From contig CAZCZJ010000002.1 in NCBI GenBank assembly GCA_964503235.1, positions 144-64,143 of the forward strand: DNA of 64,000 nt. Direction: 5' to 3'. The notes under the pieces are model-generated. The model was not told the DNA's origin and made no database searches. It was given only the letters and a program-made list of their open reading frames with translations. Source of the DNA: an uncultured Dehalococcoidaceae bacterium (GTDB lineage: Bacteria > Chloroflexota > Dehalococcoidia > Dehalococcoidales > RBG-16-60-22). The position numbers were made by a program, and so were the translations under genes. This document shows, in pieces, positions 1 through 64,000 of the stretch. Position 1 is the stretch's first letter, and every line of letters begins with the position of its first letter.

Positions 1-847
1 ACGGTGTTGACCAGCCGGGTTCAGGGAAAATGAGATACCCTGTAAATAATTGGTCTTTGGCTACGGTTACTTTCTTGTCGAGATTTGAGAGAGTTATCGG
101 TTTGGTATCACCAGTAATGTCTATATAGACCAATCCCAGGTCAGTGGTCTTGAAGGCGTTGACAGCGTGCGGTATATCATCATAGAAATGTATGGCTACA
201 AAAGCGGCTCGGATGCCAGCTGCCTCGGCGTTATTATGGAGTTCCTCGGCGAAATTTCCGCACATATAGACATCGTCAACATACAGGTTTTTGTCCGTCT
301 TGTCTTCCAGTAAAAATGCTCTGAGCTCGAGCCAGGTAGGGTTCTTAGCGTTGCTGTTGTTGGTCAGCACTAATTCCAGTGCATCGCCAGAACGGTAGGG
401 CGGATTTACGCCGGAGAGAACCTGTGTCCCCAGGGTATCTTCGTAAAGGTCGAGTTTCTCCTGAATCCCAGCAATCGCTTCCTGGAGGTATTCGTTCTCT
501 CGTTCGGTTGAGATTAATAGTCCTGATGTTGTATTAAGCTCATTCTCAACATTCTCCATTTCTTCCTGAGTAGTCTCGTAAAGGTCTATATATTCTGCGG
601 TTTCATTCTTCTGCTCGTCCAGGTCATTTTGGGCACTTTCCAGTTCGGTTGCGGTATCCTGTAAATCATCCTGTATTTCTGTCAGACTGTTCCGGGTATC
701 CTGCAGCTCTTGCTGCAGGTTGGCAACATCAGCCTGGGCAGCGTCCAATTCTGACTCGGTGTTACCGAGTGCCTGATAGGTCAATACCAGACCGACGGCA
801 CATCCCGCCAGCACAAGTACTCCAATCGCTATTAATATCTTCTTCAT
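1..847 (-). CDS. Membrane-anchored coiled-coil protein of unknown function. It is partial because the C-terminal end runs off the window, which explains its absence from the ORF track.
   Basis: A minus-strand ATG at 845-847 opens a frame with no stop down to base 1. My translation gives MKKILIAIGVLVLAGCAVGLVLTYQ (signal/anchor). This is followed by a Q/E/L-rich coiled-coil-like stretch (AQADVANLQQELQDTRNSLTEIQDDLQD...) and a globular part (...CGNFAEELHNNAEAAGIRAAF...). I did not recognise a family. Confidence 0.5.
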   Translation of the reverse strand, partial: MKKILIAIGVLVLAGCAVGLVLTYQALGNTESELDAAQADVANLQQELQDTRNSLTEIQDDLQDTATELESAQNDLDEQKNETAEYIDLYETTQEEMENVENELNTTSGLLISTERENEYLQEAIAGIQEKLDLYEDTLGTQVLSGVNPPYRSGDALELVLTNNSNAKNPTWLELRAFLLEDKTDKNLYVDDVYMCGNFAEELHNNAEAAGIRAAFVAIHFYDDIPHAVNAFKTTDLGLVYIDITGDTKPITLSNLDKKVTVAKDQLFTGYLIFPEPGWSTP

Positions 848-976
848 CTTCTTACTCCGTTTGACGGCATAATCAACCGACGTTATTAAGTAATAATATT
901 ATATTACTTGTATTTTTGGTAGTTCACCCCCGTCAGCTGATTTTTATTACAAAGCGTGGTATATATTTCAGGCTGA

Positions 977-1762
977 TTACTTACTGGCAGCGCCCACCAG
1001 GACGATGGGCAAGCCGTTAACGGGGTGGGTGTAGACGCAATTTTCAGCGCCGTAAACCTGTTTGATATTGTAGTTAGTGATAACCTCAGATGGTTTTCCT
1101 TCGGCATGAATGTGCCCGTCGTGTATAAGTACCAGTCGGTCGCAGTACTGTGCCGCCAGATTAAGGTCGTGGAGAGCCGCCAGGACTGTCAGATTTTGGG
1201 TGCGGCAGAGGTCTTTCATAAGGTCGAGTATTTCAACCTGTCGGCCGATATCCAGGTTGGCTGTCGGTTCATCGAGGAGGACGGCTTTTGTCTCCTGTAC
1301 TAATACACGGGCAATCAGTAGGCATTGGATTTCCCCTCCGGAAAGCTCGTTAATGCGGCGGTCAGCCAGCGATTGCGTGGCAGTCTTTTCCATGGCTTGC
1401 AGGGCTAAATTCCAGTCCCTCGGTCCTTCCGATTGAAATAGCCCCAGATGGGGATTTCTGCCCATGAGTACTATCTCAAAAGCGGAAAAAGTGCTGGGCA
1501 ATAGTGGTATCTGAGGGACCACGCCTACCAGGCGGGCCAACTCCCGTCTCGGTATTCTGGATATTACCCGTCCGTCGACCAGTATTGTTCCCGATAGTGG
1601 ATTGATGATATGGCTTAAAGCCTTAATAAGCGTTGATTTACCGCAGCCGTTGGGACCGATGAGTCCCACCAGTTCCCCGGGCGATACCTTAAGATTCAAA
1701 TCTCTCAATATCGGATGGTGGTTGTAGCCCAGGGATACTTTTTGCATTTCCAGTTCAATCAT
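977..1762 (-). CDS. ABC transporter ATP-binding protein, iron-siderophore/cobalamin (FecE/BtuD) type
   Basis: Walker A GPNGCGKST, ABC signature LSGGE, Walker B LLDEPT. It is co-directional with the FecCD permease and the binding protein. Confidence 0.9.
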   Translation of the reverse strand: MIELEMQKVSLGYNHHPILRDLNLKVSPGELVGLIGPNGCGKSTLIKALSHIINPLSGTILVDGRVISRIPRRELARLVGVVPQIPLLPSTFSAFEIVLMGRNPHLGLFQSEGPRDWNLALQAMEKTATQSLADRRINELSGGEIQCLLIARVLVQETKAVLLDEPTANLDIGRQVEILDLMKDLCRTQNLTVLAALHDLNLAAQYCDRLVLIHDGHIHAEGKPSEVITNYNIKQVYGAENCVYTHPVNGLPIVLVGAASK

Positions 1763-1815
1763 GTTTAGCCTCGAAAAGTTGCCCCGTGAGTATTATTCTA
1801 CCTCACCCCCTGTAT

Positions 1816-1874
1816 CCCCCTCTCCTTCAAAGGAGAGGGGGAAAGAATCTTTTAAGAGGGGCTTCACCCCTCTT
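1816..1874. repeat. Two adjacent GC-rich perfect palindromes (REP-like) inside the permease-ATPase intergenic gap
   Basis: Hairpin 1 is CCCCCTCTCC (1816-1825), a ttcaaa loop, then GGAGAGGGGG (1832-1841). Hairpin 2 is AAGAGGGG (1854-1861), a cttca loop, then CCCCTCTT (1867-1874). A related AAGAGGGGC/GCCCCTCTT palindrome occurs at 41628-41649. Confidence 0.6.
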
Positions 1875-1896
1875 GGACTCCCCGTTGTTTCACATT

Positions 1897-2973
1897 TTAA
1901 AATATCGCTTTCTTACGGCGTCTCAGCAAATAAAGGAAGAACGGCGCACCGCATATGGCGGTAATCACCCCGATGGGTATCTCGGTAGGAGCTAATACAG
2001 TGCGGGCGATAAGGTCGGTTAATATCATGAATATAGCGCCGATAAGTACCGAAAGCGGCAGCAGTGAGCGGTGGTCGGAACCCCATACCAGCCGGACGGC
2101 GTGCGGGATAATAATACCGACGAAGCCAATAGTACCAACGAAAGCAACGCTGGCCGCCGTTATCAGGGTTGCCGCCGCCAGCAGTATGATTTTCAGCCTT
2201 TCCACATTCACACCCAGCTGTTGCGCCTGCTCCTCATCAAGCTGCATGACATTAAGCATCCGGCCGAAGAGAATAATTACTATTGTCCCCACTGCTACAT
2301 AAGGCAGGACAACCCCTACCTCGGACCAATCGCTGAGGGAAAAACTACCCATCAGCCAGAAAATTATGCCCCTCAGGGCTTCGCCGCTGGAAATGACGAG
2401 ATAAGAGACAATCGAGCTTAAGAGAGCGCTAAGAGCTACACCCGCCAGTATAAGGGTAGTTACGGGTAAGACTTTACCGACTCTCGCCAGCAGGTAGACC
2501 GTGGTGGTCGCCAGCAGCGCTCCGATGAAGGCCAGCAACGGGACCAGGCCGAATCCGGCCAGATTCCATGATACCGGTAGCAGAAAGCCGATAACCGCTC
2601 CCAGTGAAGCCCCCTGGGCTACCCCGATGAGGTAAGGGTCGGCCAGGGGATTGCGGAAGAGTCCCTGGTAGGTCGCTCCGGCAATAGCCAGCGCTGCCCC
2701 GACCAGTCCGGCCATAAGAACGCGGGGCAGGCGGATATCAAAGATGATGGTTTCGATATTAGCCGACCAGGTAGGGGTAATATCCACGTAAGGTAACTTG
2801 TCCGCGAGAATGCCAAACGTGGTACCAAGCGGAATGCTGACACTGCCGATACTGGTAGCCAGTACCAGTACCAGCAGCACCAGCACCACGATAATAGCGT
2901 ACACGTACCAGCGCTGTCTCAGGAAACCCTTCGGAAGCTCCGCGGAAGCATCTTGTAGTTGTTTTAATGACAT
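1897..2973 (-). CDS. FecCD-family ABC permease (BtuC/FepD-like)
   Basis: 358 aa, highly hydrophobic with about 9-10 predicted TM segments. It shows the typical FecCD pattern (...RLPRVLMAGLVGAALA..AG..YQGLFRNPLADPYLIGV...) and sits between the binding protein and the ATPase. Confidence 0.9.
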   Translation of the reverse strand: MSLKQLQDASAELPKGFLRQRWYVYAIIVVLVLLVLVLATSIGSVSIPLGTTFGILADKLPYVDITPTWSANIETIIFDIRLPRVLMAGLVGAALAIAGATYQGLFRNPLADPYLIGVAQGASLGAVIGFLLPVSWNLAGFGLVPLLAFIGALLATTTVYLLARVGKVLPVTTLILAGVALSALLSSIVSYLVISSGEALRGIIFWLMGSFSLSDWSEVGVVLPYVAVGTIVIILFGRMLNVMQLDEEQAQQLGVNVERLKIILLAAATLITAASVAFVGTIGFVGIIIPHAVRLVWGSDHRSLLPLSVLIGAIFMILTDLIARTVLAPTEIPIGVITAICGAPFFLYLLRRRKKAIF

Positions 2974-3008
2974 ATCATTTCAGCCTTGACTGGTTTATTT
3001 TCCGGTCT

Positions 3009-4046
3009 TTACGGGAAGAGCTCGGGGTGGAGCAGTGCCGCCAGTTCCTCCAGCGCCTCCACTAACCTCGGGCCCGGGCGGCCGTACAGGTCGGTGTTCA
3101 CAGGGTATACCTGGTCGTTGATGCGAGCGTTGACGCCGCTGAGTCTTTCATCAGTTAAAACAAACTGATAAGCCAGGTCGGCTCCCGTCCCCACACCCAG
3201 CGAGCCGAGAATCACATCGGGATTTCTATCGATAATTGTTTCCAGGTCGGTCATGGGTGACCCCTCGGTGTCCGCAAAGATATTTACACCCCCAGCGGCT
3301 TCAATCAGCGTATTACCCAGCGTTCCGCCACCGATGGCGAAGATGGGTTCGTGCCAGACGATATAGAAAACCTTCGGCTTCTCGGATTCTGTCAGATTGT
3401 CCGTTACGTCGGTCACCGCTTGAATCCGTTCACTCATCTCAGATACAATCTGGGCAGCCTGTTCGCCGGTTCCGGTAGCTTCGCCTACCATTTCGATAGC
3501 CTCAAAGACGACGTCGAATGACTCCGTTGATGTCAGCAAGACAATTACTGTCGTCTCCGGTAAAAACTCTTCCAGTTTCGGGACGACCTCGTTCAGGTGG
3601 GTCTCGGTGGCTAAAATCAGGTCCGGTCCAATGGCAACGATTTGCTCTATGCTTACATCTATGTCAGTCGCACTGAAGCCGCCTATCTTGGTTTTTTCCT
3701 GGGCTTCTTCGGGGTAGTTACAGTACTGCGTTACCCCCACCACCTTATCACCCAATCCGAGGGCGAACAGTATCTCGGTATTGCTGGGAGAAAGAGAGAT
3801 AATACTCTCCGGGATTTTCTCCAGCGTAACTTCCCTGCCGGCCTGGTCAATTATCTCAATGGTCGTAGGGGTCGTCGTTACCGGTGGCGTCGTTGCTGGT
3901 GTGGTTACCGGTGTTGTCGGTGGTGTGGTTGTTTCCACCGGCGTTGTCGTCTCTGCCGGCGATGTGCAGGACGTCAGGAGACTAAGGACAATGATAGTCA
4001 ACAGAATGATAGCGCCTGATTTTTTTATTATGCTTTTCACAAGCAC
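3009..4046 (-). CDS. Periplasmic-binding-protein type (BtuF/FepB-like) ABC substrate-binding lipoprotein with a Thr/Pro-rich tether
   Basis: Lipobox LLTSC, then TTPVETTTPPTTPVTTPATTPPVTTTPTT, then a class-III binding-protein-like domain. The GGAGG position suggests the true start may be the GTG at 4040. Confidence 0.85.
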   Translation of the reverse strand: MLVKSIIKKSGAIILLTIIVLSLLTSCTSPAETTTPVETTTPPTTPVTTPATTPPVTTTPTTIEIIDQAGREVTLEKIPESIISLSPSNTEILFALGLGDKVVGVTQYCNYPEEAQEKTKIGGFSATDIDVSIEQIVAIGPDLILATETHLNEVVPKLEEFLPETTVIVLLTSTESFDVVFEAIEMVGEATGTGEQAAQIVSEMSERIQAVTDVTDNLTESEKPKVFYIVWHEPIFAIGGGTLGNTLIEAAGGVNIFADTEGSPMTDLETIIDRNPDVILGSLGVGTGADLAYQFVLTDERLSGVNARINDQVYPVNTDLYGRPGPRLVEALEELAALLHPELFP

Positions 4047-4061
4047 CTCCCAAATAATATT

Positions 4062-4099
4062 ATTTAAAAATAAAACCCCTCAGCCTCAGGCTAAGGGGT
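4062..4099 (-). terminator. Intrinsic terminator forming the expression platform of the cobalamin riboswitch
   Basis: Minus-strand RNA reads CCCCTTAGCCTGAGGCTGAGGGG followed by TTTTATTTTT. It lies about 20 nt before the RBS of the binding-protein gene. Confidence 0.6.
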
Positions 4100-4290
4100 G
4101 AAAAGACTTAACAAAAAGTCCTACAACTCCCCCGCGGAGTACTGTAGGCTGTACCAGGGGTTGGCGTTCTGGCTGATGATGGACTATCCATCAAATACAG
4201 TGGCGCGGCCGCGTCGGATTCTCACCGACTTGCTTTCCAGTTATGCCCTCACTCACGCTCGGGCACCCCTGTTTCCATATTCAGTTGATA
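4062..4290 (-). promoter_or_regulatory. Cobalamin (B12) riboswitch leader of the ABC importer operon
   Basis: The minus strand carries the conserved core GGTGAGAATCCGACGCGGCCGCGCCACTGT (about 4197-4226). A B12-box-like AGCCAGAACGCC lies at about 4163-4174. Both sit upstream of the terminator and the transporter genes. Confidence 0.7.
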
Positions 4291-4317
4291 TTACTTTACA
4301 GTATTAAAATTAAAAAA

Positions 4318-4731
4318 TCAAGTCGTTACGGGAGAAGGATTGTGATTATATTCCCTGGCTCTTCTCAATTTAGCGCGAATCCGGGCGAGAAATGCCCGTC
4401 GTTCGAAAGGCTTGCGAATATAATCATCGGCACCGAGAGAAAAAGCCATCTGCAACGACTCCATCTCGTAATTGGCGGCAAGCATAATAATCGGTACGTC
4501 GGTATGCTTTCTTATCCGGTCGAGTTCCCGGAAATTTTTAACCCCCGGTGTCGTGGAATCGAGAATCACCAGGTCCGGCTCAATCTGATTTAATAGCGTC
4601 AGGGTAGCGTCACCATCGGCAACGAGAACGGTATCGAAGCCTTCAGACTCAAGGGTGGTATCGAGCAATTGCCGCGTATCCTGGTCATCATCGATAACCA
4701 GGATACGCTGGCGGGTATTTATAGCCGACAA
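4318..4731 (-). CDS. Single-domain response regulator (CheY-like receiver)
   Basis: Receiver signature ILVIDDD...DLVILD...ADDYIRKPF, 137 aa with no output domain, TTG start. Confidence 0.85.
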   Translation of the reverse strand: MSAINTRQRILVIDDDQDTRQLLDTTLESEGFDTVLVADGDATLTLLNQIEPDLVILDSTTPGVKNFRELDRIRKHTDVPIIMLAANYEMESLQMAFSLGADDYIRKPFERRAFLARIRAKLRRAREYNHNPSPVTT

Positions 4732-4771
4732 GATTCTTCCTCTTAAAATGATAATTTAGGAATGTGGGATT

Positions 4772-5020
4772 CTAGTTTTGTACGCCTTTGGGGAGTTCTA
4801 CTTCCCAGAGTGGAACAAGGGTACACTTTCGCTTGGGGCTGATTAGGATTTTACCACCGCCCTGGGTATTTACGGGTTGAAAGCTACCCGGGAGCGGCAT
4901 GTCTTTAAGCATATAAAACTCGTTGGTAGGACTATTTTTATGTTCTTGGCTGAACTGTTTCATATCGGCAACGTGCTGTTGGAAAGACCGGGCGTTATTC
5001 CATACCAGGATTATTTCCAT
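4772..5020 (-). CDS. Hypothetical small protein (82 aa)
   Basis: ATG preceded by GGAG at about 7 nt. The gene sits in a gap between two transcription units. No family recognised. Confidence 0.4.
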   Translation of the reverse strand: MEIILVWNNARSFQQHVADMKQFSQEHKNSPTNEFYMLKDMPLPGSFQPVNTQGGGKILISPKRKCTLVPLWEVELPKGVQN

Positions 5021-5151
5021 TTTTCACTCCATCTCACTGCTAACCTTAATCAAACTAACTCACATTGATATCAAAAAGAGAGCACGTAGCCTCACAAAAT
5101 AATCACGGTATATCAATCAGGCATGAATAGGAGTGAGGATGGTGGAATATA

Positions 5152-5185
5152 TAAAAAAAGAGCCTTCCTGAAGATGGAAGGCTCT
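5152..5185 (-). terminator. Intrinsic terminator after the OmpR-type regulator gene
   Basis: 10-bp stem AGAGCCTTCC / GGAAGGCTCT with a 7-nt loop. On the minus strand it is followed by TTTTTTT (plus-strand A-run 5153-5159). Confidence 0.65.
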
Positions 5186-5226
5186 TGGAAGGCTATAACT
5201 TCACCTGACGTATTGTGACGGGGAAG

Positions 5227-5928
5227 TTATGATGGTTTTGACATAATGTACCCGATGCCTGGCCTGGTGAGGATATAGGTAGGATTCCGGGCGTCATCAC
5301 CCAGTTTCTTCCTCAATCGGGCAATGTTAACCTGAAGGAGATGCGGTGCTCCCAGGTAAGCTTCTCCCCATACTTTGTTCAGAAGCTGATCGGGTGTTAC
5401 AACACGACCGGCGTTCCGGGATATATAGGATAATAGTCTGTACTCCGTAGAAGTTAGTATCAGTTCCTGGTCCTGCATCGAAACTCTATTCGACGCGTAA
5501 TCAATAACGAGGTCTTTATAACGGAAGAGAGAGTTGGATTGTCTTTCCTGAGAACCGGTGCGACGCAGTATCGCCCTGACACGCGCCGCTAACTCGCTGG
5601 CAGAGAAGGGCTTGGTGACATAATCGTCAGCCCCGGTATCCAGGCCTTCGACCTTTTGCTTATCGTCACCCATGGCGGTGACCATGATGATAGGAACATC
5701 GGAAAACTCCCGGATATGCTGGCAAACGGTATATCCATTCATATCGGGCATCATGATATCAAGCAGCACCAGGTCCGGATTTTCTTTCTCGAATACTCTT
5801 AAGGCAGCCTCTCCGTTGTTGGCGGTTATCGTCTGGAAACTCTCCAGTTCCAGCATGCGTTTCATCATGCGTAGCATACGGATATCGTCATCAACAACCA
5901 GTATTAAGGTTTTTTTTGAGGACATCAT
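5227..5928 (-). CDS. OmpR/PhoB-family response regulator (receiver plus winged-helix)
   Basis: LVVDDD...DLVLLDIMMPDMNG...ADDYVTKPF, plus the C-terminal Trans_reg_C pattern (LTSTEYRLLSYI....VWG....NIARLRKKL). Confidence 0.9.
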   Translation of the reverse strand: MMSSKKTLILVVDDDIRMLRMMKRMLELESFQTITANNGEAALRVFEKENPDLVLLDIMMPDMNGYTVCQHIREFSDVPIIMVTAMGDDKQKVEGLDTGADDYVTKPFSASELAARVRAILRRTGSQERQSNSLFRYKDLVIDYASNRVSMQDQELILTSTEYRLLSYISRNAGRVVTPDQLLNKVWGEAYLGAPHLLQVNIARLRKKLGDDARNPTYILTRPGIGYIMSKPS

Positions 5929-5996
5929 AGTACCTCTCTTTCCGGTTTATATAATTGTCCTCAGCTATTGTTACCGCATTAATTATATACTTTTTT

Positions 5997-8900
5997 TTAT
6001 AATTTTTTAGCTGCTTTTCCTGAGTTGTCTGTTGGTAATGTAAAAAAGACCGTACTTCCTTTGCCTAATTCGCTTTCAACCCAGATACTACCGCCGTGTG
6101 CTTCAACCAGCCTCCGGCAAATATATAATCCCAGTCCCAGTCCGTCTACACCTGAATACAGCCTTTGTTCTATCCGGTACATCCGGTCGAAAATATTCGT
6201 CAGTTCTTCGGGTGGTATCCCGGTGCCGTGGTCGGCGACACAAACCAGGACTTCATTACCGTCTTTACTCGCCGATATCGTAACCTCGGTTCCCTGCGGA
6301 GAGTACTTGACAGCATTATTAATGAGATTGTCCAGAACCTGCCGTATACGTTTGGCGTCAAGGTTTACTCTTGGCAAGTCCTTTTTCAATCGTGTAACTA
6401 TATAATGTCGGGTTGCTCTGACTCTGGCCTCGGTCGTAGCTGTATCTATAAGCTTGGTAATACTCGTTGGATGCCTTTCCAGTTTGAGCAGTCCAGCCTC
6501 CATACGAGATGTGTCCAGCAGGTTATCGACAAGTAACGCTAACCTGTCGGTTGAGTGGTCTATGGATTTCAGGTAATCATGTTTTTCACTGGTATTTAAC
6601 CTTGCGAAGTAGTCAAGCATCATAGTAGAGTATCCCTTTATGGTCGCCAGCGGGGTACGCAGCTCGTGGGATACCGTCGCCAGAAGGTCGGTCTTCATCT
6701 TGTTCAGTTCTTCGTATTCGATTACTTTCCTCTCAAGATACTTGCGCTCGGTGATATCCATAAGGTTTCCGAGAAGAGCGTCCCGGCCTTCAAAGTGAAT
6801 CGGTGAAACCGTCTGGAGTACCCATTTAATCTGTCCGTTTTTATTGAGAATACGGTATTCGCAGGGGTAAGGGCTCTCCTCCCGTAATGTGAAAAGTGTA
6901 CTGGACTTAACCACGTCGCTGTCCTCGATAGCGACGATATCGAGGAGTTCCTTGTCTATTAATTCCTTTTCACTGTATCCGGTAAGTTTCTGTAATTGAG
7001 GATTGGTATACTTGAATTTTTCATCCTGCACGATGAAAATACCCAGCGGCGAGCTATGGGAAATTGTCCTGATTATCTCCTCCGACTGCTTACGCTCGGT
7101 AATATCGGTTGAGACAGCAATCATACAGGTGTCCATGCCTATTTTTATCTTCTCCGCCGAGCATAACCAGGTGCGTATTTCCCCGGACCTCATGCGGAAA
7201 TTAAACTCCTCGTTTCGGAATTGCCCGTCCTGGTTAATGAGTTGCATCATTTTCTCAGCATCTTCAGGATTTATCCACAGGTCAAACTCATCGACGGTAT
7301 GACCTATCAATTCTTCACGCTTATAGCCGGTTATATTTACGAAACTGTCGTTAACTTCAATATATTTACCGTCTTCGAGATTGGTGATTATCACTATATC
7401 GGGACTGGCATTAAAGGCTTTGGAGAACCTTTCTTCTGACTGGCGTAAAGCGTCCTCGGCTTTCCTGCGTTCGGTGACATCTTCGCCGGAACTCAACGTA
7501 CCCAGGATTTGACCGTGCTCATCCATTACTAGGGAATTATGCCAGGATATATGCTTTTCTTTGCCGCTTTGAGAAATTACGGAATGGTCGTATACGTGCT
7601 GGAATTTGTATACATGTCCGTTCATTATTTGCCGGAAAACCGATTGGACCTGCCTTCGTAATTGTACGGGAATAAAGTGGTTAAACCAGTTTTTGCCTAT
7701 AATATCCTGTTCATCATACTCAAGTATTTCACAACCTTTTTTATTAATAAGAGAGACATTACCATCGGTATCGAGGGCAAGCAGTATCGTACCGGCAAGA
7801 TTGAAATAATCCTGCGCTCTTTGTCTTTCTTCCTGTAATATTGCCTCCGCTTTTTTACGCTCGGTAATATCCACGACCATGGAACGGCTTTCCTTAAACC
7901 GGCCCTCGGTGTCAAGAACAGCATTAACCGTTAGACTTATCCAGACCGGTGTGCCGTCCGCCTTTTTCATCTGCAGCTCTTCGTCAACGATGTTGCATCC
8001 GGCCGTGAATTTTTGGAAAATTCTCTTGGCTTTCTTTTTCCCATCCAGTGTATCGTCATATAAGATATCTCTCGGCTGCCCGATTAGTTCATCGACTTGA
8101 TACCCCAGTAACTCTCCCGCCCTTTTATTACAGTTTTTGATAATGCCGTCCTCGTTGAATGAGAAGTAGGCATTGGGAGCATTTTCATACAGGTCGCGGA
8201 ATTTCTCCTCAGATACTTTTAAAGCCTCCTCGGATTGCCGGTGTTCCGCAGTCGTACCGAGTCGTTCGGCTATAGCATCCAGCAGCAGCCTTTCTTCTTT
8301 TGAGAACGAGCCGTTTACACCTGTTGTGGGGCTTTTAAGGTAGCCGACTTCTATGCTGCCTGCTTTAGCTCCCCGTATGAAAATATCCGAAGATATATTC
8401 CGGTCGCTCTTCTGATAATTATCCGTGTGGATATCCCACCCGTTAACTTCTATTTTGGCAAACGCTATTTCTGGATATTGGAAAGCCCTGGGAAGCAGAT
8501 TAGCAATTTGCTTGAACCGTTTGTTTAAACTGAGATTTGCGGCTCCCGTGATACTGGCAACGTCATAAAGGCACCGGAGTTCTTTAACACGTTTATCGAG
8601 CGTGTTTTTCATCTTATTACGTTCGTATCTTTCTACCGCGTCCCATTTGTCACCACGTTTGATTAGAGCCAGCTGGTGGCTGCTTACCACATCGGCGATT
8701 TCGATAAATTCACAGGTATTCAACGAGTAAGAACATATGGATATCAACCTGCTGTCGTTTATAACGTCCTCTCCCCCTTTTACATATCTCATGAAATCCG
8801 CCCAGTCTTTTTTTTCGACCCAGCTGGTATCGGTGGCAAATCTCAAGCCATCGTAATTCTCTCTCAGGGCTTGGTTCAGTTTCTCTGCCAGACCACTCAT

Positions 8901-9266
8901 CGCTTTTTTGAGATCAAGTGTCCCGTCTGGAAAATACCATTCGGTATAAGGTATGATTTCTAGCTGCTCTTTTTTCAGGTATTCACTATTGTTGCTCGTG
9001 GTTTTCTTAAACACCTCTTCGGCAGATTTCTTATCTAATGTATTTGAAGTAATCCACAGACAGTACTCATTATTATCCAGTCCTGCCCTGAAATAGGGCA
9101 CAAGAATGTCAATTAGCTCCTCGCTAGTTTTGTAGAAAAGGCAAATGTGAGTGTCCCAGGATATATCATCGATGGCATCGATTCCGGTTTTCCTAAGCAG
9201 CTTTTCCATTTTAAATACTACTTTAGATGCTACCAAATTGGTGGTAGCACAAACCCTTAATAACAA
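5997..9266 (-). CDS. Cytoplasmic sensor histidine kinase with an N-terminal MEDS-like domain, multiple PAS domains, HisKA and HATPase_c
   Basis: MEDS-like THICLFYKTSEELIDILVPYFRAGLDNNEYCLWI. About five PAS units each end in DITERK-type linkers. The H-box is SHELRTPL and the G-boxes are DHGTGI / GLGLGL. The start may be the internal ATG near 9209 (MEKLL...). Confidence 0.9.
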   Translation of the reverse strand: MLLRVCATTNLVASKVVFKMEKLLRKTGIDAIDDISWDTHICLFYKTSEELIDILVPYFRAGLDNNEYCLWITSNTLDKKSAEEVFKKTTSNNSEYLKKEQLEIIPYTEWYFPDGTLDLKKAMSGLAEKLNQALRENYDGLRFATDTSWVEKKDWADFMRYVKGGEDVINDSRLISICSYSLNTCEFIEIADVVSSHQLALIKRGDKWDAVERYERNKMKNTLDKRVKELRCLYDVASITGAANLSLNKRFKQIANLLPRAFQYPEIAFAKIEVNGWDIHTDNYQKSDRNISSDIFIRGAKAGSIEVGYLKSPTTGVNGSFSKEERLLLDAIAERLGTTAEHRQSEEALKVSEEKFRDLYENAPNAYFSFNEDGIIKNCNKRAGELLGYQVDELIGQPRDILYDDTLDGKKKAKRIFQKFTAGCNIVDEELQMKKADGTPVWISLTVNAVLDTEGRFKESRSMVVDITERKKAEAILQEERQRAQDYFNLAGTILLALDTDGNVSLINKKGCEILEYDEQDIIGKNWFNHFIPVQLRRQVQSVFRQIMNGHVYKFQHVYDHSVISQSGKEKHISWHNSLVMDEHGQILGTLSSGEDVTERRKAEDALRQSEERFSKAFNASPDIVIITNLEDGKYIEVNDSFVNITGYKREELIGHTVDEFDLWINPEDAEKMMQLINQDGQFRNEEFNFRMRSGEIRTWLCSAEKIKIGMDTCMIAVSTDITERKQSEEIIRTISHSSPLGIFIVQDEKFKYTNPQLQKLTGYSEKELIDKELLDIVAIEDSDVVKSSTLFTLREESPYPCEYRILNKNGQIKWVLQTVSPIHFEGRDALLGNLMDITERKYLERKVIEYEELNKMKTDLLATVSHELRTPLATIKGYSTMMLDYFARLNTSEKHDYLKSIDHSTDRLALLVDNLLDTSRMEAGLLKLERHPTSITKLIDTATTEARVRATRHYIVTRLKKDLPRVNLDAKRIRQVLDNLINNAVKYSPQGTEVTISASKDGNEVLVCVADHGTGIPPEELTNIFDRMYRIEQRLYSGVDGLGLGLYICRRLVEAHGGSIWVESELGKGSTVFFTLPTDNSGKAAKKL

Positions 9267-9334
9267 TAGTACGTAATTTTTGTCAATTCGTCAAGTGTCC
9301 ATAAATAATCATGTATATGCTTAATGTCTCCTCG

Positions 9335-10831
9335 TTATTTAATAATTGTAATTTTAAAGGGATTAAACGTTTGGATTTCTTCTAATGTTTCTTCCTCCCC
9401 GGTCTCATCAAGAATCGGATTCTCCTCGTCCAGTTCGGTAATGGAGACCTCTGTAAATAATCCCTTATTTTCCAGTTCGGATACATAATCGACAACTGTA
9501 AAGACATTATCGGCTTCACCTTCTATGATGATTATCTCTTTATCTATTTCCACCGATGTTAGATATAGCTGCTCCGGGAGCTCCCCGGTAACTGCTTGAA
9601 AATTTTCGGTGAAAGCTCCCCGGGGGCTTAAAATATCTCCTTGTACTTCTTGAATTGTATCAAGACGAACGGTCAGTTCCTGAGTAGTGTTCTCCGTTAT
9701 CTCTGCTTCGGCGGCAATGAGACTGGACAGGTTGAGTTCACGGCTGACTCTCTGTAATCTGGACTCCAGATATAAATTGTTATCACTTAGCTTTTCTTTG
9801 ATCTGGTAAAGCGGATATAGAAAGATGATAGCAACTGCCAGAAATACTCCCAGGAGAATGATTTTTAAGGGTGTTTGAGGTTTTTTCGGTTTCCTTAATT
9901 TGGCTGAAAGGATGTTTATATTCGTATCATGGTAGTGTACGGCTTCTTCTTTATCCGGCTTTTTTTTCGGTAATTTCTTCAGAGCCAGTCCCATGTTTAC
10001 CGCATACGAAGCCACGGGAATATCGGACGGAAAATCAAGTGCAGGCACGAGAGGTTCGACCGTATATTCGGTCATAGACTGCAGGAGATCCTGCGTAGCG
10101 GTATCCCCGGCCAATTCGCCGGTAAGGAGCAGGGGAATATCATCGGGTAGCCGGTTATGCGGATTGCTGCTCTGATAGAAAGTAACGGTCTTGGTGAGTT
10201 CATCTGCCAGCCGTCGGATATTATCTTCGAGAGTGGCTCCTTCACCCCGGGGACTGATGGTATGAACGATTGTAAGAAGTCCGTCGGCGATAATGATGAT
10301 ATCGTAACACTCGGGCTCAAGACTGGCGATAATGCCGTTGGCGCGATTAGCGACTCTGGCTAGCGCCAGCGGTTGAATATCCATGACATATGGTTCCACA
10401 CCCGCGGCTTCCAGTGTCTGGACCAGAGCGTCTATCAGATATCGGGATATACCAAGGACGAAGTAAGTTTGCTCATCCTCCTCACCGGGAAGGGCCTGCC
10501 AGGAAAGATACAGGTCCTCCAGGGGCAGGGATATTTCTCTCTTGAAACCCCTCAGGATAGCTTCTTCCAGTATATCCTGCTTCAGCCGCGGGAGGTTTAA
10601 AAATCGGTAAGTAAAAGCTAGACCGGAGATACTGACGATGACTTTTTCCCTGGGCACTTTGATTGATTTAAACAGGTCTCTGATTGTTTTTCCCACGATA
10701 TCCGGTTGTGTAATCAGACCGTCACGGACGAGGCCAGACGCCAGGGTAGCGTTTCCCCATTTATAGACACGCTTTCCTTTTACAGAAAGGACTCTGATAC
10801 TGTTGTTGCTGATGCTTAAGCTAGTATACAT
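9335..10831 (-). CDS. pilM: Type IV pilus assembly protein, PilM (actin-like ATPase fold) fused to a PilN-like TM and periplasmic segment
   Basis: 498 aa. The N-terminal roughly 320 aa are PilM-like. A single TM follows (LKIILLGVFLAVAIIFLYPLY), then a coiled-coil and a PilN-like tail. It sits next to PilO in the pilus operon. Confidence 0.75.
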   Translation of the reverse strand: MYTSLSISNNSIRVLSVKGKRVYKWGNATLASGLVRDGLITQPDIVGKTIRDLFKSIKVPREKVIVSISGLAFTYRFLNLPRLKQDILEEAILRGFKREISLPLEDLYLSWQALPGEEDEQTYFVLGISRYLIDALVQTLEAAGVEPYVMDIQPLALARVANRANGIIASLEPECYDIIIIADGLLTIVHTISPRGEGATLEDNIRRLADELTKTVTFYQSSNPHNRLPDDIPLLLTGELAGDTATQDLLQSMTEYTVEPLVPALDFPSDIPVASYAVNMGLALKKLPKKKPDKEEAVHYHDTNINILSAKLRKPKKPQTPLKIILLGVFLAVAIIFLYPLYQIKEKLSDNNLYLESRLQRVSRELNLSSLIAAEAEITENTTQELTVRLDTIQEVQGDILSPRGAFTENFQAVTGELPEQLYLTSVEIDKEIIIIEGEADNVFTVVDYVSELENKGLFTEVSITELDEENPILDETGEEETLEEIQTFNPFKITIIK

Positions 10832-10852
10832 AAGTTTACAGGTTTTCTTCTC

Positions 10853-11425
10853 CTATTCATCCTTTGGCGCTTGAGCGTAGATAGCTATGTCCAGGTCACC
10901 CATTATCCGTGCCGAGCCCTCGGCAAGACTCTCCTGAAAAGATGTATCATCTTCTTTATTAACCGTTAAATATTCGATAATCATTGTTTGTGTTTCTCCG
11001 TTTTCTAACAGATTTAGAAAATCGGAGAATTGTGCCGATGTACCCGAAACGGTCAGATTTAGCCGGAACACAGAAACATCATAGTCATTAAAGGTCTCGA
11101 TATCCCAGGATCTCGTTGCCAGCGGTATAGCTTTTATCCCGATGTCTTCTGCGGTTTTCAGGATGGTATTGATTATCGCGGTGGTATTGGGTTCAGCGGG
11201 GAAGGTGCTTGATGCTGCATCCAGTTCAGCCTGAACCTCCTCCAGCCGCTGCTGCAGGTCGGGGTAAGATGGTGGTATCTCCGCCAGCGACAGCATGGTC
11301 TCGGTAATATCTGCCGATAACGCGTTATTCTGCCGTCTCTCCTTCAAGTAACCCGTTCCGAGCCAGTAATAAGCTACGAGAAGGGCGGCGATAACTAATA
11401 TCAATACTATTTTTCTTGACTTCAC
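10853..11425 (-). CDS. PilO-like type IV pilus biogenesis protein
   Basis: 190 aa with an N-terminal TM (IVLILVIAALLVAYYWL), a coiled-coil and a ferredoxin-like C-terminal part. Operon context supports the call. Confidence 0.65.
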   Translation of the reverse strand: MKSRKIVLILVIAALLVAYYWLGTGYLKERRQNNALSADITETMLSLAEIPPSYPDLQQRLEEVQAELDAASSTFPAEPNTTAIINTILKTAEDIGIKAIPLATRSWDIETFNDYDVSVFRLNLTVSGTSAQFSDFLNLLENGETQTMIIEYLTVNKEDDTSFQESLAEGSARIMGDLDIAIYAQAPKDE

Positions 11426-11502
11426 GGCAGTATCTCTCTCCCGGCGAAATTCATTTGGATAATGGATGACCGGTATATATCAATCATTATTCCTCTCATA
11501 GC

Positions 11503-13026
11503 TTATTCTACCTGCCACAGGACGATGGAAGCCGTCTCGTTGTCGGTATTCACGTAGGCGGAAATCGTTCTGGAACCGGTGGTGGCTACAATCTCGTAGG
11601 CAGCCGAAGTCCCTTCGCTTAGATTTATCTCGATGGTCTTTACAAAGCCGTCGGTTCCCGGACCGCAATAAGCTATGGCAAATATACCGCCGAAAATGTG
11701 GATAATATCAGGAACAATACCATTACTGGTATCATATTCCAGGGTGTCAATCACGCCGCTGGTAATATTCCCGCTGTTGGCTATCTCTACGGTGATAACG
11801 AAGCCGTCATTCCCGTTGCCCCGGTAAGCAATCGCGTAGATATCCCCGGTAACATGAATAATTACCGGCTCTCTTCCGTTACTTCCATCGAATTCCAGCA
11901 TATCGATAACACTATTGGAGATATCGCCGTTGGAGGCTATCTGTACCGTTTTCAGGAAGCCGCCATTTCCATTACCCTCGTAGGCGATGGCATAGACATC
12001 ACCTGAGACGTTTATAATATTCGGGTAATAGCAGTTATTGGTACCAAACACCAGGCTGTCGATGATTTTGTTGGTTATCTTGCCTTTTTCGTTTATTTCT
12101 ACGGTGGTGATAAATCCATCACCACCGCTACCCCGGTAGGCAATAGCGTAGATATCACCGGAAATATGAAAAATATCAGGATAATAACCGTCGGAGGTAT
12201 CGTATTCCAGGCTGTCCGTGGTTTTCTTAGCAATATCACCCTTGGATGTTATTTCCACGGTAATTACATAGCCATCGGCGTTGTTACCGCGGTAGGCAAT
12301 GGCATACATATCACCGGAGATATGAATCATATCTGGCTCTCTCCCATTTTGTGTGTCGAATTCCAGCGTATCTATGGCACTATTACCTATATTGCCATCG
12401 GGGGCTATGGCCACTGTCTTTATAAAGCCGTCATTACCGGGACCCTGGTAAGCGACGGCAAAAATTCCGTCTGATATCCGGATGATATCCGGAAAATAGC
12501 AGTTATCGGTGTCGAATTCCAGGCTGTCCAGCACTTTGTTTGTTATGTCACCGTCAATAGCTATCTCTACCGTCTTTAAAAATCCGTCATTCCCGTTGCC
12601 GCGGTAGGCGATTGCGTAGGTATTACCGGATACATTGATAATATCCGGCGTCTGGCCGTATACGGTATCGAATTCGAGACTATCCAGTACCTCGTCTGCA
12701 ATTTCGCCGATGGTACCGCCGTCACCGGTAACGTTGGCGGTAACCGTAATCGTTGTTGTCAGGTTGTTCACCATCTCGCTGAGCTTGTAGGTGATTTCGT
12801 CACCGGTTTCGGGTATCTTTTCCGCGAGGTCGCTCCAGATTAAGCCCCAGATAGCATGTTCCACACCGGCATCACAGCTGCCCTGGTGCAGGATGGTTTC
12901 GCCATAAACACGGGAGCCGATAAGGCTGCTGCCCGCGTGACCGAGAAACGGCGTTATTATCAGAGTACCGAAAGCCAGAGCCATCATGGCGAGGGGTAAA
13001 GCCTGTCCCTTTTCATTTTTCATCAT
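11503..13026 (-). CDS. Pilin-like (PilX/GspK-class N-terminus) protein carrying seven 52-aa repeats, a putative 7-bladed beta-propeller
   Basis: The N-terminus EKGQALPLAMMALAFGTLIITPFLG is a hydrophobic pilin-type segment without Glu5. It is followed by 7 tandem repeats of consensus xDxLEFDTxxGxxPDIIxISGDxYAIAYRGxGxDGFxxTVEIxxxGxIxxxx. Its 4-nt start/stop overlap with the upstream minor pilin gene indicates translational coupling. Confidence 0.7.
   Translation of the reverse strand: MMKNEKGQALPLAMMALAFGTLIITPFLGHAGSSLIGSRVYGETILHQGSCDAGVEHAIWGLIWSDLAEKIPETGDEITYKLSEMVNNLTTTITVTANVTGDGGTIGEIADEVLDSLEFDTVYGQTPDIINVSGNTYAIAYRGNGNDGFLKTVEIAIDGDITNKVLDSLEFDTDNCYFPDIIRISDGIFAVAYQGPGNDGFIKTVAIAPDGNIGNSAIDTLEFDTQNGREPDMIHISGDMYAIAYRGNNADGYVITVEITSKGDIAKKTTDSLEYDTSDGYYPDIFHISGDIYAIAYRGSGGDGFITTVEINEKGKITNKIIDSLVFGTNNCYYPNIINVSGDVYAIAYEGNGNGGFLKTVQIASNGDISNSVIDMLEFDGSNGREPVIIHVTGDIYAIAYRGNGNDGFVITVEIANSGNITSGVIDTLEYDTSNGIVPDIIHIFGGIFAIAYCGPGTDGFVKTIEINLSEGTSAAYEIVATTGSRTISAYVNTDNETASIVLWQVE
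11596..12687 (-). repeat. Coding tandem repeat, 7 units of 156 bp (52 aa)
   Basis: I aligned the repeats by eye from the translation (residues 114-477). The units are diverged at the DNA level, at roughly 50 percent amino-acid identity. Confidence 0.85.
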
Positions 13027-13475
13027 GTACCCTCTGCACTCGGTCTCAGATACACCTTGTAGATTCCGTTTTCGCTGATGTTGTCCCGTCCTTCCGGGGA
13101 AGAGGTCAGCGACATGGTGATAACGCGACCGCTAACGGTAAATGTAACTTCGGATATATTTTTTGCTAAAACCATCTGACTGCCGCTCACGGTTCGTTCT
13201 AGTTTGGTATCGGTCATATCGTAAGTAACCGTCGAATTATCCGTCAGGGTCAGCACCAGACTGCCTCCACCCGTTGCCGACTTCGCCTTCTGGCCATCAA
13301 GTTCAAACCAGTACGCCGCGTTCTGTAGCTCGTGCGTAGCTATGAGCTTATCATTGCCGTACTCGGTAATGCTGAGCATCTGGTAGATGCTTGTTCCCAG
13401 AAAGCTGACAATAAGTCCGGTAATAGCTGTTGCCATTACCAGGTCTACCATGGTGAAACCACGTTCGCTCTTCAT
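13023..13475 (-). CDS. Minor pilin / pseudopilin with a prepilin N-terminal cleavage-methylation motif
   Basis: MKSERG|FTMVDLVMATAITGLIV is the classical G/F-x-x-x-(E/D) class III signal. Confidence 0.8.
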   Translation of the reverse strand: MKSERGFTMVDLVMATAITGLIVSFLGTSIYQMLSITEYGNDKLIATHELQNAAYWFELDGQKAKSATGGGSLVLTLTDNSTVTYDMTDTKLERTVSGSQMVLAKNISEVTFTVSGRVITMSLTSSPEGRDNISENGIYKVYLRPSAEGT

Positions 13476-13864
13476 TATCTATTTACCTTATAATCGGAAA
13501 CGGTCAATAGAATTTGGCTGTCTCTGGAGACGGTAACCGTTATCTTCTGTATGTTGGCGTCGGTACCCGATACGGCGCTGACGGCTACCGCCAGAGTGTA
13601 ATTCTCCGGTACGGCTATAGTCGGATAACTTCCGGCACCCGGAATGTAGGTATAGCTTTTGGTATATTCCAGCTGAGAACGTGCCAGGCTCTGTATTACC
13701 GTCTCCTCATCCTGGGCTCCTACGGCAATCGACCCCGCCGAAAGGGCGGCGATAAAAGTAACTACAGCGGTCCCGAGAATAGCTACTGCCACCAGCGTTT
13801 CCGCTAGCCCCAGGCCTTTCTGTTGTTGAATCTTACATATTATGTATCGCCTAATGTAACGCAT
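13475..13864 (-). CDS. Minor pilin / pseudopilin
   Basis: ...QQKG|LGLAETLVAVAILGTAVV has Glu at +5 and a hydrophobic helix. It overlaps the next gene by 1 nt. Confidence 0.7.
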   Translation of the reverse strand: MRYIRRYIICKIQQQKGLGLAETLVAVAILGTAVVTFIAALSAGSIAVGAQDEETVIQSLARSQLEYTKSYTYIPGAGSYPTIAVPENYTLAVAVSAVSGTDANIQKITVTVSRDSQILLTVSDYKVNR

Positions 13865-13885
13865 GTCTTTTACCCGATATAGCCA

Positions 13886-15133
13886 CTAACCCATATGTCT
13901 TAATATGGAATACAGCGGTGTTATTATGGAAAGGGCGACCCCAATTATTATCAGACCGATGATTAAGGTTAATAGCGGTTCAATCATCGATGTCAGTATA
14001 CTGATCCGGCATTCGACACGCTGTTCGTAGTAATTGGCCAGCGTATCGAGAGTAGAGTCCATCGTGCCGGTCTTTTCACCCACCATTGCCATCTCACCGA
14101 CAAGGGGCGGAAAAATTTTTACCTCGGACAACGGCTGTGACAGTCCTTCTCCCTGGACCAGTTTTTCTTTAACATCGTACAGCGACTGGCGTATAATCGG
14201 ATTTTTATTGGTTTGAGCGGCGATATCCATTACCTGCGTAATATGCAGTCCTGCTTTTAATAGCATCGAGGCTGTCTGGCAGAAGTGCTGTACGCCGCGC
14301 TCGATGATTATCCCGCCGATGAGCGGTATTTTTAACATCGCCCCGTCCTTGGCGAGTTTTATTGATGGCACTCTTAAAAGGCCGATCACCAGGAGAATAA
14401 AAATAACTACTCCTGCAATCAGAAACATACCGTTATCCAGAACGAAACCGGAAACAGCCAGGAGCGTTTGTGTTGTCCACGGCAGTTCCACATCGAAAGA
14501 AGCGAATAATTCCACCAGTGGCGGTAAGGCTACCGTAATAAGCATGATTATCACGCCGACTGCCATCAGCAGGACAAAGGCGGGGTAAAACATGGCACGC
14601 TTTATTTTACTGGCGGTGGCTGCCTGCTTGGCCATGTATCCGGAGGCTTGTCTTAACCCGAGTTCCAGGCTGCCCGCCTGTTCACTGGCTCTGATTACCT
14701 GAATGTAAGTATTGGGGAAGACATCCGAATGATGGCTTAACGCCTGGGAGAAAGAGGAGCCTACTTGGATTTTATCTATCAAACTCGTTATCGTCTCTTT
14801 AAGAGACGCTTTGGAAGCCTGCCCTTTCAGTAATTGCAGAGCCGTCATTATGGCTATGCCGGACTCGACAAGGGTGGCCAGTTGATTGGAAAAATCGATT
14901 ATATCCCGGGTTTTTACACCGAAAAGTGTAGGTATTGAGCCTTTGATACTGGTACCGGGCGGTATTTCTTTGAGACTGATAATACGCTGGTATCCGGCAT
15001 GGTACAGGGCACCTTCGGCCAGGCTCTCCGAAGAGACTTCGATCGTACCCCGAACAACCTTTTTATCCATTGTATAGGCTTGATATTTATATGCCATCGG
15101 TTTACTCGTTTCGGTTTCAATACCATTTTTCAA
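13886..15133 (-). CDS. pilC: Type IV pilus platform protein PilC (GspF family)
   Basis: 415 aa with two T2SSF repeats and three TM blocks. It overlaps pilB by 4 nt. Confidence 0.9.
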   Translation of the reverse strand: MKNGIETETSKPMAYKYQAYTMDKKVVRGTIEVSSESLAEGALYHAGYQRIISLKEIPPGTSIKGSIPTLFGVKTRDIIDFSNQLATLVESGIAIMTALQLLKGQASKASLKETITSLIDKIQVGSSFSQALSHHSDVFPNTYIQVIRASEQAGSLELGLRQASGYMAKQAATASKIKRAMFYPAFVLLMAVGVIIMLITVALPPLVELFASFDVELPWTTQTLLAVSGFVLDNGMFLIAGVVIFILLVIGLLRVPSIKLAKDGAMLKIPLIGGIIIERGVQHFCQTASMLLKAGLHITQVMDIAAQTNKNPIIRQSLYDVKEKLVQGEGLSQPLSEVKIFPPLVGEMAMVGEKTGTMDSTLDTLANYYEQRVECRISILTSMIEPLLTLIIGLIIIGVALSIITPLYSILRHMG

Positions 15134-16878
15134 CTAATGGAAAATACATTACGCACGACTTCGCTTATCGATGTAATACCCTCTTTCACTTTGAGCATTC
15201 CGTCTTTATTCATCGTTGTCATTCCTTCGGATATTGCCTGCTCCCTGATTTCACTGGTGCTCTTTTTTTCCCGTAACATCTTTCTAATGCTCTCGCTCAT
15301 CACCAGAAATTCGAATATCCCGGTACGGCCGCGATAGCCGGTATTGGCGCAGAGGTTGCATCCGTTTCCGGTATAAAACGTGATGTTTTCCTCCTGGATT
15401 TCTTTCTCAAAAGCCTGCATCTCGCCCTCGGGTGGCTGGTACGGTGTGCGGCAGTTGGTGCAGAGGCGACGGACCATTCGTTGCGCGGCGATGGCGATAA
15501 GCGTTGAGGATATCGAAGCCGCGTCAACACCCAGGTCCATCAGACGGGACAGCACGCCGACACTGTCGTTGGCGTGGATTGAAGATAGCACCAGATGACC
15601 GGTAAGCGCCGACTGGATGGCGGTGGTTACCGTGTCGGCATCACGGATTTCTCCTACCAGGATAATGTCGGGGTCGTGGCGCATGATAGACCGCAGGCCG
15701 CTGGCGAAGGTAATTCCCGCCTTTTTATTCACCTGCGTCTGGTTAATATCCATAAAGTTATATTCAATGGGGTCTTCGATTGTCATGATATTACGCTCGT
15801 TCCGGTCCAGTTCGTTTATGGAAGCGTAAAGGGTGGTGGTCTTGCCGGAGCCGGTAGGGCCGCTTACCAGTATCATGCCGATGGGGCTTCTCAGCATTGT
15901 TTTAAATTTGTTAAGAACATCGGGGTAAAAACCAAGCTCCGTCAGGGTAAAAAGGGACAGCGATTTATCCAGAATTCTTAACGTGACCCTCTCCCCGTAA
16001 GGAGTTTCCATAGTGGCTACGCGTATATCGACTTCATTATCACCGATTTTAATCGAGAATTGACCGTCCTGGGGTCGTCTTTGCTCGGAGATGTCCATCT
16101 CGGCCAGGATTTTTATCCGCGATACCAGGGGCATATGGATACCGAGAGGAAATGAATACGCGTCATGAAGGATGCCGTCTATCCGGTAACGAATCCTGAG
16201 TCTGTCTTCCTGCGGCTCGATATGAACATCCGAGGTCCTGTCCTTGACTGCCTGAGCAACCAGCAGGTCAAGAGTCTCGGCAATCGGAGTCCTGGTGGTA
16301 AGTATCGGGGCATCCACCCTTTGTTCTTCCTGCGTCGGCGCCAGTTTGCTCATCTGTTGCTCGATAGCGCCACTCGACCGGTAGTTAATGTTTATGGCGC
16401 GTTCGATATCCGAGCGCACGCCAAGGGATACCTCTACCCTCATCTTTGCTTGAGCTTTCACGTCCTCGATAGTGCGGATATCTTCCGGGTCAGCCATGAC
16501 CACCATCAACGAATCGTTGACGATATCCAGGGGTATCAGGATATGTTTCCTGGCCATATCCTCGGGGATAAGTTTAAGCGCCTTGGGTTGTATGGTATGT
16601 CTCTTAAGGTCGATTAACGGTAAATTCAGTTGAATGCTCAGCATGATAGCCAGTGTTTCTGCATTTACCAGCCCTTCTTTTACCAGAATATCGCTGAGTT
16701 TGCCCCCCTGTTCCTGTTGTATCGTCAGGGATTTCTCCAGCTGCTTCGGGGTGATAAGCTTCTCCTCAACCAGCATTTCACCCAGGCTTTTCTTGCCCGG
16801 CTTTTCCGCAGCCGGGGACTCCTGGTTCTCCTTGTTTGACTTTTCCGCCGTCGGGGACTCTCGGTTTTCCTTATCCAC
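15130..16878 (-). CDS. pilB: Type IV pilus assembly ATPase PilB (GspE family) with a T2SSE_N/MshEN-like N-domain
   Basis: Walker A GPTGSGKTTT, Asp/His boxes, and a C-terminal tetracysteine (CTNC...CNLC). The N-terminus is LGEMLVEEKLITPKQLEKSLTIQ. Confidence 0.9.
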   Translation of the reverse strand: MDKENRESPTAEKSNKENQESPAAEKPGKKSLGEMLVEEKLITPKQLEKSLTIQQEQGGKLSDILVKEGLVNAETLAIMLSIQLNLPLIDLKRHTIQPKALKLIPEDMARKHILIPLDIVNDSLMVVMADPEDIRTIEDVKAQAKMRVEVSLGVRSDIERAININYRSSGAIEQQMSKLAPTQEEQRVDAPILTTRTPIAETLDLLVAQAVKDRTSDVHIEPQEDRLRIRYRIDGILHDAYSFPLGIHMPLVSRIKILAEMDISEQRRPQDGQFSIKIGDNEVDIRVATMETPYGERVTLRILDKSLSLFTLTELGFYPDVLNKFKTMLRSPIGMILVSGPTGSGKTTTLYASINELDRNERNIMTIEDPIEYNFMDINQTQVNKKAGITFASGLRSIMRHDPDIILVGEIRDADTVTTAIQSALTGHLVLSSIHANDSVGVLSRLMDLGVDAASISSTLIAIAAQRMVRRLCTNCRTPYQPPEGEMQAFEKEIQEENITFYTGNGCNLCANTGYRGRTGIFEFLVMSESIRKMLREKKSTSEIREQAISEGMTTMNKDGMLKVKEGITSISEVVRNVFSIS

Positions 16879-17278
16879 TCGTTTTCTCCTGGCCTGTGGT
16901 TGCCTGTTCCTTCTTCGCTAACAGGGCTTCTACATGACTCACAATATCGGCAGGAGCGGCCGGTTTGGTGAGATAATCATCCGCACCTACCAGAAGTCCG
17001 GTATTTCTATCCATATCTTGAGCTTTAGCCGAGAACATCATTATAGGCAATTTTGCCGTATCGGGTTCTGACCGCAACCGGTGGCAAATCTCAAAACCAT
17101 CCAGGCCCGGCAGCATAACGTCAAGGATAATGAGGTCCGGTGCTTCGGTTAGAGCTTTCCGTATACCGTCCAGTCCGTTTGAGGCGCTGAGTACCTGGTA
17201 CCCCTCGTGCCTGAGCGAGTATTCAACCAGCCTGGACGTGGCTGGATCATCCTCAATTATTAATATCTTTTTTACCAT
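16871..17278 (-). CDS. Single-domain response regulator (CheY-like)
   Basis: ILIIEDD...[14 protein letters not shown]...ADDYLTKP. It overlaps the pilB start by 8 nt and the upstream kinase end by 26 nt. Confidence 0.85.
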
Positions 17279-19844
17279 TACCGTTTCCTCCTTTGCCGTT
17301 TAAAGGCAGGGTAAAACTGAAGGTGCTGCCTTCACCTAATTTGCTCTCTGCCCAGATACGCCCGCCGTGAGCCTCGATAATCTGCTTGCTGATAAACAGT
17401 CCCAGTCCTGTGCCGCCTCTGGCTAGCTTATCTTCCGCCCGGTAAAACCTTTCGAAGAGGTGTGACATGGCCTTTTTATCAATACCGATTCCCCCGTCTT
17501 TAACCTGAAACAGTAGCTCCCCATTGCGGGTCTCCAATTTAGCCGTCACACTGCCTCCAGGATCGCTGAATTTGATAGCGTTGCTCATCAGATTCACGAT
17601 TACCTGACGGAGACGCTCGGCATCGACTTCTACTTCCGGGAGTATCTCGGGTATGTCTTCATCGAGTGAAACATCTTTGTCCCGGGCAAGACTGTGGAAT
17701 ATCTTTATAGAGTCGATAAACGTATCACGTAGCGGTAGGAGTCGCTTATTTATCTGGAACCGGCCCGACTCCAGGCGTGACATGTCCAGCAGGCTGTTAA
17801 TCAGGATTCCCAGCTGCTGGCTCTCCCGGTCGATTATCTGCAGGAATTCCTCCTGTGTTTCAGCATCCGGCACTTTCCCTTCGAGGATTAATTTAGCAAA
17901 ACCGCCGATTGACTGCAGCGGCGTACGGAGTTCGTGAGAAACGTTGGAGAGAAATTCGGACTTCATCTTGTCTATCTGCCGCAGCTTTTCTTCAGCCTCT
18001 TTACGTTCGGTGATGTCTCTGATAATACCTGTAATCAGGTAATTTTCTTCAACTTTTCTTTTTGACAGGGAAATTTCAACAGGTACTACCGTTCCGTTTT
18101 TCCTGAGTAACCCCGTCTCTGTTATCCGGTTTGAGTCCCCATTTCCATTAATTTTAAATAGCTTAGTAAGCGTATCCTCGGCTTTTTTCTTGTTCTTCTC
18201 GGGAGTAAGCATTACCACCGGTTTCCCCAGTATTTCTTTCTCTTTATAGCCGAGAATCTTCTCTGCCCCCTGATTCCAGATAATTATCCTCATGTTCTGG
18301 TCCATGGAAATAATTCCGTCTATTGATGTATTAATCAGTTCACGGTATTTTTCCTCACTCCGTTTCAGGGCTTCCTCAGCCAGCTTACGCTGGGTGATGG
18401 CTGTTGCCAGTATCACCCATCCGTACCGTTTATCGTTTCCTCCGATGGTCTGGATGCTCACGTCAACCCATACTTCACCGTGCTTGGTCCGGTGCAGTTG
18501 CTCTTCATGGAGATAACCGTTACTATCAAGGTTGTTGAACCTTTCTTGGTTTTCACCGGGGTACTTCTCAACTATCTCAATCACGTTCTGGAGTTTCTTG
18601 CCGATTGCCTGCGATGCTTTAACACCGTAAATCTGTTCGCTGATTTCATTCCAATGTGTAATGGCATAATTCGTGTCCGTGGCAATAACGCTCTCGTGGA
18701 TGGACTTAAAAGCGGCGTCCGAGAAGCGTAGAGCCTCTTCCGTCTCTTTACGCTCGGTAATATCAATTGTTATGGATATGATGCATTCTTCATTGCCGAT
18801 GTTTATTTGTTCGGCTGAAAATAACCACAGGCGTGTTTTGCCGGACTTCATACGGAACTCATATTCCTCCTGACAGACTTTCCCGTATTCTTTAAGAAGT
18901 TTAATCATGCGGAGCCTATCATCTTTATTTGCCCATATTTTCAATTCATCAGCACGACGTCCGATAACCTCTTTTCGCGTATAGCCGGTGGTTTCGGTAA
19001 AACTATCGTTAACTTCAACGAATGTGCCGTCTTTCACGGCGGTGATGACAATCATATCGGGACTGGAACGAAAGGCTTTAGAGAACTTTTCCTCTGATTC
19101 CCTGAGCGCCTTTTCAGTCTGCCGACGTTCCGTAATATCGCGTAATGATGCCAGGTAGGCGGGTGTGCCTTCCCAGTCTATGCCGACAACTCGCATCTCG
19201 GCTATGGTCTTTTCGCCATGCGGGTGTTTGATATCAATCTCTGATGTCTTGCCACCCTCAACCGGATATTTAAACGGGGTGTTAAGAAGGGCTTTCTTCT
19301 GGCATTTGAAAAGCGATTCTGCGGCTGGATTGATAAAAAGAATCTGCTTATCCTTACTGACAACGATAATAGCATCGGCGTTTTTATCCAGTATTTTTAA
19401 AAGGTTGGCCTGGATTTTGGATATTTCTTCAGTATGCTGCTCCAGTTCCCTCTGCAGCCGGAACCGTTCGATGGCGTAGAAAAGGGAACGCTCCATCTGC
19501 GTGCCATCCATCTGCCCCTTAACCAAGTAATCCTGCGCGCCCAGCTGGACCGCCTTGATAGCTACATTCTCATCATCGTACCCGCTCAATACAACCAAAG
19601 GTATATCCGGAGCCATCTGGAGCACCTGGGTCACCGTGTCCAGTCCGTGGCTATCGGGCAGGCCAAGGTCAGACAGAATCAAATCGTGTGAATTTGCTGA
19701 CAGTTTCTTCAGTCCGTCCTGAAGACATTTTGCCGGTGTAACCGTAAAATGTACGTTGACGGATTTAGCCAGTTTTCTCTGTAACAATTCCGCGTCGTCC
19801 TGGTTATCTTCGATTAATAAGACTTTTATATCTCTTTCTTCCAT
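17253..19844 (-). CDS. Hybrid sensor kinase with an N-terminal receiver, about 4 PAS domains, HisKA and HATPase_c
   Basis: Receiver [10 protein letters not shown]...[14 protein letters not shown] units, H-box SHELRTPL, and DGGIGI / GTGLGL. Confidence 0.9.
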
Positions 19845-19878
19845 TTTATATTACCCGGATAAAACTATATCGCCGTTA

Positions 19879-20328
19879 TTAGTTCTGATATGGAGGCTCA
19901 TTTATCAGCAGCCAGTAAAGCCCTATCTGACGTACCGCGTCGACGAACTCGGTGAAATCAACCGGCTTGCGGACATAGCTGTTTGCCCCGGACTTATAGC
20001 CGCTGATGAGGTCCTGCTCTTCTTTGGACGAGGTCAGAATGATAACGGGTGTAAGCTCGGTGCGTTTATCAGCGCGTATCCGCTCCAGTACCTGAAGGCC
20101 GTTTAATTTGGGCAGTTTTAAATCGAGCAGGATGATTCTCGGCGTTTCGTTGGCATCGCGCTTAGTGTACTTTCCGGTAGCAAAAAGATAATCGAGAGCT
20201 TCAGCACCGTCACGGGTGACGGTAATGTCATTGGCGATGTTGTTTTTACGCAATGCCCTCATCAGCAGCTCGACATCGTCGGGATTGTCCTCTACCAGCA
20301 GTATCGTTTCTTTACTTCTGTCCATCAC
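19879..20328 (-). CDS. Single-domain response regulator (Rcp1-like receiver)
   Basis: ILLVEDNPDDVELL...ILLDLKLPKLNG...ANSYVRKPVDF, 149 aa. Confidence 0.85.
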   Translation of the reverse strand: MMDRSKETILLVEDNPDDVELLMRALRKNNIANDITVTRDGAEALDYLFATGKYTKRDANETPRIILLDLKLPKLNGLQVLERIRADKRTELTPVIILTSSKEEQDLISGYKSGANSYVRKPVDFTEFVDAVRQIGLYWLLINEPPYQN

Positions 20329-20337
20329 AAACCTCCG

Positions 20338-23300
20338 TCAATTTAGTGTGAAGTAGAATGTGGCGCCTTTATTTACGGCTCCCTCGGCCCAGATATTTCC
20401 GCCATGCCGATTTATTATTCTCAGTACGGTAGCCAGGCCGATACCGGTACCGGGGAACTCGGATGTTTCGTGAAGACGCTGAAAAGCGCCGAAAAGCTTG
20501 TCGGCATACGTCATATCGAAACCGGCCCCGTTATCGTTAATGAAATAGGTCGTTTTATTGCCGTTCTTGGTTGTGCCGAATTCTATTCTCGTTTTCTTGC
20601 TTTTACTGGTAAACTTCCAGGCATTGCCCAGCAGGTTCTCAAATAATGCCCTCAGAAGCTCGGGGTCTCCCTGGGTAACCAGTCCTTTTCTAATCACAAA
20701 TTCTGCCTGTCGTTTTGGGTCGTTTTCATGTAATCGTGAGGTGATTTCTTCTACCAGCGTGCTCAGGTCAACTTCTTCTTGATGCATTTCGCTCCGCATC
20801 AGGCGTGATAACTTTAGTAATCCGTCGATGAGTTCACCCATTTTCTGGCTGGCACTCCGCAGGCGGTTGAGATAGTCCTTTCCGGTATCATCAAGGCTCC
20901 CCGCATAGTCTTCGAGTAATGCCTGGCTGAAGCCGTCAATGCTCCGCAGCGGCGACCGGAGGTCATGAGAAACGGAATAGCTGAAAGTTTCCAGTTCTTT
21001 ATTGGTTGCCTCCAGTTGAGCGCTGGACTGCTCCAGATTTGCTATAGCGTGCTTTAACTGTTCTTCGGCATCCTTACGCTCGGTAATTTCACGGGCGATG
21101 AGGTGCATAGCGATTATTTCGCCTTGGTCGTTGGAGATAGCCGCATGAGTTTGCTCTATCCAGATTACCTGGCCATCTTTACGTACCAGTCTTACCGTAA
21201 TAGGCTTCTGGTCTTTCTTATTATCCGATGACACATGTTTTACGAAGAACTCTCTATCCTCTGGATGAATCATTTCAAGTCCCAGATTTGGGTCGCTGTA
21301 AAACTCCTCTTGCTTGTAGCCAGTAATGCGGAGACATGACGGACTCATGTAATCTGTCTTTATATCAGGGGTCATCTGAATACGTGATATAAGATCAGTA
21401 GCATTATCCGCAATCAGGCGGAAGCGTTCTTCACTCATTCTTAACGCTTCCGCCGCCTGCTTGCGCCCGGTAATATCAGTACTGGAAACAAGAACACAAA
21501 CCTTCCCATTAAGGTTTAAATACTCATTAGAAACCAGCATGGTGCGTATTTCGCCCGACTTTATTCGGAAAGCATATTCTTCATTATTCATTTTCTCACG
21601 GTTTTCTATTTTGTGAATCATTTCATCTTTTTGCTTGGTATCAGCCCACATGTTATATTCCTCGGCGGTGTGGCAGATTAATTCTTTCCTGCTGTACCCG
21701 GTAATCCGCGTATAGCTATTATTTACTTCAATAAATGAGCCGTCATTTACCAGGGAAATGGAGATAGCCGCCGGGCTCGAATGAAAAGCTTTAGAGAATT
21801 TATCCTCGGAGTCTTTGATGGACTCTTCTGCCCGTTTCAGATCGGTGATATCGATAGTCATCGATATCATGCACGGCTCGTTGCCAATGTTCAGCAACTC
21901 GGCTGAGAACAACCAGGTACGTATTTCACCGGACTTTATCCTGAAGTTAAATTCATGATTGTGCACTTTACCATCTTTCTTAAGTATCCGCAGCATTTTG
22001 TCGCGGTCTTTGGTCTGTGCCCAGATATTGATATCCTTGACGGTATTGCCGACTACCTCTTCGCGGGTATAACCGGTAATATCGGTGAAGCTGTCATTTA
22101 CTTCAATAAATCTACCGTCTTTTATTGTGGTGATTACGATTGTATTAGGACTGGAGCGGAAGGCCTTGGAGAATTTATCCTCAGACTCCTGCAGGGCTTC
22201 CTCAGCCTGCTTACGCTCAATGGCGATGGTAGAAATCCGGGCAGACCATTCCAGGATTCTAATATCATCTGGATCAGGATTGCCTACTTTATTGCTATAG
22301 TTGGCTATGGTACCCAACAATTCGCCATTTGATGACAGGATGGGTTGAGACCAGCAAGCAAGCATGTTATTTTTTGTCGTTACATTTACCACTTCCTCAG
22401 CTGACTCGAAAAGAGGGTCGTTGGCAATATCCGGGATAACTACACGTTCTTTACGGTAGGCTGCGGTCCCACAGGAACCCATGACCGGCCCGATAGGTAT
22501 GCCACCTTCCATAAGCTGGAGGTACTCTTCGGGCAGGCTCGGACCGGAGGCTTGATTAAGCCATTGTTTTACCGGGTCATATACTAATATCGAGCCTAGG
22601 ATAGAGGGGTCGTGGTCTTCACCAAGGTGGACGATGGCATCCAGGAGTTCACCTAGCTCGGTACCCTGTCCCAGAAGAGTAAGTATATAATTTTCGTCTT
22701 GTTGTAGATGTTCTCTCTTCTGGCGTTCGGTAACATCATGAAAAATTCCGCGGGTACCTACTACCTCGCCATTTTCATACTGGGCACTTACATCACCTTC
22801 GACCTGAATCGAGTTCCCATCTTTAGATATAAATGTGGTCTCGATTCTGGGTATTTCCTCACCTGATAGTAATTGCTGGACTGTCTCTTCACAGTGCGCA
22901 AGATAATCCGGATGGATTATGTCCATAAAAGTAAGGTTTTCAATTTCACTTTCGTCGTATCCCAGAGACTCCTGCCAGGCTTTGTTTGCGTATATTAATT
23001 TGCCCTGGCGGTCGGCGCTTTGAATTAATTCACTGGCGTTATTGAACAGGTCACGGTAACGCTCTTCACTTTTTCGTAAAGCCTCCTCCACTTTTTTACG
23101 CTCGGTAATTTCAGCATTGAGTACATCTATGGAGGTCATACTCTTATCTAGATTCGTTGTCATCTGGTCGAAAGCCCGTGACAGCTGGCCGATCTCGTCC
23201 TTGGCTTTGGTGCCGACTTTATAATCCAGCCTGCCCTGGGAAATCATATCCGTGCCCTTATGTAGAGCATGCAACGGACGTACTATCGACCGGGTAGTCA

Positions 23301-23907
23301 GGTAGGCAGCGGCTATTCCGATAATTGTTATAAATCCGGCACTAACAAAAAGCCAGAGTATACCGCTGAAGTGGGCTTGTTTATAATCCTCACCAATCGC
23401 TGATAGCTGGACAATACTATCGGCTTTTTTCTCACTGATGAATTGCTCCAGGTCAAGAAGTGCCGGGAGGCTGAAATTTCGGTCAAATGCCAGTAACTCA
23501 CTGTAGCTGGTGCCTATTTCTTTTAGGTTTATAATATTCGAAAGATTGAAAGTTAAGGAGTCTATTTTTACCAGCAGTTTCTGGTTATCTGAGTATTCAA
23601 TCGGACTTATTTGTTCGGCCTGAGGCAGGTATGTCTGGCCCAGTTGTACCAGTTTATATATTTGAATTCTGGAACTTTCGTCGGCTTCCGGAAGGTCACG
23701 CAGGACATAGTCCATAGTCAGCTGGTAGGCGTCATCGGCCGTATTCTCTATTTCGTTTATTTCGAGAGTATTCGGAATTATATCGCTTTCTACAGCCAGG
23801 AAGTGTTCCTTTAAGCCTCCCATGTTATTGGCGGCATAAAAGACAATCAGCCACAGCAGGACTACCACTGCCGAAAACCCGATTATCAGTTTTGTCCTTA
23901 CTTTCAT
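20338..23907 (-). CDS. Membrane sensor histidine kinase with 2 TM segments and an extracytoplasmic domain, then HAMP, PAS, GAF, 4 more PAS, HisKA and HATPase_c
   Basis: TM1 LIIGFSAVVVLLWLIVFYAA and TM2 ILWLFVSAGFITIIGIAAAY. The HAMP segment is RPLHALHKG...DEIGQLSRAFDQM. A GAF block is present. The H-box is SHDLRSPL, with NGAGF / GTGIGL. Confidence 0.9.
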   Translation of the reverse strand: MKVRTKLIIGFSAVVVLLWLIVFYAANNMGGLKEHFLAVESDIIPNTLEINEIENTADDAYQLTMDYVLRDLPEADESSRIQIYKLVQLGQTYLPQAEQISPIEYSDNQKLLVKIDSLTFNLSNIINLKEIGTSYSELLAFDRNFSLPALLDLEQFISEKKADSIVQLSAIGEDYKQAHFSGILWLFVSAGFITIIGIAAAYLTTRSIVRPLHALHKGTDMISQGRLDYKVGTKAKDEIGQLSRAFDQMTTNLDKSMTSIDVLNAEITERKKVEEALRKSEERYRDLFNNASELIQSADRQGKLIYANKAWQESLGYDESEIENLTFMDIIHPDYLAHCEETVQQLLSGEEIPRIETTFISKDGNSIQVEGDVSAQYENGEVVGTRGIFHDVTERQKREHLQQDENYILTLLGQGTELGELLDAIVHLGEDHDPSILGSILVYDPVKQWLNQASGPSLPEEYLQLMEGGIPIGPVMGSCGTAAYRKERVVIPDIANDPLFESAEEVVNVTTKNNMLACWSQPILSSNGELLGTIANYSNKVGNPDPDDIRILEWSARISTIAIERKQAEEALQESEDKFSKAFRSSPNTIVITTIKDGRFIEVNDSFTDITGYTREEVVGNTVKDINIWAQTKDRDKMLRILKKDGKVHNHEFNFRIKSGEIRTWLFSAELLNIGNEPCMISMTIDITDLKRAEESIKDSEDKFSKAFHSSPAAISISLVNDGSFIEVNNSYTRITGYSRKELICHTAEEYNMWADTKQKDEMIHKIENREKMNNEEYAFRIKSGEIRTMLVSNEYLNLNGKVCVLVSSTDITGRKQAAEALRMSEERFRLIADNATDLISRIQMTPDIKTDYMSPSCLRITGYKQEEFYSDPNLGLEMIHPEDREFFVKHVSSDNKKDQKPITVRLVRKDGQVIWIEQTHAAISNDQGEIIAMHLIAREITERKDAEEQLKHAIANLEQSSAQLEATNKELETFSYSVSHDLRSPLRSIDGFSQALLEDYAGSLDDTGKDYLNRLRSASQKMGELIDGLLKLSRLMRSEMHQEEVDLSTLVEEITSRLHENDPKRQAEFVIRKGLVTQGDPELLRALFENLLGNAWKFTSKSKKTRIEFGTTKNGNKTTYFINDNGAGFDMTYADKLFGAFQRLHETSEFPGTGIGLATVLRIINRHGGNIWAEGAVNKGATFYFTLN

Positions 23908-24090
23908 CTATCACCTTCACAGTGAATTTGACTATTACTTTTAATATCTCAATATCACTGGGTATTCCTCGTTATCTCAACGTACCGTACCCGGTTCTCT
24001 CAAGGAGGGCAGCACCATACATTAAAGGATTTTTCTAACTTCCTTTGAACATATTATTTGGTTAACTGACAAAGTTACCCGATTATATAT

Positions 24091-24456
24091 TTACTCATAG
24101 CCATTAGTTACCTGAGTCACCAGCCCGGTGCTGCTGCACGAATATGTACCCTTGGTTGTTTGTGTACGCAGATAAGTAGGATACAGAACACTACCGGTGG
24201 GAAAAGCTGACATGTCGCTGGTGGCTGAGGTAGCCGTCACCGAGGTCTTCGCGGTCTTTGCCATCATCGTATCCATGGCTGTCTGAACGGTTACCAGCTC
24301 AGCTAGAGACGCTTCTGTTTGCCCCTCATCGGAAAGACCGGTGACATTGGGTATAACTACGGCTGCCAGGACTCCCAGAATCGCCACGACGATAAGTAGT
24401 TCTACCAGGGTAAAACCTTTGCTATCATAACTAAACCTTTTTAAAAACTTTCGCAT
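24091..24456 (-). CDS. pilA: Major type IV pilin (PilA-like)
   Basis: MRKFLKRFSYDSKG|FTLVELLIVVAILGVLAAVVIP is a canonical prepilin motif. A strong RBS, AAAGGAGGTGG, lies 5 nt upstream of the ATG at 24456. The ORF-track start at 24498 is a TTG upstream of this RBS. Confidence 0.85.
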   Translation of the reverse strand: MRKFLKRFSYDSKGFTLVELLIVVAILGVLAAVVIPNVTGLSDEGQTEASLAELVTVQTAMDTMMAKTAKTSVTATSATSDMSAFPTGSVLYPTYLRTQTTKGTYSCSSTGLVTQVTNGYE

Positions 24457-24605
24457 TTTTCCACCTCCTTTATTTACCTGTTCTCTAGGGCTTTTCAAGA
24501 TTTACCTCCTGAAGTAAATATTCTGATGTTACCGTGAGCATAATAATATCCTTCACATATACTTCCCTCCCGCTAACCTATCCGGTAATAATGTGCTAGC
24601 AGCCA

Positions 24606-24827
24606 TTAGTTCTCCGTACGGACGTTTTGGACCGGCATGTGGTATTTCGTCAGAAATTCGGAAAAATCGTCTTTAACTACCCGGTAATGACCACCGGGGA
24701 GCCTGAAAGCCGGTAGTTGTCGCGTGGTAATCCACCGTAATACGGTGGTATTGCTAACGCCACAGCACTTGGCTATGAATCCTACGGATATATACTCCGG
24801 AATCCACTGCTTTGATGTGTTCTGCAA
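24606..24827 (-). CDS. Small helix-turn-helix DNA-binding protein (excisionase/MerR-like HTH_17 type)
   Basis: ...GFIAKCCGVSNTTVLRWITTRQLPAFRLPGGHYRV..DF..F matches the excisionase-family HTH pattern. TTG start. Confidence 0.6.
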   Translation of the reverse strand: MQNTSKQWIPEYISVGFIAKCCGVSNTTVLRWITTRQLPAFRLPGGHYRVVKDDFSEFLTKYHMPVQNVRTEN

Positions 24828-25103
24828 CTAGACTCTCCTTCGTTTTCATCCGCACAAATCGTTCTTTCACTGTTCAATCGGAAATGCGAGTAAAAACGCT
24901 GTTAGCAGTGCTTGATACGTTTGTAGTTTATAGAAAATGAATCACAAATATATCACAGATTACTCAGAGACATTAACAGAATAATCACAAGAGAAGGTAA
25001 TTGAAACTGAATTATAGATAAATGATTGCGTATGATGCCTGGCTCTGATAGAGGGTACCGTTGACGCGTGGACAAGTCAGGAAGCAGAATATTACACCTG
25101 TTT

Positions 25104-25355
25104 TTAAGAGCCTCGTTGAATCGGTATGTTATGCCTGTCGGCAAAAGCATAAAAGTCATCTCTGTGTATGCGGTTCTGACCTCCCGGTAGTCTGAAAGCT
25201 ACCAGATTGCCCTTTTCAATCCATCGTAATACGGTTACCTTGCTTACCCCGCAGTGTCTGGCAACAGCACCGGTAGTAAGGAATTCGGGATAAGGCGTTT
25301 TAAGTCGCGTTTTCAATATATACCTCCGTAGATACAGCGGTAATTTATCCGTCAA
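25104..25355 (-). CDS. Small helix-turn-helix DNA-binding protein, paralog of 24606-24827
   Basis: ...GAVARHCGVSKVTVLRWIEKGNLVAFRLPGGQNRIHRDDF. I estimate about 45 percent identity to the neighbouring gene over the HTH core. TTG start. Confidence 0.6.
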   Translation of the reverse strand: MTDKLPLYLRRYILKTRLKTPYPEFLTTGAVARHCGVSKVTVLRWIEKGNLVAFRLPGGQNRIHRDDFYAFADRHNIPIQRGS

Positions 25356-25591
25356 CTCCTGGTAAACACATAAACTGCCATTAAATGCGGAAAGGATTCC
25401 TTACGTTATTCACGGGGTAAACCCGGTTAACGAATGTTCTGATGCTAATCTAGACTGCTGAACTCACACGCGCGTCACAAAGGCGCTATCCACATTTACA
25501 AAAAAATCACACTTGCCGTCGGGATGAACCAGAGAAACCGTGCGGATGCTTGTTCTGGGGGTGTTTAGTGTATATATGCTATCGTTCGGGA

Positions 25592-26236
25592 CTAGCGGTT
25601 GCGGATAAAGGGATTGCTCCTGCGTTCGGCCCCGATGGTCGACTCGCGGCCATGGCCCGGATATATTCTAAAATCGTCAGGCAGTACCATCAGCCTGGTT
25701 TGGATGCTATCAATAAGCTGTCGATGACTGCTCCCCGGCATCAGCGTCGTGCCGATACCTCGATAGAAGAGGGTGTCCCCGGTAAAAACCCTGTTCCCGG
25801 TAAGCAGGCAAATACTTCCGGGCGTATGACCCGGTGTGTGTACCACCGTAAAACGGGTGCTTCCCATCTCTATAATGTCTCCCTCATGCAGCAGCCTGTC
25901 CGGGGTTCCCGGTGTTTTATAGGAAATCCCGAACATGGAGCTAAAAGACCCCCGGCCTTCGAGGAAATCGGCATCTTCGATGTGGATGGCAACATCGGCT
26001 CCGGTCCTGGCCTGAATATCGAACAGCGCGGCAATATGGTCGGAGTGACCGTGGGTGAGTACTATTGTTTGAATAACGAATTTCGAATCGGTAATGGCTT
26101 TTAAGATAACCTCGGGATTTCCTCCGGGGTCGATGACCATGCCCTCTCGCGTGTCGGTATTTCCCACAATGTAGCAGTTAGCGGAGAGCGAGCCTACCAC
26201 CAGTCTCTTGATAATGAGATTTTCATCCATGTTCAC
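25592..26236 (-). CDS. MBL-fold metallo-hydrolase (glyoxalase II-like)
   Basis: The LTHGHSDH motif plus downstream His/Asp ligands (HTPGHTPGS, ...GD). 214 aa. Confidence 0.85.
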   Translation of the reverse strand: MNMDENLIIKRLVVGSLSANCYIVGNTDTREGMVIDPGGNPEVILKAITDSKFVIQTIVLTHGHSDHIAALFDIQARTGADVAIHIEDADFLEGRGSFSSMFGISYKTPGTPDRLLHEGDIIEMGSTRFTVVHTPGHTPGSICLLTGNRVFTGDTLFYRGIGTTLMPGSSHRQLIDSIQTRLMVLPDDFRIYPGHGRESTIGAERRSNPFIRNR

Positions 26237-26365
26237 GTTTTGATTAGAGAGATAACGGTTTTATTGCGGTTTGAGGGTGACTCATGCCGGGTATTTTCAA
26301 AATAGCAGAGTCAGGATAATTAAGCAAGTCCCTTCCAGAGATATAGAGGAGCGTAAATTCTGAAT

Positions 26366-26752
26366 CTATGCGACGGCGGGTTCTGATGATTTAAATGAGG
26401 GACGCTGGAGTAATGCCCGTATTCTGGCGTTTAGTTCCATCGGTCCGAAGGGTCTTTTTAAGAAGTAATCGGCGCCAGCGTCGATTGCCTTGGTGGACAT
26501 ATCGACACTGGTATGGCTGCTTATGACGATGAGTGGTATACCGGAGAGTCTTCTTATCTGCTCACAGAGTTGCCACTCAGCTGTTTCTCTACCCGCCTGG
26601 AGTATGATGATATCATAATCACGGTGGTCTATCTGTTTCAGATTAGCTTCGGTGTTATTTACCATATCGACCTTATAGCCTTCCCTGGTTAACAATCCGG
26701 AGCTGGTCGAACGTAAATATGAATTGGCAATTACTAATATATGCTTAGCCAT
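26366..26752 (-). CDS. Degenerate receiver domain protein (pseudo-receiver)
   Basis: The receiver fold is recognisable (IPLIVISS..., ADYFLKRPF). The acidic pocket is ANS instead of DD/DE. The phospho-acceptor position reads DIIILQAG, with Gln in place of Asp. Confidence 0.7.
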   Translation of the reverse strand: MAKHILVIANSYLRSTSSGLLTREGYKVDMVNNTEANLKQIDHRDYDIIILQAGRETAEWQLCEQIRRLSGIPLIVISSHTSVDMSTKAIDAGADYFLKRPFGPMELNARIRALLQRPSFKSSEPAVA

Positions 26753-26940
26753 GTTTACGCTATAAAATGTAATACAACCGAGTATCCTTGAACAGAAGAT
26801 AAACCTTCATTTCTTCTAGGGGTTCACTCCCAATCTAAAATATGGGTGATATCCCTGAATAAAAATGATTACCTGTATAGATGTATATAGTACCCTTGCC
26901 TATTACAATAGTACTATACCTCAGATATGAGGGAGATACT

Positions 26941-27300
26941 ATGCAGAGAAAACGTAAAATAGGCTTTATCCTTGAGGCTATTGTTGTCCTTATACTTATA
27001 GCGGTTCTTTCTTCAATAGCGGTTCCCCAGGTAGAGCAAATGATTGGTGATGAGCAGGAAGAACTACACGCTGAAGAGCTTAATGATATCCAGGGAGCTG
27101 TAGCGGAGATGTTAGCCGACAGCCTGTCAGGGACTCTTAAACCTGTTGGTCCCACCCAGGATATGACGCAGGTTGTAACTAATGACATAACACCTCTGGT
27201 CTTAACGAACTATCTTGGTAATAACGGTACTTATATCATTAAATCGGATTGTCAATACATCTTTTCTTCCGACGGTAGAGTGACCCAGGATTGTCCGTAA
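26941..27300 (+). CDS. Orphan pilin-like protein with a C-terminal disulfide-loop motif
   Basis: RBS GAGGGAG precedes the ATG at 26941. The N-terminus is MQRKRKIG|FILEAIVVLILIAVLSSIAVPQ. The C-terminal ...DCQYIFSSDGRVTQDCP has two Cys residues 15 positions apart. Confidence 0.55.
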   Translation: MQRKRKIGFILEAIVVLILIAVLSSIAVPQVEQMIGDEQEELHAEELNDIQGAVAEMLADSLSGTLKPVGPTQDMTQVVTNDITPLVLTNYLGNNGTYIIKSDCQYIFSSDGRVTQDCP

Positions 27301-27427
27301 GCAGACCAGTTCGGTCCGGCTATTTCACGGTGTATCGAATCAAACCCTTTCATCACCCGTATTTTCCTCGTCTTATGCTATAATAGGGTAATCTTACCCG
27401 AATAACCTGTTCAGGAACTGACATATC

Positions 27428-28690
27428 GTGACCGACCAAGAAATCTACCGACCTTTAAAGAAAGCCCCACGATTCAACCAAGGGTATTACGTGGTTGGAG
27501 CTTCCTTTATTATTTTGGCGGTTTCATGGGGTGTATATGTTGTCTTCGGTGTCTTTTTCAACTCGCTGATTGACGAGTTTCATTGGAGCCGTGCCGTAAC
27601 TTCGGGAGCCTATTCACTCTCTTCTATTATCGGCGGGGTGCTGGGTGTATTGATGGGAGGTCTTACCGATAGGTTCGGCCCCCGCCTCGTGGTAACATTC
27701 TCCAGTGTAATTTTCGGCATTGGGCTTGTATTAATGTCGCAGGTAAATTCACTCTGGCAGCTTTACCTGTTCTTCGGGATAATAGTAGGTATCGGTATGA
27801 GCGGTCTCTGGGTACCGATGTTGTCAACTGTTGCCCGGTGGTTTACGAAAACACGCAGCCTGATGACCGGGATAATTATCTCTGGACTGACGGTCGGGCA
27901 GATAATCGGGCCTCCGGTTGTTTCCCGTCTTATTGATAAATACCAATGGCGTGATTCTTATATTATTATTGGTATTTTCGGTATAATCATCTTGGTATTA
28001 GCGGCACAATTTATGAAGCGTAAACCGAAGGACGGTGAAAAAATAGTCACTGATGTGCATAGCAGCCAACAACAGACAGCCCCTAATATTACTGCGGATT
28101 ATTCATTGAAAGAGGCCATGAACACAGTCCAGTTCTGGCTGGCTACCATGGTCTTCTGCTGCTTCGGTTTCGTAGCCTATGGTCTTACGGTGCACATGGT
28201 CCCCCATATCACCGGGCTGGGAATACCCGAAATCTCCGCTGCCAATGTGCTTTCGGTCAGCGGGGGAGTCGGTATTATCGGCAATTTCGTCCTCGGCGGA
28301 CTGGTCGGCGATAGAATCGGCAACCGTAAAACTTTTATTATCGGGATTGTTCTGATGATAGCTGGTCTGGCATGGCTGGTCCCTGCCAAAGAGCTTTGGA
28401 TGTTTTATCTTTTTGCTGTTATATTAGGACTGGCATTCGGTGGCATGGGCACGTCCGAATCTCCCCTGACGGCCAGGCTGTTCGGATTGACCTCTCACGG
28501 TTTGATATACGGGGTAATGGCGATGGGATTTACCGCGGGTGGAGCCTTAGGCCCGGTTATCATGGGGTATATTTACGACGTTACTGATAGTTATCGGATA
28601 GCGTTTCTGGTCTCTATAGCCCTGTGTGTAATAGGGCTGATATTGATGGTTATCTTGAAACCGACCCGTAGGCTGGGTAAAGAGCTTTAG
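27428..28690 (+). CDS. MFS transporter (oxalate/formate-antiporter-like subfamily suspected)
   Basis: 420 aa with about 12 TM segments and the loop motif GGLTDRFGPR. GTG start. Confidence 0.8.
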   Translation: MTDQEIYRPLKKAPRFNQGYYVVGASFIILAVSWGVYVVFGVFFNSLIDEFHWSRAVTSGAYSLSSIIGGVLGVLMGGLTDRFGPRLVVTFSSVIFGIGLVLMSQVNSLWQLYLFFGIIVGIGMSGLWVPMLSTVARWFTKTRSLMTGIIISGLTVGQIIGPPVVSRLIDKYQWRDSYIIIGIFGIIILVLAAQFMKRKPKDGEKIVTDVHSSQQQTAPNITADYSLKEAMNTVQFWLATMVFCCFGFVAYGLTVHMVPHITGLGIPEISAANVLSVSGGVGIIGNFVLGGLVGDRIGNRKTFIIGIVLMIAGLAWLVPAKELWMFYLFAVILGLAFGGMGTSESPLTARLFGLTSHGLIYGVMAMGFTAGGALGPVIMGYIYDVTDSYRIAFLVSIALCVIGLILMVILKPTRRLGKEL

Positions 28691-28705
28691 AGTTGTCGGC
28701 GTATT

Positions 28706-29803
28706 CTAATAACCCCGGGTTTTGTCTATTACGTTCAGCAGTCTTTTATTGTTAAGGTATCGTTCCAGGTTTATACAGAACAGGTCGGTGGCACGTTTCA
28801 TGTAGTCTTCCATCCCCCCGGAAACATGAGGGGTTAGAATGACGTTATCGAAATCCCACAGCCGACTATCGGTTGGCAGGGGTTCGGTGGCGGTGACGTC
28901 CAGTCCCGCCCCGGCTATCTGCTTTTCATCCAGAGCACGGATGAGGGCTTCTTCATCGATGATGCCGCCCCTTCCGATGTTGATGATATACGCGGTGGGC
29001 TTCATCGCTTTTAATTCCTCTGCCCCTATCAGTCCCGTCGTTTCCGACGTAAGCGGTGTGGCAATCACCACGTAGTCGCTTTCGCCGAGTAATTGCTTCA
29101 ACTGCTTGGCCGGCAGCAGCTTCTCGACATATCTGGCACGTGCCGGTTGTTTAGCCGAACGACGGGTAGCAATCACTCTCATGCCGAATGCTTTACAGAG
29201 GCGCGCCACTTCCCGCCCGATATTGCCCAGTCCCACGATACCCACCGTCTTGTCCCTGAGTACGCCGGGCATGAACCGCGCCCATTCGTGTTTTTGCTGC
29301 ATCCGGAAGCAAAACGGAGCCTGCTTGGCGAACATCAGCATAAACTCCAGCACGAATTCGCTTATCGGTGTGGCATGAATACCGCTTACTCCGGTCAGTA
29401 TTACCGGGCTGTTCCAGATATCCGTGGTGGCAAAACGGTCAACACCGGCCGACATCGTCTGCACCCATTTCAGCCGGGGAGTTCTGGAAAGCAGGTCCTG
29501 AGGGAGAAAAAGACCGTAAATCACCTCGGCTTCAGCCAGGAGAACATTGAGCTTCTCCTTGCCGTCTGACTCACCGCGGAATTCGGAAACAGCCAGTATT
29601 GAACCGTCTTTCACCTTAATTCTAGGGCTGACGCTTGAAATTTGCCGGATGATTTCTTCATTAGCCTGGGGCAGGGATGCACCGAATGCCGGTGTAATTA
29701 CCAGAATGTTTAGCGATTCCACGGAGAATTCTCCTTCTGTGTTGGTTTCAGGGTTGAGCGATATGCGGATAGCGGAACAGTGTCTCTTGATATTATAATC
29801 CAT
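28706..29803 (-). CDS. D-isomer-specific 2-hydroxyacid dehydrogenase family protein
   Basis: NAD fold GIVGLGNIGREVARL and the catalytic region ...INIGRGGIIDE...LTPHVSG. The true start may be internal. Confidence 0.85.
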   Translation of the reverse strand: MDYNIKRHCSAIRISLNPETNTEGEFSVESLNILVITPAFGASLPQANEEIIRQISSVSPRIKVKDGSILAVSEFRGESDGKEKLNVLLAEAEVIYGLFLPQDLLSRTPRLKWVQTMSAGVDRFATTDIWNSPVILTGVSGIHATPISEFVLEFMLMFAKQAPFCFRMQQKHEWARFMPGVLRDKTVGIVGLGNIGREVARLCKAFGMRVIATRRSAKQPARARYVEKLLPAKQLKQLLGESDYVVIATPLTSETTGLIGAEELKAMKPTAYIINIGRGGIIDEEALIRALDEKQIAGAGLDVTATEPLPTDSRLWDFDNVILTPHVSGGMEDYMKRATDLFCINLERYLNNKRLLNVIDKTRGY

Positions 29804-29938
29804 GCCCTGGCCTTTTCCAAATTATATCGCCATTCTCAGGCTTGTCATACCGCAAGTTTGACAAGCTATCAAATTTCATATAGTCTATTCTATACTCAAG
29901 AAAACACAAGATGTGTCAGCTAAAGGAGTCCCGGTCAT

Positions 29939-31195
29939 ATGGAATCCAGGAAGCTGAAGTCAAAAAATGATGAGCAACAGTCTGAGATTCTGGCATTAAG
30001 TCGGATTTCAGCCGCGCTCAGTGGCCTGTGGGATTTGGACGCCATCCTCGGTGTCGGCCTTGACAGTGCGCTGGAGTACATGCATGGCACCGTCGGCGAA
30101 ATCCTGCTTATCGATGAAGACAGACAGAGTCTTTCGCGTCGTGTTCACCGTGGTTTGAGTAAAGAGTTTGTTACCGGTTTACGTACTAATCTCGGTGAGG
30201 GCATTACCGGAAGTGTGGCTCAGAGCGGTAAGGCTGTTTTACTGGAGGACATCTCCTCCGACCCGCGTGTAGCGCATCGTGAACTTATCATTGCCGAAGG
30301 CCTGAAAGCTTTTATATCCGTGCCTCTCCGAGCTAAAGAAATAGTCCTGGGTGTTTTGAATATCGCCAGTCACAGGCCGCGGAAATTTACCAATGATGAT
30401 GTGTACTTTCTATATGCTATCGGCGACCAGCTTGGTATTGCCATCGAACATGCCCGACTATACGAAAGGTTAAGAAATGCCCGCGAAAGACTGCGGAAAC
30501 TGGCCCGGCAGAACCTGGTTGCCGAGGAGGACGAACGTCGCAGGATTGCCCGCGAACTTCATGACGAAACCAGCCAGTCGCTTTCGGGAATAGCCCTACA
30601 ATTACAGGCTTTAATAGAGATGTCCGGCATGTCCGGTACTCCGAGTGAAAAATTTGTTAGCGGATTAAAGAAGGTTCAGGCCTTAACCGTACAGGTCCAT
30701 AATGAAGTAAGTCGGCTGATTTCCAATCTCCATCCGGCTCTACTGGATACACTGGGTCTGGTACCGGCGGTCCGCCAGTATGCGGAGACCAGGTTGCAGC
30801 CCCTTGAGATTGACGTATCCGTGGAAATAAAGGGAAAAGAATTAAGGTTACCCCCTGAAGTTGAGGCGGCACTTTTCCGTTTTATACAGGGGGCGGTAGG
30901 TAATGTTGCCCAGCATTCTCAGGCCAAGAATGTCTCTGTTTTACTGGAGTTCCGACCGGATGAATTCATAATGAAAGTGAGCGATAACGGGCAGGGATTT
31001 GATGTTTCCGAGATTACCGATGTTGAGGAAAGCGGAAGAGGCCGCGGATTATTCAGCATGAGGGAAAGGATAGGTTTTCTCAGCGGTAAAAGCGGCATCG
31101 AGTCGGAAATCGGTAAAGGGACTACCGTCTGGGCCAGCATACCCATAGGTCAGGAAGTAGGATATGCAAAAGATAAGAGTACTGGTAGTCGATGA
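29939..31195 (+). CDS. GAF-domain sensor histidine kinase, NarL-partner type (HisKA_3)
   Basis: GAF block (GITGSVAQSGKAVLLEDI...), H-box ELHDETSQSLSG, and HATPase_c DNGQGF...GRGLFSMRER. Confidence 0.9.
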   Translation: MESRKLKSKNDEQQSEILALSRISAALSGLWDLDAILGVGLDSALEYMHGTVGEILLIDEDRQSLSRRVHRGLSKEFVTGLRTNLGEGITGSVAQSGKAVLLEDISSDPRVAHRELIIAEGLKAFISVPLRAKEIVLGVLNIASHRPRKFTNDDVYFLYAIGDQLGIAIEHARLYERLRNARERLRKLARQNLVAEEDERRRIARELHDETSQSLSGIALQLQALIEMSGMSGTPSEKFVSGLKKVQALTVQVHNEVSRLISNLHPALLDTLGLVPAVRQYAETRLQPLEIDVSVEIKGKELRLPPEVEAALFRFIQGAVGNVAQHSQAKNVSVLLEFRPDEFIMKVSDNGQGFDVSEITDVEESGRGRGLFSMRERIGFLSGKSGIESEIGKGTTVWASIPIGQEVGYAKDKSTGSR

Positions 31196-31817
31196 CCATA
31201 CCATCGTGCGGGATGGTATCTGTGCTTTACTAGCCTTGGTCGGGGACATTGAGGTGGTGGGAGAGGCGGTTAATGGGAGTGAAGCATTGAAAATGGTGGC
31301 TCAACTGCAGCCCGACGTGGTGCTTATGGATATCGCCATGCCTATCATGGGCGGTCTTGAAGCCACCCGCCGGATTACCAGAGAATTCCCGAAAGCCAAG
31401 GTGCTGGTCATCACCCAGCATGATGATAAAGAATATGTTTTCCCGGTATTAGAGTCGGGCGCTTCGGGCCTGATAAGTAAGGCCGCCGCATCCTCGGAGC
31501 TAGCCTCCGGTATTCGCTCGGTCAATAAAGGTGATTCCTTCCTTTCACCTTCCGTTGCCAAGCTGCTGGTGGAAAACTACCAGCAGACCGCAGGAGAAAG
31601 AAATCACCAGGACCCCTATAACCAGCTGACAGAACGGGAAAGAGAGGTTCTCAAGCTGCTGGCGGAAGGTTTCAGTACCCAGGAGATGGCGGATATGCTG
31701 GTAATCACCCGTAAGACCGTGGAAGGCCACAAGACCAACCTCATGACAAAACTCGGTATCCACAACCGCATCGATTTGGTGAAATACGCCCTGCGCCGGG
31801 GTATTATTACTATTTAG
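31164..31817 (+). CDS. NarL/LuxR-family response regulator
   Basis: Receiver VLVVDDH...DVVLMDIAMP, plus the LuxR HTH LTEREREVLKLLAEGFSTQEMADMLVITRKTVEGHKTNLMTKLG. It overlaps the kinase gene by 32 nt. Confidence 0.9.
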   Translation: MQKIRVLVVDDHTIVRDGICALLALVGDIEVVGEAVNGSEALKMVAQLQPDVVLMDIAMPIMGGLEATRRITREFPKAKVLVITQHDDKEYVFPVLESGASGLISKAAASSELASGIRSVNKGDSFLSPSVAKLLVENYQQTAGERNHQDPYNQLTEREREVLKLLAEGFSTQEMADMLVITRKTVEGHKTNLMTKLGIHNRIDLVKYALRRGIITI

Positions 31818-31878
31818 ACTCGTTCCTCATTGTCGTCACCTCTGTTGCTACCATATTCTCGCATTCAATATAGTCTCA

Positions 31879-31952
31879 TTACCCCTTTCTTTCGGGGGTA
31901 AATACCCTGAAAATCAGGGGTATAAATACCAACCATCGGGGTAAAAGCCCCA
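31879..31952. promoter_or_regulatory. Cluster of palindromes built on a TACCCC/GGGGTA core, candidate NarL-type operator or structured leader
   Basis: The sequence reads TTACCCCtttctttcgGGGGTAA, then TACCCTGAaaaTCAGGGGTA, then GGGGTAAAAGCCCC. TACCCCT fits the NarL heptamer consensus TACYYMT. Confidence 0.3.
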
Positions 31953-32017
31953 TTCCTCTTTAACTAAGGATGTCATATAGTGTGTGTTATAAGTGTTTCA
32001 CGGTGAAGGAGGTTATC

Positions 32018-32812
32018 ATGGAACAGACGTATAAAATCCTGATCGTGGATGATGAGCTGGAATTTTCCGAGGCTTTGAAGGCTACCCTCGAAAAAGAAGG
32101 GTATACGGTCGTTTATGCAGATGACCGTGGTGAGGCTGAGAAGGCCGTCCGCCATCATGAGCCCGATATTATTGTTCTGGGAACGATCATGCCCCGGGGA
32201 GACGCATTTCTCTTTCACAAGTGGTTGAAACAGACCCTGGGATTCAGCAGTCTGCCCATTATGGTTATCAACGCTGCCCCGGAACAGCAATTGGTCAAAG
32301 GCTGGCGACGGGATGAAGGAATGCAGTGTGACGCCGAAGACCTTCTGGCTAAGCCCGTCGAGCCGGAAGCGCTGGTTCCCCGCATTCAGAAACTGCTGGA
32401 CAAGACGACGAAGAAAATCCGTGTATTAATCGTCGATGACCATGCCGTGGTCAGAGACGGCATCAGGTCGGTACTGACTTTACAGCGTGACATGCAGGTG
32501 GTCGGTGAGGCTGTTAACGGACAGGAAGCCCTGGAAAAAACGGTGGAACTCCTGCCTGATGTCGTGGTCATGGATATTGTCATGCCGGTAATGAACGGAC
32601 TCGATGCCGCCAGGGAAATATGCAAGAGAGCCCAGCCCGCCAAGGTATTGATGTTGACTCAGTATGACGACGAAGAGAATGTAATGGCAAGTAAACAGGT
32701 TGGAGCCGTAGGTTTCATACCTAAAGCGGCGGCCAGTTCGCAGCTTTTAACGGGAATACGTTCCGTCGCTCGGGGCGATGAATCATGGATTGCGTCGCTC
32801 CAGCCTCATTAG
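32018..32812 (+). CDS. Tandem-receiver protein with no output domain. The first receiver is degenerate and the second is NarL-type.
   Basis: RBS GAAGGAGG precedes the ATG at 32018. REC1 reads ILIVDDE...DIIVLGTIMP, with Gly at the acceptor position. REC2 reads VLIVDDH...DVVVMDIVMPVMNG. The protein ends right after REC2 without a LuxR HTH. Confidence 0.8.
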   Translation: MEQTYKILIVDDELEFSEALKATLEKEGYTVVYADDRGEAEKAVRHHEPDIIVLGTIMPRGDAFLFHKWLKQTLGFSSLPIMVINAAPEQQLVKGWRRDEGMQCDAEDLLAKPVEPEALVPRIQKLLDKTTKKIRVLIVDDHAVVRDGIRSVLTLQRDMQVVGEAVNGQEALEKTVELLPDVVVMDIVMPVMNGLDAAREICKRAQPAKVLMLTQYDDEENVMASKQVGAVGFIPKAAASSQLLTGIRSVARGDESWIASLQPH

Positions 32813-32830
32813 GATTTGCGGAGTTAATGA

Positions 32831-35503
32831 GTGGAAGCAATCACCATAACTCTAAATGGCGTGGAGGTTAGCGGGTACCCTGCTACTACCATCCTTGACT
32901 TGGCCAGAGAACTCGGGGTCAACATTCCCACTCTGTGTCACGACCCGAATCTGGCGTCGACCGGTGCCTGCCGTTTGTGTCTGGTAGAAGATGAGAGAAA
33001 CGGGGCATTACTGGCTTCCTGCGTCACCTCCATTACCCCGGGAATGACCATTAATACCAACTCACCGCGGGTAATAGAACATCGCAAGAAAATCCTCAAA
33101 CTTCTGCTGGCAAGTCACCCCGACTCATGCCTTATCTGTGATAAGGGCAATCGTTGTCAACTCCATCAGCTGGCCGCGCAGATGGGTATCGGATTAAACG
33201 AATTCCAGAGAATACCGCAATTCGATGTTATCGAAGAGGTCAATCCTTTTATCGAGCGGGACCTTTCCAAGTGCATTATGTGTGGCAAGTGTATCAGAGC
33301 CGACCAGGAACTTGTCGTGGAAGGGGCTATCGACTACATACACCGCGGCACCATGGTTAAAGCCGCGACCCTGAATGAAGTCCCTCTGGAAAAATCCGAA
33401 TGTACTTTCTGCGGTACCTGTGTGGCTATCTGCCCCACCGGTGCCATTATGGAAAAGGAAAGGGCTTATGCCGGTACAGTGACAAATACGGTAACGACGG
33501 TATGTCCGTATTGTGGTTGTGGCTGTACTATACTTTTAGGTGTCAAGGATGGCAAAGTGTTACAGGCAGTACCGGCAGATAGCAGTCCTGTAAATGCGGG
33601 TACTCTCTGTGTCCGGGGGAGCTATGGCTGGGATTTTATTAACAGTAGCGACAGATTGACTACTCCTTTAGTCAAAGAAGACGGCGAGTTCCGGGAAGCG
33701 ACCTGGGATGAAGCGTTAACCGCCGTGGCTGACGGATTGAAAAAAATCAAAGAGTCCGGCGGTCCCGACTCGCTGGCGGTTTTCGGTTCGTCGCGGTGCA
33801 CCAATGAGGAGAACTATCTGCTACAGCGTTTCACCCGCAACATCCTGGGAACGAATAATATCGATAACGGCAGTCGTCTTTACAGTGCCGCCAGCCTGAC
33901 GGGGCTGGGAGCCTCGATTGGTTATGCGGGTACAACCGGTTCATTCGATGTTCTGGAGCGGTCACGGGTTATTATCGTCATCGGCGCCAATCCTGAGATA
34001 TCGGCTCCGGCCGTAGCCTATGCCATCAAGCGGGCGGTCAAATATAAAGAGGCAGAGCTATGTGTTATTGACCCGCGTTTCACTCAGCTGGCACGTTTCG
34101 CTCGTTCCTGGCTGCAACCGAGGGTGGGCACAGATATAGCCCTGCTCAACGGTTTAGCCAGAGTGATTATCGATAAAAAGAAATTCGATATGGAATTCGT
34201 CTCTCGCATGACCGATAATTTTACACAATGGGAGGAGAGCCTGGAAAGATATACCCCCGATTACGTAAAGAAGGTAACCGGAATACCGGCGAAGGAAATA
34301 CAGCAGGTAGCGCAGGTCCTCGCCGAAGCTGAAGAGGCGGCTATTATATATGGTAACGGCATTACCCAGTACGCCACCGGCACCGATGCTGTTATCGCCA
34401 TCGCCAACCTGGCGATGCTCACCGGGAATACCGGTAGGTCCGGCGGTATCTTTGCCCTGCAGAGAGAAAATAACGCCCGTGGAGCCTGTGATATGGGCGT
34501 CTTGCCCGATTTTCTCCCCGGTTATCTGAGTATAACTGACTCTCAAAACCGGCAGAAATACGAAAAGAAGTGGGGTGCCAAAATACCCTTAGCCGCCGGG
34601 TACAGCGCCCTGGAGATGATGGAGAAAGCCCGTGAGGGAAAGGTCAAAGGGATGCTCATCATGGGAGAAAACCCGGTCGAAAGCTTTCCCCAGCCGTCTC
34701 TCGTAAAGGAAGCGCTGTCATCTCTGGACTTTCTGGTTGTAGCGGATATGTTTCTCTCGGAAACAGCTAAACTGGCATCGGTCGTCTTGCCGGCATCCAG
34801 CTTCGCGGAAAAAGAAGGGACCTTTACCAACTTTGAGGGGAGGGTGCAAAGATTACATCAAGCAATCGAGCCTGTCGGACAGAGCCTCCCCGATGGTGAG
34901 ATACTGCTCGGGTTATCGGAGGCGATGGGTTCAACGATGCCTTATGCGTCCCAACAGGAAGTCATGGAAGAAATCGAAGAGATGGTGCCCTTTTATCGAC
35001 ATTTAGCCTTCGGTGAAACGGATAAAACAGATTCGGAATGGGGTGATGTTGATGGCGGCAGTCACGCGTCGAGGCGTCTTCATAAGGGGCTGTTCCCCAG
35101 CGGGTTCGGGCGGTTCTCTCCTGTCGAGTACGTACCTCCGCCGCCACCTGACGGTTATACCTTTACTCTCATGATTGGCTCGGTCAGGTACGGTTTCGGC
35201 TCGGGTGTACGAAGCTCACGGTCGGATAGGATGAGCCGATTTAATAGCGACGGATATCTGGATATAAATAGTGCCGACGCTGCAAAACTGGGTATCAGTG
35301 ACGGCGATATGGTGAAGGTAATATCACCTGACGGAAGGCTGGAAAAGGCTGCCAGAATAGACACTGATCTACCCCGGGGCATGTTATTCGCTCCGATATC
35401 ATCACCCGGTGGCGCCGTTTACAAATTATTCGGCACTGTCCTTGACCCGCAATCGAAAGCCCCGGCTATCAAGTCCTGCGCCGTAAAGCTGGAAAGAGTT
35501 TAG
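32831..35503 (+). CDS. FdhA/NuoG-like multi-cluster iron-sulfur protein with a molybdopterin-oxidoreductase-fold domain that lacks the catalytic Sec/Cys
   Basis: N-terminal 2Fe-2S (C..C..C...C), the His-ligated cluster motif HPDSCLICDKGNRC, two 4Fe-4S motifs (CIMCGKC, CTFCGTCVAICP), and the Mo-domain cluster CPYCGCGC. Where FdhH has CARV(U)HGPS, this protein has NGSRLYSAAS. Confidence 0.85.
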   Translation: MEAITITLNGVEVSGYPATTILDLARELGVNIPTLCHDPNLASTGACRLCLVEDERNGALLASCVTSITPGMTINTNSPRVIEHRKKILKLLLASHPDSCLICDKGNRCQLHQLAAQMGIGLNEFQRIPQFDVIEEVNPFIERDLSKCIMCGKCIRADQELVVEGAIDYIHRGTMVKAATLNEVPLEKSECTFCGTCVAICPTGAIMEKERAYAGTVTNTVTTVCPYCGCGCTILLGVKDGKVLQAVPADSSPVNAGTLCVRGSYGWDFINSSDRLTTPLVKEDGEFREATWDEALTAVADGLKKIKESGGPDSLAVFGSSRCTNEENYLLQRFTRNILGTNNIDNGSRLYSAASLTGLGASIGYAGTTGSFDVLERSRVIIVIGANPEISAPAVAYAIKRAVKYKEAELCVIDPRFTQLARFARSWLQPRVGTDIALLNGLARVIIDKKKFDMEFVSRMTDNFTQWEESLERYTPDYVKKVTGIPAKEIQQVAQVLAEAEEAAIIYGNGITQYATGTDAVIAIANLAMLTGNTGRSGGIFALQRENNARGACDMGVLPDFLPGYLSITDSQNRQKYEKKWGAKIPLAAGYSALEMMEKAREGKVKGMLIMGENPVESFPQPSLVKEALSSLDFLVVADMFLSETAKLASVVLPASSFAEKEGTFTNFEGRVQRLHQAIEPVGQSLPDGEILLGLSEAMGSTMPYASQQEVMEEIEEMVPFYRHLAFGETDKTDSEWGDVDGGSHASRRLHKGLFPSGFGRFSPVEYVPPPPPDGYTFTLMIGSVRYGFGSGVRSSRSDRMSRFNSDGYLDINSADAAKLGISDGDMVKVISPDGRLEKAARIDTDLPRGMLFAPISSPGGAVYKLFGTVLDPQSKAPAIKSCAVKLERV

Positions 35504-35507
35504 AAAT

Positions 35508-36026
35508 ATGACGAAACTGCAAAAGAAAAAACCTAAAATCAGTATGAAACAGATAGAGAAAATCGTTGCCGAATACCAGGGTAAAAGGTGGGCGCTGATA
35601 CCCCTTGCCCAGAAAATCCAGGAGCAGGCTGGCTACATACCTCCGGAAGCAATACCCGTTATCGCCCGCCGACTCGGCTTGTTCCCGGCTCAGGTGCAGG
35701 GGGTTGTTACTTTTTATTCTCAGTTGTACACCCATCCCAGGGGTAATAATATCGTCAGGGTATGCCGGGGCACTGCCTGCCACGTACGCGGTGGCAAGTC
35801 CATCCTCAAGCTGGTCAAACAACACCTCAGCATCGATGAAGATGAGACCACCGAAGATATGGAATATACGCTGGAAACGGTGGCCTGCATCGGTGTTTGT
35901 GCGCTGGCGCCCAACCTCGTGGTGAACAATACCATTTACGGCAACATGAATCCTAAAAAGGTTGCCGCTGTTTTCAGTAATTACCGGGGACGTTCTAATG
36001 GTAAAAAAGAAGATAATAAAAAATAA
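35508..36026 (+). CDS. NuoE/HydC-like thioredoxin-fold [2Fe-2S] protein
   Basis: VCRGTACHVRGG....CIGVCALAP motif. 4-nt gap to the upstream gene. Confidence 0.85.
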   Translation: MTKLQKKKPKISMKQIEKIVAEYQGKRWALIPLAQKIQEQAGYIPPEAIPVIARRLGLFPAQVQGVVTFYSQLYTHPRGNNIVRVCRGTACHVRGGKSILKLVKQHLSIDEDETTEDMEYTLETVACIGVCALAPNLVVNNTIYGNMNPKKVAAVFSNYRGRSNGKKEDNKK

Positions 36027-39000
36027 GAATGGCCAGCGCCAGGTTCTCGTCTGCTGTGGGTCGGGCTGTCCCGGCTCGGAGCAGGTGCGGCAATGCCTCG
36101 AAGAGGAAATAGCCCGGCAGGGCCTCGGAGTCGAAGTTAAACCTACCGGTTGCCACGGTTTCTGCCAGCAGGGTCCCACCCTGCTAATCGAGCCCGATAA
36201 TATCCTCTACTGCAAAGTGACCGATGATGATATTCCTGAGGTTGTTCGAGAACATCTGGGTAATAACCGTATTGTCGAGAGGTTGTTGTACGTCGACCCC
36301 GTCTCCGGTAAGACCGTACCGCGCTACTCGGATATCAGGTTCTATGAGGAGCAGAAGCGTATTATCCTGCGAAACTGCGGTCATATCAACCCCGAGAATA
36401 TTGAAGACTATGTCGCCCGGGGCGGGTATCAGTCGCTGAAAAAGGCTATCTTTGATATGACGCCCGAAACCGTTATCGATGAAGTCAAACGTTCCGGACT
36501 GCGGGGCCGTGGCGGCGCGGGGTTTCCCACCGGTCTCAAGTGGGAGACCTGCCGCAACAACCCGGGCTCGCAGAAGTATGCCATCTGCAACGCCGATGAA
36601 GGCGACCCCGGCGCTTTCATGGACCGCTCTATATTGGAGGGCGACCCGCATGCCATGCTGGAAGGGCTGGCGATTACCGCCTATGCTATCGGTGCCAGCG
36701 AAGGCTATATCTATATTCGTATTGAGTATCCGCTGGCGGTCAAGCACCTCTACACGGCCTTAGCCCAGGCGGAAGAAAAGGGATACCTGGGTAAAAATAT
36801 TCTCGGTTCAGACTTCTCCTTTAACGTGCAAATCAAGGAAGGGGCCGGCGCTTTCGTCTGCGGCGAAGAGACGGCCCTGATAGCGTCTATCGAAAGCAAG
36901 CGGGGTATGCCGCGGCCTCGTCCACCCTTCCCGCCACAATCGGGACTGGATGGTAAACCGACGGTCATTAATAATGTCAAAACTCTGGCCACGATTTCTG
37001 CCATCCTGGAAAAAGGTGCTGAATGGTATGCCGGTATCGGCACGGAAAAAAGTCGCGGCACCACCGTCTTCGCTCTCACCGGGAAGATTGCTAACAGCGG
37101 ACTGGTAGAGGTGCCTATGGGCACGCCGCTTTCCCGTATTATCTATGATATGGGAGGCGGCATACCGCGCGGCCGGCAGCTCAAGGCGGTGCAGACCGGC
37201 GGTCCGTCCGGGGGCTGCATCCCTGCCCGCTTTATCGATACTCCCATAGGTTATGAAGAGCTGGCGGCTCTGGGTTCGATTGTCGGCTCGGGCGGCATGG
37301 TGGTTATGGACGAGGCTACCTGTATGGTAGAGGTAGCCCGCTTCTTCCTGAGCTTTACCCAGGCGGAGTCCTGCGGCAAGTGCACGCCCTGTCGATTGGG
37401 AACGCGGCAGATGCTGGAGATTCTGACCCGGATTACCGAGGGCCGGGGACGCGATGAAGATATCGATACCCTGCTCTCCATTGCCGATACAGTTAAGGAA
37501 TGTTCATTATGCAGCCTGGGAAAGACAGCCCCCAATCCGGTCGTTTCCACCATTAAGTATTTCCGCGAAGAGTACGAGGCGCATATCCGTGAGAAGAAAT
37601 GCCCGGCCGCGGTCTGTGAAGCTTTAATGATTTCGCCCTGCCAGCACACCTGTCCCGCAGGTATCAATGTCCCTAAATATGTAGCTCATATCGCCGAAGG
37701 CGAATATAAAGAAGCCATCGAGACTATCCGGGAACGCAATCCTTTCGCTGCGGTCTGCGGTCGTATCTGCCACCACCCCTGTGAGAACCGCTGCCGCCGC
37801 GGTGAACTGGACGAACCCGTCGCCATAAGGTCGTTAAAACGCTTCGCCGCTGACTGGTATGCGGAGCATGGTGCCGAAATCGGCGCTATCGAGCCCTTCC
37901 CGGTAACTAAAAAGGATAAAGTGGCGGTGGTCGGGGCTGGACCTACCGGTCTTGCCTGCGCTTACTTTCTGGCTCAGGCCGGTTACCCGGTTACGGTCTT
38001 TGAAGCCCTGCCGGTGGGTGGGGGTATGCTCTCTGTGGCTATCCCCGAGTTCCGTCTGCCCAAAACTGCCATCCAGCAGGATATAGACTATATCACCGGT
38101 AAGGGAGTGGAGATACGTTACAATACCCCGCTGAATACTAATTTCACCTCTGAGCACCTGAAAAAGGAAGGTTATAAAGCCATCTTTATCGCTGCCGGTG
38201 CCCAGCGCAGTCAGCGACTCGGTATACCCGGAGAGGTGGAGGATGTCGAAGGTCTTTATTACGGTTTGCGGTTCCTCCGGGATGTACGACTTGGCAGGGA
38301 GGTAACCGTGGGTAAGCGGGTAGCTATCATCGGTGGAGGCAACGTTGCTTTGGATGCCGCCCGAACCTGCCTCCGTCTCGGTGCTGAAGAAGCCAGTATT
38401 TATTACCGCCGCTCTCGCGATGAGATGCCTGTTTCCGACGTTGAATATGATGAAGCTACCGATGAGGGCGTTATCATGAATTATCTCATCAGCCCGACGC
38501 GTATCACCAGTGATGACTGGAAGGTAACCGGACTTCAGTGTACCCGCATGGAACTGGGTGCACCGGATGATAGCGGTCGGCGGCGTCCTATCCCGATTAC
38601 CGGCTCGGAATTCAATATCCAAGCGGATACGGTTATTGCTGCCGTCGGTCAGGCGCCTGACCTCTCTTTCCTGCCTCCCGACAGCACCCTGGAGCGTACC
38701 CGCTGGGAAACGTTGGTAGTAGAAAGCAATACTCTGGCCACGAATATTGACGGTGTATTTGCTGGAGGCGACTTTGTGACCGGGCCGGCCATGGTTGTCG
38801 AGGCCATCGCTGCCGGACGCAGGGGTGCCATCGCCATCGATAAGTATTTAAGGGGTGACGATTCACGGGTGGAGATTTACGACCGTAAAAGCGCTGCGAC
38901 TATCGAACCCGCTACAGCTGAGCTTGAAGATACCTGGGAAGAAAAACCGAGGACTAAAATTAAGACATTACCGCTGGCGGACAGGAGAAGCAGTTTTACG

Positions 39001-39078
39001 GAGATAGAGCTCGGTATGACGGAAGAAATCGCTGGTATCGAAGCCAAACGGTGCCTGCGGTGCGACCTTGAAGGATAG
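35998..39078 (+). CDS. Fusion protein combining a NuoF/HydB-like NADH-FMN module with a GltD/NfnB-like NADPH-FAD module
   Basis: ATG at 35998 (MVKKKIIKN...). The NuoF half has GRGGAGFPTGLKW, ICNADEGDPGAF and ESCGKCTPCR. The GltD half has CQHTCPAG, CGRICHHPCENRC, VAVVGAGPTGLACAYFLA and VAIIGGGNVALDAAR. Confidence 0.85.
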   Translation: MVKKKIIKNKNGQRQVLVCCGSGCPGSEQVRQCLEEEIARQGLGVEVKPTGCHGFCQQGPTLLIEPDNILYCKVTDDDIPEVVREHLGNNRIVERLLYVDPVSGKTVPRYSDIRFYEEQKRIILRNCGHINPENIEDYVARGGYQSLKKAIFDMTPETVIDEVKRSGLRGRGGAGFPTGLKWETCRNNPGSQKYAICNADEGDPGAFMDRSILEGDPHAMLEGLAITAYAIGASEGYIYIRIEYPLAVKHLYTALAQAEEKGYLGKNILGSDFSFNVQIKEGAGAFVCGEETALIASIESKRGMPRPRPPFPPQSGLDGKPTVINNVKTLATISAILEKGAEWYAGIGTEKSRGTTVFALTGKIANSGLVEVPMGTPLSRIIYDMGGGIPRGRQLKAVQTGGPSGGCIPARFIDTPIGYEELAALGSIVGSGGMVVMDEATCMVEVARFFLSFTQAESCGKCTPCRLGTRQMLEILTRITEGRGRDEDIDTLLSIADTVKECSLCSLGKTAPNPVVSTIKYFREEYEAHIREKKCPAAVCEALMISPCQHTCPAGINVPKYVAHIAEGEYKEAIETIRERNPFAAVCGRICHHPCENRCRRGELDEPVAIRSLKRFAADWYAEHGAEIGAIEPFPVTKKDKVAVVGAGPTGLACAYFLAQAGYPVTVFEALPVGGGMLSVAIPEFRLPKTAIQQDIDYITGKGVEIRYNTPLNTNFTSEHLKKEGYKAIFIAAGAQRSQRLGIPGEVEDVEGLYYGLRFLRDVRLGREVTVGKRVAIIGGGNVALDAARTCLRLGAEEASIYYRRSRDEMPVSDVEYDEATDEGVIMNYLISPTRITSDDWKVTGLQCTRMELGAPDDSGRRRPIPITGSEFNIQADTVIAAVGQAPDLSFLPPDSTLERTRWETLVVESNTLATNIDGVFAGGDFVTGPAMVVEAIAAGRRGAIAIDKYLRGDDSRVEIYDRKSAATIEPATAELEDTWEEKPRTKIKTLPLADRRSSFTEIELGMTEEIAGIEAKRCLRCDLEG

Positions 39079-39096
39079 AAAAGGAGGGGGGACGCG

Positions 39097-39741
39097 ATGA
39101 AATCAATGACAAAGCAAAAACCGATAGAGGAAATACAGCAATCCCTTGAAGGTCTTGATAAAGTGTTTATCGTCGGCTGCGGTACCTGCACAACACTTAC
39201 CAGCACCGGAGGTGTCGAGCAGGTTGAGGAAATGAAGGAGAAACTTCAGGAAATGGGAAAATGGCTGACCGGTACGGTGGTTATTCCCACCGCCTGCGAC
39301 GATATGACGGATGTGGCGATGAAGGAAAACGAGCAGGCTATCCGCAGCGCCGATTGTATTCTATCTATGAGCTGCGCCCTGGGAGTTCACCGCATGAGCC
39401 TCTATCTCGATATTCCGGTAATTCCGGCCGTGGACACCCTTTTTATCGGCGTGGAAGAGACCCCCGGTTATTTCCGCGAAGCCTGTGCTCAATGTGGCCA
39501 GTGCCTTCTCGGGATAACGGCTGGTATCTGCCCGATTACCGCCTGTCACAAAGGACTGGTCAACGGCCCCTGCGGCGGCACCAATAACGGCAAGTGCGAG
39601 GTCGATAAAGAGAAAGATTGCGCCTGGACGCTGATTTATAACCGACTTAAAGAGCAGAACCGCCTTCATCTGATGCGTCAATACCAGCCGCCCCGGAATC
39701 ATCATATCACCCTTCAACCTAAATCGATGAAAATTTCGTAA
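39097..39741 (+). CDS. metV: MetV-like protein (methylene-THF reductase C-terminal-domain/zinc-ribbon protein)
   Basis: Cys-rich motif CPITACHKGLVNGPCGGTNNGKCEVDKEKDCAW. It lies immediately upstream of metF. Confidence 0.7.
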   Translation: MKSMTKQKPIEEIQQSLEGLDKVFIVGCGTCTTLTSTGGVEQVEEMKEKLQEMGKWLTGTVVIPTACDDMTDVAMKENEQAIRSADCILSMSCALGVHRMSLYLDIPVIPAVDTLFIGVEETPGYFREACAQCGQCLLGITAGICPITACHKGLVNGPCGGTNNGKCEVDKEKDCAWTLIYNRLKEQNRLHLMRQYQPPRNHHITLQPKSMKIS

Positions 39742-39754
39742 GGGAGTTAGGAAA

Positions 39755-40639
39755 ATGGTATCACGTTTCAAAGAGGCCCTTGACTCCGGTAAATTTGTGA
39801 TTACCAGCGAGGTTGCCCCGCCTAAGGGGACCAACCTGGAGAAAATGCAGCATCACATCGAGTTATTGAAGGATAAGGTCGATGGTATCAATATTACCGA
39901 CCACCAGAGCTCGGCGATGCGCTTTCCCTCCCTCGGTGGTTGCCTGGCGGTGCTGGAAAGCGGCGGTGAGGCTATTATGCAGATGACCTGCCGCGACCGT
40001 AATCGTATAGCGCTGGAAGCCGACCTGCTTTTTGCCTACAGTCGTGGTGTCCGGAATGTACTCTGTCTCACCGGAGACGCCGTGGTGGTGGGCGACCATA
40101 AGGAAGCCATGGGTGTCTTTGACCTGGATTCGCTGCAGCTTATCAATACTATTCACACTCTGGCGGGGGGTAAGGACTTGGGAGGGAATGACCTCGATGG
40201 TGCGGTGGAGTTCTGCGTGGGAGCTATCGTTACCCCGGAAGCCCAGCCCCTCGAGCCGCAGTTGATAAAGTTCGAGAAGAAGGTGGAGGCTGGCGCCGAG
40301 TTCTTTCAGACCCAGGCTATCTACGACCTGGATAATTTCAAGAAATTTATGGACTACGCTCGCAAGTTCAAGACCAAGATACTGGCTGGTATCGTCCTGC
40401 TGTCCTCGGCCAGAATGGCCAGGTATATGACGGCTAATGTCCCCGGTATCTTTGTTCCCCAGGATTTACTCGACGAGATGTCGGCGGCGCCCAAAGAAGC
40501 GATGCTGGCTAAAGGTATCGAGATAGCCGGAAGGACTATCGCTGCTTTAAAGAGAGATGCCGTCTGCGACGGCGTTCATATCATGGCTATCGGCCGGGAG
40601 GAAACCGTCCCCGATATCCTGGCGGCTGCGGGAATGTAA
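39755..40639 (+). CDS. metF: 5,10-methylenetetrahydrofolate reductase
   Basis: 294 aa with the MTHFR TIM-barrel pattern (EVAPPKG...DHQSS...CRDRNR...FFQTQAIYD). Confidence 0.85.
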   Translation: MVSRFKEALDSGKFVITSEVAPPKGTNLEKMQHHIELLKDKVDGINITDHQSSAMRFPSLGGCLAVLESGGEAIMQMTCRDRNRIALEADLLFAYSRGVRNVLCLTGDAVVVGDHKEAMGVFDLDSLQLINTIHTLAGGKDLGGNDLDGAVEFCVGAIVTPEAQPLEPQLIKFEKKVEAGAEFFQTQAIYDLDNFKKFMDYARKFKTKILAGIVLLSSARMARYMTANVPGIFVPQDLLDEMSAAPKEAMLAKGIEIAGRTIAALKRDAVCDGVHIMAIGREETVPDILAAAGM

Positions 40640-40650
40640 ATCCGCTATTA

Positions 40651-41544
40651 TTACTCTACCCAGGCGACTTCGTATTTAGCCGCCAGACCTATCTCCATGA
40701 CGCTGTAAGGTCTTTCTAGCTTATTACACACGATGGGGAAGTGCGGTGTCCCCTTGGGTAGAGCCACCACGGTGGGAACACCAAAGGTATGCTTTTCATG
40801 TTCCGCGCCGATTTCTATAGTAAGCTCCGCGCCCAGGTAGCTCAGGTTATCGGTGTTATGCCCGAAGAATATCAGGCATTTGTCGTAGGGGCTTATTTGC
40901 GCGCCCTTGCCGGGATACCATTCACCGGTCGAGTTGTGCAGGCTCATCCTGAAGTTAACATTCATTCCTTCCAGTTTGTCGCCGGACATTGACAGCAGAT
41001 GCTTGGCGGCGGCACCGCCGGGTCCTTCCTGTACCTTCATCTCGTGGAACAGGTGAGTGTATTTATTGCCGTCGGTGGTGCCTTCCAGCGGCACCGGACC
41101 CCCGGAATATTTGGCAGCCAGCGCCAGGTGAAAATGCCCGAATGATTTGTATACTTTCTCGGTGATGAGCGGACAGTGCGGCATGCCTTTGGGAGCGGTT
41201 ACCACGGTGGGTACGCCGAATTTATGTATTTCCTGTTCCTTGCCTATCGCTAACGACATGTCCGAGCCCAGGTAGCTCATGTCTTCATCGTCGTAGCCGA
41301 AGAACAGCAAACATTCGTCGAAGGTATGGTCGTGCGCTCCCCGGTTAGGAGCCCAGTCACCCGTCTGGTCGTATACGCCGACGATGAAATTTAGGTCCAT
41401 GCCGCCCAGTTCATCCCCCCCGACAAATACCAACTCTTTGGCGTTGGCCCCGCCCATCCCCGGCCTGAAAGATAAAGTCTTCACGAGATTTCCGTATTTA
41501 GTATCTGCCACTGGTTTCCCCCTTTTGAACACTTGGATGGGCAA
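40651..41544 (-). CDS. Bicupin protein of unknown function (paralog family copy 1)
   Basis: Two cupin halves. Half 1 has HDHTFDE(x5)G and PKGMPH. Half 2 retains PKGTPH but has lost the HxH. Each half is preceded by a (T/N)KY(G/T) motif. Confidence 0.6.
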   Translation of the reverse strand: MPIQVFKRGKPVADTKYGNLVKTLSFRPGMGGANAKELVFVGGDELGGMDLNFIVGVYDQTGDWAPNRGAHDHTFDECLLFFGYDDEDMSYLGSDMSLAIGKEQEIHKFGVPTVVTAPKGMPHCPLITEKVYKSFGHFHLALAAKYSGGPVPLEGTTDGNKYTHLFHEMKVQEGPGGAAAKHLLSMSGDKLEGMNVNFRMSLHNSTGEWYPGKGAQISPYDKCLIFFGHNTDNLSYLGAELTIEIGAEHEKHTFGVPTVVALPKGTPHFPIVCNKLERPYSVMEIGLAAKYEVAWVE

Positions 41545-41627
41545 ATTCTATGTTATTCTAGGATACAATGCAAACAAGTAGTAAAAATTCAGACTGTTCC
41601 CTGCCATAACCCCTGACCGGGGTGTTT

Positions 41628-41649
41628 AAGAGGGGCTGGCGCCCCTCTT
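41628..41649. repeat. GC-rich palindrome related to the 1854-1874 element
   Basis: AAGAGGGGC, tggc loop, GCCCCTCTT. The flanking TTTAAGAGGGG and TATCCCCTTCTC-like words are shared with the 1811-1874 locus. Confidence 0.5.
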
Positions 41650-42294
41650 TCTATTTATTCCCCCTCTTAAACAAGATAAAAATGCGCATTGAATAAAAAT
41701 CAGTTTGAGAAGGGGATAAAGGTGGAGAGCATCTGAAATCAATCAAAACCATACAGGACTCAAGAAGTCTTTCGTTGTCATTCAACTCTCAGCCAGCCAT
41801 AATATTACAAATCCCAGTGAATTCGCTCTTATTATCCTCATTGTAACAGAGTAGAGGAGAAGTCATGAGTGGAAATAACGTTAAATACCAATGCTCATGT
41901 AACCAGGAAAATATCCGGTGCTACTCTTACCAGGGCCGGACGGTAGCGCCGTGACTTCGGAACAGTCCCCGGTAAAAATCAGGAATGCCACTCAGGCTGT
42001 CGATGCTGTCCTGTCCTGCCTGCGTGAACAAAAAGTACCCGCGATTCCGGATGCAGATACAAAATGGCATCAGAAGACCATAATTATTACTGGAAGGGAA
42101 GTATCCGGGCTGACGGCGTTATTCGGGAAGAAGTGGCTTTTAGAGAACTGCCCGTACCGGAGGCTCGGAAGATAGCCGATGAATTTCTGTTGAAAACTAA
42201 AATTCCTCCCCCGAGGCCTGGCGGCTATGGTCATTGAGAGTGGTAAATACTAATATTGACGATAGCCTGGAATATAGTTAAAATATTCTTTGAC

Positions 42295-42612
42295 ATGAAA
42301 AATAAAAAAATTATCTGCTTTGTGTTTACCCTTGCGGTTATTTTCCTTTTATCTCTTTATTTAACCTCCTGTGCGGCACCGGTTATTCATACGCCTTCTG
42401 ACTGGTCTTTTAATATCACCTTTCCTTACTGGGGCTTCCCCTTCGGTTTTATCGGTCTAGCCCTTTATTTCCTGCCGACGATTATTGCTGCTGTTAGACG
42501 AAGCAAAAGTATATTAGGCATCGTACTGTTAAATATATTTCTCGGCTGGACCTTTATCGGATGGGTAATATCCCTGGTATGGTCTCTGGTCGGCGAAGCC
42601 GGTAAAAATTAA
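42295..42612 (+). CDS. Small lipoprotein with a superinfection-immunity (Imm)-like TM domain
   Basis: ATG at 42295 and signal with lipobox LYLTSC. The C-terminal YFLPTIIAAVRRSKSILGIVLLNIFLGWTFIGWVISLVWSL resembles the Imm_superinfect family signature. Confidence 0.5.
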   Translation: MKNKKIICFVFTLAVIFLLSLYLTSCAAPVIHTPSDWSFNITFPYWGFPFGFIGLALYFLPTIIAAVRRSKSILGIVLLNIFLGWTFIGWVISLVWSLVGEAGKN

Positions 42613-42883
42613 CTCCACGTCTTTTCATCAGGGCTGCTAACTTTATCCGTTCTTTTCCGTTCTAATATATGTAACAGATAAAGGTGGTAACTAAAATGAA
42701 GGCTTTTCCAAACTTTTCGTTAAAACCAATCATGGATGAGATACTGGAGTCCATGCGTCAGGTCAACACGGTACCGGTTCCCGTCGAGTCAAAAGTATAC
42801 CTTAGCCCGGTAGAAATACGGCGCTACGTTCGTAATCTCAGGAAAAACCGACAAACTGATACCGGTTAGACGTCCCGACGATG

Positions 42884-42928
42884 TAAAAAAGATTGGGGGT
42901 ACTTAACACTCAATGAAAATACCCCCAA
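42884..42928 (-). terminator. Possible intrinsic terminator (long loop)
   Basis: 9-bp stem TTGGGGGTA / TACCCCCAA with an 18-nt loop. The minus-strand T-run is TCTTTTTTAC. Confidence 0.35.
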
Positions 42929-43073
42929 GAGAATCTGAATCCACGACCCAATTCCTCGTCAGAAACGCTTATGTATCATGACGATATGCAGAATTATTTA
43001 GTTCCCGGTGTTAGCTCTTTACTCTAATCCCGGTCTATTTTAAACACCACGTTCCAGAACCAGTGCGTTTTTA

Positions 43074-43328
43074 TTAATATATGCTTAAAGAGAAGGAACT
43101 CATGACTATGGCGGCCAGAATAATACCCGCCATTGCCAGTAATGTAATCTTTATTTTAGTATCATCCTCAGCTTTAAATAAAGCCCCCCAGAGTAGTGCC
43201 AGCGGCATTATGAGGACACCGATAATATATAGCCATTTGACCTCGGCACCGTAGCCTATAACTGTGAATATTATTCCCAATACTAGTGCAGCGAACATTT
43301 CCAACATGAATTTGTCCTCCCTTGTCAT
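43074..43328 (-). CDS. Small integral membrane protein (3 TM), unknown function
   Basis: 84 aa with three hydrophobic helices. No family recognised. Confidence 0.45.
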   Translation of the reverse strand: MTREDKFMLEMFAALVLGIIFTVIGYGAEVKWLYIIGVLIMPLALLWGALFKAEDDTKIKITLLAMAGIILAAIVMSSFSLSIY

Positions 43329-43546
43329 AGAAATAACAGCCTTGTTCAGCTATTTTTGGTAGTTTATGCTTCTCGGCTTTATTTGTCAACTAAGCCCTTT
43401 TCAGGCGGTTTTAACGCAATAAAACCTTAACATAATGTTAGTATTATTTTTCAACACTATACTGACGGGCATAAATGCGTTAATAAATGTCTGAATGTTG
43501 CCTGCGTAGAGGAAAGCCAGCGCTTCATAGCCGTAGAGGTATATAG

Positions 43547-43580
43547 ATAAAAGAAAAGGCACAGCCGGAGTAGCTGTGCC
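43547..43580 (-). terminator. Intrinsic terminator after the NuoE/NuoF/FeS operon
   Basis: GGCACAGC, cggagta loop, GCTGTGCC (43558-43580). On the minus strand it is followed by TTTTCTTTT. It lies 30 nt after the stop at 43610. Confidence 0.65.
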
Positions 43581-43609
43581 CTCTTATTACCTGGAATATT
43601 ATTACCGGT

Positions 43610-44317
43610 TTAGTCTTGAGATGCTGAAACCATTGCTCCGATTTCGGCATAGGGTATTTTCACCCTCGGTAATTCCGGCTTGCCGTTTTCGCCCATTTTG
43701 ATGGCTCCGGTGGGACAGACAAAAGCGCAATCCCCGCAGCCGATGCACTCTTCGCCCAGTTCGTAGGCATAAAACGGGGCGGCAACTTCTTTGTAAATGC
43801 CGCGGTTGACCAGGCTTATAGCCGATTTCCCGATGATTTCCTGGCAGGCCCTCACACATAGTCCGCAGAGAATGCAATCGTGGTCGCCCAAGGCGAATCT
43901 AGGTTTCTCGACCCCGTACTCCTCCGCAAGCTCCTGTATTATCTTGGTATTGGGACATCTTGCCAGCAGAAGCTCGATAATGCCCTTACGCAGGTTCCGC
44001 ACCCTCTCGGTATTTGTTTTCACGATGATGCCCTCCCGGGCCGGATACAGACAGGAGGCGACGAATCTGAAACTCTTCCCCTTGTCTTCGCTGACCTCGA
44101 CGGTACACAGACGGCAGGCGCCGTAAGGTCGGACCGCGGGATGGTAACAGAGAGCCGGAATATTACCGATTCCTTGCTGACGCTGCAGGGCCTCGTATAT
44201 GGTCTGCCCGCTCGACACGACGACATTTTTATCATCGACAGAGAAGTGCACGGCGTTGTTATCTTCGGCTTCCTCTATATCGACCGTTTTTTCGCTGCTA
44301 ATCCAGTATTTAGTCAT
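43610..44317 (-). CDS. Short NuoG/HydA-N-terminal-like Fe-S protein (2Fe-2S plus 2x 4Fe-4S) without any catalytic domain
   Basis: ALCYHP...GACRLCTVEV...ASC (2Fe-2S), plus CILCGLCVRAC and CIGCGDCAFVCP. It is 235 aa, with no H-cluster or molybdopterin domain. Confidence 0.8.
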   Translation of the reverse strand: MTKYWISSEKTVDIEEAEDNNAVHFSVDDKNVVVSSGQTIYEALQRQQGIGNIPALCYHPAVRPYGACRLCTVEVSEDKGKSFRFVASCLYPAREGIIVKTNTERVRNLRKGIIELLLARCPNTKIIQELAEEYGVEKPRFALGDHDCILCGLCVRACQEIIGKSAISLVNRGIYKEVAAPFYAYELGEECIGCGDCAFVCPTGAIKMGENGKPELPRVKIPYAEIGAMVSASQD

Positions 44318-44329
44318 TATTTTCTCCTT

Positions 44330-46210
44330 CTAACCTTTTATTACAGCATCGAACTTGCAGGAGTCATAGCAGGCTCCGCATTTGATGCACATTCCCTGAT
44401 TAATCGTATGAGGCTCGCGCTTCTCTCCGGTAATCGCGTTCGTAGAGCAGGCACGTGCGCAGACACCACAGCCAGTGCACTTGTCGGCGTCGATACTGTA
44501 CTCGATTAACTCCCGGCAAACACCGGCCGGGCATTTCTTATCGTTGATGTGGGCCAGGTATTCGTCTCTGAAGTACTTGAGAGTTGAAAGCACCGGATTG
44601 GCCGCCGAACGTCCCAGTGCACAGAGAGCGCCATCACTGAGTATTTCACCCAGGTCGGACATCGCATCCAAATCTTCCAGTTTACCCTCGCCGTGGCTGA
44701 TTCTGTTGAGGATATCGCTCATCCTGGCCAGTCCTTCACGACAGGGCACGCACTTGCCGCAGGACTCACCTTTCAGGAAATCAATGAAGTACCGGGCGAC
44801 ATCAACCATGCAGTTGTCCTCGTCCATCACTATCATCCCGCCGGAGCCCATCATCGAGCCCAGTTTGGTCAGTTCATCGAAATCTACCGGCGTATCCAGG
44901 TACTCTTCGGGGATGCACCCGCCCGAGGGGCCGCCGGTTTGCACCGCTTTGAATTTCTTGCCTCCGGGAATGCCGCCGCCGATGTCGTATATCATTTCTC
45001 TCAGGGTGATACCCATGGGCACTTCTACCAGGCCGGAGTTATTTATCTTACCGACCAGTGAGAATATCATGGTTCCCTTGCTGCCGTCCGTACCGATTTT
45101 CGAGTACCAGTCAGCGCCCTTGTTGATTATCAGCGGTATATTTGCCCAGGTTTTAACATTGTTTAGCAGGCTGGGCTTGTCCCAGAGACCTTTTTCGGAC
45201 ATGTGGACGTATTTGGCTTTGGGCTCACCTATCTTCCCTTCGAGAGAAGCTATCAGGGCGCTGGACTCGCCGCAGACAAAGGCGCCGCCGCCCTTATTGA
45301 TGGTTATGGTAAAATCGAAGCCGGAGCCCAGGATATTCTCCCCGAGGAAGCCGTAGTCCATGGCTTGCTCTAACGCTATGATGGCATGCTCTACGGCCAA
45401 GGGATATTCATTGCGCACATATATAAAACCGTGGTTAGAGCCGATGGCGTAGGCGCCGATAATCATTCCCTCGATAACGCTGTGAGGATTACCCTCCAGG
45501 ATACTGCGGTCCTGATAAGCACCGGGGTCTCCCTCGTCGGCGTTGCAGAGTACGTATTTTATATCACCCTCGGCTTTAAGGCAGGACTGCCATTTGCGTC
45601 CGGTGGGAAAGCCGCCGCCGCCCCTGCCTCTTAGACCGGATTTGGTGACTTCATTGATGATTTTCTCCGGGGTTAACTGGAAAAGGGCTTTGCTCAAAGC
45701 GGAATAGCCTCCCGCGGCGATATATTGCTCGATATCGGTCGGGTCTATCTCGCCATTCGCGCCCAGAATCAGGCGGGTCTGTCTTTTATAGAACGGAACG
45801 TCCGGTTCGTAGGTGATTTCCTCATTTGTGGCCGGGTCGGTATAGAGAAGCCGCTGAATGGTCTTGCCCTGGAGTACGGTCTCGGCGACAATCTCCGGTA
45901 CATCCTCGGGCTGTACATGCTGGTAAAAGACCTTCTTGGGACCGATCAACACTACCGGGCCCCGCTCGCAGAAGCCGTGGCAGCCCGTTTCCTTGAATTC
46001 AATTTTCGCCTGGAGCTCGAGTCGTTCGATTTCTTCGGCGAAGGCATCAACGACCGCCTCGGCACCCGAGGCACGACAACCGGTACCGCCGCATACGGAT
46101 ATCAGGATGCGGCTGGTGTCCTTATCATCAATAAGAGCCTGGCGGAGTTCCTCTAACTTCTCGATGCTTTTAAGTCTTTTATCTAACAGTTTCCTAACTT
46201 GCTCAACCAT
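44330..46210 (-). CDS. NuoF/HydB-like NADH-binding FMN iron-sulfur flavoprotein
   Basis: N-terminal thioredoxin-like 2Fe-2S (CGGTGC...CHGFCE), GRGGGGFPTGRKW, LCNADEGDPGAY, ESCGKCVPCR, and a C-terminal pair of 4Fe-4S motifs (CTGCGVCARAC, CIKCGACYDSC). Confidence 0.9.
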   Translation of the reverse strand: MVEQVRKLLDKRLKSIEKLEELRQALIDDKDTSRILISVCGGTGCRASGAEAVVDAFAEEIERLELQAKIEFKETGCHGFCERGPVVLIGPKKVFYQHVQPEDVPEIVAETVLQGKTIQRLLYTDPATNEEITYEPDVPFYKRQTRLILGANGEIDPTDIEQYIAAGGYSALSKALFQLTPEKIINEVTKSGLRGRGGGGFPTGRKWQSCLKAEGDIKYVLCNADEGDPGAYQDRSILEGNPHSVIEGMIIGAYAIGSNHGFIYVRNEYPLAVEHAIIALEQAMDYGFLGENILGSGFDFTITINKGGGAFVCGESSALIASLEGKIGEPKAKYVHMSEKGLWDKPSLLNNVKTWANIPLIINKGADWYSKIGTDGSKGTMIFSLVGKINNSGLVEVPMGITLREMIYDIGGGIPGGKKFKAVQTGGPSGGCIPEEYLDTPVDFDELTKLGSMMGSGGMIVMDEDNCMVDVARYFIDFLKGESCGKCVPCREGLARMSDILNRISHGEGKLEDLDAMSDLGEILSDGALCALGRSAANPVLSTLKYFRDEYLAHINDKKCPAGVCRELIEYSIDADKCTGCGVCARACSTNAITGEKREPHTINQGMCIKCGACYDSCKFDAVIKG

Positions 46211-46229
46211 TTTTTAGCCTTCCTTACGT

Positions 46230-46727
46230 CTATTCGTACTTTTTCAGGATTTTGTCGAGTTTATCCGGGGTTACCTTGCTTTCGTATTTGCCATCGACTA
46301 CCACTACGGGACCGAGAGCGCAGCAACCCAGACAGTTGGCGGTCTCCAGCGAAAACCTCATATCTTCCGTCGTTTCGCCGGGTTTCAGTTCATAGTCCCT
46401 TTCCATCTTATCGACGAGTCTCTGCCCGCCTTTGATATGGCAGGCTGTGCCGAGGCAGACGGTTATGGTATGGCGTCCTCTCGGTTTCAGGCTGAATGCC
46501 TGGAAAAACGTGGCTACACTGAAAACCTGGCTTAGAGGAATTTCCAGCTTCTGGCTTATCCTGATGAGGACATCCTGAGGGATGTAATTGAACTCAGCCT
46601 GAACGTCCTGCAATAAAGATATCAATTGCTCCTTTTTATCAATGTAGCTTTCTATCAGGTTTTCAACCTTCTCGGCGTTGCTTTCCAAGATGGTTTGAAT
46701 CGTGATGAAATCCAGACTAGTATCCAC
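46230..46727 (-). CDS. NuoE/HydC-like [2Fe-2S] protein
   Basis: VCLGTACHIKGG....CLGCCALGP. Confidence 0.85.
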   Translation of the reverse strand: MDTSLDFITIQTILESNAEKVENLIESYIDKKEQLISLLQDVQAEFNYIPQDVLIRISQKLEIPLSQVFSVATFFQAFSLKPRGRHTITVCLGTACHIKGGQRLVDKMERDYELKPGETTEDMRFSLETANCLGCCALGPVVVVDGKYESKVTPDKLDKILKKYE

Positions 46728-46979
46728 TGATATACCTCCTGTATTGCCTTCCTAATTCCAGTGTATAACTCACGGATACGGCTTCCATCCGTTATAACAC
46801 GCCTTTACATTACATAAACCCCTCTAGTTGCGGAGCGTCTTCCACTAGTGAAGTTGCGGTTATGCCTTCCTGAGACAGGTGTAATCCGCCGAGTGAAAAC
46901 ACCTTTATACCAAAAATGATACGTATATTACACGGTATACAGGTAACAAATATTCTGATATCATGATATTGGGGTAGTA

Positions 46980-47648
46980 TTGATGAGCGATATCACTATA
47001 GTTCTGGGAGAAGACCACCTGATAACACGCCAGGGTATCCTCCGCCTGCTGGAAGACGAGGAAGGCTTGACGATAGTAGGCGAAGCCAGCAATGGCGAAG
47101 AGGCGGTGCAAATGGTCACCGATTTGAAGCCGGATGTGGTAATCATGGATATCGCCATGCCCAAGTTAAATGGCATTGAAGCTACCCGACAAATCAAGGT
47201 GAGTAATCCTCGTATCGGGGTGCTGATACTCAGCGCCTACGATGATGACGAGTATGTTTTTGCCATGCTTAAAGCCGGAGCCGCGGGCTACTTGTTGAAA
47301 AGCGTCAGCGGCGATGAGCTGGTTCGCGCCATTAAAGCTATTCACAATGGTGAATCCGTACTGGCCCCCGTTATTGCCAAGAAAGTAATGAATTATTTTA
47401 CAAATCAGAATAAGATACCTTCGGTTAAAGAAGACTCCGAACACCTCAGCAACCGGGAGCTGGACATTATCAAGCTGGCGGCCAAGGGCTTGACTAATAA
47501 AGAGATTGCCGACAAGCTTCACCTCAGCTATCGTACTATCGAAGGCCATATGAGGGATGTTTTCAACAAGCTGGGAGTCGGCTCCCGTACCGAGGCTGTT
47601 CTCTTTGGCCTGAGAAAAGGCTGGTTTACCCTGGAGGAATTAGCGTAG
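46980..47648 (+). CDS. NarL/LuxR-family response regulator
   Basis: Receiver (VLGEDH...DVVIMDIAMPKLNG) plus the LuxR HTH (LSNRELDIIKLAAKGLTNKEIADKLHLSYRTIEGHMRDVFNKLG). Confidence 0.9.
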   Translation: MMSDITIVLGEDHLITRQGILRLLEDEEGLTIVGEASNGEEAVQMVTDLKPDVVIMDIAMPKLNGIEATRQIKVSNPRIGVLILSAYDDDEYVFAMLKAGAAGYLLKSVSGDELVRAIKAIHNGESVLAPVIAKKVMNYFTNQNKIPSVKEDSEHLSNRELDIIKLAAKGLTNKEIADKLHLSYRTIEGHMRDVFNKLGVGSRTEAVLFGLRKGWFTLEELA

Positions 47649-47696
47649 TCTCCTCGGCTGACCGGGGAAATATTAACTGCTGTATAAATAATAGAT

Positions 47697-48779
47697 ATGC
47701 CATTAAGTTCAAAAACGCTTGCAAAAATCGTTGACGGTTCGGCTATACCCCTGTTCGTGATTAACAAAGAGCATGTAATTACCCACTGGAATAATGCTCT
47801 CGAGGCTCTATCCGGCAAAAAAAAAGACGACGTCATCGGCAGGGACGACCACTGGAAGGCATTCTACAGTGAAAAAAGACCTTCTATGGCTGACCTCATT
47901 GTGGAAGGAGCATCCGCTGAGGAGATAGAGGTATATTACCGCGGTAAGTTTAAAAAATCTCCCTTAATCGAAGACGCCTATGAAGCTGAAGACTTCTTCC
48001 CGCATCTGGGTAACAAAGGTATATGGCTTCATTTTACCGCCAGTCCCGTCAAAGATGATGATGGGGAAATTTATGGCGCTATTGAAACCCTGGTGGATAT
48101 TACCGAACGCAAAAATCTGGAAGACAATTTACGTTTCTTTTTACAGCAGATAACCAGAGCCCAGGAAGAAGAGCGGAAATATATCGCTCGCGAGCTTCAC
48201 GACGATATGGCACAGATTCTGGGGTCTCTTTCGCGGCGACTGGACAATCTCCTCAGGAAGGAGCACAATTTTGGGACAAGCGAGGCCTCAACTCTACAAG
48301 ATATCCAGGCTCTTCTGAATCAGGGATTGCAGTCTTTAAACGGCTTTATTCAAAACTTACGTCCTTCCTTGCTGGATGATTTGGGTTTGATACCGGCGCT
48401 GAGGTCGCTTACGAATAACCTTGAAAAGACCGATGGTACGCTTGCCGATTTTAAGGTAATTGGAGAGGAAAGACGGCTCACCAACGAAATTGAATTATCG
48501 CTGTTTCGTATTGTCCAGGAGGCACTCAATAACGTCAGTAAGCATGCTCAGGCAACCGAGGTAAACGTAACGGCTGAGTTTAGCGAAAGTGCGATAAAAT
48601 TAACCGTAAGTGATAACGGCAAGGGATTCGAACTCCAGGGAAGCATGGACGACCTGCCACGCATCGGTCAACTCGGACTGATGGGTATGCAGGAACGGGT
48701 ATGGTTATTAGGCGGCTCTATAGAAGTGAATTCGGAACCGGGTAAAGGGACCGAGTTAAAGGTTGACGTCCCGGCTTGA
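47697..48779 (+). CDS. PAS-domain sensor histidine kinase (HisKA_3 type)
   Basis: PAS block, H-box ELHDDMAQILGS, and HATPase_c DNGKGF...GLMGMQER. Confidence 0.9.
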   Translation: MPLSSKTLAKIVDGSAIPLFVINKEHVITHWNNALEALSGKKKDDVIGRDDHWKAFYSEKRPSMADLIVEGASAEEIEVYYRGKFKKSPLIEDAYEAEDFFPHLGNKGIWLHFTASPVKDDDGEIYGAIETLVDITERKNLEDNLRFFLQQITRAQEEERKYIARELHDDMAQILGSLSRRLDNLLRKEHNFGTSEASTLQDIQALLNQGLQSLNGFIQNLRPSLLDDLGLIPALRSLTNNLEKTDGTLADFKVIGEERRLTNEIELSLFRIVQEALNNVSKHAQATEVNVTAEFSESAIKLTVSDNGKGFELQGSMDDLPRIGQLGLMGMQERVWLLGGSIEVNSEPGKGTELKVDVPA

Positions 48780-48878
48780 ATGACAAAAAATAACCACCAG
48801 GGTAATATTCATTAACCACAGAGCATTTTATTACCGGGCTCGCCGGGATATTTTCAAATGGCAGTTGGTCTGGATTCC

Positions 48879-50006
48879 TTACTTGGCATCAGGCTTCTTC
48901 CGCGCCGCTCGCTGCTTGTCCAGTTCCTCCTCCGATTCGGCGCCTTTCAGGTCGAAGAATACCAGAGTATCTCTTTCCTCTTCTTTGACCAACTTTTTGT
49001 AGGCCTTTTCCGTGAGCTTGGGCGCATAGTGACACTGGAACATAATAAAAGGACGTTGTATTTTACCGTACCTTACGGGACCATGGACGACACCCGCTGG
49101 CATAAAAGTCAGTCCTGACTTACCCGTTCCGTCATAATATTCCATCTCCGTACCCATCCAATCCCCTCCCCCTTCCAACCCGGATACCTGTGGATTGTTC
49201 CAGTCTATGCCCAGTGTCCCCATTGCCTCGGGGTCATTATGCGAATGCGGACCGTGCTCCGGCCAGGGTTGGGGTTCGATAAACAGGGCCCAGAAGTGAT
49301 GGCACCCCTTGATAACATCATCATCGACGAACACCAGGGTCTGCGGCAGCCGCCCGAATTTGTACTGCTTCTTCTCCGGGCTGAGTTCGCTGAAGAAGTA
49401 CTTGCCGTATTTCGTCTCTCCCGGCGCCGTAGCTCTGGCCGGTTCTTCCTCCGCCGGTGCCGCTTTCAATGCATTGGCGAGTTCCTGAATTTTCTGGTAC
49501 TGCTCTGCTACTTCCTCGTCGGTCTGTGTGCCATCGAAATCGAAGAAGGCCATCTTGTCACGCTCGGTCTCAGGCACCAGCTCCATACATGGTGTTTCGG
49601 TGAGCCTTGGAGCGTCCACCGCCTGGATGAAGATGAAGGGTCTTCTCAGGTTCCTGAACCTTATGGGGCCGTGTATCAGGCCGGCAGGAATATACACCAG
49701 GTTGGATTCCGTGAAGACATGCCTCTCCATCTCCGGGCCGATGCACATCTCCACCTCACACCCCAGGTCATGGATATTGTCGGGATTCGATCCCAGGAAT
49801 ACCAGCAGTTCGTCGTCGGCATGGGTATGAGGCCCGTGTACGGGTCGAGGCAGGGATGTAACCCAGGAGGCCACGAAGTGATTGCTTCCCTTGATGATAC
49901 TATCGTCGGTAAACACTATCGTTTGTGGCCACCGTGCGAATCCCCGGTTTCTCTGCTCGGAGGATAACTCACTCAGACGTAAACTGGCATATTTCTTCTC
50001 TTCCAT
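48879..50006 (-). CDS. Bicupin protein of unknown function (paralog family copy 2, with acidic tails)
   Basis: Both halves keep the full cupin metal motifs (HTHADDE(x5)G with PAGLIH, and HSHNDPE with PAGVVH). Each half ends in (A/V)FFD(F/L)xG followed by an acidic tail. Confidence 0.6.
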   Translation of the reverse strand: MEEKKYASLRLSELSSEQRNRGFARWPQTIVFTDDSIIKGSNHFVASWVTSLPRPVHGPHTHADDELLVFLGSNPDNIHDLGCEVEMCIGPEMERHVFTESNLVYIPAGLIHGPIRFRNLRRPFIFIQAVDAPRLTETPCMELVPETERDKMAFFDFDGTQTDEEVAEQYQKIQELANALKAAPAEEEPARATAPGETKYGKYFFSELSPEKKQYKFGRLPQTLVFVDDDVIKGCHHFWALFIEPQPWPEHGPHSHNDPEAMGTLGIDWNNPQVSGLEGGGDWMGTEMEYYDGTGKSGLTFMPAGVVHGPVRYGKIQRPFIMFQCHYAPKLTEKAYKKLVKEEERDTLVFFDLKGAESEEELDKQRAARKKPDAK

Positions 50007-50229
50007 CTCTGTTATTCTCCTTTTTTCTAATAATCAAATAGTTATCTTTATCCATACTTTCAAATTATTTTGCATATGGTAACTGTAGAATAGTCTTTAC
50101 CCGTAATGTTGTCAACGCCTGCGGCCTATCCGGGAGTAATCTGCGGTCGGTTTGAGCCCCTGAGATGGGCGGCGGACACCTTTCTGCTGGAGACCCATGG
50201 CATTAAAGAACAGCTTCAGTCTTCAGTAT

Positions 50230-50664
50230 CTATGGGCTTTCCGTATCGTCGAGCCGGCGTTCCACGATGCCCAATTGTGTAAAGAGTGTTAATGAGTCCG
50301 CCACGTCCCAGTGCTCTGCAATCATCCCATTCTCAACTCGGAAGATATCGACGACGTTAAAGTTCAGGCGGTTGCCGGTGGGTGGCTGTCCGAGCCATAT
50401 GCCGCCGCTATGGGTGGCCGTTGTGGTGCTGTAAACCATCACGATATCATCCTCGGCGACGATTTTCTTAACGGTGTACCGGAAATCCGGCAGGGCTTTG
50501 AACGTATTTACGAAAAACTCCCGGAACCCGGCTTTGCCCGGCGGTACGTCTTCGTTATGCTGGATGTAGTCGTCCCGCATATAATCATCCAGCCGGCTGA
50601 GATCTTGCCGGACGAACACATCGGTGCAAAACGTCTCGACTATTTTATGGTTATCTGGTGTCAT
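50230..50664 (-). CDS. SnoaL-like / NTF2-fold protein (predicted ester cyclase type)
   Basis: 144 aa. The pattern ...YIQHN......G...F.......PD......I.AEDD.V.V........H.G.......PTG......V.DIFR.ENG.I.EHWD is typical of SnoaL-like cyclases. Confidence 0.7.
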   Translation of the reverse strand: MTPDNHKIVETFCTDVFVRQDLSRLDDYMRDDYIQHNEDVPPGKAGFREFFVNTFKALPDFRYTVKKIVAEDDIVMVYSTTTATHSGGIWLGQPPTGNRLNFNVVDIFRVENGMIAEHWDVADSLTLFTQLGIVERRLDDTESP

Positions 50665-50703
50665 GGCACCTCCTGAATTTTCCTGGCTTATTGGTGCAGG
50701 GTA

Positions 50704-51486
50704 CTATGTTGAGGACATACCGCCGTCCACCGGCATGGCGTGCCCGGTGATGAAGGAAGCTTCGTCAGAGCAGAGCCAGGCAACGGCCTCGCCCATGTCC
50801 TCCGGAGTAGCCAGCCGTTTCATCGGGATTATATCGAGCATGTGCCCTCCTTCGTCCGGCATGGAACTAGTAAGGTAATCCATCAGCAGGGTACGTTCCG
50901 TGGGTCCCGGCAGGATAACGTTTACCCGGATGCCGTCAGTAGCGTATTCCAGTGCCGCCGTCTTGGTGAGGCTGACTACACCACTCTTGCTGGCGGAGTA
51001 GGCGCAGAAGCCAAGCGCCGGTTTTAACGCACCCACCGAGGAAGTATTGACGATAGCCCCGTAGCCTTGCTTGGTCATCTGCTGTATCTCGTACTTCATG
51101 CAGAGAAAAACACCCTTGAGGTTGATGTCCAGCGTGCGGTCCCAGATCTCCTCCGGACAATCAGCGATTTTCACGATGGGTACACGTTTGCCGTCCGGTC
51201 CGATACCGGCGTTGTTAAACGCAAAGTCGAGTCGCCCGTAGGTATCGACGCACGCCTTGACCAGGGCCTCAACTTCCTCTGCTCGTGAAACGTCGCACTT
51301 TATAAAAGTGGCTTTACCCCCGGCGGATTCGATAAGATTAACCGTTTCTTCACCGCCCTTGATGTTGGCGTCTGTGGAGACGATAACGCTGGCGCCGTAA
51401 CGGGCGAAAATCTGGGCAGCCCCCCGACCGATACCGGAAGCGGCTCCGGTTATCAACGCCACTTTATTTTCAAATTTACGTGCCAT
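50704..51486 (-). CDS. Short-chain dehydrogenase/reductase (classical SDR)
   Basis: TGAASGIGRG cofactor motif, NNAG, and the catalytic YSASK. Confidence 0.9.
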   Translation of the reverse strand: MARKFENKVALITGAASGIGRGAAQIFARYGASVIVSTDANIKGGEETVNLIESAGGKATFIKCDVSRAEEVEALVKACVDTYGRLDFAFNNAGIGPDGKRVPIVKIADCPEEIWDRTLDINLKGVFLCMKYEIQQMTKQGYGAIVNTSSVGALKPALGFCAYSASKSGVVSLTKTAALEYATDGIRVNVILPGPTERTLLMDYLTSSMPDEGGHMLDIIPMKRLATPEDMGEAVAWLCSDEASFITGHAMPVDGGMSST

Positions 51487-51611
51487 GATTTCACCTCTTC
51501 TGTACTAAAATACTTTCCGGATATCACCTCAACTTAGATTACCCGAATTATCAATTGCCGTCACTCTCCCTTTAAATTATTATGGTGTCATCGAACCTTA
51601 TAGAGTAAAGG

Positions 51612-53135
51612 TTAATCGTCCGCTGTTATATAGTTAGTGGATTCCGATGCTGCGTTCGGGTCAAACGTTTTCTTGAACTTCCTCAACCATTTATGATAGT
51701 TCGATGTGTGTGGCCCGTACTGGTTATGAACGGCATCACCCCAGGCATGACCCGGTACTCCGAAGTGACCCTCGATAGCCGTTTTGTTAGCAAACTGTGC
51801 AATCTCACCCGCTACTTTCATTGATTCAGGGTCTTGCTTATTAAACCGGATAAGCAGCTCGGCATGTCCGGCATGTCCGTGTTCAACTGATTGCACGAAT
51901 GGATCCGTACCATCAGCCAGCAGCTTTCCTTCGTCAATATAGCGTTGTTTGACCGGGGATGAACGCAGAATATATTGATGCATGAGAGGGAATACATCGG
52001 TACCGCCGACTTCCCCGGCGAAGATTCCAGAGGCTCGAGCTACCTCTCTAATGGAGCTGGTAACTCTGATGAAACGCCACATGAAACCACCGGCATTTTG
52101 GGGGTCTTCAACAGCCTCAAGAGGCTGGCCGTTATGCTCGTCAATGATTTGCTGTAATGCCTTCTTTTTATATTCGGTGTCTCTCGGAGAGTTACCGGCC
52201 ATGATGATTAAGAAACCCGGCCCCTGGACCGATTCGGTAAATTGTTTCAAGTAGGCAAGGTCTTCATTGTTATTCGTGGCGATATTTGCCGAAATCATGC
52301 CCGGATTAAAACCCATTAATATGAACCCTATTTCAGCTTCACCGACCTTTTGCGCTGCCTGGCTTAGTTTTTCCGCTGACGGGAAGGAGATATACCGTAT
52401 CATAAAACCCGGGGGTATCTGGCTTGGTCTGTAATGTGGTGAGACTCCTTCGATGGGAAATGTCGCCGGTCCCGGCCAGTGATAAATTTTTTGGGCTGCT
52501 TTGGTATAGACACCTAGTCCACCCATTGGCATCACATTACCCCGGATAATACCCCTTAAAGATGGGCCCGGACCATCGCCGCACCACCACTGACCTATTG
52601 ACCCCAGCGAACCCGCCCTGACTATATCGCCGTCGGGGGTTACCCATTCCAGGGCCAGTTGGTTTCTCTCCCCGTAGCTGCCGCTGACACTCAGATGTCC
52701 TATCCCCTGATGAGCCGCCAGAGGGAGCGCCGAGCAGTTGCTGCCGGCGCCGGTGATATTGCAATTCAAGCCTCTTTTCATTAGCTCGGCCTGCAGCTGG
52801 GCATAAATCACATAGGGTTCAACGACCACATACATGTTTTTCTCGTTGATTTCCAGGATGCGGTTCATCCTCCTTAAGTCCAGTTTAACGACGCCCGGGC
52901 CACCGGCATCGCCATAGGCCCCCCAGCCTGTACTCGATGCCTTAAACTGCAACTTGAACCGGTTACAGAGTCTGACTATCGCCTGGACTTCCCCGGTGGT
53001 TTTAGGAAGAGTCACGGCTTCAAACCTGGGTCTCCCCCGCTGAGCGTAGGAACCCAGTATCACAGCAGCTTCGGAAATATTTTCCTGTCCTACCACATCT
53101 TCCAATGCTTGATACAGTTCTCTCTTTAAAGCCAT
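51612..53135 (-). CDS. FAD-binding PCMH-type oxidoreductase (FAD_binding_4 family), divergent
   Basis: 507 aa with an N-terminal FAD-binding domain pattern (...VTLPKTTGEVQAIVRLCN......SSTGWG...). There is a 2-nt gap to the upstream Fe-S gene. Confidence 0.75.
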   Translation of the reverse strand: MALKRELYQALEDVVGQENISEAAVILGSYAQRGRPRFEAVTLPKTTGEVQAIVRLCNRFKLQFKASSTGWGAYGDAGGPGVVKLDLRRMNRILEINEKNMYVVVEPYVIYAQLQAELMKRGLNCNITGAGSNCSALPLAAHQGIGHLSVSGSYGERNQLALEWVTPDGDIVRAGSLGSIGQWWCGDGPGPSLRGIIRGNVMPMGGLGVYTKAAQKIYHWPGPATFPIEGVSPHYRPSQIPPGFMIRYISFPSAEKLSQAAQKVGEAEIGFILMGFNPGMISANIATNNNEDLAYLKQFTESVQGPGFLIIMAGNSPRDTEYKKKALQQIIDEHNGQPLEAVEDPQNAGGFMWRFIRVTSSIREVARASGIFAGEVGGTDVFPLMHQYILRSSPVKQRYIDEGKLLADGTDPFVQSVEHGHAGHAELLIRFNKQDPESMKVAGEIAQFANKTAIEGHFGVPGHAWGDAVHNQYGPHTSNYHKWLRKFKKTFDPNAASESTNYITADD

Positions 53136-53137
53136 GA

Positions 53138-54421
53138 TTAATGACCTCCTTTTTCGATGGCCTTAGCTAAAAGCTCAACGACATCATATACCTTGAGGCC
53201 GCTCCCGTTTTCTTTGATGGCGTCTCTAAAGTTCTGCTCGCATCCTGGGCAAGCGGTCACTATAGCCTCAGCCCCGGTGGACTCAGCTTCGTCTATCCTC
53301 TCTCTGGCAGTCCACCCGGCAAACTCGGGATTTGTCTCTTTAATGCCCCCGCCGGCCCCGCAGCACCAGGCGTATTCCTTTATCCGGTCCATCTCAATAA
53401 GCTTCAGGCCGGGAATACTCTTGAGGACATCCCGCGGGGGTTCGTAAACACCGTAGGTGCCCCGCCTGAATTCTTTCGGCGGATCGAAGATGCGTATGTG
53501 TCCGGGGACCGGTTTCCCTTCCCAGTGTAGGTACGGCTCTCCCAGCCTGCCGAGGTGACAGGGGTCATGATAGGTGACTTTAACATTAACCTTCCGGGTC
53601 GGTTTCAGCCTGCCCTCTTCTATCAATCGGGCAAGGTATTCCGTGGTATGCAGTACTTCCAGATTACCCTTCAAGTCGAATTTATCGTAGAGCACTTTGA
53701 AGGCGTAATAGCAATCGGCACAGCCTGTTACTAAAATTTCCGCGCCCGATTTCTTAATCATTTCCATGTTCTTTTTGGCCTGATTTAAGAAATCGACCTC
53801 GTAACCCATCTGGTAAGCCCGGCCGCCACAACATGTCTCGCTTTCTCCAGCGATGCCGATGTCGATACCAGCAACTTTCAGTAATTTGACCGCGTCTTTA
53901 GCCACCTTCCACATATCTTTGTCGTAACAGACCCTGCATCCGGCGTGGTAGATAACCTTGGCCTGCTGCTTGGTGATATCTTTCACTTCCAATCCCGCGG
54001 CCCACTCGCCGCGCCGGGCTTTCGACCCCGCTATCATCGTGCCCCGTGTCCGCAGACTGTTAATAACGCTATCCAGCACAGGGAGAGTGTGACCGTCCTC
54101 AACACACTTAATTCTGATTTCATTTATCGGCTCCAGCACTTCCATGTCCATGGCGTACTTACACGAGATATCACAGGCACCGCACATCTGGCAATTGTAA
54201 ACAACCTCGAGAAGCTTCTCGTCATATTCAAGTTCCTTTTCCAGCATGGCTATGCCCATACCCATTCTGCCGCCGCCGGAATAGGTATGGTAGTTGTACC
54301 TGGCTATGCTGGGGCAAACGTATGAATGCTGTTTTTCCTTTAGCTTTTCCAGCGGGACAAATTTACATATAGAGCAGCGGCAGCACATTTCCATATCACT
54401 TCTATAGTCTTCCAGCGCCAT
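53138..54421 (-). CDS. GlcF/HdrD-like Fe-S oxidoreductase with two 4Fe-4S motifs and two CCG domains
   Basis: CCRCSICKFVP...CP and CQMCGACDISC, with CCG motifs ETCCGGRAY and AWCCGAGGG. Confidence 0.85.
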   Translation of the reverse strand: MALEDYRSDMEMCCRCSICKFVPLEKLKEKQHSYVCPSIARYNYHTYSGGGRMGMGIAMLEKELEYDEKLLEVVYNCQMCGACDISCKYAMDMEVLEPINEIRIKCVEDGHTLPVLDSVINSLRTRGTMIAGSKARRGEWAAGLEVKDITKQQAKVIYHAGCRVCYDKDMWKVAKDAVKLLKVAGIDIGIAGESETCCGGRAYQMGYEVDFLNQAKKNMEMIKKSGAEILVTGCADCYYAFKVLYDKFDLKGNLEVLHTTEYLARLIEEGRLKPTRKVNVKVTYHDPCHLGRLGEPYLHWEGKPVPGHIRIFDPPKEFRRGTYGVYEPPRDVLKSIPGLKLIEMDRIKEYAWCCGAGGGIKETNPEFAGWTARERIDEAESTGAEAIVTACPGCEQNFRDAIKENGSGLKVYDVVELLAKAIEKGGH

Positions 54422-54457
54422 TTCTTTCCCTCCTTAGATTATCCGCGTGGTTATGCA

Positions 54458-55924
54458 TTAAAAACACAGCTTCCCCGGATTCATAATATTGCTGGGGTCT
54501 AATACGGACTTAACCTTTTTCAAGGCAGCTACGGTGGCAGCGTCCCGATTAATAATCGACCCGGTGCTGGTGCCGTAAGGCCTCGAGAAGAATGCCCCTT
54601 TAGCCATCAGGCTCGTGATGACCCGTTCGGATAGCTCCTTGACCCGGGCAGACTCGCTCCGGTTTCCCGGGTCATAAAACAGGTTGAATTCGCCATGGCA
54701 GTTGGTGCCCTGTACAATCGGCTGGAGGTAAATACCCATTTCGGAAGTCGGGTAGCCTATCGCTTTAGCCTCATCGAACATGGTGTCGACTAAACCGGGG
54801 AGATTATCATAGATGGTCAAGAAAAATATGTCATGGCAGGCCCCTTTATGACGCAGCTTCCAGTAGGGCTCCCCGGAGGGGCGCTGGGCTGCTTTTAACA
54901 ACTCAGAAGCCGATACCTCACCGATGGCCTGTACCGGTTCCAGGCCCACCCGCTGGGCTATCTCCGTCATATCAACTATCTGTCCGCTCACCCTCTCCTC
55001 CGCCAGGTATTCATAGCCGGCGATATTAAAGAAAAGTATCCAGGGAGGCAGAGCGTCCTTGAGTTCCCGGTAATCACCGGGCCATCTCTTCGCAATGATA
55101 GCTGCCAGATTGGCATTGTTAAGCACAAAGCACTCGTTAACCAGTCTCAGCCTTATCAGCCAGTGAACCATTTCCAGTATCGTGTCAAGCTTTGATGAGC
55201 CAATCAGAAATGGCTCTTCGAGTCCGGGGATGAGTTCGCATCTCGCCGACGCCCACGTTACGATACCCATCGTTCCCTGGGCGCCCTGAATAATCCTGTA
55301 CAGGGAAAAGGCCGATGGGCCTGCCGCCTCCTTCTGGGCACCTCCGGCGGTCCATTGCTCTTCCAGCGTGCCCGGTCCGGCGGCCGCTCCCGTACGGAAC
55401 ATATCGCCGGTGCCGAAAATTACCTCGACGCAGGCCAGTGGGTCGCCGATATCCCAGTGATATTTAGGCATTACTACGGGCTCCCTCTCCAGCAAACTGC
55501 CGGTAACGGATTTTAGCCGGCGTGGCAGTAAAGGCATATTAAGCCTGAGCCCCTCTCTGGCTACGGCCGGTATCAGTTCGTCAAAGGTTACGCCCGGCTC
55601 GAACATAGCCACTCTGTTGGTCCGGTCGACCCTGATAATTTTTTTCATGCCGCTTAAGTCGACGATAACAGCACCGCCGATGCCGGGAACGGTATCGCCC
55701 CGGAAGTGTGGAGGTCCCGAGCTTACCGGTACGAGTGGCGTTAGCGTTTCATTGGCCAGCTTTACTATCGCCTCTATATCAGCCATAGTTTTTGGCTTAA
55801 CTATACATCCCGGCTTTACCGCATTAACGAAACTCATATCTCTGGAAAATTCTTCCAGCGTCGCCCGTTCCCGGTTGATATTACCAGCGCTGACTATCGC
55901 TGCGAGCTTATCTTCTGCAATCAT
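54458..55924 (-). CDS. GlcD-like FAD-binding oxidoreductase (FAD_binding_4 plus FAD-oxidase_C)
   Basis: 488 aa with an FAD-binding domain (VKPKTMADIEAIVKLANE....VSSG....G). The C-terminal ...LDPSNIMNPGKL is typical of this family. Confidence 0.85.
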   Translation of the reverse strand: MIAEDKLAAIVSAGNINRERATLEEFSRDMSFVNAVKPGCIVKPKTMADIEAIVKLANETLTPLVPVSSGPPHFRGDTVPGIGGAVIVDLSGMKKIIRVDRTNRVAMFEPGVTFDELIPAVAREGLRLNMPLLPRRLKSVTGSLLEREPVVMPKYHWDIGDPLACVEVIFGTGDMFRTGAAAGPGTLEEQWTAGGAQKEAAGPSAFSLYRIIQGAQGTMGIVTWASARCELIPGLEEPFLIGSSKLDTILEMVHWLIRLRLVNECFVLNNANLAAIIAKRWPGDYRELKDALPPWILFFNIAGYEYLAEERVSGQIVDMTEIAQRVGLEPVQAIGEVSASELLKAAQRPSGEPYWKLRHKGACHDIFFLTIYDNLPGLVDTMFDEAKAIGYPTSEMGIYLQPIVQGTNCHGEFNLFYDPGNRSESARVKELSERVITSLMAKGAFFSRPYGTSTGSIINRDAATVAALKKVKSVLDPSNIMNPGKLCF

Positions 55925-56026
55925 CGTAGCCCCCTTGCTCTTCCTGATTTGAGTTGCTGGCTTCTAGAATTTTGAGGATATGTCCTGTGATTACCGGACG
56001 TTATGCCAGCCCCGGCAGTATGACAA

Positions 56027-56881
56027 TTATCGGGATGCCGGTATTCTTTCGTACCTGGGTGCAAAGTAAACATCAAGATGGATGACAGGTTTATCGACTC
56101 TTTTATATTCCATAGGACAGTGCATTAACCCCGGAGGGATATGGAGAACCGTAGGTGTGGTGATAACATGCTTTTCGCCCTCATCGCCCAGGTATACCTC
56201 GATTTCGGCATCAAATTTCCTTATATCCTCCGGATCACTCCCCAGAAAACAGAAGAACTGGTGGAAATCGTGTCTGTGGGGCTCTTCCTGGAACATCCTC
56301 GGTTCCAAAACCGGTACCACGATCCACCCCGCATCAATCCCATATTCGGTGGTGGAGAAGTGGAAAGTCGGTACCGGCGGTCCGAACTGGGCCGGTGCGA
56401 TATTGGCCGGGACGAAGTGTTTACTGTATTTTGTTCCCGGCATTTGTCTGTTGGGTACGTCAGGTATGACTGTGTCTTTTTTCACATAATCATCTGAGAA
56501 GAAGACGTCGAATTGGTATACAGGTTTATCAACCTTTAACCATCCACCGGGGCAATGAGGCGTCCCCGGCGGGAGAATCTGAACGGTGGGGGTATTAACG
56601 ATATGCTTTTCCTGTTCCTCACCCAAACATATATATTCTTCGGCTTCAAACTCTCCTATATTATCAGGATTGGCTCCGAACCAGTTTATAAACTGAAAGA
56701 AATCGTGGCTATGAGTGGGTAAACCCTCGCCGGTGGAGACTTCAGTAACGGGTAGCAAGACGATTGTTGCGTTAACTCCATACTTGGTAGCGACGAAATA
56801 GAGAACGTGTAATCCCTTCCCTCCCCTGTCCAGTTGAAAGGGGGCTTTTATTAAATGCTTACCGTATTTCGTTTTGGCCAT
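56027..56881 (-). CDS. Bicupin protein of unknown function (paralog family copy 3)
   Basis: The start is placed at the ATG at 56881 (MAKTKYGKHLIK), by analogy with the other copies and an AGAAAGAGG RBS. The halves carry HSHDFFQ with PPGTPHCP, and HRHDFHQ with PPGLMHCP. Confidence 0.6.
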   Translation of the reverse strand: MAKTKYGKHLIKAPFQLDRGGKGLHVLYFVATKYGVNATIVLLPVTEVSTGEGLPTHSHDFFQFINWFGANPDNIGEFEAEEYICLGEEQEKHIVNTPTVQILPPGTPHCPGGWLKVDKPVYQFDVFFSDDYVKKDTVIPDVPNRQMPGTKYSKHFVPANIAPAQFGPPVPTFHFSTTEYGIDAGWIVVPVLEPRMFQEEPHRHDFHQFFCFLGSDPEDIRKFDAEIEVYLGDEGEKHVITTPTVLHIPPGLMHCPMEYKRVDKPVIHLDVYFAPRYERIPASR

Positions 56882-57070
56882 TGTCTTATAGCCTCTTTCT
56901 CCATCAATCCTGGCAAAATCATATATCGCTGCTTTCTCATTGTCAATTGAGGATAAGCAAGTTAGGTTTACAGATATAACATGTGTAGACGGGTGAGGGT
57001 CGGTCTCCATCGTACTCACCAATTCAAAGGCTAGTCAAGTTAAGCTTCCATTCTTATAAATAGGTCAGGT

Positions 57071-57805
57071 TTAGCCACTTGTCCCACGTCTGAGAGTCAG
57101 TGAAGCCAATATCAGTAAACCCACGGCGTAAGCGGCGAGTACGCCTATCTCCTTTCCTATTCCCAGCAGGCTTTCTCCTTGCTGCATCAGGGCCCGCATG
57201 CCGTCCACGCCGTAGGTCAGGGGTAGGAACTTGGCGATCCACTGTAGGTAGTTCGGCATCTGTTCTACCGGCCAGAGCAGCCCGCAGAGAAACATCTGGG
57301 GAAGGACGATTATCGGGATGAACTGGGTTATCTGGAACTCATTTCTGGCGAAGGTGGAGGCGAATGTCCCCAGGCAGACGGAGCCGATGCCGATGATTAT
57401 CTCGAAAACGATTATCTGCCAGAGCTCTCCCTGAAAACCTACATCGAGTACGTAGACCATGTAAAAGAAAATAATGAGCACCTGGAGGAGGGCGAAAAGC
57501 AGGAAACCCAGCAGGTATCCGCCGACGATATCCAGCCGCGATACCGGCGAAGCCATGAGTCGCTCCAAGGTGCCCTGCGAGCGCTCTCGCTGGAAGCTGA
57601 TGCCGGTCAACAGGAACCCGAAGAACATTATCAGCATGGCCAGCATGGCCGGGGCGGTATAGTCCAGCATGCTTTTTTGGGGAATAGAAACGCCGACGAT
57701 GCTGGCTATCAGCAGGGGGGCGATCACCAGCAGTCCTATGGTGCGAAGGTCGCGTATCAGCTGGTTGATAATCCTGTTGGCGATACTCAGGGTATTACTC
57801 AGCAT
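57071..57805 (-). CDS. ABC-2 type transporter permease
   Basis: About 6 TM segments with an ABC-2 pattern. The start is placed at the ATG at 57805 behind GGAG, giving an 11-nt overlap with the ATPase gene. Confidence 0.8.
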   Translation of the reverse strand: MLSNTLSIANRIINQLIRDLRTIGLLVIAPLLIASIVGVSIPQKSMLDYTAPAMLAMLIMFFGFLLTGISFQRERSQGTLERLMASPVSRLDIVGGYLLGFLLFALLQVLIIFFYMVYVLDVGFQGELWQIIVFEIIIGIGSVCLGTFASTFARNEFQITQFIPIIVLPQMFLCGLLWPVEQMPNYLQWIAKFLPLTYGVDGMRALMQQGESLLGIGKEIGVLAAYAVGLLILASLTLRRGTSG

Positions 57806-58544
57806 TTTTCTCCTTCTCACTGCGGCGGATAAAGTAGAGGAAGGCATCTTCCAGATTGGTATCGGCGCGGCCGGTAGCCAATCTCAATTCCTGTGGCGTT
57901 CCTAAAGCGATGATTTTCCCCTGGCGCAGGAAAACCAGCTTCTGGCAATGGGCGGCATCATCCATGGTGTGGCTGGAAACGATGATGGTGGAGCCACTCT
58001 GGGTCAGGCTCTGGAAGTACTCCCAGAAATTGACCCTGACATCGGGGTCGAGGCCGACGGTGGGCTCGTCCAGGAATATCAGCGGGGGTTGGTGCACGAT
58101 GGCGCAGCCCAGGCTGACACGCTGTTTCATACCGCCGCTCAGTTTCATTACCGGTGTTTTTCGCTTGTCCCAGAGGTCGACCAGTTTGATCACTTCGTCC
58201 ACCCTCTGTTTTCGCTGCTTTTTGTTCCTGAGGCCGTAGATGCGGGCGAAAAAGTCGATGTTCTGCTCCACGGACAGCTCGGTATAGAGTGCGGGTAACT
58301 GAGGCATGTAGCCGCGCGACCCGGCATTGGCCGGTGAAGGAGCCTCGCCCAGGCATCGTATGCTCCCCACGGCGGGTTTGAGCAGCCCGACCAGCAGTCT
58401 TATCAAGGTCGTTTTCCCCGAGCCGTTGGGACCGAGCAGGCCGAAGCTGGTACCGACCATAATCTCCAGTGACAGGTCGTCGATGACCCTCAGTTTTCCG
58501 TAGTTAAAGGTAAGTTTATCGATGGCAATGGCGGTATTGCTCAT
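57795..58544 (-). CDS. ABC transporter ATP-binding protein (DrrA/CcmA-like exporter type)
   Basis: Walker A GPNGSGKTT, signature LSGGMKQR, Walker B IFLDEPT. Confidence 0.9.
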   Translation of the reverse strand: MSNTAIAIDKLTFNYGKLRVIDDLSLEIMVGTSFGLLGPNGSGKTTLIRLLVGLLKPAVGSIRCLGEAPSPANAGSRGYMPQLPALYTELSVEQNIDFFARIYGLRNKKQRKQRVDEVIKLVDLWDKRKTPVMKLSGGMKQRVSLGCAIVHQPPLIFLDEPTVGLDPDVRVNFWEYFQSLTQSGSTIIVSSHTMDDAAHCQKLVFLRQGKIIALGTPQELRLATGRADTNLEDAFLYFIRRSEKEKNAE

Positions 58545-58556
58545 GGGGGTACTCTC

Positions 58557-58991
58557 CTATTTATTGTTCTCCTCGGTTCGGTCATCCAGCAGTCCGTGAA
58601 ATAGCAGTTCGATCATGGACTTGGCTATCTCGTCCCGTGGTAAGCGGTTCAGGGGACTGGCCTCGCCCTCCATCATTCTCAGCATGAGAAAGCCGAGCAG
58701 CATGCCTCCGACACACCTGACGGCCACGGTCGGTTCCAGGTGGCGGTATTGGCCGGATGCCGCTAGCTCGCGGTAGACGCCCTCCATACGCGAGAGAAAC
58801 GGCTGCAGGAACCGTTTCGCCGTAAGGGCTTTCAACTCCGGGTCCCGCTGGGCTTCCGACATCAAAGTCGGGATGTGCGATATCAGGCCGCTCTCGATGA
58901 GCTCTAACCTGTTTTGCAGGATGCTCTCGAAGGTGACGGCGATATTGCCCTTCGGCAGCCTGTTACTGGATTTCAAGTCGAATTTGTCCAT
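58557..58991 (-). pseudogene. TetR-family regulator remnant, with only the C-terminal ligand-binding domain intact and the HTH region missing or decayed
   Basis: The 144-aa ORF resembles a TetR_C helical bundle (...AVRCVGGMLLGFLMLRMM...IELLFHGLL). An in-frame TGA lies directly upstream of the first Met. The next 330 bp carry only broken HTH-like fragments. Confidence 0.45.
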
Positions 58992-59323
58992 TCAATTGAT
59001 GATATTGAAGACATAATCAGCCTTTTTACCCATATTCTATCATAAGGGGTCCGCTTAATGTCACATCTGAAAGTCAATGCGATATTTTATCGAAAAAAAG
59101 GAACCATTTTAGCATTATTCTAGAACTCTCCAAAAAGGTGGGGTCTTGTTCACCTTTAGTAAGAGGTGTATAATTTCCCTAACCAAAAGGACTTCTTTTT
59201 GGGGATGAAAATATCAATTAATATGTATTGAACAAACCCTCCAGGATTTTCACCATCCCCTTGAATTCTCAGATTTATGATAATATATGAATGTGATCTA
59301 CAAAGATAGAGGAGGGAAATTAG

Positions 59324-60271
59324 ATGAAAATACTTATAGTGATTGATGGATCTTCATACTCTGAAATGGCAACCCAAATGCTAAAGGCGCTCCAGCTTCC
59401 CGCTAACACAGAGGTTACTATCCTTACCGTAGTGCCCGAACCTACTTTTCTAGGGGGTATTACTCTTGATGCGATCAGGGGCTCTAGTCAAGCCAGAGAA
59501 AAAGCTAATGACGAGCAGCAAGAAAAAGCAATTATGCTACTTGAGCACACATCTGAGGTACTGGGTAAAGGTAAGCTCATTGTCGAGACTATGGTACGCT
59601 GGGGAAATCCCGCAGAAGTAATCCTATTAGAAGCTGAACAAGGAAAAGCCTCATTAATCGTCATGGGATCCAAGGGGTTGACAGACCCGCTCAGCTTTCG
59701 TCTGGGAAGCGTTGCTTTGAAAGTCATAAAATATGCAAACGCCAATGTTCTATTAGTTAGAAAGAAGACGGTTTCGTTGGCTGAGGAACCACGGAAAAAA
59801 GGCAAGATAACCGCTATAAAACGAGTCCTGTTTGCCACTGACGGTTCTAGTTACGCGGACGAGGTAATCCAATTTCTATTGGCTCTTCCACTGCCACGCC
59901 AGACCGAGGTTATGGTGCTAACCGCCCTCCATTCGCACTTTGAGTCTTGGATAAAGACACCTACACTAAACTTAGGAGCTAACAAGGAGGCGCTTAAAAA
60001 TATACAGACTGCTGAAGAGGCTGAAGCTCAGATGATTACATCTAGAGCGGAGAAGCAATTGCAGAGCCGTGGCTACAAGGCAACGTCAATAATCGAGCGA
60101 GGAGAAGCAAGTGACAGTATCGTTGCTGCTGCTATGGAATATAATCCCGATGTTATCGCGCTTGGAAGTAAAGGCTTAAGCGGTATTGAATCATACCTCC
60201 TGGGAAGCGTTACCGAGAGAGTAGCCAGATACGCCAACTGCTCAGTGTTGATAGGTCGAAGCACCCCGTAA
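59324..60271 (+). CDS. Tandem universal stress protein (two UspA domains)
   Basis: There are two Usp units, and each ends in the ATP-binding motif G-x2-G-x9-G(S/T): GSKGLTDPLSFRLGSVALKV and GSKGLSGIESYLLGSVTERV. Confidence 0.85.
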   Translation: MKILIVIDGSSYSEMATQMLKALQLPANTEVTILTVVPEPTFLGGITLDAIRGSSQAREKANDEQQEKAIMLLEHTSEVLGKGKLIVETMVRWGNPAEVILLEAEQGKASLIVMGSKGLTDPLSFRLGSVALKVIKYANANVLLVRKKTVSLAEEPRKKGKITAIKRVLFATDGSSYADEVIQFLLALPLPRQTEVMVLTALHSHFESWIKTPTLNLGANKEALKNIQTAEEAEAQMITSRAEKQLQSRGYKATSIIERGEASDSIVAAAMEYNPDVIALGSKGLSGIESYLLGSVTERVARYANCSVLIGRSTP

Positions 60272-60348
60272 ATAGCAGAGTCTGCTTCTGAGAAAAGGGT
60301 ATAACACAGAGCTATTTATGGGGGGATATAGATAAATGAAAACGGTAC

Positions 60349-61035
60349 TCATTTCCTTGGTATTCTTGGCCACGGGAGGGGAGTAATCTCTATCGAGGAA
60401 ATTTTACTCTTTATATTTGGAAGCAATTCCATTAAAGCTTCTTTACTAAAGAATAGCGTTTCATCCGGAGATGCAGCTTCCGCGATTAGAATGCAGATAT
60501 GATTTCCGGCAACTACCAGCTGGACAGTTTGTACCGGGGTCTTTTGTTCCACAACTGCGGTTAAAAAATCTCCTTCCTCTTGAACGGGAATCCCTTGCGT
60601 CTTCAGCGTATCCATATGCTCATCGAGCTCTTTTTCAGTCTCAAAAAACCACATGAAGACACTGAGGTTGCGGACTTCGTTTCCTTCTGACTTCATATTA
60701 ACTACACGCGCAGCTAGCCACATCGCTGGAGAATTGCTGTCCAGGGAAGCAAAACCCGCGGCATTTCCCCGGCCCGCATAAGCCTCTTCTTTATCATATT
60801 TTGCAGGGTCGTTCATGTCGGGAATCTGGGCTGCGATTGTATCCCAGGGCAGTACATACTCGAGGTCCGGTAAATTATGGACCAACTTATATGTGCTACC
60901 AGTAGTTGTTGTAGAAGAAGTCTTGCCGCATGCCGCAACTCCTGTAGCCAGAAGAAACGCTGCTAACACCAGGATAAATACTTTCGTTAGCAATCCTGTT
61001 GTTATTCTCATAGTCATACCTCCATTACTTTTCAA
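60349..61035 (-). CDS. Lipoprotein of unknown function (paralog A)
   Basis: Signal with lipobox VAAC. The domain is shared with the upstream gene. The start is probably the internal MRITTG... Confidence 0.6.
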   Translation of the reverse strand: MKSNGGMTMRITTGLLTKVFILVLAAFLLATGVAACGKTSSTTTTGSTYKLVHNLPDLEYVLPWDTIAAQIPDMNDPAKYDKEEAYAGRGNAAGFASLDSNSPAMWLAARVVNMKSEGNEVRNLSVFMWFFETEKELDEHMDTLKTQGIPVQEEGDFLTAVVEQKTPVQTVQLVVAGNHICILIAEAASPDETLFFSKEALMELLPNIKSKISSIEITPLPWPRIPRK

Positions 61036-62074
61036 TCGTGAAAGTCCAAGTCATTGGTAAGTCGAAGAAGACCTTAATCTCAACATTGACCGGAGGTTCG
61101 TACCGTTCTTCCAGGGGTTGTTCCCTGGTGAAAGTTACTGTCTCAGAATGCAGGCTGAAGACCTGGTCGGTGCTATAGCTCTTTTCTTGCTCTCCAGTCG
61201 TTGTAACCGTGGCATATACCTCAAACCTGGTGTCTATTTCACCGGTAGCCTTCATGACAAACCGCCAATCCTTATCCATGGTAAAGTTGAAAACCTGCAT
61301 TAGCGGCCGGTCGCTAAATATCAAATCATTATAATGCTGTTCTTCGGGAACCCTAATCAGCGGCGAAATCTCATCAGAGTTAAAGGTCATGAATTCCTGC
61401 CATTCATATGTGTCTTCCACCAGTTCTCTTTCCGGTATCCCGGATGGCAGGGGAGTGATTTCCAGCGATGAGATATTGCTCTTAATGGTTGGGAGCAGTT
61501 CCATCAATTTATCTTTGCTAAAGAAGAGCGATTCATCTGAAGACGCAGATTCCATAATCAGGACGACGAAATGCTTTCCGGCAAGTAAAAGCTGGATAGA
61601 CTGTATTGGGGGCCCGCTTTCCACAACCCCGGTCACAAAATCCCCATCCTCTTGAACGGGAAAGCCACTTGTCTGGGTTAACATAAGCTCATCAAGATAT
61701 TCGGCAGTCTCGCAATACATTATCCAGACACCGAAACCGCGTACTTTCTCTCCTGTCGGCGCTGTTATGACGTATCGGGTGCTTCCCCATGCTGCCGGCG
61801 AATCAATATCCATTGAAGAGGTTTCTGTGGAGCTAATCTGCTTGGTTTCTCCACGAAAGAGGAAATTTTCCTGTTTGTCATAGTCTCCTATGTCAGGACA
61901 CGCAGCTACGATTGAATCCCAGCTGAGAATATACTCAGCGTCGGCAGCGGTATGAGTTAGTTTATACGTGGTATCGGGTGTAGGCTTACCGCAGGCAACG
62001 GCTCCAGCAACTAGAAGAACGCTTGCGAACACCATGACACAAATTATTACGAGCAATCCCTTTATTCTTCTCAT
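61025..62074 (-). CDS. Lipoprotein of unknown function (paralog B, with an extra C-terminal domain of about 130 aa)
   Basis: Lipobox AVAC. The N-terminal roughly 210 aa align with paralog A, for example YKL(T/V)H...EY(I/V)L(S/P)WD(S/T)I, GDF(V/L)T(G/A)VVE and LFFSK(D/E)xLMELLP(T/N)IKS. Confidence 0.6.
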   Translation of the reverse strand: MRRIKGLLVIICVMVFASVLLVAGAVACGKPTPDTTYKLTHTAADAEYILSWDSIVAACPDIGDYDKQENFLFRGETKQISSTETSSMDIDSPAAWGSTRYVITAPTGEKVRGFGVWIMYCETAEYLDELMLTQTSGFPVQEDGDFVTGVVESGPPIQSIQLLLAGKHFVVLIMESASSDESLFFSKDKLMELLPTIKSNISSLEITPLPSGIPERELVEDTYEWQEFMTFNSDEISPLIRVPEEQHYNDLIFSDRPLMQVFNFTMDKDWRFVMKATGEIDTRFEVYATVTTTGEQEKSYSTDQVFSLHSETVTFTREQPLEERYEPPVNVEIKVFFDLPMTWTFTIEK

Positions 62075-62183
62075 ATCTATCCATCCACTATTTTCATTTA
62101 GTTGTTATACTACTAGTGTTAGAAGTCTTGTTATCGCCACACGATTCACTGCTTCTCGTTCCGTAACAATATTGAAGCACAGC

Positions 62184-62666
62184 TTATCCGATTGTTATAT
62201 CTGCCTTTTTCTTAATGTCCATTCCCCCCGGGACATCCAGCTTAGCCAGTAGATACCATTTGGTTTGTTGAAGCGGAACTACGCCCGTCATCGCCGCCAC
62301 TGCCTGGGCAACCTTAAGCCCCTGTCCCAGATTGCCTCCCAGGTCTGGCATCTGTGGTTTCGTGCTCAGAATATCCGCCGGTATCTTTATCTCGAAGTGA
62401 TATTCCTGCCCTTGGCTGTATTCTTTTTCAGTATCCAGTTGCTGTTTGAAGTCATAAATACGAATACGTTGCGTGGTCGTTGACATATCCTTACTGCCGG
62501 TCAGACCACCAATCCGCGTGTTTTTCTGTTCTCCCATTAAGGATATACTTACTTCCCGCGCTTTTACCGGTTTTTTTAATGTTAGGGCGACGTTACCGGA
62601 AATGGTATCTCCGGGAGTATAGCCGGTTTTTTGCAACATGATATTGATTTTCCCTTTACCAAACAT
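62184..62666 (-). CDS. Spo0M/arrestin-N-like fold protein (tentative)
   Basis: The N-terminus GKINIMLQKTGYTPGDTISGNVALTLKKPVKAREVSISL resembles the Spo0M/arrestin-like beta-sandwich signature. The assignment is weak. Confidence 0.4.
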   Translation of the reverse strand: MFGKGKINIMLQKTGYTPGDTISGNVALTLKKPVKAREVSISLMGEQKNTRIGGLTGSKDMSTTTQRIRIYDFKQQLDTEKEYSQGQEYHFEIKIPADILSTKPQMPDLGGNLGQGLKVAQAVAAMTGVVPLQQTKWYLLAKLDVPGGMDIKKKADITIG

Positions 62667-62824
62667 ATTTCTTTCTCCTTATGCCCTTTATTGCAGAATA
62701 TAGTCATATTCCTTTATATTGTTTCTCTGTTTCTTTCTTAAACCATTCATTGGAATTGATATAGCTATTCCTTCAGCCTTGTTACAATTACCTTATAATA
62801 GGCCGGAGCTTCTTCGGTGGCGTA

Positions 62825-63256
62825 CTACGAACCTCCCCCATCTCCCATCGTCTGCGCTTGCTCCCAGACGATCTTCCAGGAGCCATCTACCTCTTTTAGT
62901 TGCATCTGATCAGTTCCATCCTCGTCAATAAAAGTGAAGGTAACGCTGGCTGTGGCTGTTCGGCTGCCCCTCGGTACAGCAACGGGGTGTATTTCTATGT
63001 CCTTAATTTCCTTGAGCACCAGTTCCCCTGAGAGGCCCCTCATGAATTATAAAAATGCCAAGGTGTCCTCTTTATCCTCATAGTCAGTGAGGTAGGTCAG
63101 ACACTTGTCAAAATCTTCGGTATTGAATGTTGTGACATAGCCCCTTATAGTGTCTTCAATGGTTGTAGTGTCCGTATTCTCCTGACTAGTTCCTCCGCAT
63201 GAGACTGTCAAAAATGATCCGGCTACCAGCCAGCAGAGAAGTAGAATTCTTCTCAT
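62825..63256 (-). pseudogene. NTF2-like (DUF4878-type) lipoprotein gene interrupted by an in-frame TAA
   Basis: ORFs 63047-63256 (signal with lipobox TVSC) and 62825-63043 are in the same frame. They are separated only by TAA (63047-63049) and one Phe codon. The joined sequence reads as a single small lipoprotein ending ...DGSWKIVWE. Confidence 0.6.
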
Positions 63257-63329
63257 ATTATCTTTCCTTTGTGCGCTATATATAAATTTATCTCTTTCTG
63301 ATCACAGGTAAATGTTTAAATTATTGAGC

Positions 63330-63347
63330 AAGCTGAGGGAAGCGCCT
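63330..63347. repeat. Left arm of the 18-bp perfect inverted repeat flanking hsp20
   Basis: AAGCTGAGGGAAGCGCCT, 7 nt beyond the hsp20 stop codon. Confidence 0.8.
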
Positions 63348-63354
63348 TTTAGGT

Positions 63355-63822
63355 TTATTTCTTAGCACTTTCAATCATGCTTTTAACTTTAACCTTAATC
63401 TGCTTTGGTTTTACTTCTTCGGCTTTAGGTAGGGTCAGGGTGAGGACACCATTATCAAACAACGCCTCGGCTTTATCAGACTTCACCCGCACTGGGAGAG
63501 GGATGGAACGGCTGAAGGTGCCATAGCGATGCTCCTTGTAAAAATAGTCCTCCTGTTTTCTTTCTTGGTCTTCCTTGTGTTCCCCCTTTATAGTCAACAT
63601 ATCACCGGTGATGGAGATATCCATCTCCTCCGGCTTGACCCCGGGAAGAGCAGCCTTGATTACTACATCATTGGCAGTTTGGTACATATCAACCGGCAGT
63701 TCCCCTCGCTCAAGTTCAGGCCACAGATGTGAGGGGCGAATAAATCTCTCTTCAAAAAGCCTGTCCATCGCATTCTGAAAGCTCATCATCTCTCTAAATG
63801 GTTCCCATCGTATCATGGCCAT
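63355..63822 (-). CDS. Small heat-shock protein (Hsp20/alpha-crystallin family)
   Basis: Alpha-crystallin domain (VDMYQTANDVVIKAALPGVKPEEMDISITGDMLTIKGE...FSRSIPLP). RBS AAGGAGG 7 nt upstream. Confidence 0.9.
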   Translation of the reverse strand: MAMIRWEPFREMMSFQNAMDRLFEERFIRPSHLWPELERGELPVDMYQTANDVVIKAALPGVKPEEMDISITGDMLTIKGEHKEDQERKQEDYFYKEHRYGTFSRSIPLPVRVKSDKAEALFDNGVLTLTLPKAEEVKPKQIKVKVKSMIESAKK

Positions 63823-63847
63823 AATCAGACCTCCTTATTTTTTCCCC

Positions 63848-63865
63848 AGGCGCTTCCCTCAGCTT
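63848..63865. repeat. Right arm of the 18-bp perfect inverted repeat flanking hsp20
   Basis: AGGCGCTTCCCTCAGCTT is the exact reverse complement of 63330-63347. It lies 25 nt upstream of the hsp20 start codon. Confidence 0.8.
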
Positions 63866-64000
63866 ACCCAAGATTGACTTTTGCTAAAAAAATATTCATG
63901 GATCAGGCATCTCATCATACTGCTATAAGCTGCTTGATGGCTGGTATTGCCCTTTCGGTTATAGCTCCTGCAACTGGCTTTAAAGGTATCTGAGTACCGC

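Follow-up and report, generated by a model that had tools for sequence, protein, structure and literature searches.

The gene studied here encodes a 507-aa protein and lies on the minus strand of the 64-kb window, as the whole stretch of DNA analysed is termed below, between pilBC and pilO-pilMN (Table 1). It occurs once in the 2.37-Mb genome and its product is referred to as the propeller pilin. The ATG start codon shares the tetranucleotide ATGA (13023-13026) with the stop codon of the 150-aa pilin gene, and the 150-aa and 129-aa pilin genes overlap by one nucleotide at 13475, an arrangement in agreement with the coupling to two minor pilins proposed in the initial annotation. No convincing minus-strand terminator was found between the genes of the pilus operon. 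PilP and PilQ were not found in the operon, and neither a secretin, PilT nor a prepilin peptidase (PilD motif) was found within the window. In the loci of relatives, a PilT-like ATPase is encoded directly after pilMN. The order PilB-PilC-pilin-pilin-X-PilO-PilMN is retained across the class and with all of the approximately 30 full-length homologues, which derive exclusively from Dehalococcoidales metagenome-assembled genomes; the link to pilus genes on which the initial annotation relied was present in every full-length homologue examined, each lying in this same operon.

Table 1. Features of the pilus locus and of the propeller pilin gene.
Feature	Position	Strand	Basis
PilM-PilN fusion protein	9335..10831	-	PilM_2 E=2.5e-10; PilN E=7.3e-9
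PilO/GspM-like bitopic assembly protein	10853..11425	-	Weak GspM (1.7e-5) and PilO matches; conserved position
Propeller-bearing minor pilin gene, third minor-pilin slot of the operon	11503..13026	-	ORF; homologues; AlphaFold2 model
Predicted pilin head half 2, aa 476-507 and stop, YEIVATTG...IVLWQVE	11503..11601	-	Strands 475-483, 486-495, 498-506
Predicted seven-bladed beta-propeller, seven 52-aa repeats, aa 111-475	11602..12696	-	Repeats, AlphaFold2, fold matches, no family match
Predicted pilin head half 1 and Gly-rich linker to propeller, aa 65-110	12697..12834	-	DSSP strands 77-81, 92-99
Leader and alpha-1 helix without Glu5, aa 1-64	12835..13026	-	Invariant residues, AlphaFold2 helix 9-64, PilX_N matches in 3/14 relatives
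150-aa minor pilin, G/FTMVD N-terminus, weak ComGF-type match	13023..13475	-	Ortholog at same place in all loci examined
129-aa minor pilin, G/LGLAE N-terminus, weak GspI/ComGE/PilV-type match	13475..13864	-	
PilC/GspF platform protein	13886..15133	-	T2SSF E=3.4e-51
PilB/GspE extension ATPase with MshEN domain	15130..16878	-	T2SSE E=7e-128; MshEN E=1.5e-17
Candidate major pilin, MRKFLKRFSYDSKG/FTLVELLIVVAILG..., upstream of kinase/receiver genes	24091..24456	-	N_methyl E=3.7e-9

Residues 5-29 of the propeller pilin read EKGQALPLAMMALAFGTLIITPFLG. A basic leader, MMKNEKG, precedes the hydrophobic stretch QALPLAMMALAFGTLIITPFLG, the combination expected of a type IV pilin, and prepilin processing would take place after this leader. 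The hydrophobic N-terminus reads G-Q-A-L-P-L; if Gly7 is the -1 residue, position +5 is Leu12, which bears out the earlier description of a hydrophobic pilin segment lacking Glu5. Gln at +1 is unusual in prepilins. Residues G7, Q8, A9, P11, A13, L17, G20, L22, P26 and F27 were invariant among 38 homologues, and the helix motif CDAGVEHAIW / ADAGVE is kept across the family; the PilX_N signature consists of a hydrophobic helix with an A-x-x-A-E-A-G motif. The PilX_N profile (PF14341) matched 3 of 14 family members, with a best E value of 5.2e-4, and the N_methyl profile matched one of 14 relatives (E=1.3e-4). The window protein itself yielded no match to N_methyl (PF07963/IPR012902) at E<=0.1 when searched at full length, and its N-terminal 115 aa matched none of N_methyl, PilX_N or T2SSK even at E<=10. 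The PilX-type N-terminus of the initial annotation is weakly supported by the profile matches in family members, the window protein itself giving none. Comparison of an N-terminal domain profile with PDB chains returned noise only, with no match to GspK, PilX or ComGG; solved pilin structures usually lack alpha-1N, so that this negative result weighs little.

From residues 112/115 to 475/478 the protein is composed of seven repeats with an exact period of 52 residues. The tandem repeats had originally been placed at residues 114-477, and the consensus then proposed agrees with that pooled from 38 homologues (D4 L6 E7 F8 D9 P16 I18 A27 I28 Y30 G32 G37 T41 I44 G48 I50). Blades were 40-65% identical to one another in amino acid sequence (mean 55%) and 61% identical in nucleotide sequence, far above chance. 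A DNA-level tandem-repeat search of the gene found nothing relevant, indicating that the seven blades are old, diverged copies; a recent repeat expansion or an assembly artefact was rejected on the same grounds.

No Pfam or NCBIfam family matched the propeller pilin at E<=0.1, as anticipated from the earlier failure to assign the repeat to a named family by eye. The Pfam models without a match at this threshold included RCC1, Kelch, WD40, FG-GAP/VCBS, PQQ, YVTN, LVIVD and PilY1. The propeller region of relatives from several phyla, more than 20 in number, likewise gave no Pfam match at E<=0.01, and PDB chains searched with the full-length sequence returned noise only (E>=0.03). An FG-GAP-like calcium site was considered for the G-x-G-x-D-G-F loop and had no HMM support. 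Precomputed Pfam labels carried by a few homologues (PF11203, PF11462, PF03478, PF27012, PF27101 and others) were inconsistent and not reproduced as significant, and were regarded as noise; neither PF27012 nor PF27101 was matched in the Pfam copy searched.

The AlphaFold2 model of the propeller pilin (overall pLDDT 89.1) comprises, in order, a 56-residue helix (9-64), two strands, 28 strands arranged as seven sets of four and three C-terminal strands. The 28 strands were modelled with pLDDT values of 92-97, consistent with the seven-bladed beta-propeller first suspected from the alternation of hydrophobic strands. The top PDB fold matches obtained with Foldseek were the closed seven-bladed lectins PLL4, PLL2, PHL and CV39L, with E values between 2.5e-12 and 2e-9 and TM scores of 0.65-0.76 normalised on the lectin. 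Lectins of the PLL family (Photorhabdus PLL, PLL2-5 and PHL; Chromobacterium CV39L) are built of seven similar blades, each four-stranded, with multivalent binding sites for sugars, and the predicted model displays the same closed, seven-bladed architecture with four strands per blade. This likeness is at the level of fold only, with 9-14% identity in structural alignments and no profile-level relation found, and any seven-bladed propeller will match other propellers in a fold search. Among viral structures, Foldseek matched many propeller-bearing tail and fibre proteins, none of them specific.

A polar consensus is kept in all seven blades (D4, E7, D9, Y30 and T41, with D36 and R31 less strictly so). 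Compared with the blades of orthologues, same-numbered blades were 54% identical and other-numbered blades 51%, as expected for seven equivalent sites. The propeller is most likely a tip-displayed, multivalent binding head, and probably a lectin. Its seven near-identical blades would offer a multivalent surface, the ligand of which is most likely a repetitive glycan, and the head may serve to attach the cell to particles, polymers or other cells. It is improbable that the propeller is instead catalytic (a glycoside hydrolase or polysaccharide lyase, for example) and degrades polymers at a distance rather than acting as a passive binder. The Foldseek matches do include the seven-bladed rhamnose-glucuronate lyase 7esn, the GH145 structures 5mul/5muk and the putative neuraminidase 4irt, at E values of about 1e-8, but these hydrolases and lyases rank below the lectins. 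All seven blades share a single consensus and no residue is conserved in one blade only; this favours a set of repeated equivalent sites over one catalytic centre, and the domains that co-occur with the propeller are binding modules.

The initial annotation had a globular propeller fused to a minor-pilin anchor. The fusion stands, but the propeller is not simply appended: from the topology of the AlphaFold2 model and the comparison of relatives, it is predicted to be an insert between two halves of the pilin head. Among close relatives the protein in the third slot varies from 258 to 1389 aa and carries unrelated inserts, while the neighbouring genes are constant. Pilin head half 1 (aa 65-110) is conserved in relatives with other modules, and the C-terminal element Y-E-I-x-S-x-A-G...S-I-L-S-W-Q-x-E is common to relatives of 258 to 1027 aa with different inserts. 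Across the class, these constant N- and C-terminal halves flank a propeller, a Kelch module, a module of approximately 150 aa or a CBM96 domain with a propeller. The Kelch insert, in relative P0296, contains four Kelch motifs (Kelch_6, 1.6e-17), the CBM96 and propeller combination was seen in relative L038, and the insert of approximately 150 aa in relative P0292 matched no family. Since the same halves surround a changing middle, the third slot appears, on sequence comparison, to hold a cassette-swapping pilin in which the propeller is one of several inserts. The arrangement would represent a natural domain insertion into a pilin, with constant halves and an exchangeable middle.

The short relative P0292 was also modelled with AlphaFold2, which gave pLDDT values of 93-97 for the pilin halves and below 50 for the insert. 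Foldseek with this model returned no match at E<=0.001 and no pilin structure, so that the pilin fold is argued from secondary structure and context and not from a structural match; the poorly modelled insert gave suggestive matches to CBM4/CBM22 jelly rolls, above this threshold. The failure to match either a pilin structure or a pilin HMM would also be expected if the propeller pilin were not a pilin at all, but a bitopic membrane component of the assembly apparatus with an uncleaved N-terminal anchor, its propeller forming a scaffold between membrane and S-layer in place of the PilP and PilQ that the operon lacks. This appears highly unlikely. A range of 258 to 1389 aa with unrelated inserts beside constant neighbours is unlike a machine part, two traits of the N-terminal region are of PilX type (an invariant Gly ahead of the hydrophobic stretch and a conserved AEAG/ADAGVE motif in the helix), and elsewhere the same propeller is carried by unquestionable prepilins.

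The absence of Glu5 is expected in capping pilins of the GspK/PilK type, and a Glu5-less subunit caps tip complexes (PMC10191384). The propeller pilin resembles the GspK/PilK/ComGG class in lacking Glu5, in being the largest minor pilin, in being encoded after two small minor pilins and in its predicted role as a cap; by analogy, it would occupy the slot held elsewhere by GspK, PilK/PilX or ComGG. The GspI-GspJ-GspK complex was reportedly described by Korotkov and Hol in 2008. The likeness to GspK is one of shared topology only, an insert within the pilin sheet, as T2SSK was not matched in Pfam or NCBIfam. Furthermore, the insert of GspK is alpha-helical, whereas that of the propeller pilin is all-beta and exchangeable for other modules, and GspK-type systems have four minor pilins compared with three in this operon.

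We consider it probable that the propeller pilin is a large, Glu5-less minor pilin, its pilin module split by the inserted propeller, that caps a secretin-less type IV pilus of Dehalococcoidales and presents a multivalent binding head at the tip. Together with the small minor pilins of the two preceding genes, it would form a priming complex on the PilC platform. The lack of Glu5 and the bulky head suggest that it caps this complex; polymerisation of the major pilin below the cap by PilB would then push the propeller outward on the pilus tip, where we infer it to be located.

The same set of genes might alternatively form a short pseudopilus or endopilus, that is, a type II secretion or Com-type piston just spanning the S-layer, in which the propeller would act as a surface gate, plug or cargo-contact domain in the manner of the GspK alpha-domain. 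The window contains no identified secretin or PilT, the minor pilins match ComGF, ComGE and GspI weakly, the PilO-like protein is most similar to GspM, and insertion into the sheet is the topology of GspK (PMC8179133). We nonetheless regard such a piston as unlikely, because a major pilin with a canonical signal is encoded separately in the cluster, relatives encode the PilT-like ATPase directly after pilMN, and the swapping of lectin-like and CBM-like inserts is easier to reconcile with a binder that faces outward than with a conserved part of the machine. There is even less to recommend a Com-like competence pilus with the propeller as a DNA receptor that captures extracellular DNA. Com pili of monoderms do have a four-pilin tip complex capped by ComGG (PMC10191384), and the 150-aa pilin weakly matches ComGF models (Pfam 5.8e-5, NCBIfam 4.6e-6), but its score of 26.9 bits is far below the curated cut-off of 80 bits. 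Acidic residues (D4, E7, D9 and D36) predominate among the conserved blade positions, which is unfavourable for DNA binding, and the same slot elsewhere holds Kelch and CBM-type modules; a role in DNA capture is therefore very doubtful.

The display of a binding head at the tip of a pilus, which remains our preferred reading, has precedents. Modular pilins are a described class that displays binding modules, and many more without database signatures were predicted by the same authors (PMC8179133); in Streptococcus sanguinis they include PilB, with a vWA module, and PilC, with a ConA-like lectin (PMC8179133, PMC9934059). The propeller pilin likewise combines a pilin module with a module that is not specific to pili, here of predicted binding function, for display on the filament. 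The modules of S. sanguinis are C-terminal grafts joined through a linker to pilins with canonical class III signals, whereas the propeller is joined by insertion to a PilX-type pilin without Glu5. A closer counterpart is PilX2 of the saccharibacterium Nanosynbacter lyticus TM7x, a proposed tip adhesin of a thin type IV pilus, deletion of which reduces host binding by roughly half (PMC11623550, bioRxiv 2024). Both proteins are large minor pilins from pilus operons, both have a signal peptide that departs from the canonical form, and both carry a heptabladed propeller that resembles PLL/CV39L lectins by fold search. The propeller of PilX2 is C-terminal and built of RCC1 repeats, in contrast to the insertion within the head and the uncatalogued 52-aa repeat, without an RCC1 match, seen here. 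PilX2 is furthermore known by its phenotype in a member of the Saccharibacteria, the propeller pilin by its sequence in a member of the Chloroflexota that is apparently free-living in sediment.

The tip adhesins PilY1/PilC (PF05567) are not pilins; they dock by their C-terminus, and their propeller is a carrier domain. They share with the propeller pilin a seven-bladed propeller placed at the tip with the core minor pilins and a role in adhesion, position and role alike being proposed by analogy for the propeller pilin. No HMM match links the two, PilY1 was absent from the top 50 PDB fold matches, and the propeller pilin has a pilin-like N-terminus. The initial annotation had considered the adhesin design unusual, a view tempered by the descriptions of modular pilins (PMC8179133) and of the propeller-bearing PilX2 (PMC11623550). 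The general principle is not new, as modular pilins, GspK-type inserts and PilX2 have all been described; the present case is set apart by an uncatalogued propeller that is inserted in a Glu5-less pilin head and recurs on pilins of other phyla and of archaea. Dehalococcoidia abound in anoxic sediments and aquifers; to our knowledge, essentially nothing has been established about their attachment to particles, polymers or partner cells. The propeller pilin is a concrete candidate for the part through which their pili make contact.

The survey of taxonomic distribution proposed in the initial annotation traced the repeat, with pilin fusions, to Dehalococcoidales, Desulfobacterales, Patescibacteria and Thermoplasmatota. 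More than 1,100 homologues of the propeller pilin were found, most of about 505 aa, with no cultured representative of the propeller clade apparent, and the propeller family comprises 1,719 clusters at 50% identity among 1.84 billion representatives. At least 37 of the top 150 cluster representatives have pilin-type N-termini by a crude motif count. In Desulfobacterales the propeller is fused to G/FTLIE prepilins beside pilBC, in pilus operons of Patescibacteria it is carried by giant, LamG-bearing prepilins with canonical G/FTLIE, and in Thermoplasmatota it is fused to archaeal Pilin_N proteins. Propellers from bacteria and archaea are 44-56% identical, a level across two domains of life that would point to horizontal exchange among sediment organisms. 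Large families of pilus-displayed binding domains would still be missing from domain databases, this one being common to bacterial and archaeal type IV filaments.

A broader reading, on which we remain evenly balanced, is that this uncatalogued family constitutes a portable binding head for the type IV filament superfamily, exchanged horizontally and mounted independently on PilX-type capping pilins as an insert in Dehalococcoidales, on Glu5 prepilins in Desulfobacterales and Patescibacteria and on Pilin_N proteins in Thermoplasmatota. The third minor pilin of Dehalococcoidales would then be a scaffold dedicated to display, its junctions fixed and the cassettes between them (propeller, Kelch or CBM-like) exchanged. 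Such a slot could help to predict ligand specificity from metagenomes, or could itself be used as a scaffold for display. The partner domains of the propeller elsewhere are LamG, CBM96, PKD, SdrD_B and cadherin-like domains; all of these but CBM96 also accompany it in surface proteins that are not pilins. The 52-aa repeat family also includes stand-alone propeller proteins, which measure about 380 aa and have no signal peptide.

The minus-strand ORF of the propeller pilin (Table) encodes a protein of 507 amino acids with the N-terminus MMKNEKGQALPLAMMALAFGTLIITPFLG. If Gly7 is position -1 of a prepilin-type site, mature position +5 is Leu, in agreement with the initial annotation, which had described a hydrophobic pilin N-terminus lacking Glu5. 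The translational coupling to two minor pilins that it had claimed was also evident, as the start codon and the stop codon of the upstream 150-aa gene share the sequence ATGA and that gene overlaps the preceding 129-aa gene by a single base. Residues 112 to 475 comprise the expected seven tandem repeats, with a period of exactly 52 residues. Individual repeats, or blades, share 40-65% identity at the protein level and about 61% at the DNA level, and no array was detected in the gene by Tandem Repeats Finder. The repeats are therefore old and kept by selection; neither a recent expansion nor an assembly artefact accounts for them. No Pfam or NCBIfam model matched the protein at E ≤ 0.1, so that the repeat indeed belongs to no family named there, and no PDB chain matched by sequence. 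The gene is single-copy in its 2.37-Mb, 93%-complete genome. Two mutually similar antisense ORFs within it most likely arise from the periodicity of the repeats and are not genes.

Features of the window and of related loci and proteins
Feature	Location	Length (aa)	Remarks
Window
PAS histidine kinase	5997-9266	1089	occupies the position of a PilT-like ATPase in relatives
PilM-PilN fusion	9335-10831		co-directional with propeller pilin gene
PilO/GspM-like protein	10853-11425		co-directional with propeller pilin gene
Propeller pilin	11503-13026 (-)	507	third minor-pilin slot
Antisense ORF	11698-12006 (+)	102
Antisense ORF	12166-12474 (+)	102
Two small pilins	between PilC and propeller pilin	129, 150	co-directional with propeller pilin gene; 150-aa gene at 13023-13475
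PilC platform protein	13886-15133		co-directional with propeller pilin gene
PilB ATPase	15130-16878		co-directional with propeller pilin gene
Major-pilin candidate	24091-24456		canonical, KG↓FTLVELLIVVAILG; N_methyl 3.7e-9
Relatives (L, genomic loci; P, homologous proteins)
L062	4518-5720		only four or five 52-aa blades
L083	5971-7047		only four or five 52-aa blades
L039	6878-8395	170+107+214	gene broken into consecutive ORFs
L056	6001-7500	247+256	gene broken into consecutive ORFs
L033	6586-9449	377, 538	two consecutive paralogues in third slot
L038, L065		about 1025	CBM96 (2e-20) and propeller
P0292		293	insert of ~150 aa without family match; flanked by the constant two halves
P0296		313	metagenome homologue; insert of four Kelch motifs (Kelch_6 1.6e-17)
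P0290		347	four blades; N and C pilin halves both intact
P0273		400	five blades; N and C pilin halves both intact

The N-termini of both small pilins are of class III type (G↓FTMVD and G↓LGLAE), the 150-aa protein carrying Asp in place of Glu at mature position 5. They gave weak matches to ComGF and GspI/ComGE/PilV models; a role for the 507-aa protein as the DNA receptor of a Com-like pilus is nevertheless highly improbable. The major-pilin candidate lies upstream of the pilus block, from which genes for PAS kinases and receivers separate it. Within the 64-kb window neither a secretin nor PilT nor a prepilin peptidase was found, and a simple scan revealed no convincing minus-strand terminator between the operon genes. 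Relatives encode a PilT-like ATPase (about 355 aa) immediately after pilMN.

AlphaFold2 modelling of the 507-aa protein from an alignment of 38 homologues gave a mean pLDDT of 89.1 and a pTM of 0.74. The model comprises a helix (9-64), two strands (77-81 and 92-99), 28 strands between 115 and 467 in seven groups of four (pLDDT 92-97) and three C-terminal strands (475-506). The best Foldseek matches in the PDB were the seven-bladed lectins PLL4, PLL2, PHL, PLL3/5 and CV39L (E 2.5e-12 to 2e-9), with TM-scores of 0.65-0.76 normalised on the lectin and 9-14% identity. The model is thus consistent with the 7-bladed beta-propeller originally suggested, and we infer that the ring is closed because the propeller matches are global and the chain enters and exits at adjacent points. 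Generic propellers and some seven-bladed glycoside hydrolases and lyases ranked next after the lectins; that the propeller is an enzyme head is very unlikely.

The order PilB-PilC-pilin-pilin-X-(PilO)-PilMN, where X denotes the protein in the third minor-pilin slot, is conserved throughout the class, including complete genomes of 1.4-1.9 Mb. X varies from 258 to 1389 aa. Its N-terminal ~100 residues are common to all (consensus (E/R)(K/R)GQALPLAL..A.G.L...PFL......Y.ADAGVE.AIW) and most end in the element Y-E-I-x-S-x-A-G-x-x-T-I-x-A-x-V-...-S-I-L-S-W-Q-I-E. Among close metagenomic relatives the exchange of inserts is directly visible (Table). In P0296 the N-domain retains 64% identity while Kelch motifs replace the 52-aa repeat, and the slot is occupied by a different type of propeller. 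The AlphaFold2 model of P0292 was confident in both halves (pLDDT 93-97) but not in the insert. Constant halves around swapped modules, together with these confident halves, identify the propeller pilin as a pilin head in two parts, between which the insert can be exchanged. The fusion of propeller and minor-pilin anchor claimed initially is supported, its arrangement being that of an insert between two pilin halves, swappable among relatives. The orthologues with four or five blades, all of which keep both pilin halves intact, could truly differ in repeat number, in which case the propeller would be smaller or would not close; otherwise their repeats could have collapsed in short-read MAG assemblies. 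The broken genes of two related genomes (L039 and L056) are either frameshifted pseudogenes or the result of long-read indel errors. At L033, from a complete ~1.5-Mb genome belonging to the same taxonomic order, DUF7305 (7e-14) was found in the second paralogue, and GEGDIKM, a motif resembling that of prepilin peptidases, occurs about 4 kb downstream, beside a major pilin gene.

The constant module is likely, but not proven, to be a pilin: its hydrophobic stretch follows an invariant Gly, its helix is as long as an alpha-1 helix, it carries an ADAGVE motif like that of PilX, and its place in the operon, after two small pilins, is fixed. The N-terminus of the 507-aa protein itself matched no HMM; among 14 family members, three matched PilX_N (best 5.2e-4) and one N_methyl (1.3e-4). 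The N-domain profile had no match in the PDB and Foldseek with the P0292 model returned no pilin. An uncleaved component of the machine is the corresponding alternative, to which a very low probability is assigned.

Assembly of type IV filaments proceeds from tip to base and begins with a complex of minor pilins whose cap subunit has no Glu5 (PMC10191384); the bulk of modular pilins makes the tip their expected position (PMC8179133). The 129-aa and 150-aa pilins would form such a primer complex with the 507-aa protein as its cap, PilB and PilC would add major pilin below, and the propeller would be carried to the distal tip of the filament. By this analogy the 507-aa protein is probably a capping pilin that displays a binding head at the tip. 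In GspK an alpha-domain is inserted within the pilin sheet (PMC8179133); the propeller pilin likewise has a domain inserted in the pilin head, here a propeller. That it caps a short pseudopilus is unlikely. The propeller pilin is a real feature and differs from known systems in its lineage, in a repeat family lacking a Pfam or NCBIfam model, and in having its propeller inserted into a PilX-type capping pilin, with fixed junctions that are open to other cassettes as well. A literature search found no paper on the 507-aa protein or on the 52-aa repeat.

Full-length searches yielded >1,100 homologues, mostly of about 505 aa and none named; among GTDB species representatives, full-length matches were confined to Dehalococcoidales MAGs, each within the same pilus operon. 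The propeller alone occurs at 44-56% identity in archaea (Thermoplasmatota, Bathyarchaeia, Woesearchaeota) and bacteria (Patescibacteria, Desulfobacterales, Omnitrophota, Planctomycetota, Nitrospirota and bins labelled Gammaproteobacteria). Against 1.84 billion cluster representatives, the propeller region matched 1,719 clusters at E ≤ 1e-3, of which 1,354 passed a cut-off of 1e-10 and 717 one of 1e-30; the proteins span about 300 to 4,178 aa, and many have several propellers. Many are type IV filament subunits, with at least 37 pilin-type N-termini in the top 150 representatives by a crude motif count that several archaeal ones escaped. Thermoplasmatota proteins begin KAVSEI(V/M)GT(I/V)LLL and match the archaeal Pilin_N model above cut-off. 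Those of Patescibacteria (1345-1644 aa; G↓(L/Q/I)S(L/I)(L/V/A)E) are encoded between pilC and pilMN, and many carry LamG domains. In Desulfobacterales the proteins have 815-848 aa, begin RSG↓FTLIEMAIVLVVVG and barely exceed the N_methyl cut-off (21.3 against 21.2 bits). They are conserved canonical prepilins with a C-terminal propeller, encoded divergently beside pilC-pilB (loci L074, L079, L084, L093, L095 and L117), and appear to be a pilin fusion that arose independently in a diderm phylum.

The same polar residues are conserved in all seven blades, and blades resemble those of distant orthologues almost equally whether same-numbered (54%) or differently numbered (51%); we read this as seven putative sites of equal function, like those of multivalent propeller lectins. 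Since the propeller occurs together with binding modules such as CBM96 and LamG, glycans are the predicted ligands, a specification of the tip-displayed binding head given roughly an even chance. Other family members have signals of the Sec type and, in addition, PKD, SdrD_B, cadherin-like or LamG domains. Stand-alone propellers of ~380 aa without signal peptide or anchor (P0150, P0172, P0175 and about 20 more) are alike in size and format to PLL-type lectins, which are made cytoplasmically.

Follow-up and report, generated by a model that had tools for sequence, protein, structure and literature searches.

The two-subunit MetFV-type methylene-THF reductases work with reduced ferredoxin alone; their MetV subunit is about 24 kDa in size, and an NGPCGG motif has been described in it (PMC8515935). 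In the type III arrangement of Acetobacterium woodii, MetFV is combined with RnfC2, an NADH-oxidizing flavin/Fe-S module, into a simple non-bifurcating reductase (PMC8515935); the type IV arrangement of Moorella is MetFV-HdrABC-MvhD. Yi et al. (2021, Microbiol Spectr, PMC8515935) described homologues of nuoEFG ahead of metFV and named this unstudied arrangement the 'X type', which they placed 'widely in Desulfobacterales and Chloroflexi' and also in Dethiosulfatarculus sandiegensis, and which they speculated to bifurcate. Frank et al. (2016, mSystems, PMC5080403) described in unFirm_1 a five-gene cluster (GeneID 2635450610-14) in which an FDH-like gene is accompanied by nuoE, nuoF and a metVF pair. 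All of its products were detected in the metaproteome, and the FDH-like protein was annotated as a second, real formate dehydrogenase (FDH) linking the first and last pathway steps.

Related accessory modules are known from other enzymes. In Sporomusa ovata, stnABC lies directly downstream of metVF, yet its product purifies as an independent transhydrogenase; it has NuoE-like and NuoF-like subunits and a GltD plus NuoG-like subunit, and StnC shows no FDH activity despite its annotation as such an enzyme. Thus, adjacency alone does not prove a complex. NfnA of Caldicellulosiruptor saccharolyticus has an incomplete pterin site, which is empty, and its side branch has been called a remnant. Stn-type genes occur widely without metVF, including in non-acetogens. 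In the Bfu family (Schut et al. 2022, PMC9304861), the B3/B4 domain belongs by family definition to the invariant BfuBC core, and B2-B5 are absent from non-bifurcating homologues; the accessible text of that survey names no MetVF partner and contains neither the word methylene nor MetF.

In the present study, we analyzed 64,000 nucleotides of DNA from an uncultured Dehalococcoidaceae bacterium (the window) and found five plus-strand genes at 32831-40639 in the order G-E-F-MetV-MetF (Table 1). E starts after a gap of 4 nt behind G, F overlaps the end of E by 29 nt, and gaps of 18 nt and 13 nt precede MetV and MetF; the ORF coordinates agreed exactly with the layout in the first-pass annotation, whose domain assignments for all five genes also held by Pfam. 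The F ORF opens at TTG 35962, ahead of the ATG at 35998, and Shine-Dalgarno-like motifs precede G, MetV and MetF. The window cassette is a member of the X type arrangement. We know of no enzyme of this five-gene type that has been purified. The locus had been put forward as a candidate new reductase architecture, which overstated it as a first sighting, since the order was in print in 2016 (PMC5080403) and 2021 (PMC8515935). The accessible text of PMC8515935 gives the gene order only, with no mention of an FdhA-paralogous NuoG homologue whose active site is dead, of a NuoF-GltD fusion replacing the ferredoxin arm, or of flanking regulators. The unFirm_1 cluster is of the same kind by description only, and the accessible text of PMC5080403 mentions neither a dead pterin site nor a GltD fusion.

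Table 1. Genes of the cassette and its upstream flank (window coordinates).
Feature	Coordinates	Strand	Length	Basis
Sensor histidine kinase, GAF + HisKA_3 + HATPase	29939..31195	+		Pfam
LuxR-type response regulator, REC + GerE	31164..31817	+		Pfam
Double-receiver REC-REC protein without output domain	32018..32812	+		Two Pfam Response_reg stretches
G: NuoG/FdhA-like subunit	32831..35503	+	890 aa	Pfam, alignments
E: NuoE/BfuC-like thioredoxin-like [2Fe-2S] subunit	35508..36026	+	172 aa	Pfam 2Fe-2S_thioredx, 164 bits
F: NuoF-GltD fusion	35998..39078	+	1026 aa from ATG	Pfam, alignments
MetV: small subunit of MetFV-type methylene-THF reductase	39097..39741	+	214 aa	Pfam DUF5981, 123 bits
MetF: methylene-THF reductase catalytic flavoprotein	39755..40639	+	294 aa	Pfam MTHFR, 141 bits

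Three regulatory genes lie upstream. Homologues of the kinase with 75-81% identity occupy the same upstream position in five related loci (L002, L005, L006, L007 and L013), in which the position of the LuxR-type regulator, likely the partner of the kinase, is also kept. The REC-REC gene, which the first-pass annotation had left out, has a strong Shine-Dalgarno motif before its ATG, ends 18 nt from the start of G, and stands directly upstream of G in the same five loci and in L003. It is probably co-transcribed with the cassette; since it lies so near to G and keeps this place in the closest relatives, six genes may make up the transcription unit.

The Pfam domains of G were Fer2_4, NADH-G_4Fe-4S_3, Fer4_Nqo3, Molybdop_Fe4S4, Molybdopterin and Molydop_binding. 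When G was aligned with solved FDHs, Tyr351 fell on the catalytic Cys of YjgC (8rqz) and of the FDH alpha subunit 9wxb_B, Ser352 on the His of 9wxb_B (Gln in YjgC), and Gln544 on the catalytic Arg. The Cys/Sec-His-Arg residues of FDH are Tyr-Ser-Gln in G, and the replacement of all three bore out the earlier proposal that the molybdopterin domain is disabled. The Fe-S part is BfuA-like with the A1-A5 set: G holds complete ligand sets for one [2Fe-2S], one His-ligated [4Fe-4S] and the Mo-domain [4Fe-4S] cluster, and two ferredoxin-type [4Fe-4S] motifs, one with Asp158 for its fourth Cys. Across 14 degenerate G proteins, every Fe-S ligand Cys/His was invariant save position 158, which is Asp in most. 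We also took the positions that do not vary among 12 real FDHs and counted how many of them the MetVF-linked G proteins retain: 29/31 for the Fe-S region, 63/102 for the Mo domains and 5/28 for the C-terminal (pterin-capping) domain. Selective constraint in G has thus shifted away from the pterin domains and onto the Fe-S wire, and we infer that G would act as an electron wire and scaffold, not as a catalyst. The bit scores of G were 533-586 against solved FDHs and 256-273 against StnC/NfnA, which places it far closer to true FDHs than to the latter.

The E subunit, with Cys motifs visible in its translation, is BfuC-like and the counterpart of the Bfu C1-cluster subunit. In F, the Pfam domains Complex1_51K, SLBB, NADH_4Fe-4S, Fer4_20 and Pyr_redox_2 lie in one ORF, which together with the alignments substantiated the proposed NuoF-GltD fusion. 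Residues 15-544 form a BfuB-type core with an N-terminal four-Cys thioredoxin-like domain, an FMN/NADH site and the B1 [4Fe-4S] cluster, about 60-65% identical to structurally characterized bifurcating BfuB. This core scored 769 bits against the bifurcating NiFe-HydB (7t2r_B) and 369-408 bits against non-bifurcating FdsB/Nqo1. It shares with bifurcating HydB chains an H..C....C motif, which on the alignment is taken to be a putative B2 (3Cys+1His) zinc site. The rest of the protein, residues ~545-1026, is a GltD/NfnL-type domain containing FAD, two [4Fe-4S] clusters and an NADPH-type GGGNVA...YRRS motif; its nearest relatives in the PDB were the A-subunit GltD domains of NfnABC/Stn (9bov_A, 421 bits; 9n5u_A, 401 bits; 8oh5_C, 348 bits). 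This domain stands where Bfu enzymes (PMC9304861) carry the C-terminal 2x[4Fe-4S] ferredoxin domain (B3/B4), which F lacks. The first-pass annotation had described a complete HydABC/NuoEFG-style module; the G, E and F subunit types stood, whereas completeness did not, because the ferredoxin-reducing domain is missing.

MetV is Fe-S/zinc-ribbon-like, with the DUF5981 (MTHFR C-terminal) domain and the NGPCGG motif, and its length is close to that of the two-subunit-enzyme MetV, so by size only we saw no room for an added docking domain, a point against a single complex. The PDB relatives of MetF were all MTHFRs. Like types III and IV, the window pairs MetV-MetF with a same-operon NADH-oxidizing flavin/Fe-S module; the module itself is unrelated, has no HdrA, HdrBC, MvhD or RnfC2, and offers two pyridine-nucleotide sites.

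To assess conservation of the order, we searched loci from three sides (F, G and MetF). From F, 13/13 close loci were compatible with the G-E-F-V-M order; all five genes were seen in eight (L002, L003, L005, L007, L008, L009, L011 and L013), the other five being cut by contig ends. From MetF, we examined 80 metagenome loci; wherever the upstream DNA was long enough, MetV was found (62/62), and so were F (32/32), E (28/28) and G (22/22). The search from G gave seven clusters, separate at 50% identity, that are 39-50% identical to G and include Deltaproteobacteria bacterium SM23_61; all kept G-E-F, and on contigs that extend far enough (L085, L087 and L090) MetV-MetF comes next. In L085, L086 and L089, a second MTHFR paralogue lies directly upstream of G, leaving G-E-F sandwiched between MTHFR genes. 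Among more than 100 loci, no MetVF-less G-E-F of this clade was found. The survey of relatives called for beforehand thus returned strict synteny, with no locus with enough flanking DNA lacking it. The five-gene arrangement is far beyond chance, and the cassette is strictly conserved in sediment Dehalococcoidia.

The same three subunit types occur in NAD-dependent FDHs such as FdsABG and in nine NuoE/NuoF-GltD/FdhA(Cys) loci (L019, L020, L022, L024, L034, L035, L039, L040 and L045), which keep Cys/Sec, His and Arg and run E-F-G rather than G-E-F. G is 38-42% identical to their FdhA. These loci have no adjacent metVF, except that L020 has one 5 kb away with HdrA/MvhD; L020, a real-FDH locus, has fdhD and moeA alongside, whereas neither lies beside the cassette in the window. 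The G proteins that follow MetVF-less NuoF-GltD all had canonical CARL[C]H and PL[R]GQNNVQG motifs. In the MetVF-linked clade, Tyr351 was invariant among the closest relatives of G, and more widely the Cys/Sec position was Y, S, T, H, R, N or E. Loss of the FDH active site and linkage to MetVF thus go together without exception in these loci. The F proteins linked to MetVF were monophyletic (200/200 NJ bootstraps), with the FDH-linked F clade as their sister (185/200). The deep synteny, the residue loss tracking MetVF linkage and the monophyly of F backed the earlier suggestion that the module belongs functionally with MetVF.

On this evidence, we tentatively favor the reading that the five genes encode one MetFV-type reductase with its own electron-input module and three coupled redox sites, likely bifurcating or confurcating. 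The main alternative, itself rather unlikely, is two enzymes in one operon. G-E-F would then form a self-contained Stn/NfnABC-like transhydrogenase acting on NADH, NADPH and perhaps ferredoxin, with G an evolutionary remnant like that of NfnA; MetVF would be an ordinary reductase of two subunits that depends on ferredoxin, and co-transcription would reflect only shared C1/redox-balance service. The S. ovata and C. saccharolyticus precedents, the closest matches of the GltD domain and the sufficiency of ferredoxin for two-subunit MetFV (PMC8515935) are in its favor, and the domain inventory and the degenerate pterin domain of the window module recall StnABC/NfnABC (8oh5, 9bov and 9n5u). Unlike Stn, which is not tied to metVF across genomes, the G-E-F clade was never seen apart from it in more than 100 loci and in three clades is enclosed by MTHFR genes. 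In Stn/Nfn, moreover, the A subunit carries GltD at its N-terminus, where it supplies the mid-potential arm, and the C-terminal 2x[4Fe-4S] arm to ferredoxin is retained in the B subunit; in the window, GltD sits at the C-terminus of F (B), in place of that arm. With GltD on a different subunit and arm and B3/B4 missing, G-E-F is not simply a permuted Stn. A remnant would also sit poorly with Fe-S ligands that, save position 158, are invariant even for the cluster beside the dead pterin site, in contrast to the drifting pterin domains.

It is similarly improbable that the proteins form one complex without energy coupling, that is, a plain NADH- and/or NADPH-dependent methylene-THF reductase analogous to A. 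woodii MetFV-RnfC2 (PMC8515935) but with dual donor specificity. Such a reductase would fit the absence of the canonical ferredoxin arm, and NAD(P)H reduction of methylene-THF is exergonic, which makes coupling unnecessary. One RnfC-like subunit would then suffice, whereas the accessory protein of G-E-F runs to more than 2000 residues with about 12 predicted Fe-S clusters, strictly conserved. The N-terminal four-Cys domain, the putative B2 motif and the BfuB identity of F also argue against it, as B2-B5 are missing from non-bifurcating NuoF homologues (PMC9304861), and a layout with three distinct substrate sites is the hallmark of coupled enzymes. That G is an active FDH with an unusual metal ligand, tying CO2/formate conversion directly to methylene-THF reduction, is very improbable. 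Its scores against solved FDHs, its passing of the Pfam molybdopterin models, the invariance of Tyr351 in the closest clade and the annotation by Frank et al. (PMC5080403) would suit such an enzyme; the loss of all three catalytic residues, the variable Cys/Sec position, the eroded pterin-capping domain, the lack of fdhD/moeA beside the cassette in contrast to L020, and the inactivity of the likewise annotated StnC speak against it.

For the single coupled reductase that we prefer, we infer physical association, an electron path and any bifurcation as follows. The module would descend from a NuoE/NuoF-GltD/FdhA formate dehydrogenase, the FdhA paralogue G having lost its catalytic residues and been kept as a Fe-S wire or scaffold from the E-F flavin/Fe-S core to MetV and then the MetF flavin. 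Two of the three sites would lie in F, one for NAD(H) at the FMN and one for NADP(H) at the GltD-domain FAD; the third, for methylene-/methyl-THF, would be in MetF. The coupled reaction, bifurcating or confurcating, would most likely occur at the Bfu-type FMN/B1/C1 site. NADH would be oxidized at FMN; the high-potential electron would pass through G and MetV to reduce methylene-THF, and the low-potential electron would travel by way of the NuoE cluster and both GltD clusters to NADP+, or to ferredoxin docked there. In methyl-group or acetate oxidizers, the reverse direction may operate. The modular logic, with the third substrate fed in through A, is that of Bfu. The third substrate of Bfu enzymes is the mid-potential partner, whereas methylene-THF (-200 mV) would be the high-potential partner in the cassette, so the substrate roles would be permuted; with the canonical low-potential arm (B3/B4) missing from F, Bfu bifurcation logic is not simply transferable. 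The cassette could show how methylene-THF reduction is energetically coupled in the Wood-Ljungdahl pathway.

The five genes of the cassette, encoding a NuoG/FdhA-like protein (G), a NuoE-like protein (E), a NuoF-GltD fusion (F), MetV and MetF, were found on the plus strand where the first-pass annotation had placed them, with the junctions it had read: a 4-nt gap, a 29-nt overlap, an 18-nt gap and a 13-nt gap. The fusion that it proposed was also recovered, as the Pfam domains from Complex1_51K to Fer4_20 and Pyr_redox_2 lay in the single ORF F. The starts of G, MetV and MetF were each preceded by a Shine-Dalgarno-like motif. A scan of positions 29500-43700 with promoter and terminator consensuses, a set without Chloroflexi promoters, revealed no convincing site inside the cassette; 22 sites of each kind were counted versus about 14 expected, and a weak hairpin overlapped the metF stop codon. 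MetF was a catalytic MTHFR whose PDB relatives were MTHFRs only, and the Cys-rich MetV, encoded directly upstream of it, contained the motif VNGPCGG. The PDB sequence search with MetV gave no match, so there was no solved MetV-containing enzyme for comparison. Pfam analysis of the genes at 29939-41544 detected no RnfC2, HdrA, HdrBC or MvhD domain; the metVF operon of the window thus had neither the RnfC2 of type III nor the HdrABC-MvhD of type IV. The sole CCG-domain gene of the window (53138-54421) was 12.5 kb away, between two FAD_binding_4 genes. No further Wood-Ljungdahl genes were found among the scanned ORFs of the window, a scan that covered all but about 20 mostly small ORFs.

Features of the cassette, of the rest of the window and of three comparison loci
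Feature	Position	Strand	Pfam domains or remarks
G	32831-35503	+	Fer2_4, NADH-G_4Fe-4S_3, Fer4_Nqo3, Molybdop_Fe4S4, Molybdopterin, Molydop_binding
E	35508-36026	+	Thioredoxin-like [2Fe-2S], PF01257, 164 bits
F	35998-39078	+	Complex1_51K, SLBB, NADH_4Fe-4S, Fer4_20, Pyr_redox_2
MetV	39097-39741	+	DUF5981 (PF12225), 123 bits
MetF	39755-40639	+	MTHFR (PF02219), 141 bits over residues 5-292 of 294
AT-rich stretch	41545-43609		GC ~0.44, long ORFs absent save one of 118 aa
118-aa ORF	42256-42612		Superinfection-immunity domain
BfuABC-like trio, canonical	43610-46727	-	Assigned by Pfam
LuxR response regulator and PAS histidine kinase of the trio	46980-48779	+	
Short-chain dehydrogenase	50704-51486		Adjoins the GlcDEF-like trio
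FAD_binding_4, CCG-domain, FAD_binding_4/FAD-oxidase_C trio	51612-55924	-	Resembles glycolate/lactate oxidase (GlcDEF-like)
Multi-PAS histidine kinase with MEDS domain	5997-9266	-	DcmR-type sensory domain
Type IV pilus gene set	9335-16878	-	PilM/N, T2SSF, T2SSE
Two further large PAS/GAF hybrid kinases	17253-23907	-	
Second MTHFR paralogue, L085	3623-4564		Directly upstream of G
Second MTHFR paralogue, L086	6944-7816		Directly upstream of G
Second MTHFR paralogue, L089	6933-7811		Directly upstream of G

The best solved relatives of G were true formate dehydrogenases (FDHs), namely YjgC (586 bits) and the FdsA-type alpha subunits (533-535 bits). Alignment to solved FDHs agreed with the earlier suggestion of a disabled molybdopterin domain, as the catalytic Cys/Sec, His and Arg that define a Mo/W FDH were all replaced. 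Tyr351 aligned to the catalytic Cys of YjgC and of the FDH alpha subunit 9wxb_B, Ser352 to the adjacent His of 9wxb_B (Gln in YjgC), and Gln544 occupied the catalytic Arg column, with ALQRENNARG versus the FDH motif PLRGQNNVQG. From these alignments, G is a predicted disabled FDH. Across 14 degenerate G proteins, the former Cys/Sec position varied among Y, S, T, H, R, N, E and D, and the Cys/His ligands of the five Fe-S sites were invariant except at position 158. Of the FDH-invariant positions, the MetVF-linked G proteins (n = 8, the window and seven close relatives) retained 29/31 within the N-terminal Fe-S region, 63/102 within the Mo domains and 5/28 within the pterin-capping domain at the C-terminus. 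The mean pairwise identities of these three regions were 0.78, 0.66 and 0.54 in MetVF-linked G, compared with 0.43, 0.57 and 0.51 in real FDHs. This pattern indicates that purifying selection on G has moved from the catalytic domains to the Fe-S wire. At residue 158 (window 33302-33304), Asp replaced the fourth Cys of the ferredoxin-type [4Fe-4S] motif CxxCxxCxxxC. Asp was present here in 8/8 close MetVF-linked G proteins and 9/10 of the nearest degenerate representatives, and Cys in 11/12 genuine FDHs. The site could hold an Asp-ligated or a [3Fe-4S] cluster of shifted potential.

Over residues 15-544, F was closest to the B subunits of bifurcating enzymes, with 769-771 bits for 7t2r_B (NiFe-HydB), 706 for 7q4v_B (HydB), 676 for 9n5u_B (NfnB) and 661 for 8oh5_B (StnB); the non-bifurcating FdsB/Nqo1 chains scored only 369-408 bits. 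The motifs of the FMN/NADH site and of the B1 [4Fe-4S] cluster, which mark the BfuB core of the HydABC-type bifurcating (Bfu) family, were conserved relative to 7t2r_B. E showed the BfuC features, a thioredoxin-like [2Fe-2S] domain (C1) with the CxxxxC...CxxxC motif. The N-terminal thioredoxin-like domain of F shared four Cys with 7t2r_B and 7q4v_B, so its four-Cys B5 site looks intact. An H..C....C motif in F was common to the bifurcating HydB chains in the alignment, and we take it to be the putative B2 (3Cys+1His) zinc site. Sites B2-B5 are described as missing from non-bifurcating homologues in sections of Schut et al. 2022 (PMC9304861).

The homology of F to most BfuB chains stopped near residue 544 and was followed by Fer4_20 and Pyr_redox_2 of the GltD type, and the usual BfuB C-terminal 2x[4Fe-4S] domain (B3/B4) was absent. 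In NfnABC, electrons of low potential reach ferredoxin from the NuoE-type cluster through the B3/B4-type domain. Because B3/B4 is missing, the cassette was not classed as a canonical Bfu member; F is predicted to be a BfuB-like core in which the ferredoxin arm is replaced by GltD. The best matches of this GltD/NfnL-type domain were the GltD domains in the A subunits of the bifurcating transhydrogenases NfnABC and Stn (9bov_A, 421 bits; 9n5u_A, 401; 8oh5_C, 348), ahead of Thermotoga maritima NfnB (4ylf_B, 318 bits). The second Rossmann motif, GGGNVA...YRRS, is probably of the NADPH type, since it follows the GltD/NfnB family pattern and the GxGxxA remark in PMC7483475. The cassette resembles Stn/NfnABC in that the NuoG/FDH-like domain of G has a predicted non-functional pterin site, with catalytic residues replaced and the cap degenerate. 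The layout differs: GltD is N-terminal on the NuoG-like A/C subunit of Stn/NfnABC, whereas here it is at the C-terminus of F and G opens with Fer2_4. By motif count, five Fe-S clusters were predicted for G, one for E, four plus the putative Zn site for F and two for MetV (the latter per PMC8515935), a cassette total of about 12 in addition to FMN, FAD and the MetF flavin.

The synteny survey proposed in the first-pass annotation revealed the same gene order in every related locus with enough DNA. In species-representative genomes, 13 loci encoding F at 70-84% identity, from Dehalococcoidia MAGs and a few binned elsewhere, were all compatible with G-E-F-MetV-MetF; eight contained all five genes and five ran into contig ends. 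The window F protein itself returned a single 7-kb JGI contig with the same genes. A MetF-based survey of 80 metagenome loci (MetF 76-95% identical) recovered MetV in 62/62, F in 32/32, E in 28/28 and G in 22/22 cases where upstream DNA sufficed, with zero exceptions. An assembly chimera or chance adjacency was rejected, as the same order occurred in more than 100 independent assemblies.

Catalytic Cys was present in 52 of the 150 nearest 50%-identity cluster representatives of G and absent from all 14 of the nearest ones (40-59% identity). In seven of those contexts, one being Deltaproteobacteria bacterium SM23_61, G was followed by E, and each contig that extended further encoded the ~1040-aa F or the beginning of it; MetV-MetF came next in L085, L087 and L090, where the contig was long enough. 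These remote cassettes were 71-72% identical to the window in MetF, 60-63% in F, 55-57% in MetV, 53-58% in E and 39-50% in G. Three loci from distant clades (L085, L086 and L089) carried a further MTHFR paralogue (290-313 aa, ~31% identical to window MetF), which placed G-E-F between MTHFR genes on both sides. In a neighbour-joining tree of 44 full-length NuoF-GltD fusions, the MetVF-linked F proteins formed a single clade (200/200 bootstraps) whose sister was the FDH-linked F clade (185/200); hydrogenase-linked F proteins fell elsewhere.

About 35 remoter full-length fusions (42-56% identity) kept the order E-F and had no adjoining metVF; their hosts were Planctomycetota, Aminicenantes, Spirochaetia, Bacillota, Firestonebacteria, deltaproteobacteria and other Dehalococcoidia. 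NuoE and NuoF-GltD were followed by [FeFe] HydA in four loci (L015, L029, L031, L036) and in nine by a Cys-FdhA with the canonical CARL[C]H and PL[R]GQNNVQG motifs (L019, L020, L022, L024, L034, L035, L039, L040, L045). In L017, a small NuoG N-terminal protein and then a Glu_synthase-domain protein followed, and a Glu_synthase protein was also seen in L041. As judged from these gene neighbourhoods, the NuoE and NuoF-GltD pair is an interchangeable input module across phyla. The Planctomycetota locus L020 (62-3759 and 7366-15823) encodes HdrA/MvhD-MetV-MetF-FolD and, ~4.6 kb downstream of metF, NuoE, NuoF-GltD, FdhA(Cys), FdhD and MoeA. With a real FDH beside a Moorella-type MTHFR, this locus plausibly resembles the ancestral state. 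The fdhD and moeA genes that adjoin this genuine FDH of the same module type are both lacking from the cassette in the window.

Upstream of the cassette, a double-receiver gene missed by the first-pass annotation (32018-32812) ended 18 nt 5' of G and was preceded by a GAF histidine kinase and a LuxR response regulator (Pfam; region 29939-32812); all three kept their position in the closest relatives. Response-regulator or PAS-kinase genes flanked the cassette in every clade examined (window 29939-32812; L083, L085, L086, L087, L089, L090), and their kinds varied by clade among GAF/PAS histidine kinases, LuxR/MerR/sigma-54 response regulators and stand-alone receivers. This constant flanking suggests that expression of the cassette is conditional. 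Elsewhere in the window, the region 5997-23907 was unusually sensor-rich. The 297-aa minus-strand ORF at 40651-41544 had no Pfam match, and the AT-rich stretch beyond it may be a mobile-element remnant. The BfuABC-like trio consisted of A (235 aa, Fer2_4 and 2x[4Fe-4S]), B (626 aa, an N-terminal thioredoxin-like domain, Complex1_51K and the usual C-terminal 2x[4Fe-4S]) and C (165 aa, NuoE-like), with no catalytic partner gene adjoining. A link of this trio to the cassette was considered and rejected, as it was not conserved beside the cassette in relatives.

The first-pass annotation had presented the architecture as new, and its list of established MTHFR architectures corresponded to the type I-IV scheme of the Müller laboratory, whose review (PMC8760232) covers types I-IV only. 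The arrangement itself was already in print in Yi et al. 2021 (PMC8515935) and Frank et al. 2016 (PMC5080403). In the window, homologues of nuoE, nuoF and nuoG lie directly upstream of metV-metF, as in the X type of Yi et al. Parts of that paper place the X type as a separate group in the MetFV phylogeny and already speculate on bifurcation. Frank et al., in the sections available, report that a candidate syntrophic acetate oxidiser carries an FDH-nuoE-nuoF-metVF cluster and that every product of this cluster was detected in the metaproteome. The available sections of the Bfu survey (PMC9304861) held no mention of MetF, methylene or fusion variants. The searchable open-access literature yielded no biochemical or structural study of the arrangement and no description of the dead active site, the swap of GltD for the ferredoxin arm or, without proof of absence, the NuoF-GltD fusion family; it held nothing relevant in later work on D. 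sandiegensis, which is likewise not proof. What this analysis adds is the anatomy of the cassette, its evolutionary derivation and its strict co-inheritance; both the order of the genes and the idea of bifurcation had been published before. The cassette is real, conserved, widespread and mechanistically unusual.

The best-supported reading is that the five genes would form a single enzyme system, in which MetVF acquired a Bfu-like module of FDH origin and G took on the role of a wire. That G is a still-active, unusual FDH is very unlikely, with all three catalytic residues replaced. A separate Stn-like transhydrogenase working beside a ferredoxin-dependent MetVF remains as a rival and has a real precedent in S. 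ovata; the shared operon would then reflect co-regulation. We favour functional coupling of G-E-F with MetVF over mere co-regulation because the loss of the FDH site coincides exactly with the gain of MetVF, the MetVF-linked F proteins are monophyletic, MTHFR genes sandwich G-E-F in three clades, and the loci surveyed include no MetVF-less member of the MetVF-linked clade. The coupling is probably also physical. A complex that is plainly NAD(P)H-dependent, with no coupling of reactions, is a further rival.

In the single enzyme system, the coupled reaction would take place at the FMN/B1/C1 site of F/E, with NADH as the electron donor. The high-potential acceptor would be methylene-THF, reached via G and MetV, and the low-potential exit would be the GltD branch, which would pass electrons to NADP+ or perhaps to a ferredoxin bound at its clusters; in methyl- or acetate-oxidisers, the direction would be reversed. 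A bolder version, to which we give a low probability, is a ferredoxin-independent Bfu-type bifurcation that uses pyridine nucleotides only. NADH would be oxidised at FMN/B1/C1, one electron passing through the dead-FDH wire and MetV to methylene-THF and the other through the mobile NuoE cluster and the GltD domain to NADP+. The net, reversible reaction would be 2 NADH + methylene-THF + NADP+ -> 2 NAD+ + methyl-THF + NADPH. At standard potentials, as given in textbooks, this reaction is exergonic by the ~120 mV of the MTHFR step, and at physiological NADH/NADPH ratios it is near balance.

Methylene-THF reduction has an E0' of about -200 mV, and how this step is coupled to energy conservation is the question of Wood-Ljungdahl bioenergetics that the cassette addresses, together with its reverse, how methyl-THF oxidation is driven in acetate- or methyl-oxidising anaerobes. 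MTHFR types I and III lack coupling, the use of ferredoxin by type II is wasteful, and the second acceptor of type IV is unknown (PMC8760232). The characterised types I-IV do not settle this question, and the cassette, widespread in uncultured sediment Dehalococcoidia and also present in deltaproteobacteria, is a candidate fifth solution. Several predictions that can be tested follow from its anatomy, namely that the enzyme has two nucleotide sites and lacks a canonical ferredoxin arm, that a dead FDH serves as its wire, and that one cluster motif has Asp in place of Cys. G suggests that the catalytic subunit of a molybdoenzyme can be turned into a mere conductor of electrons, a step by which NuoG of complex I is also believed to have arisen. 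NuoF-GltD emerges as a modular input unit, combined with hydrogenase, FDH, glutamate-synthase-like or MetVF partners in different phyla. If the ferredoxin-independent scheme were true, NADPH would conserve the free energy released by the MTHFR step and, in reverse, would pull methyl-THF oxidation; NuoF-GltD with HydA, Cys-FdhA or glutamate-synthase-like partners in other phyla would then represent a new class of Bfu-derived enzymes.
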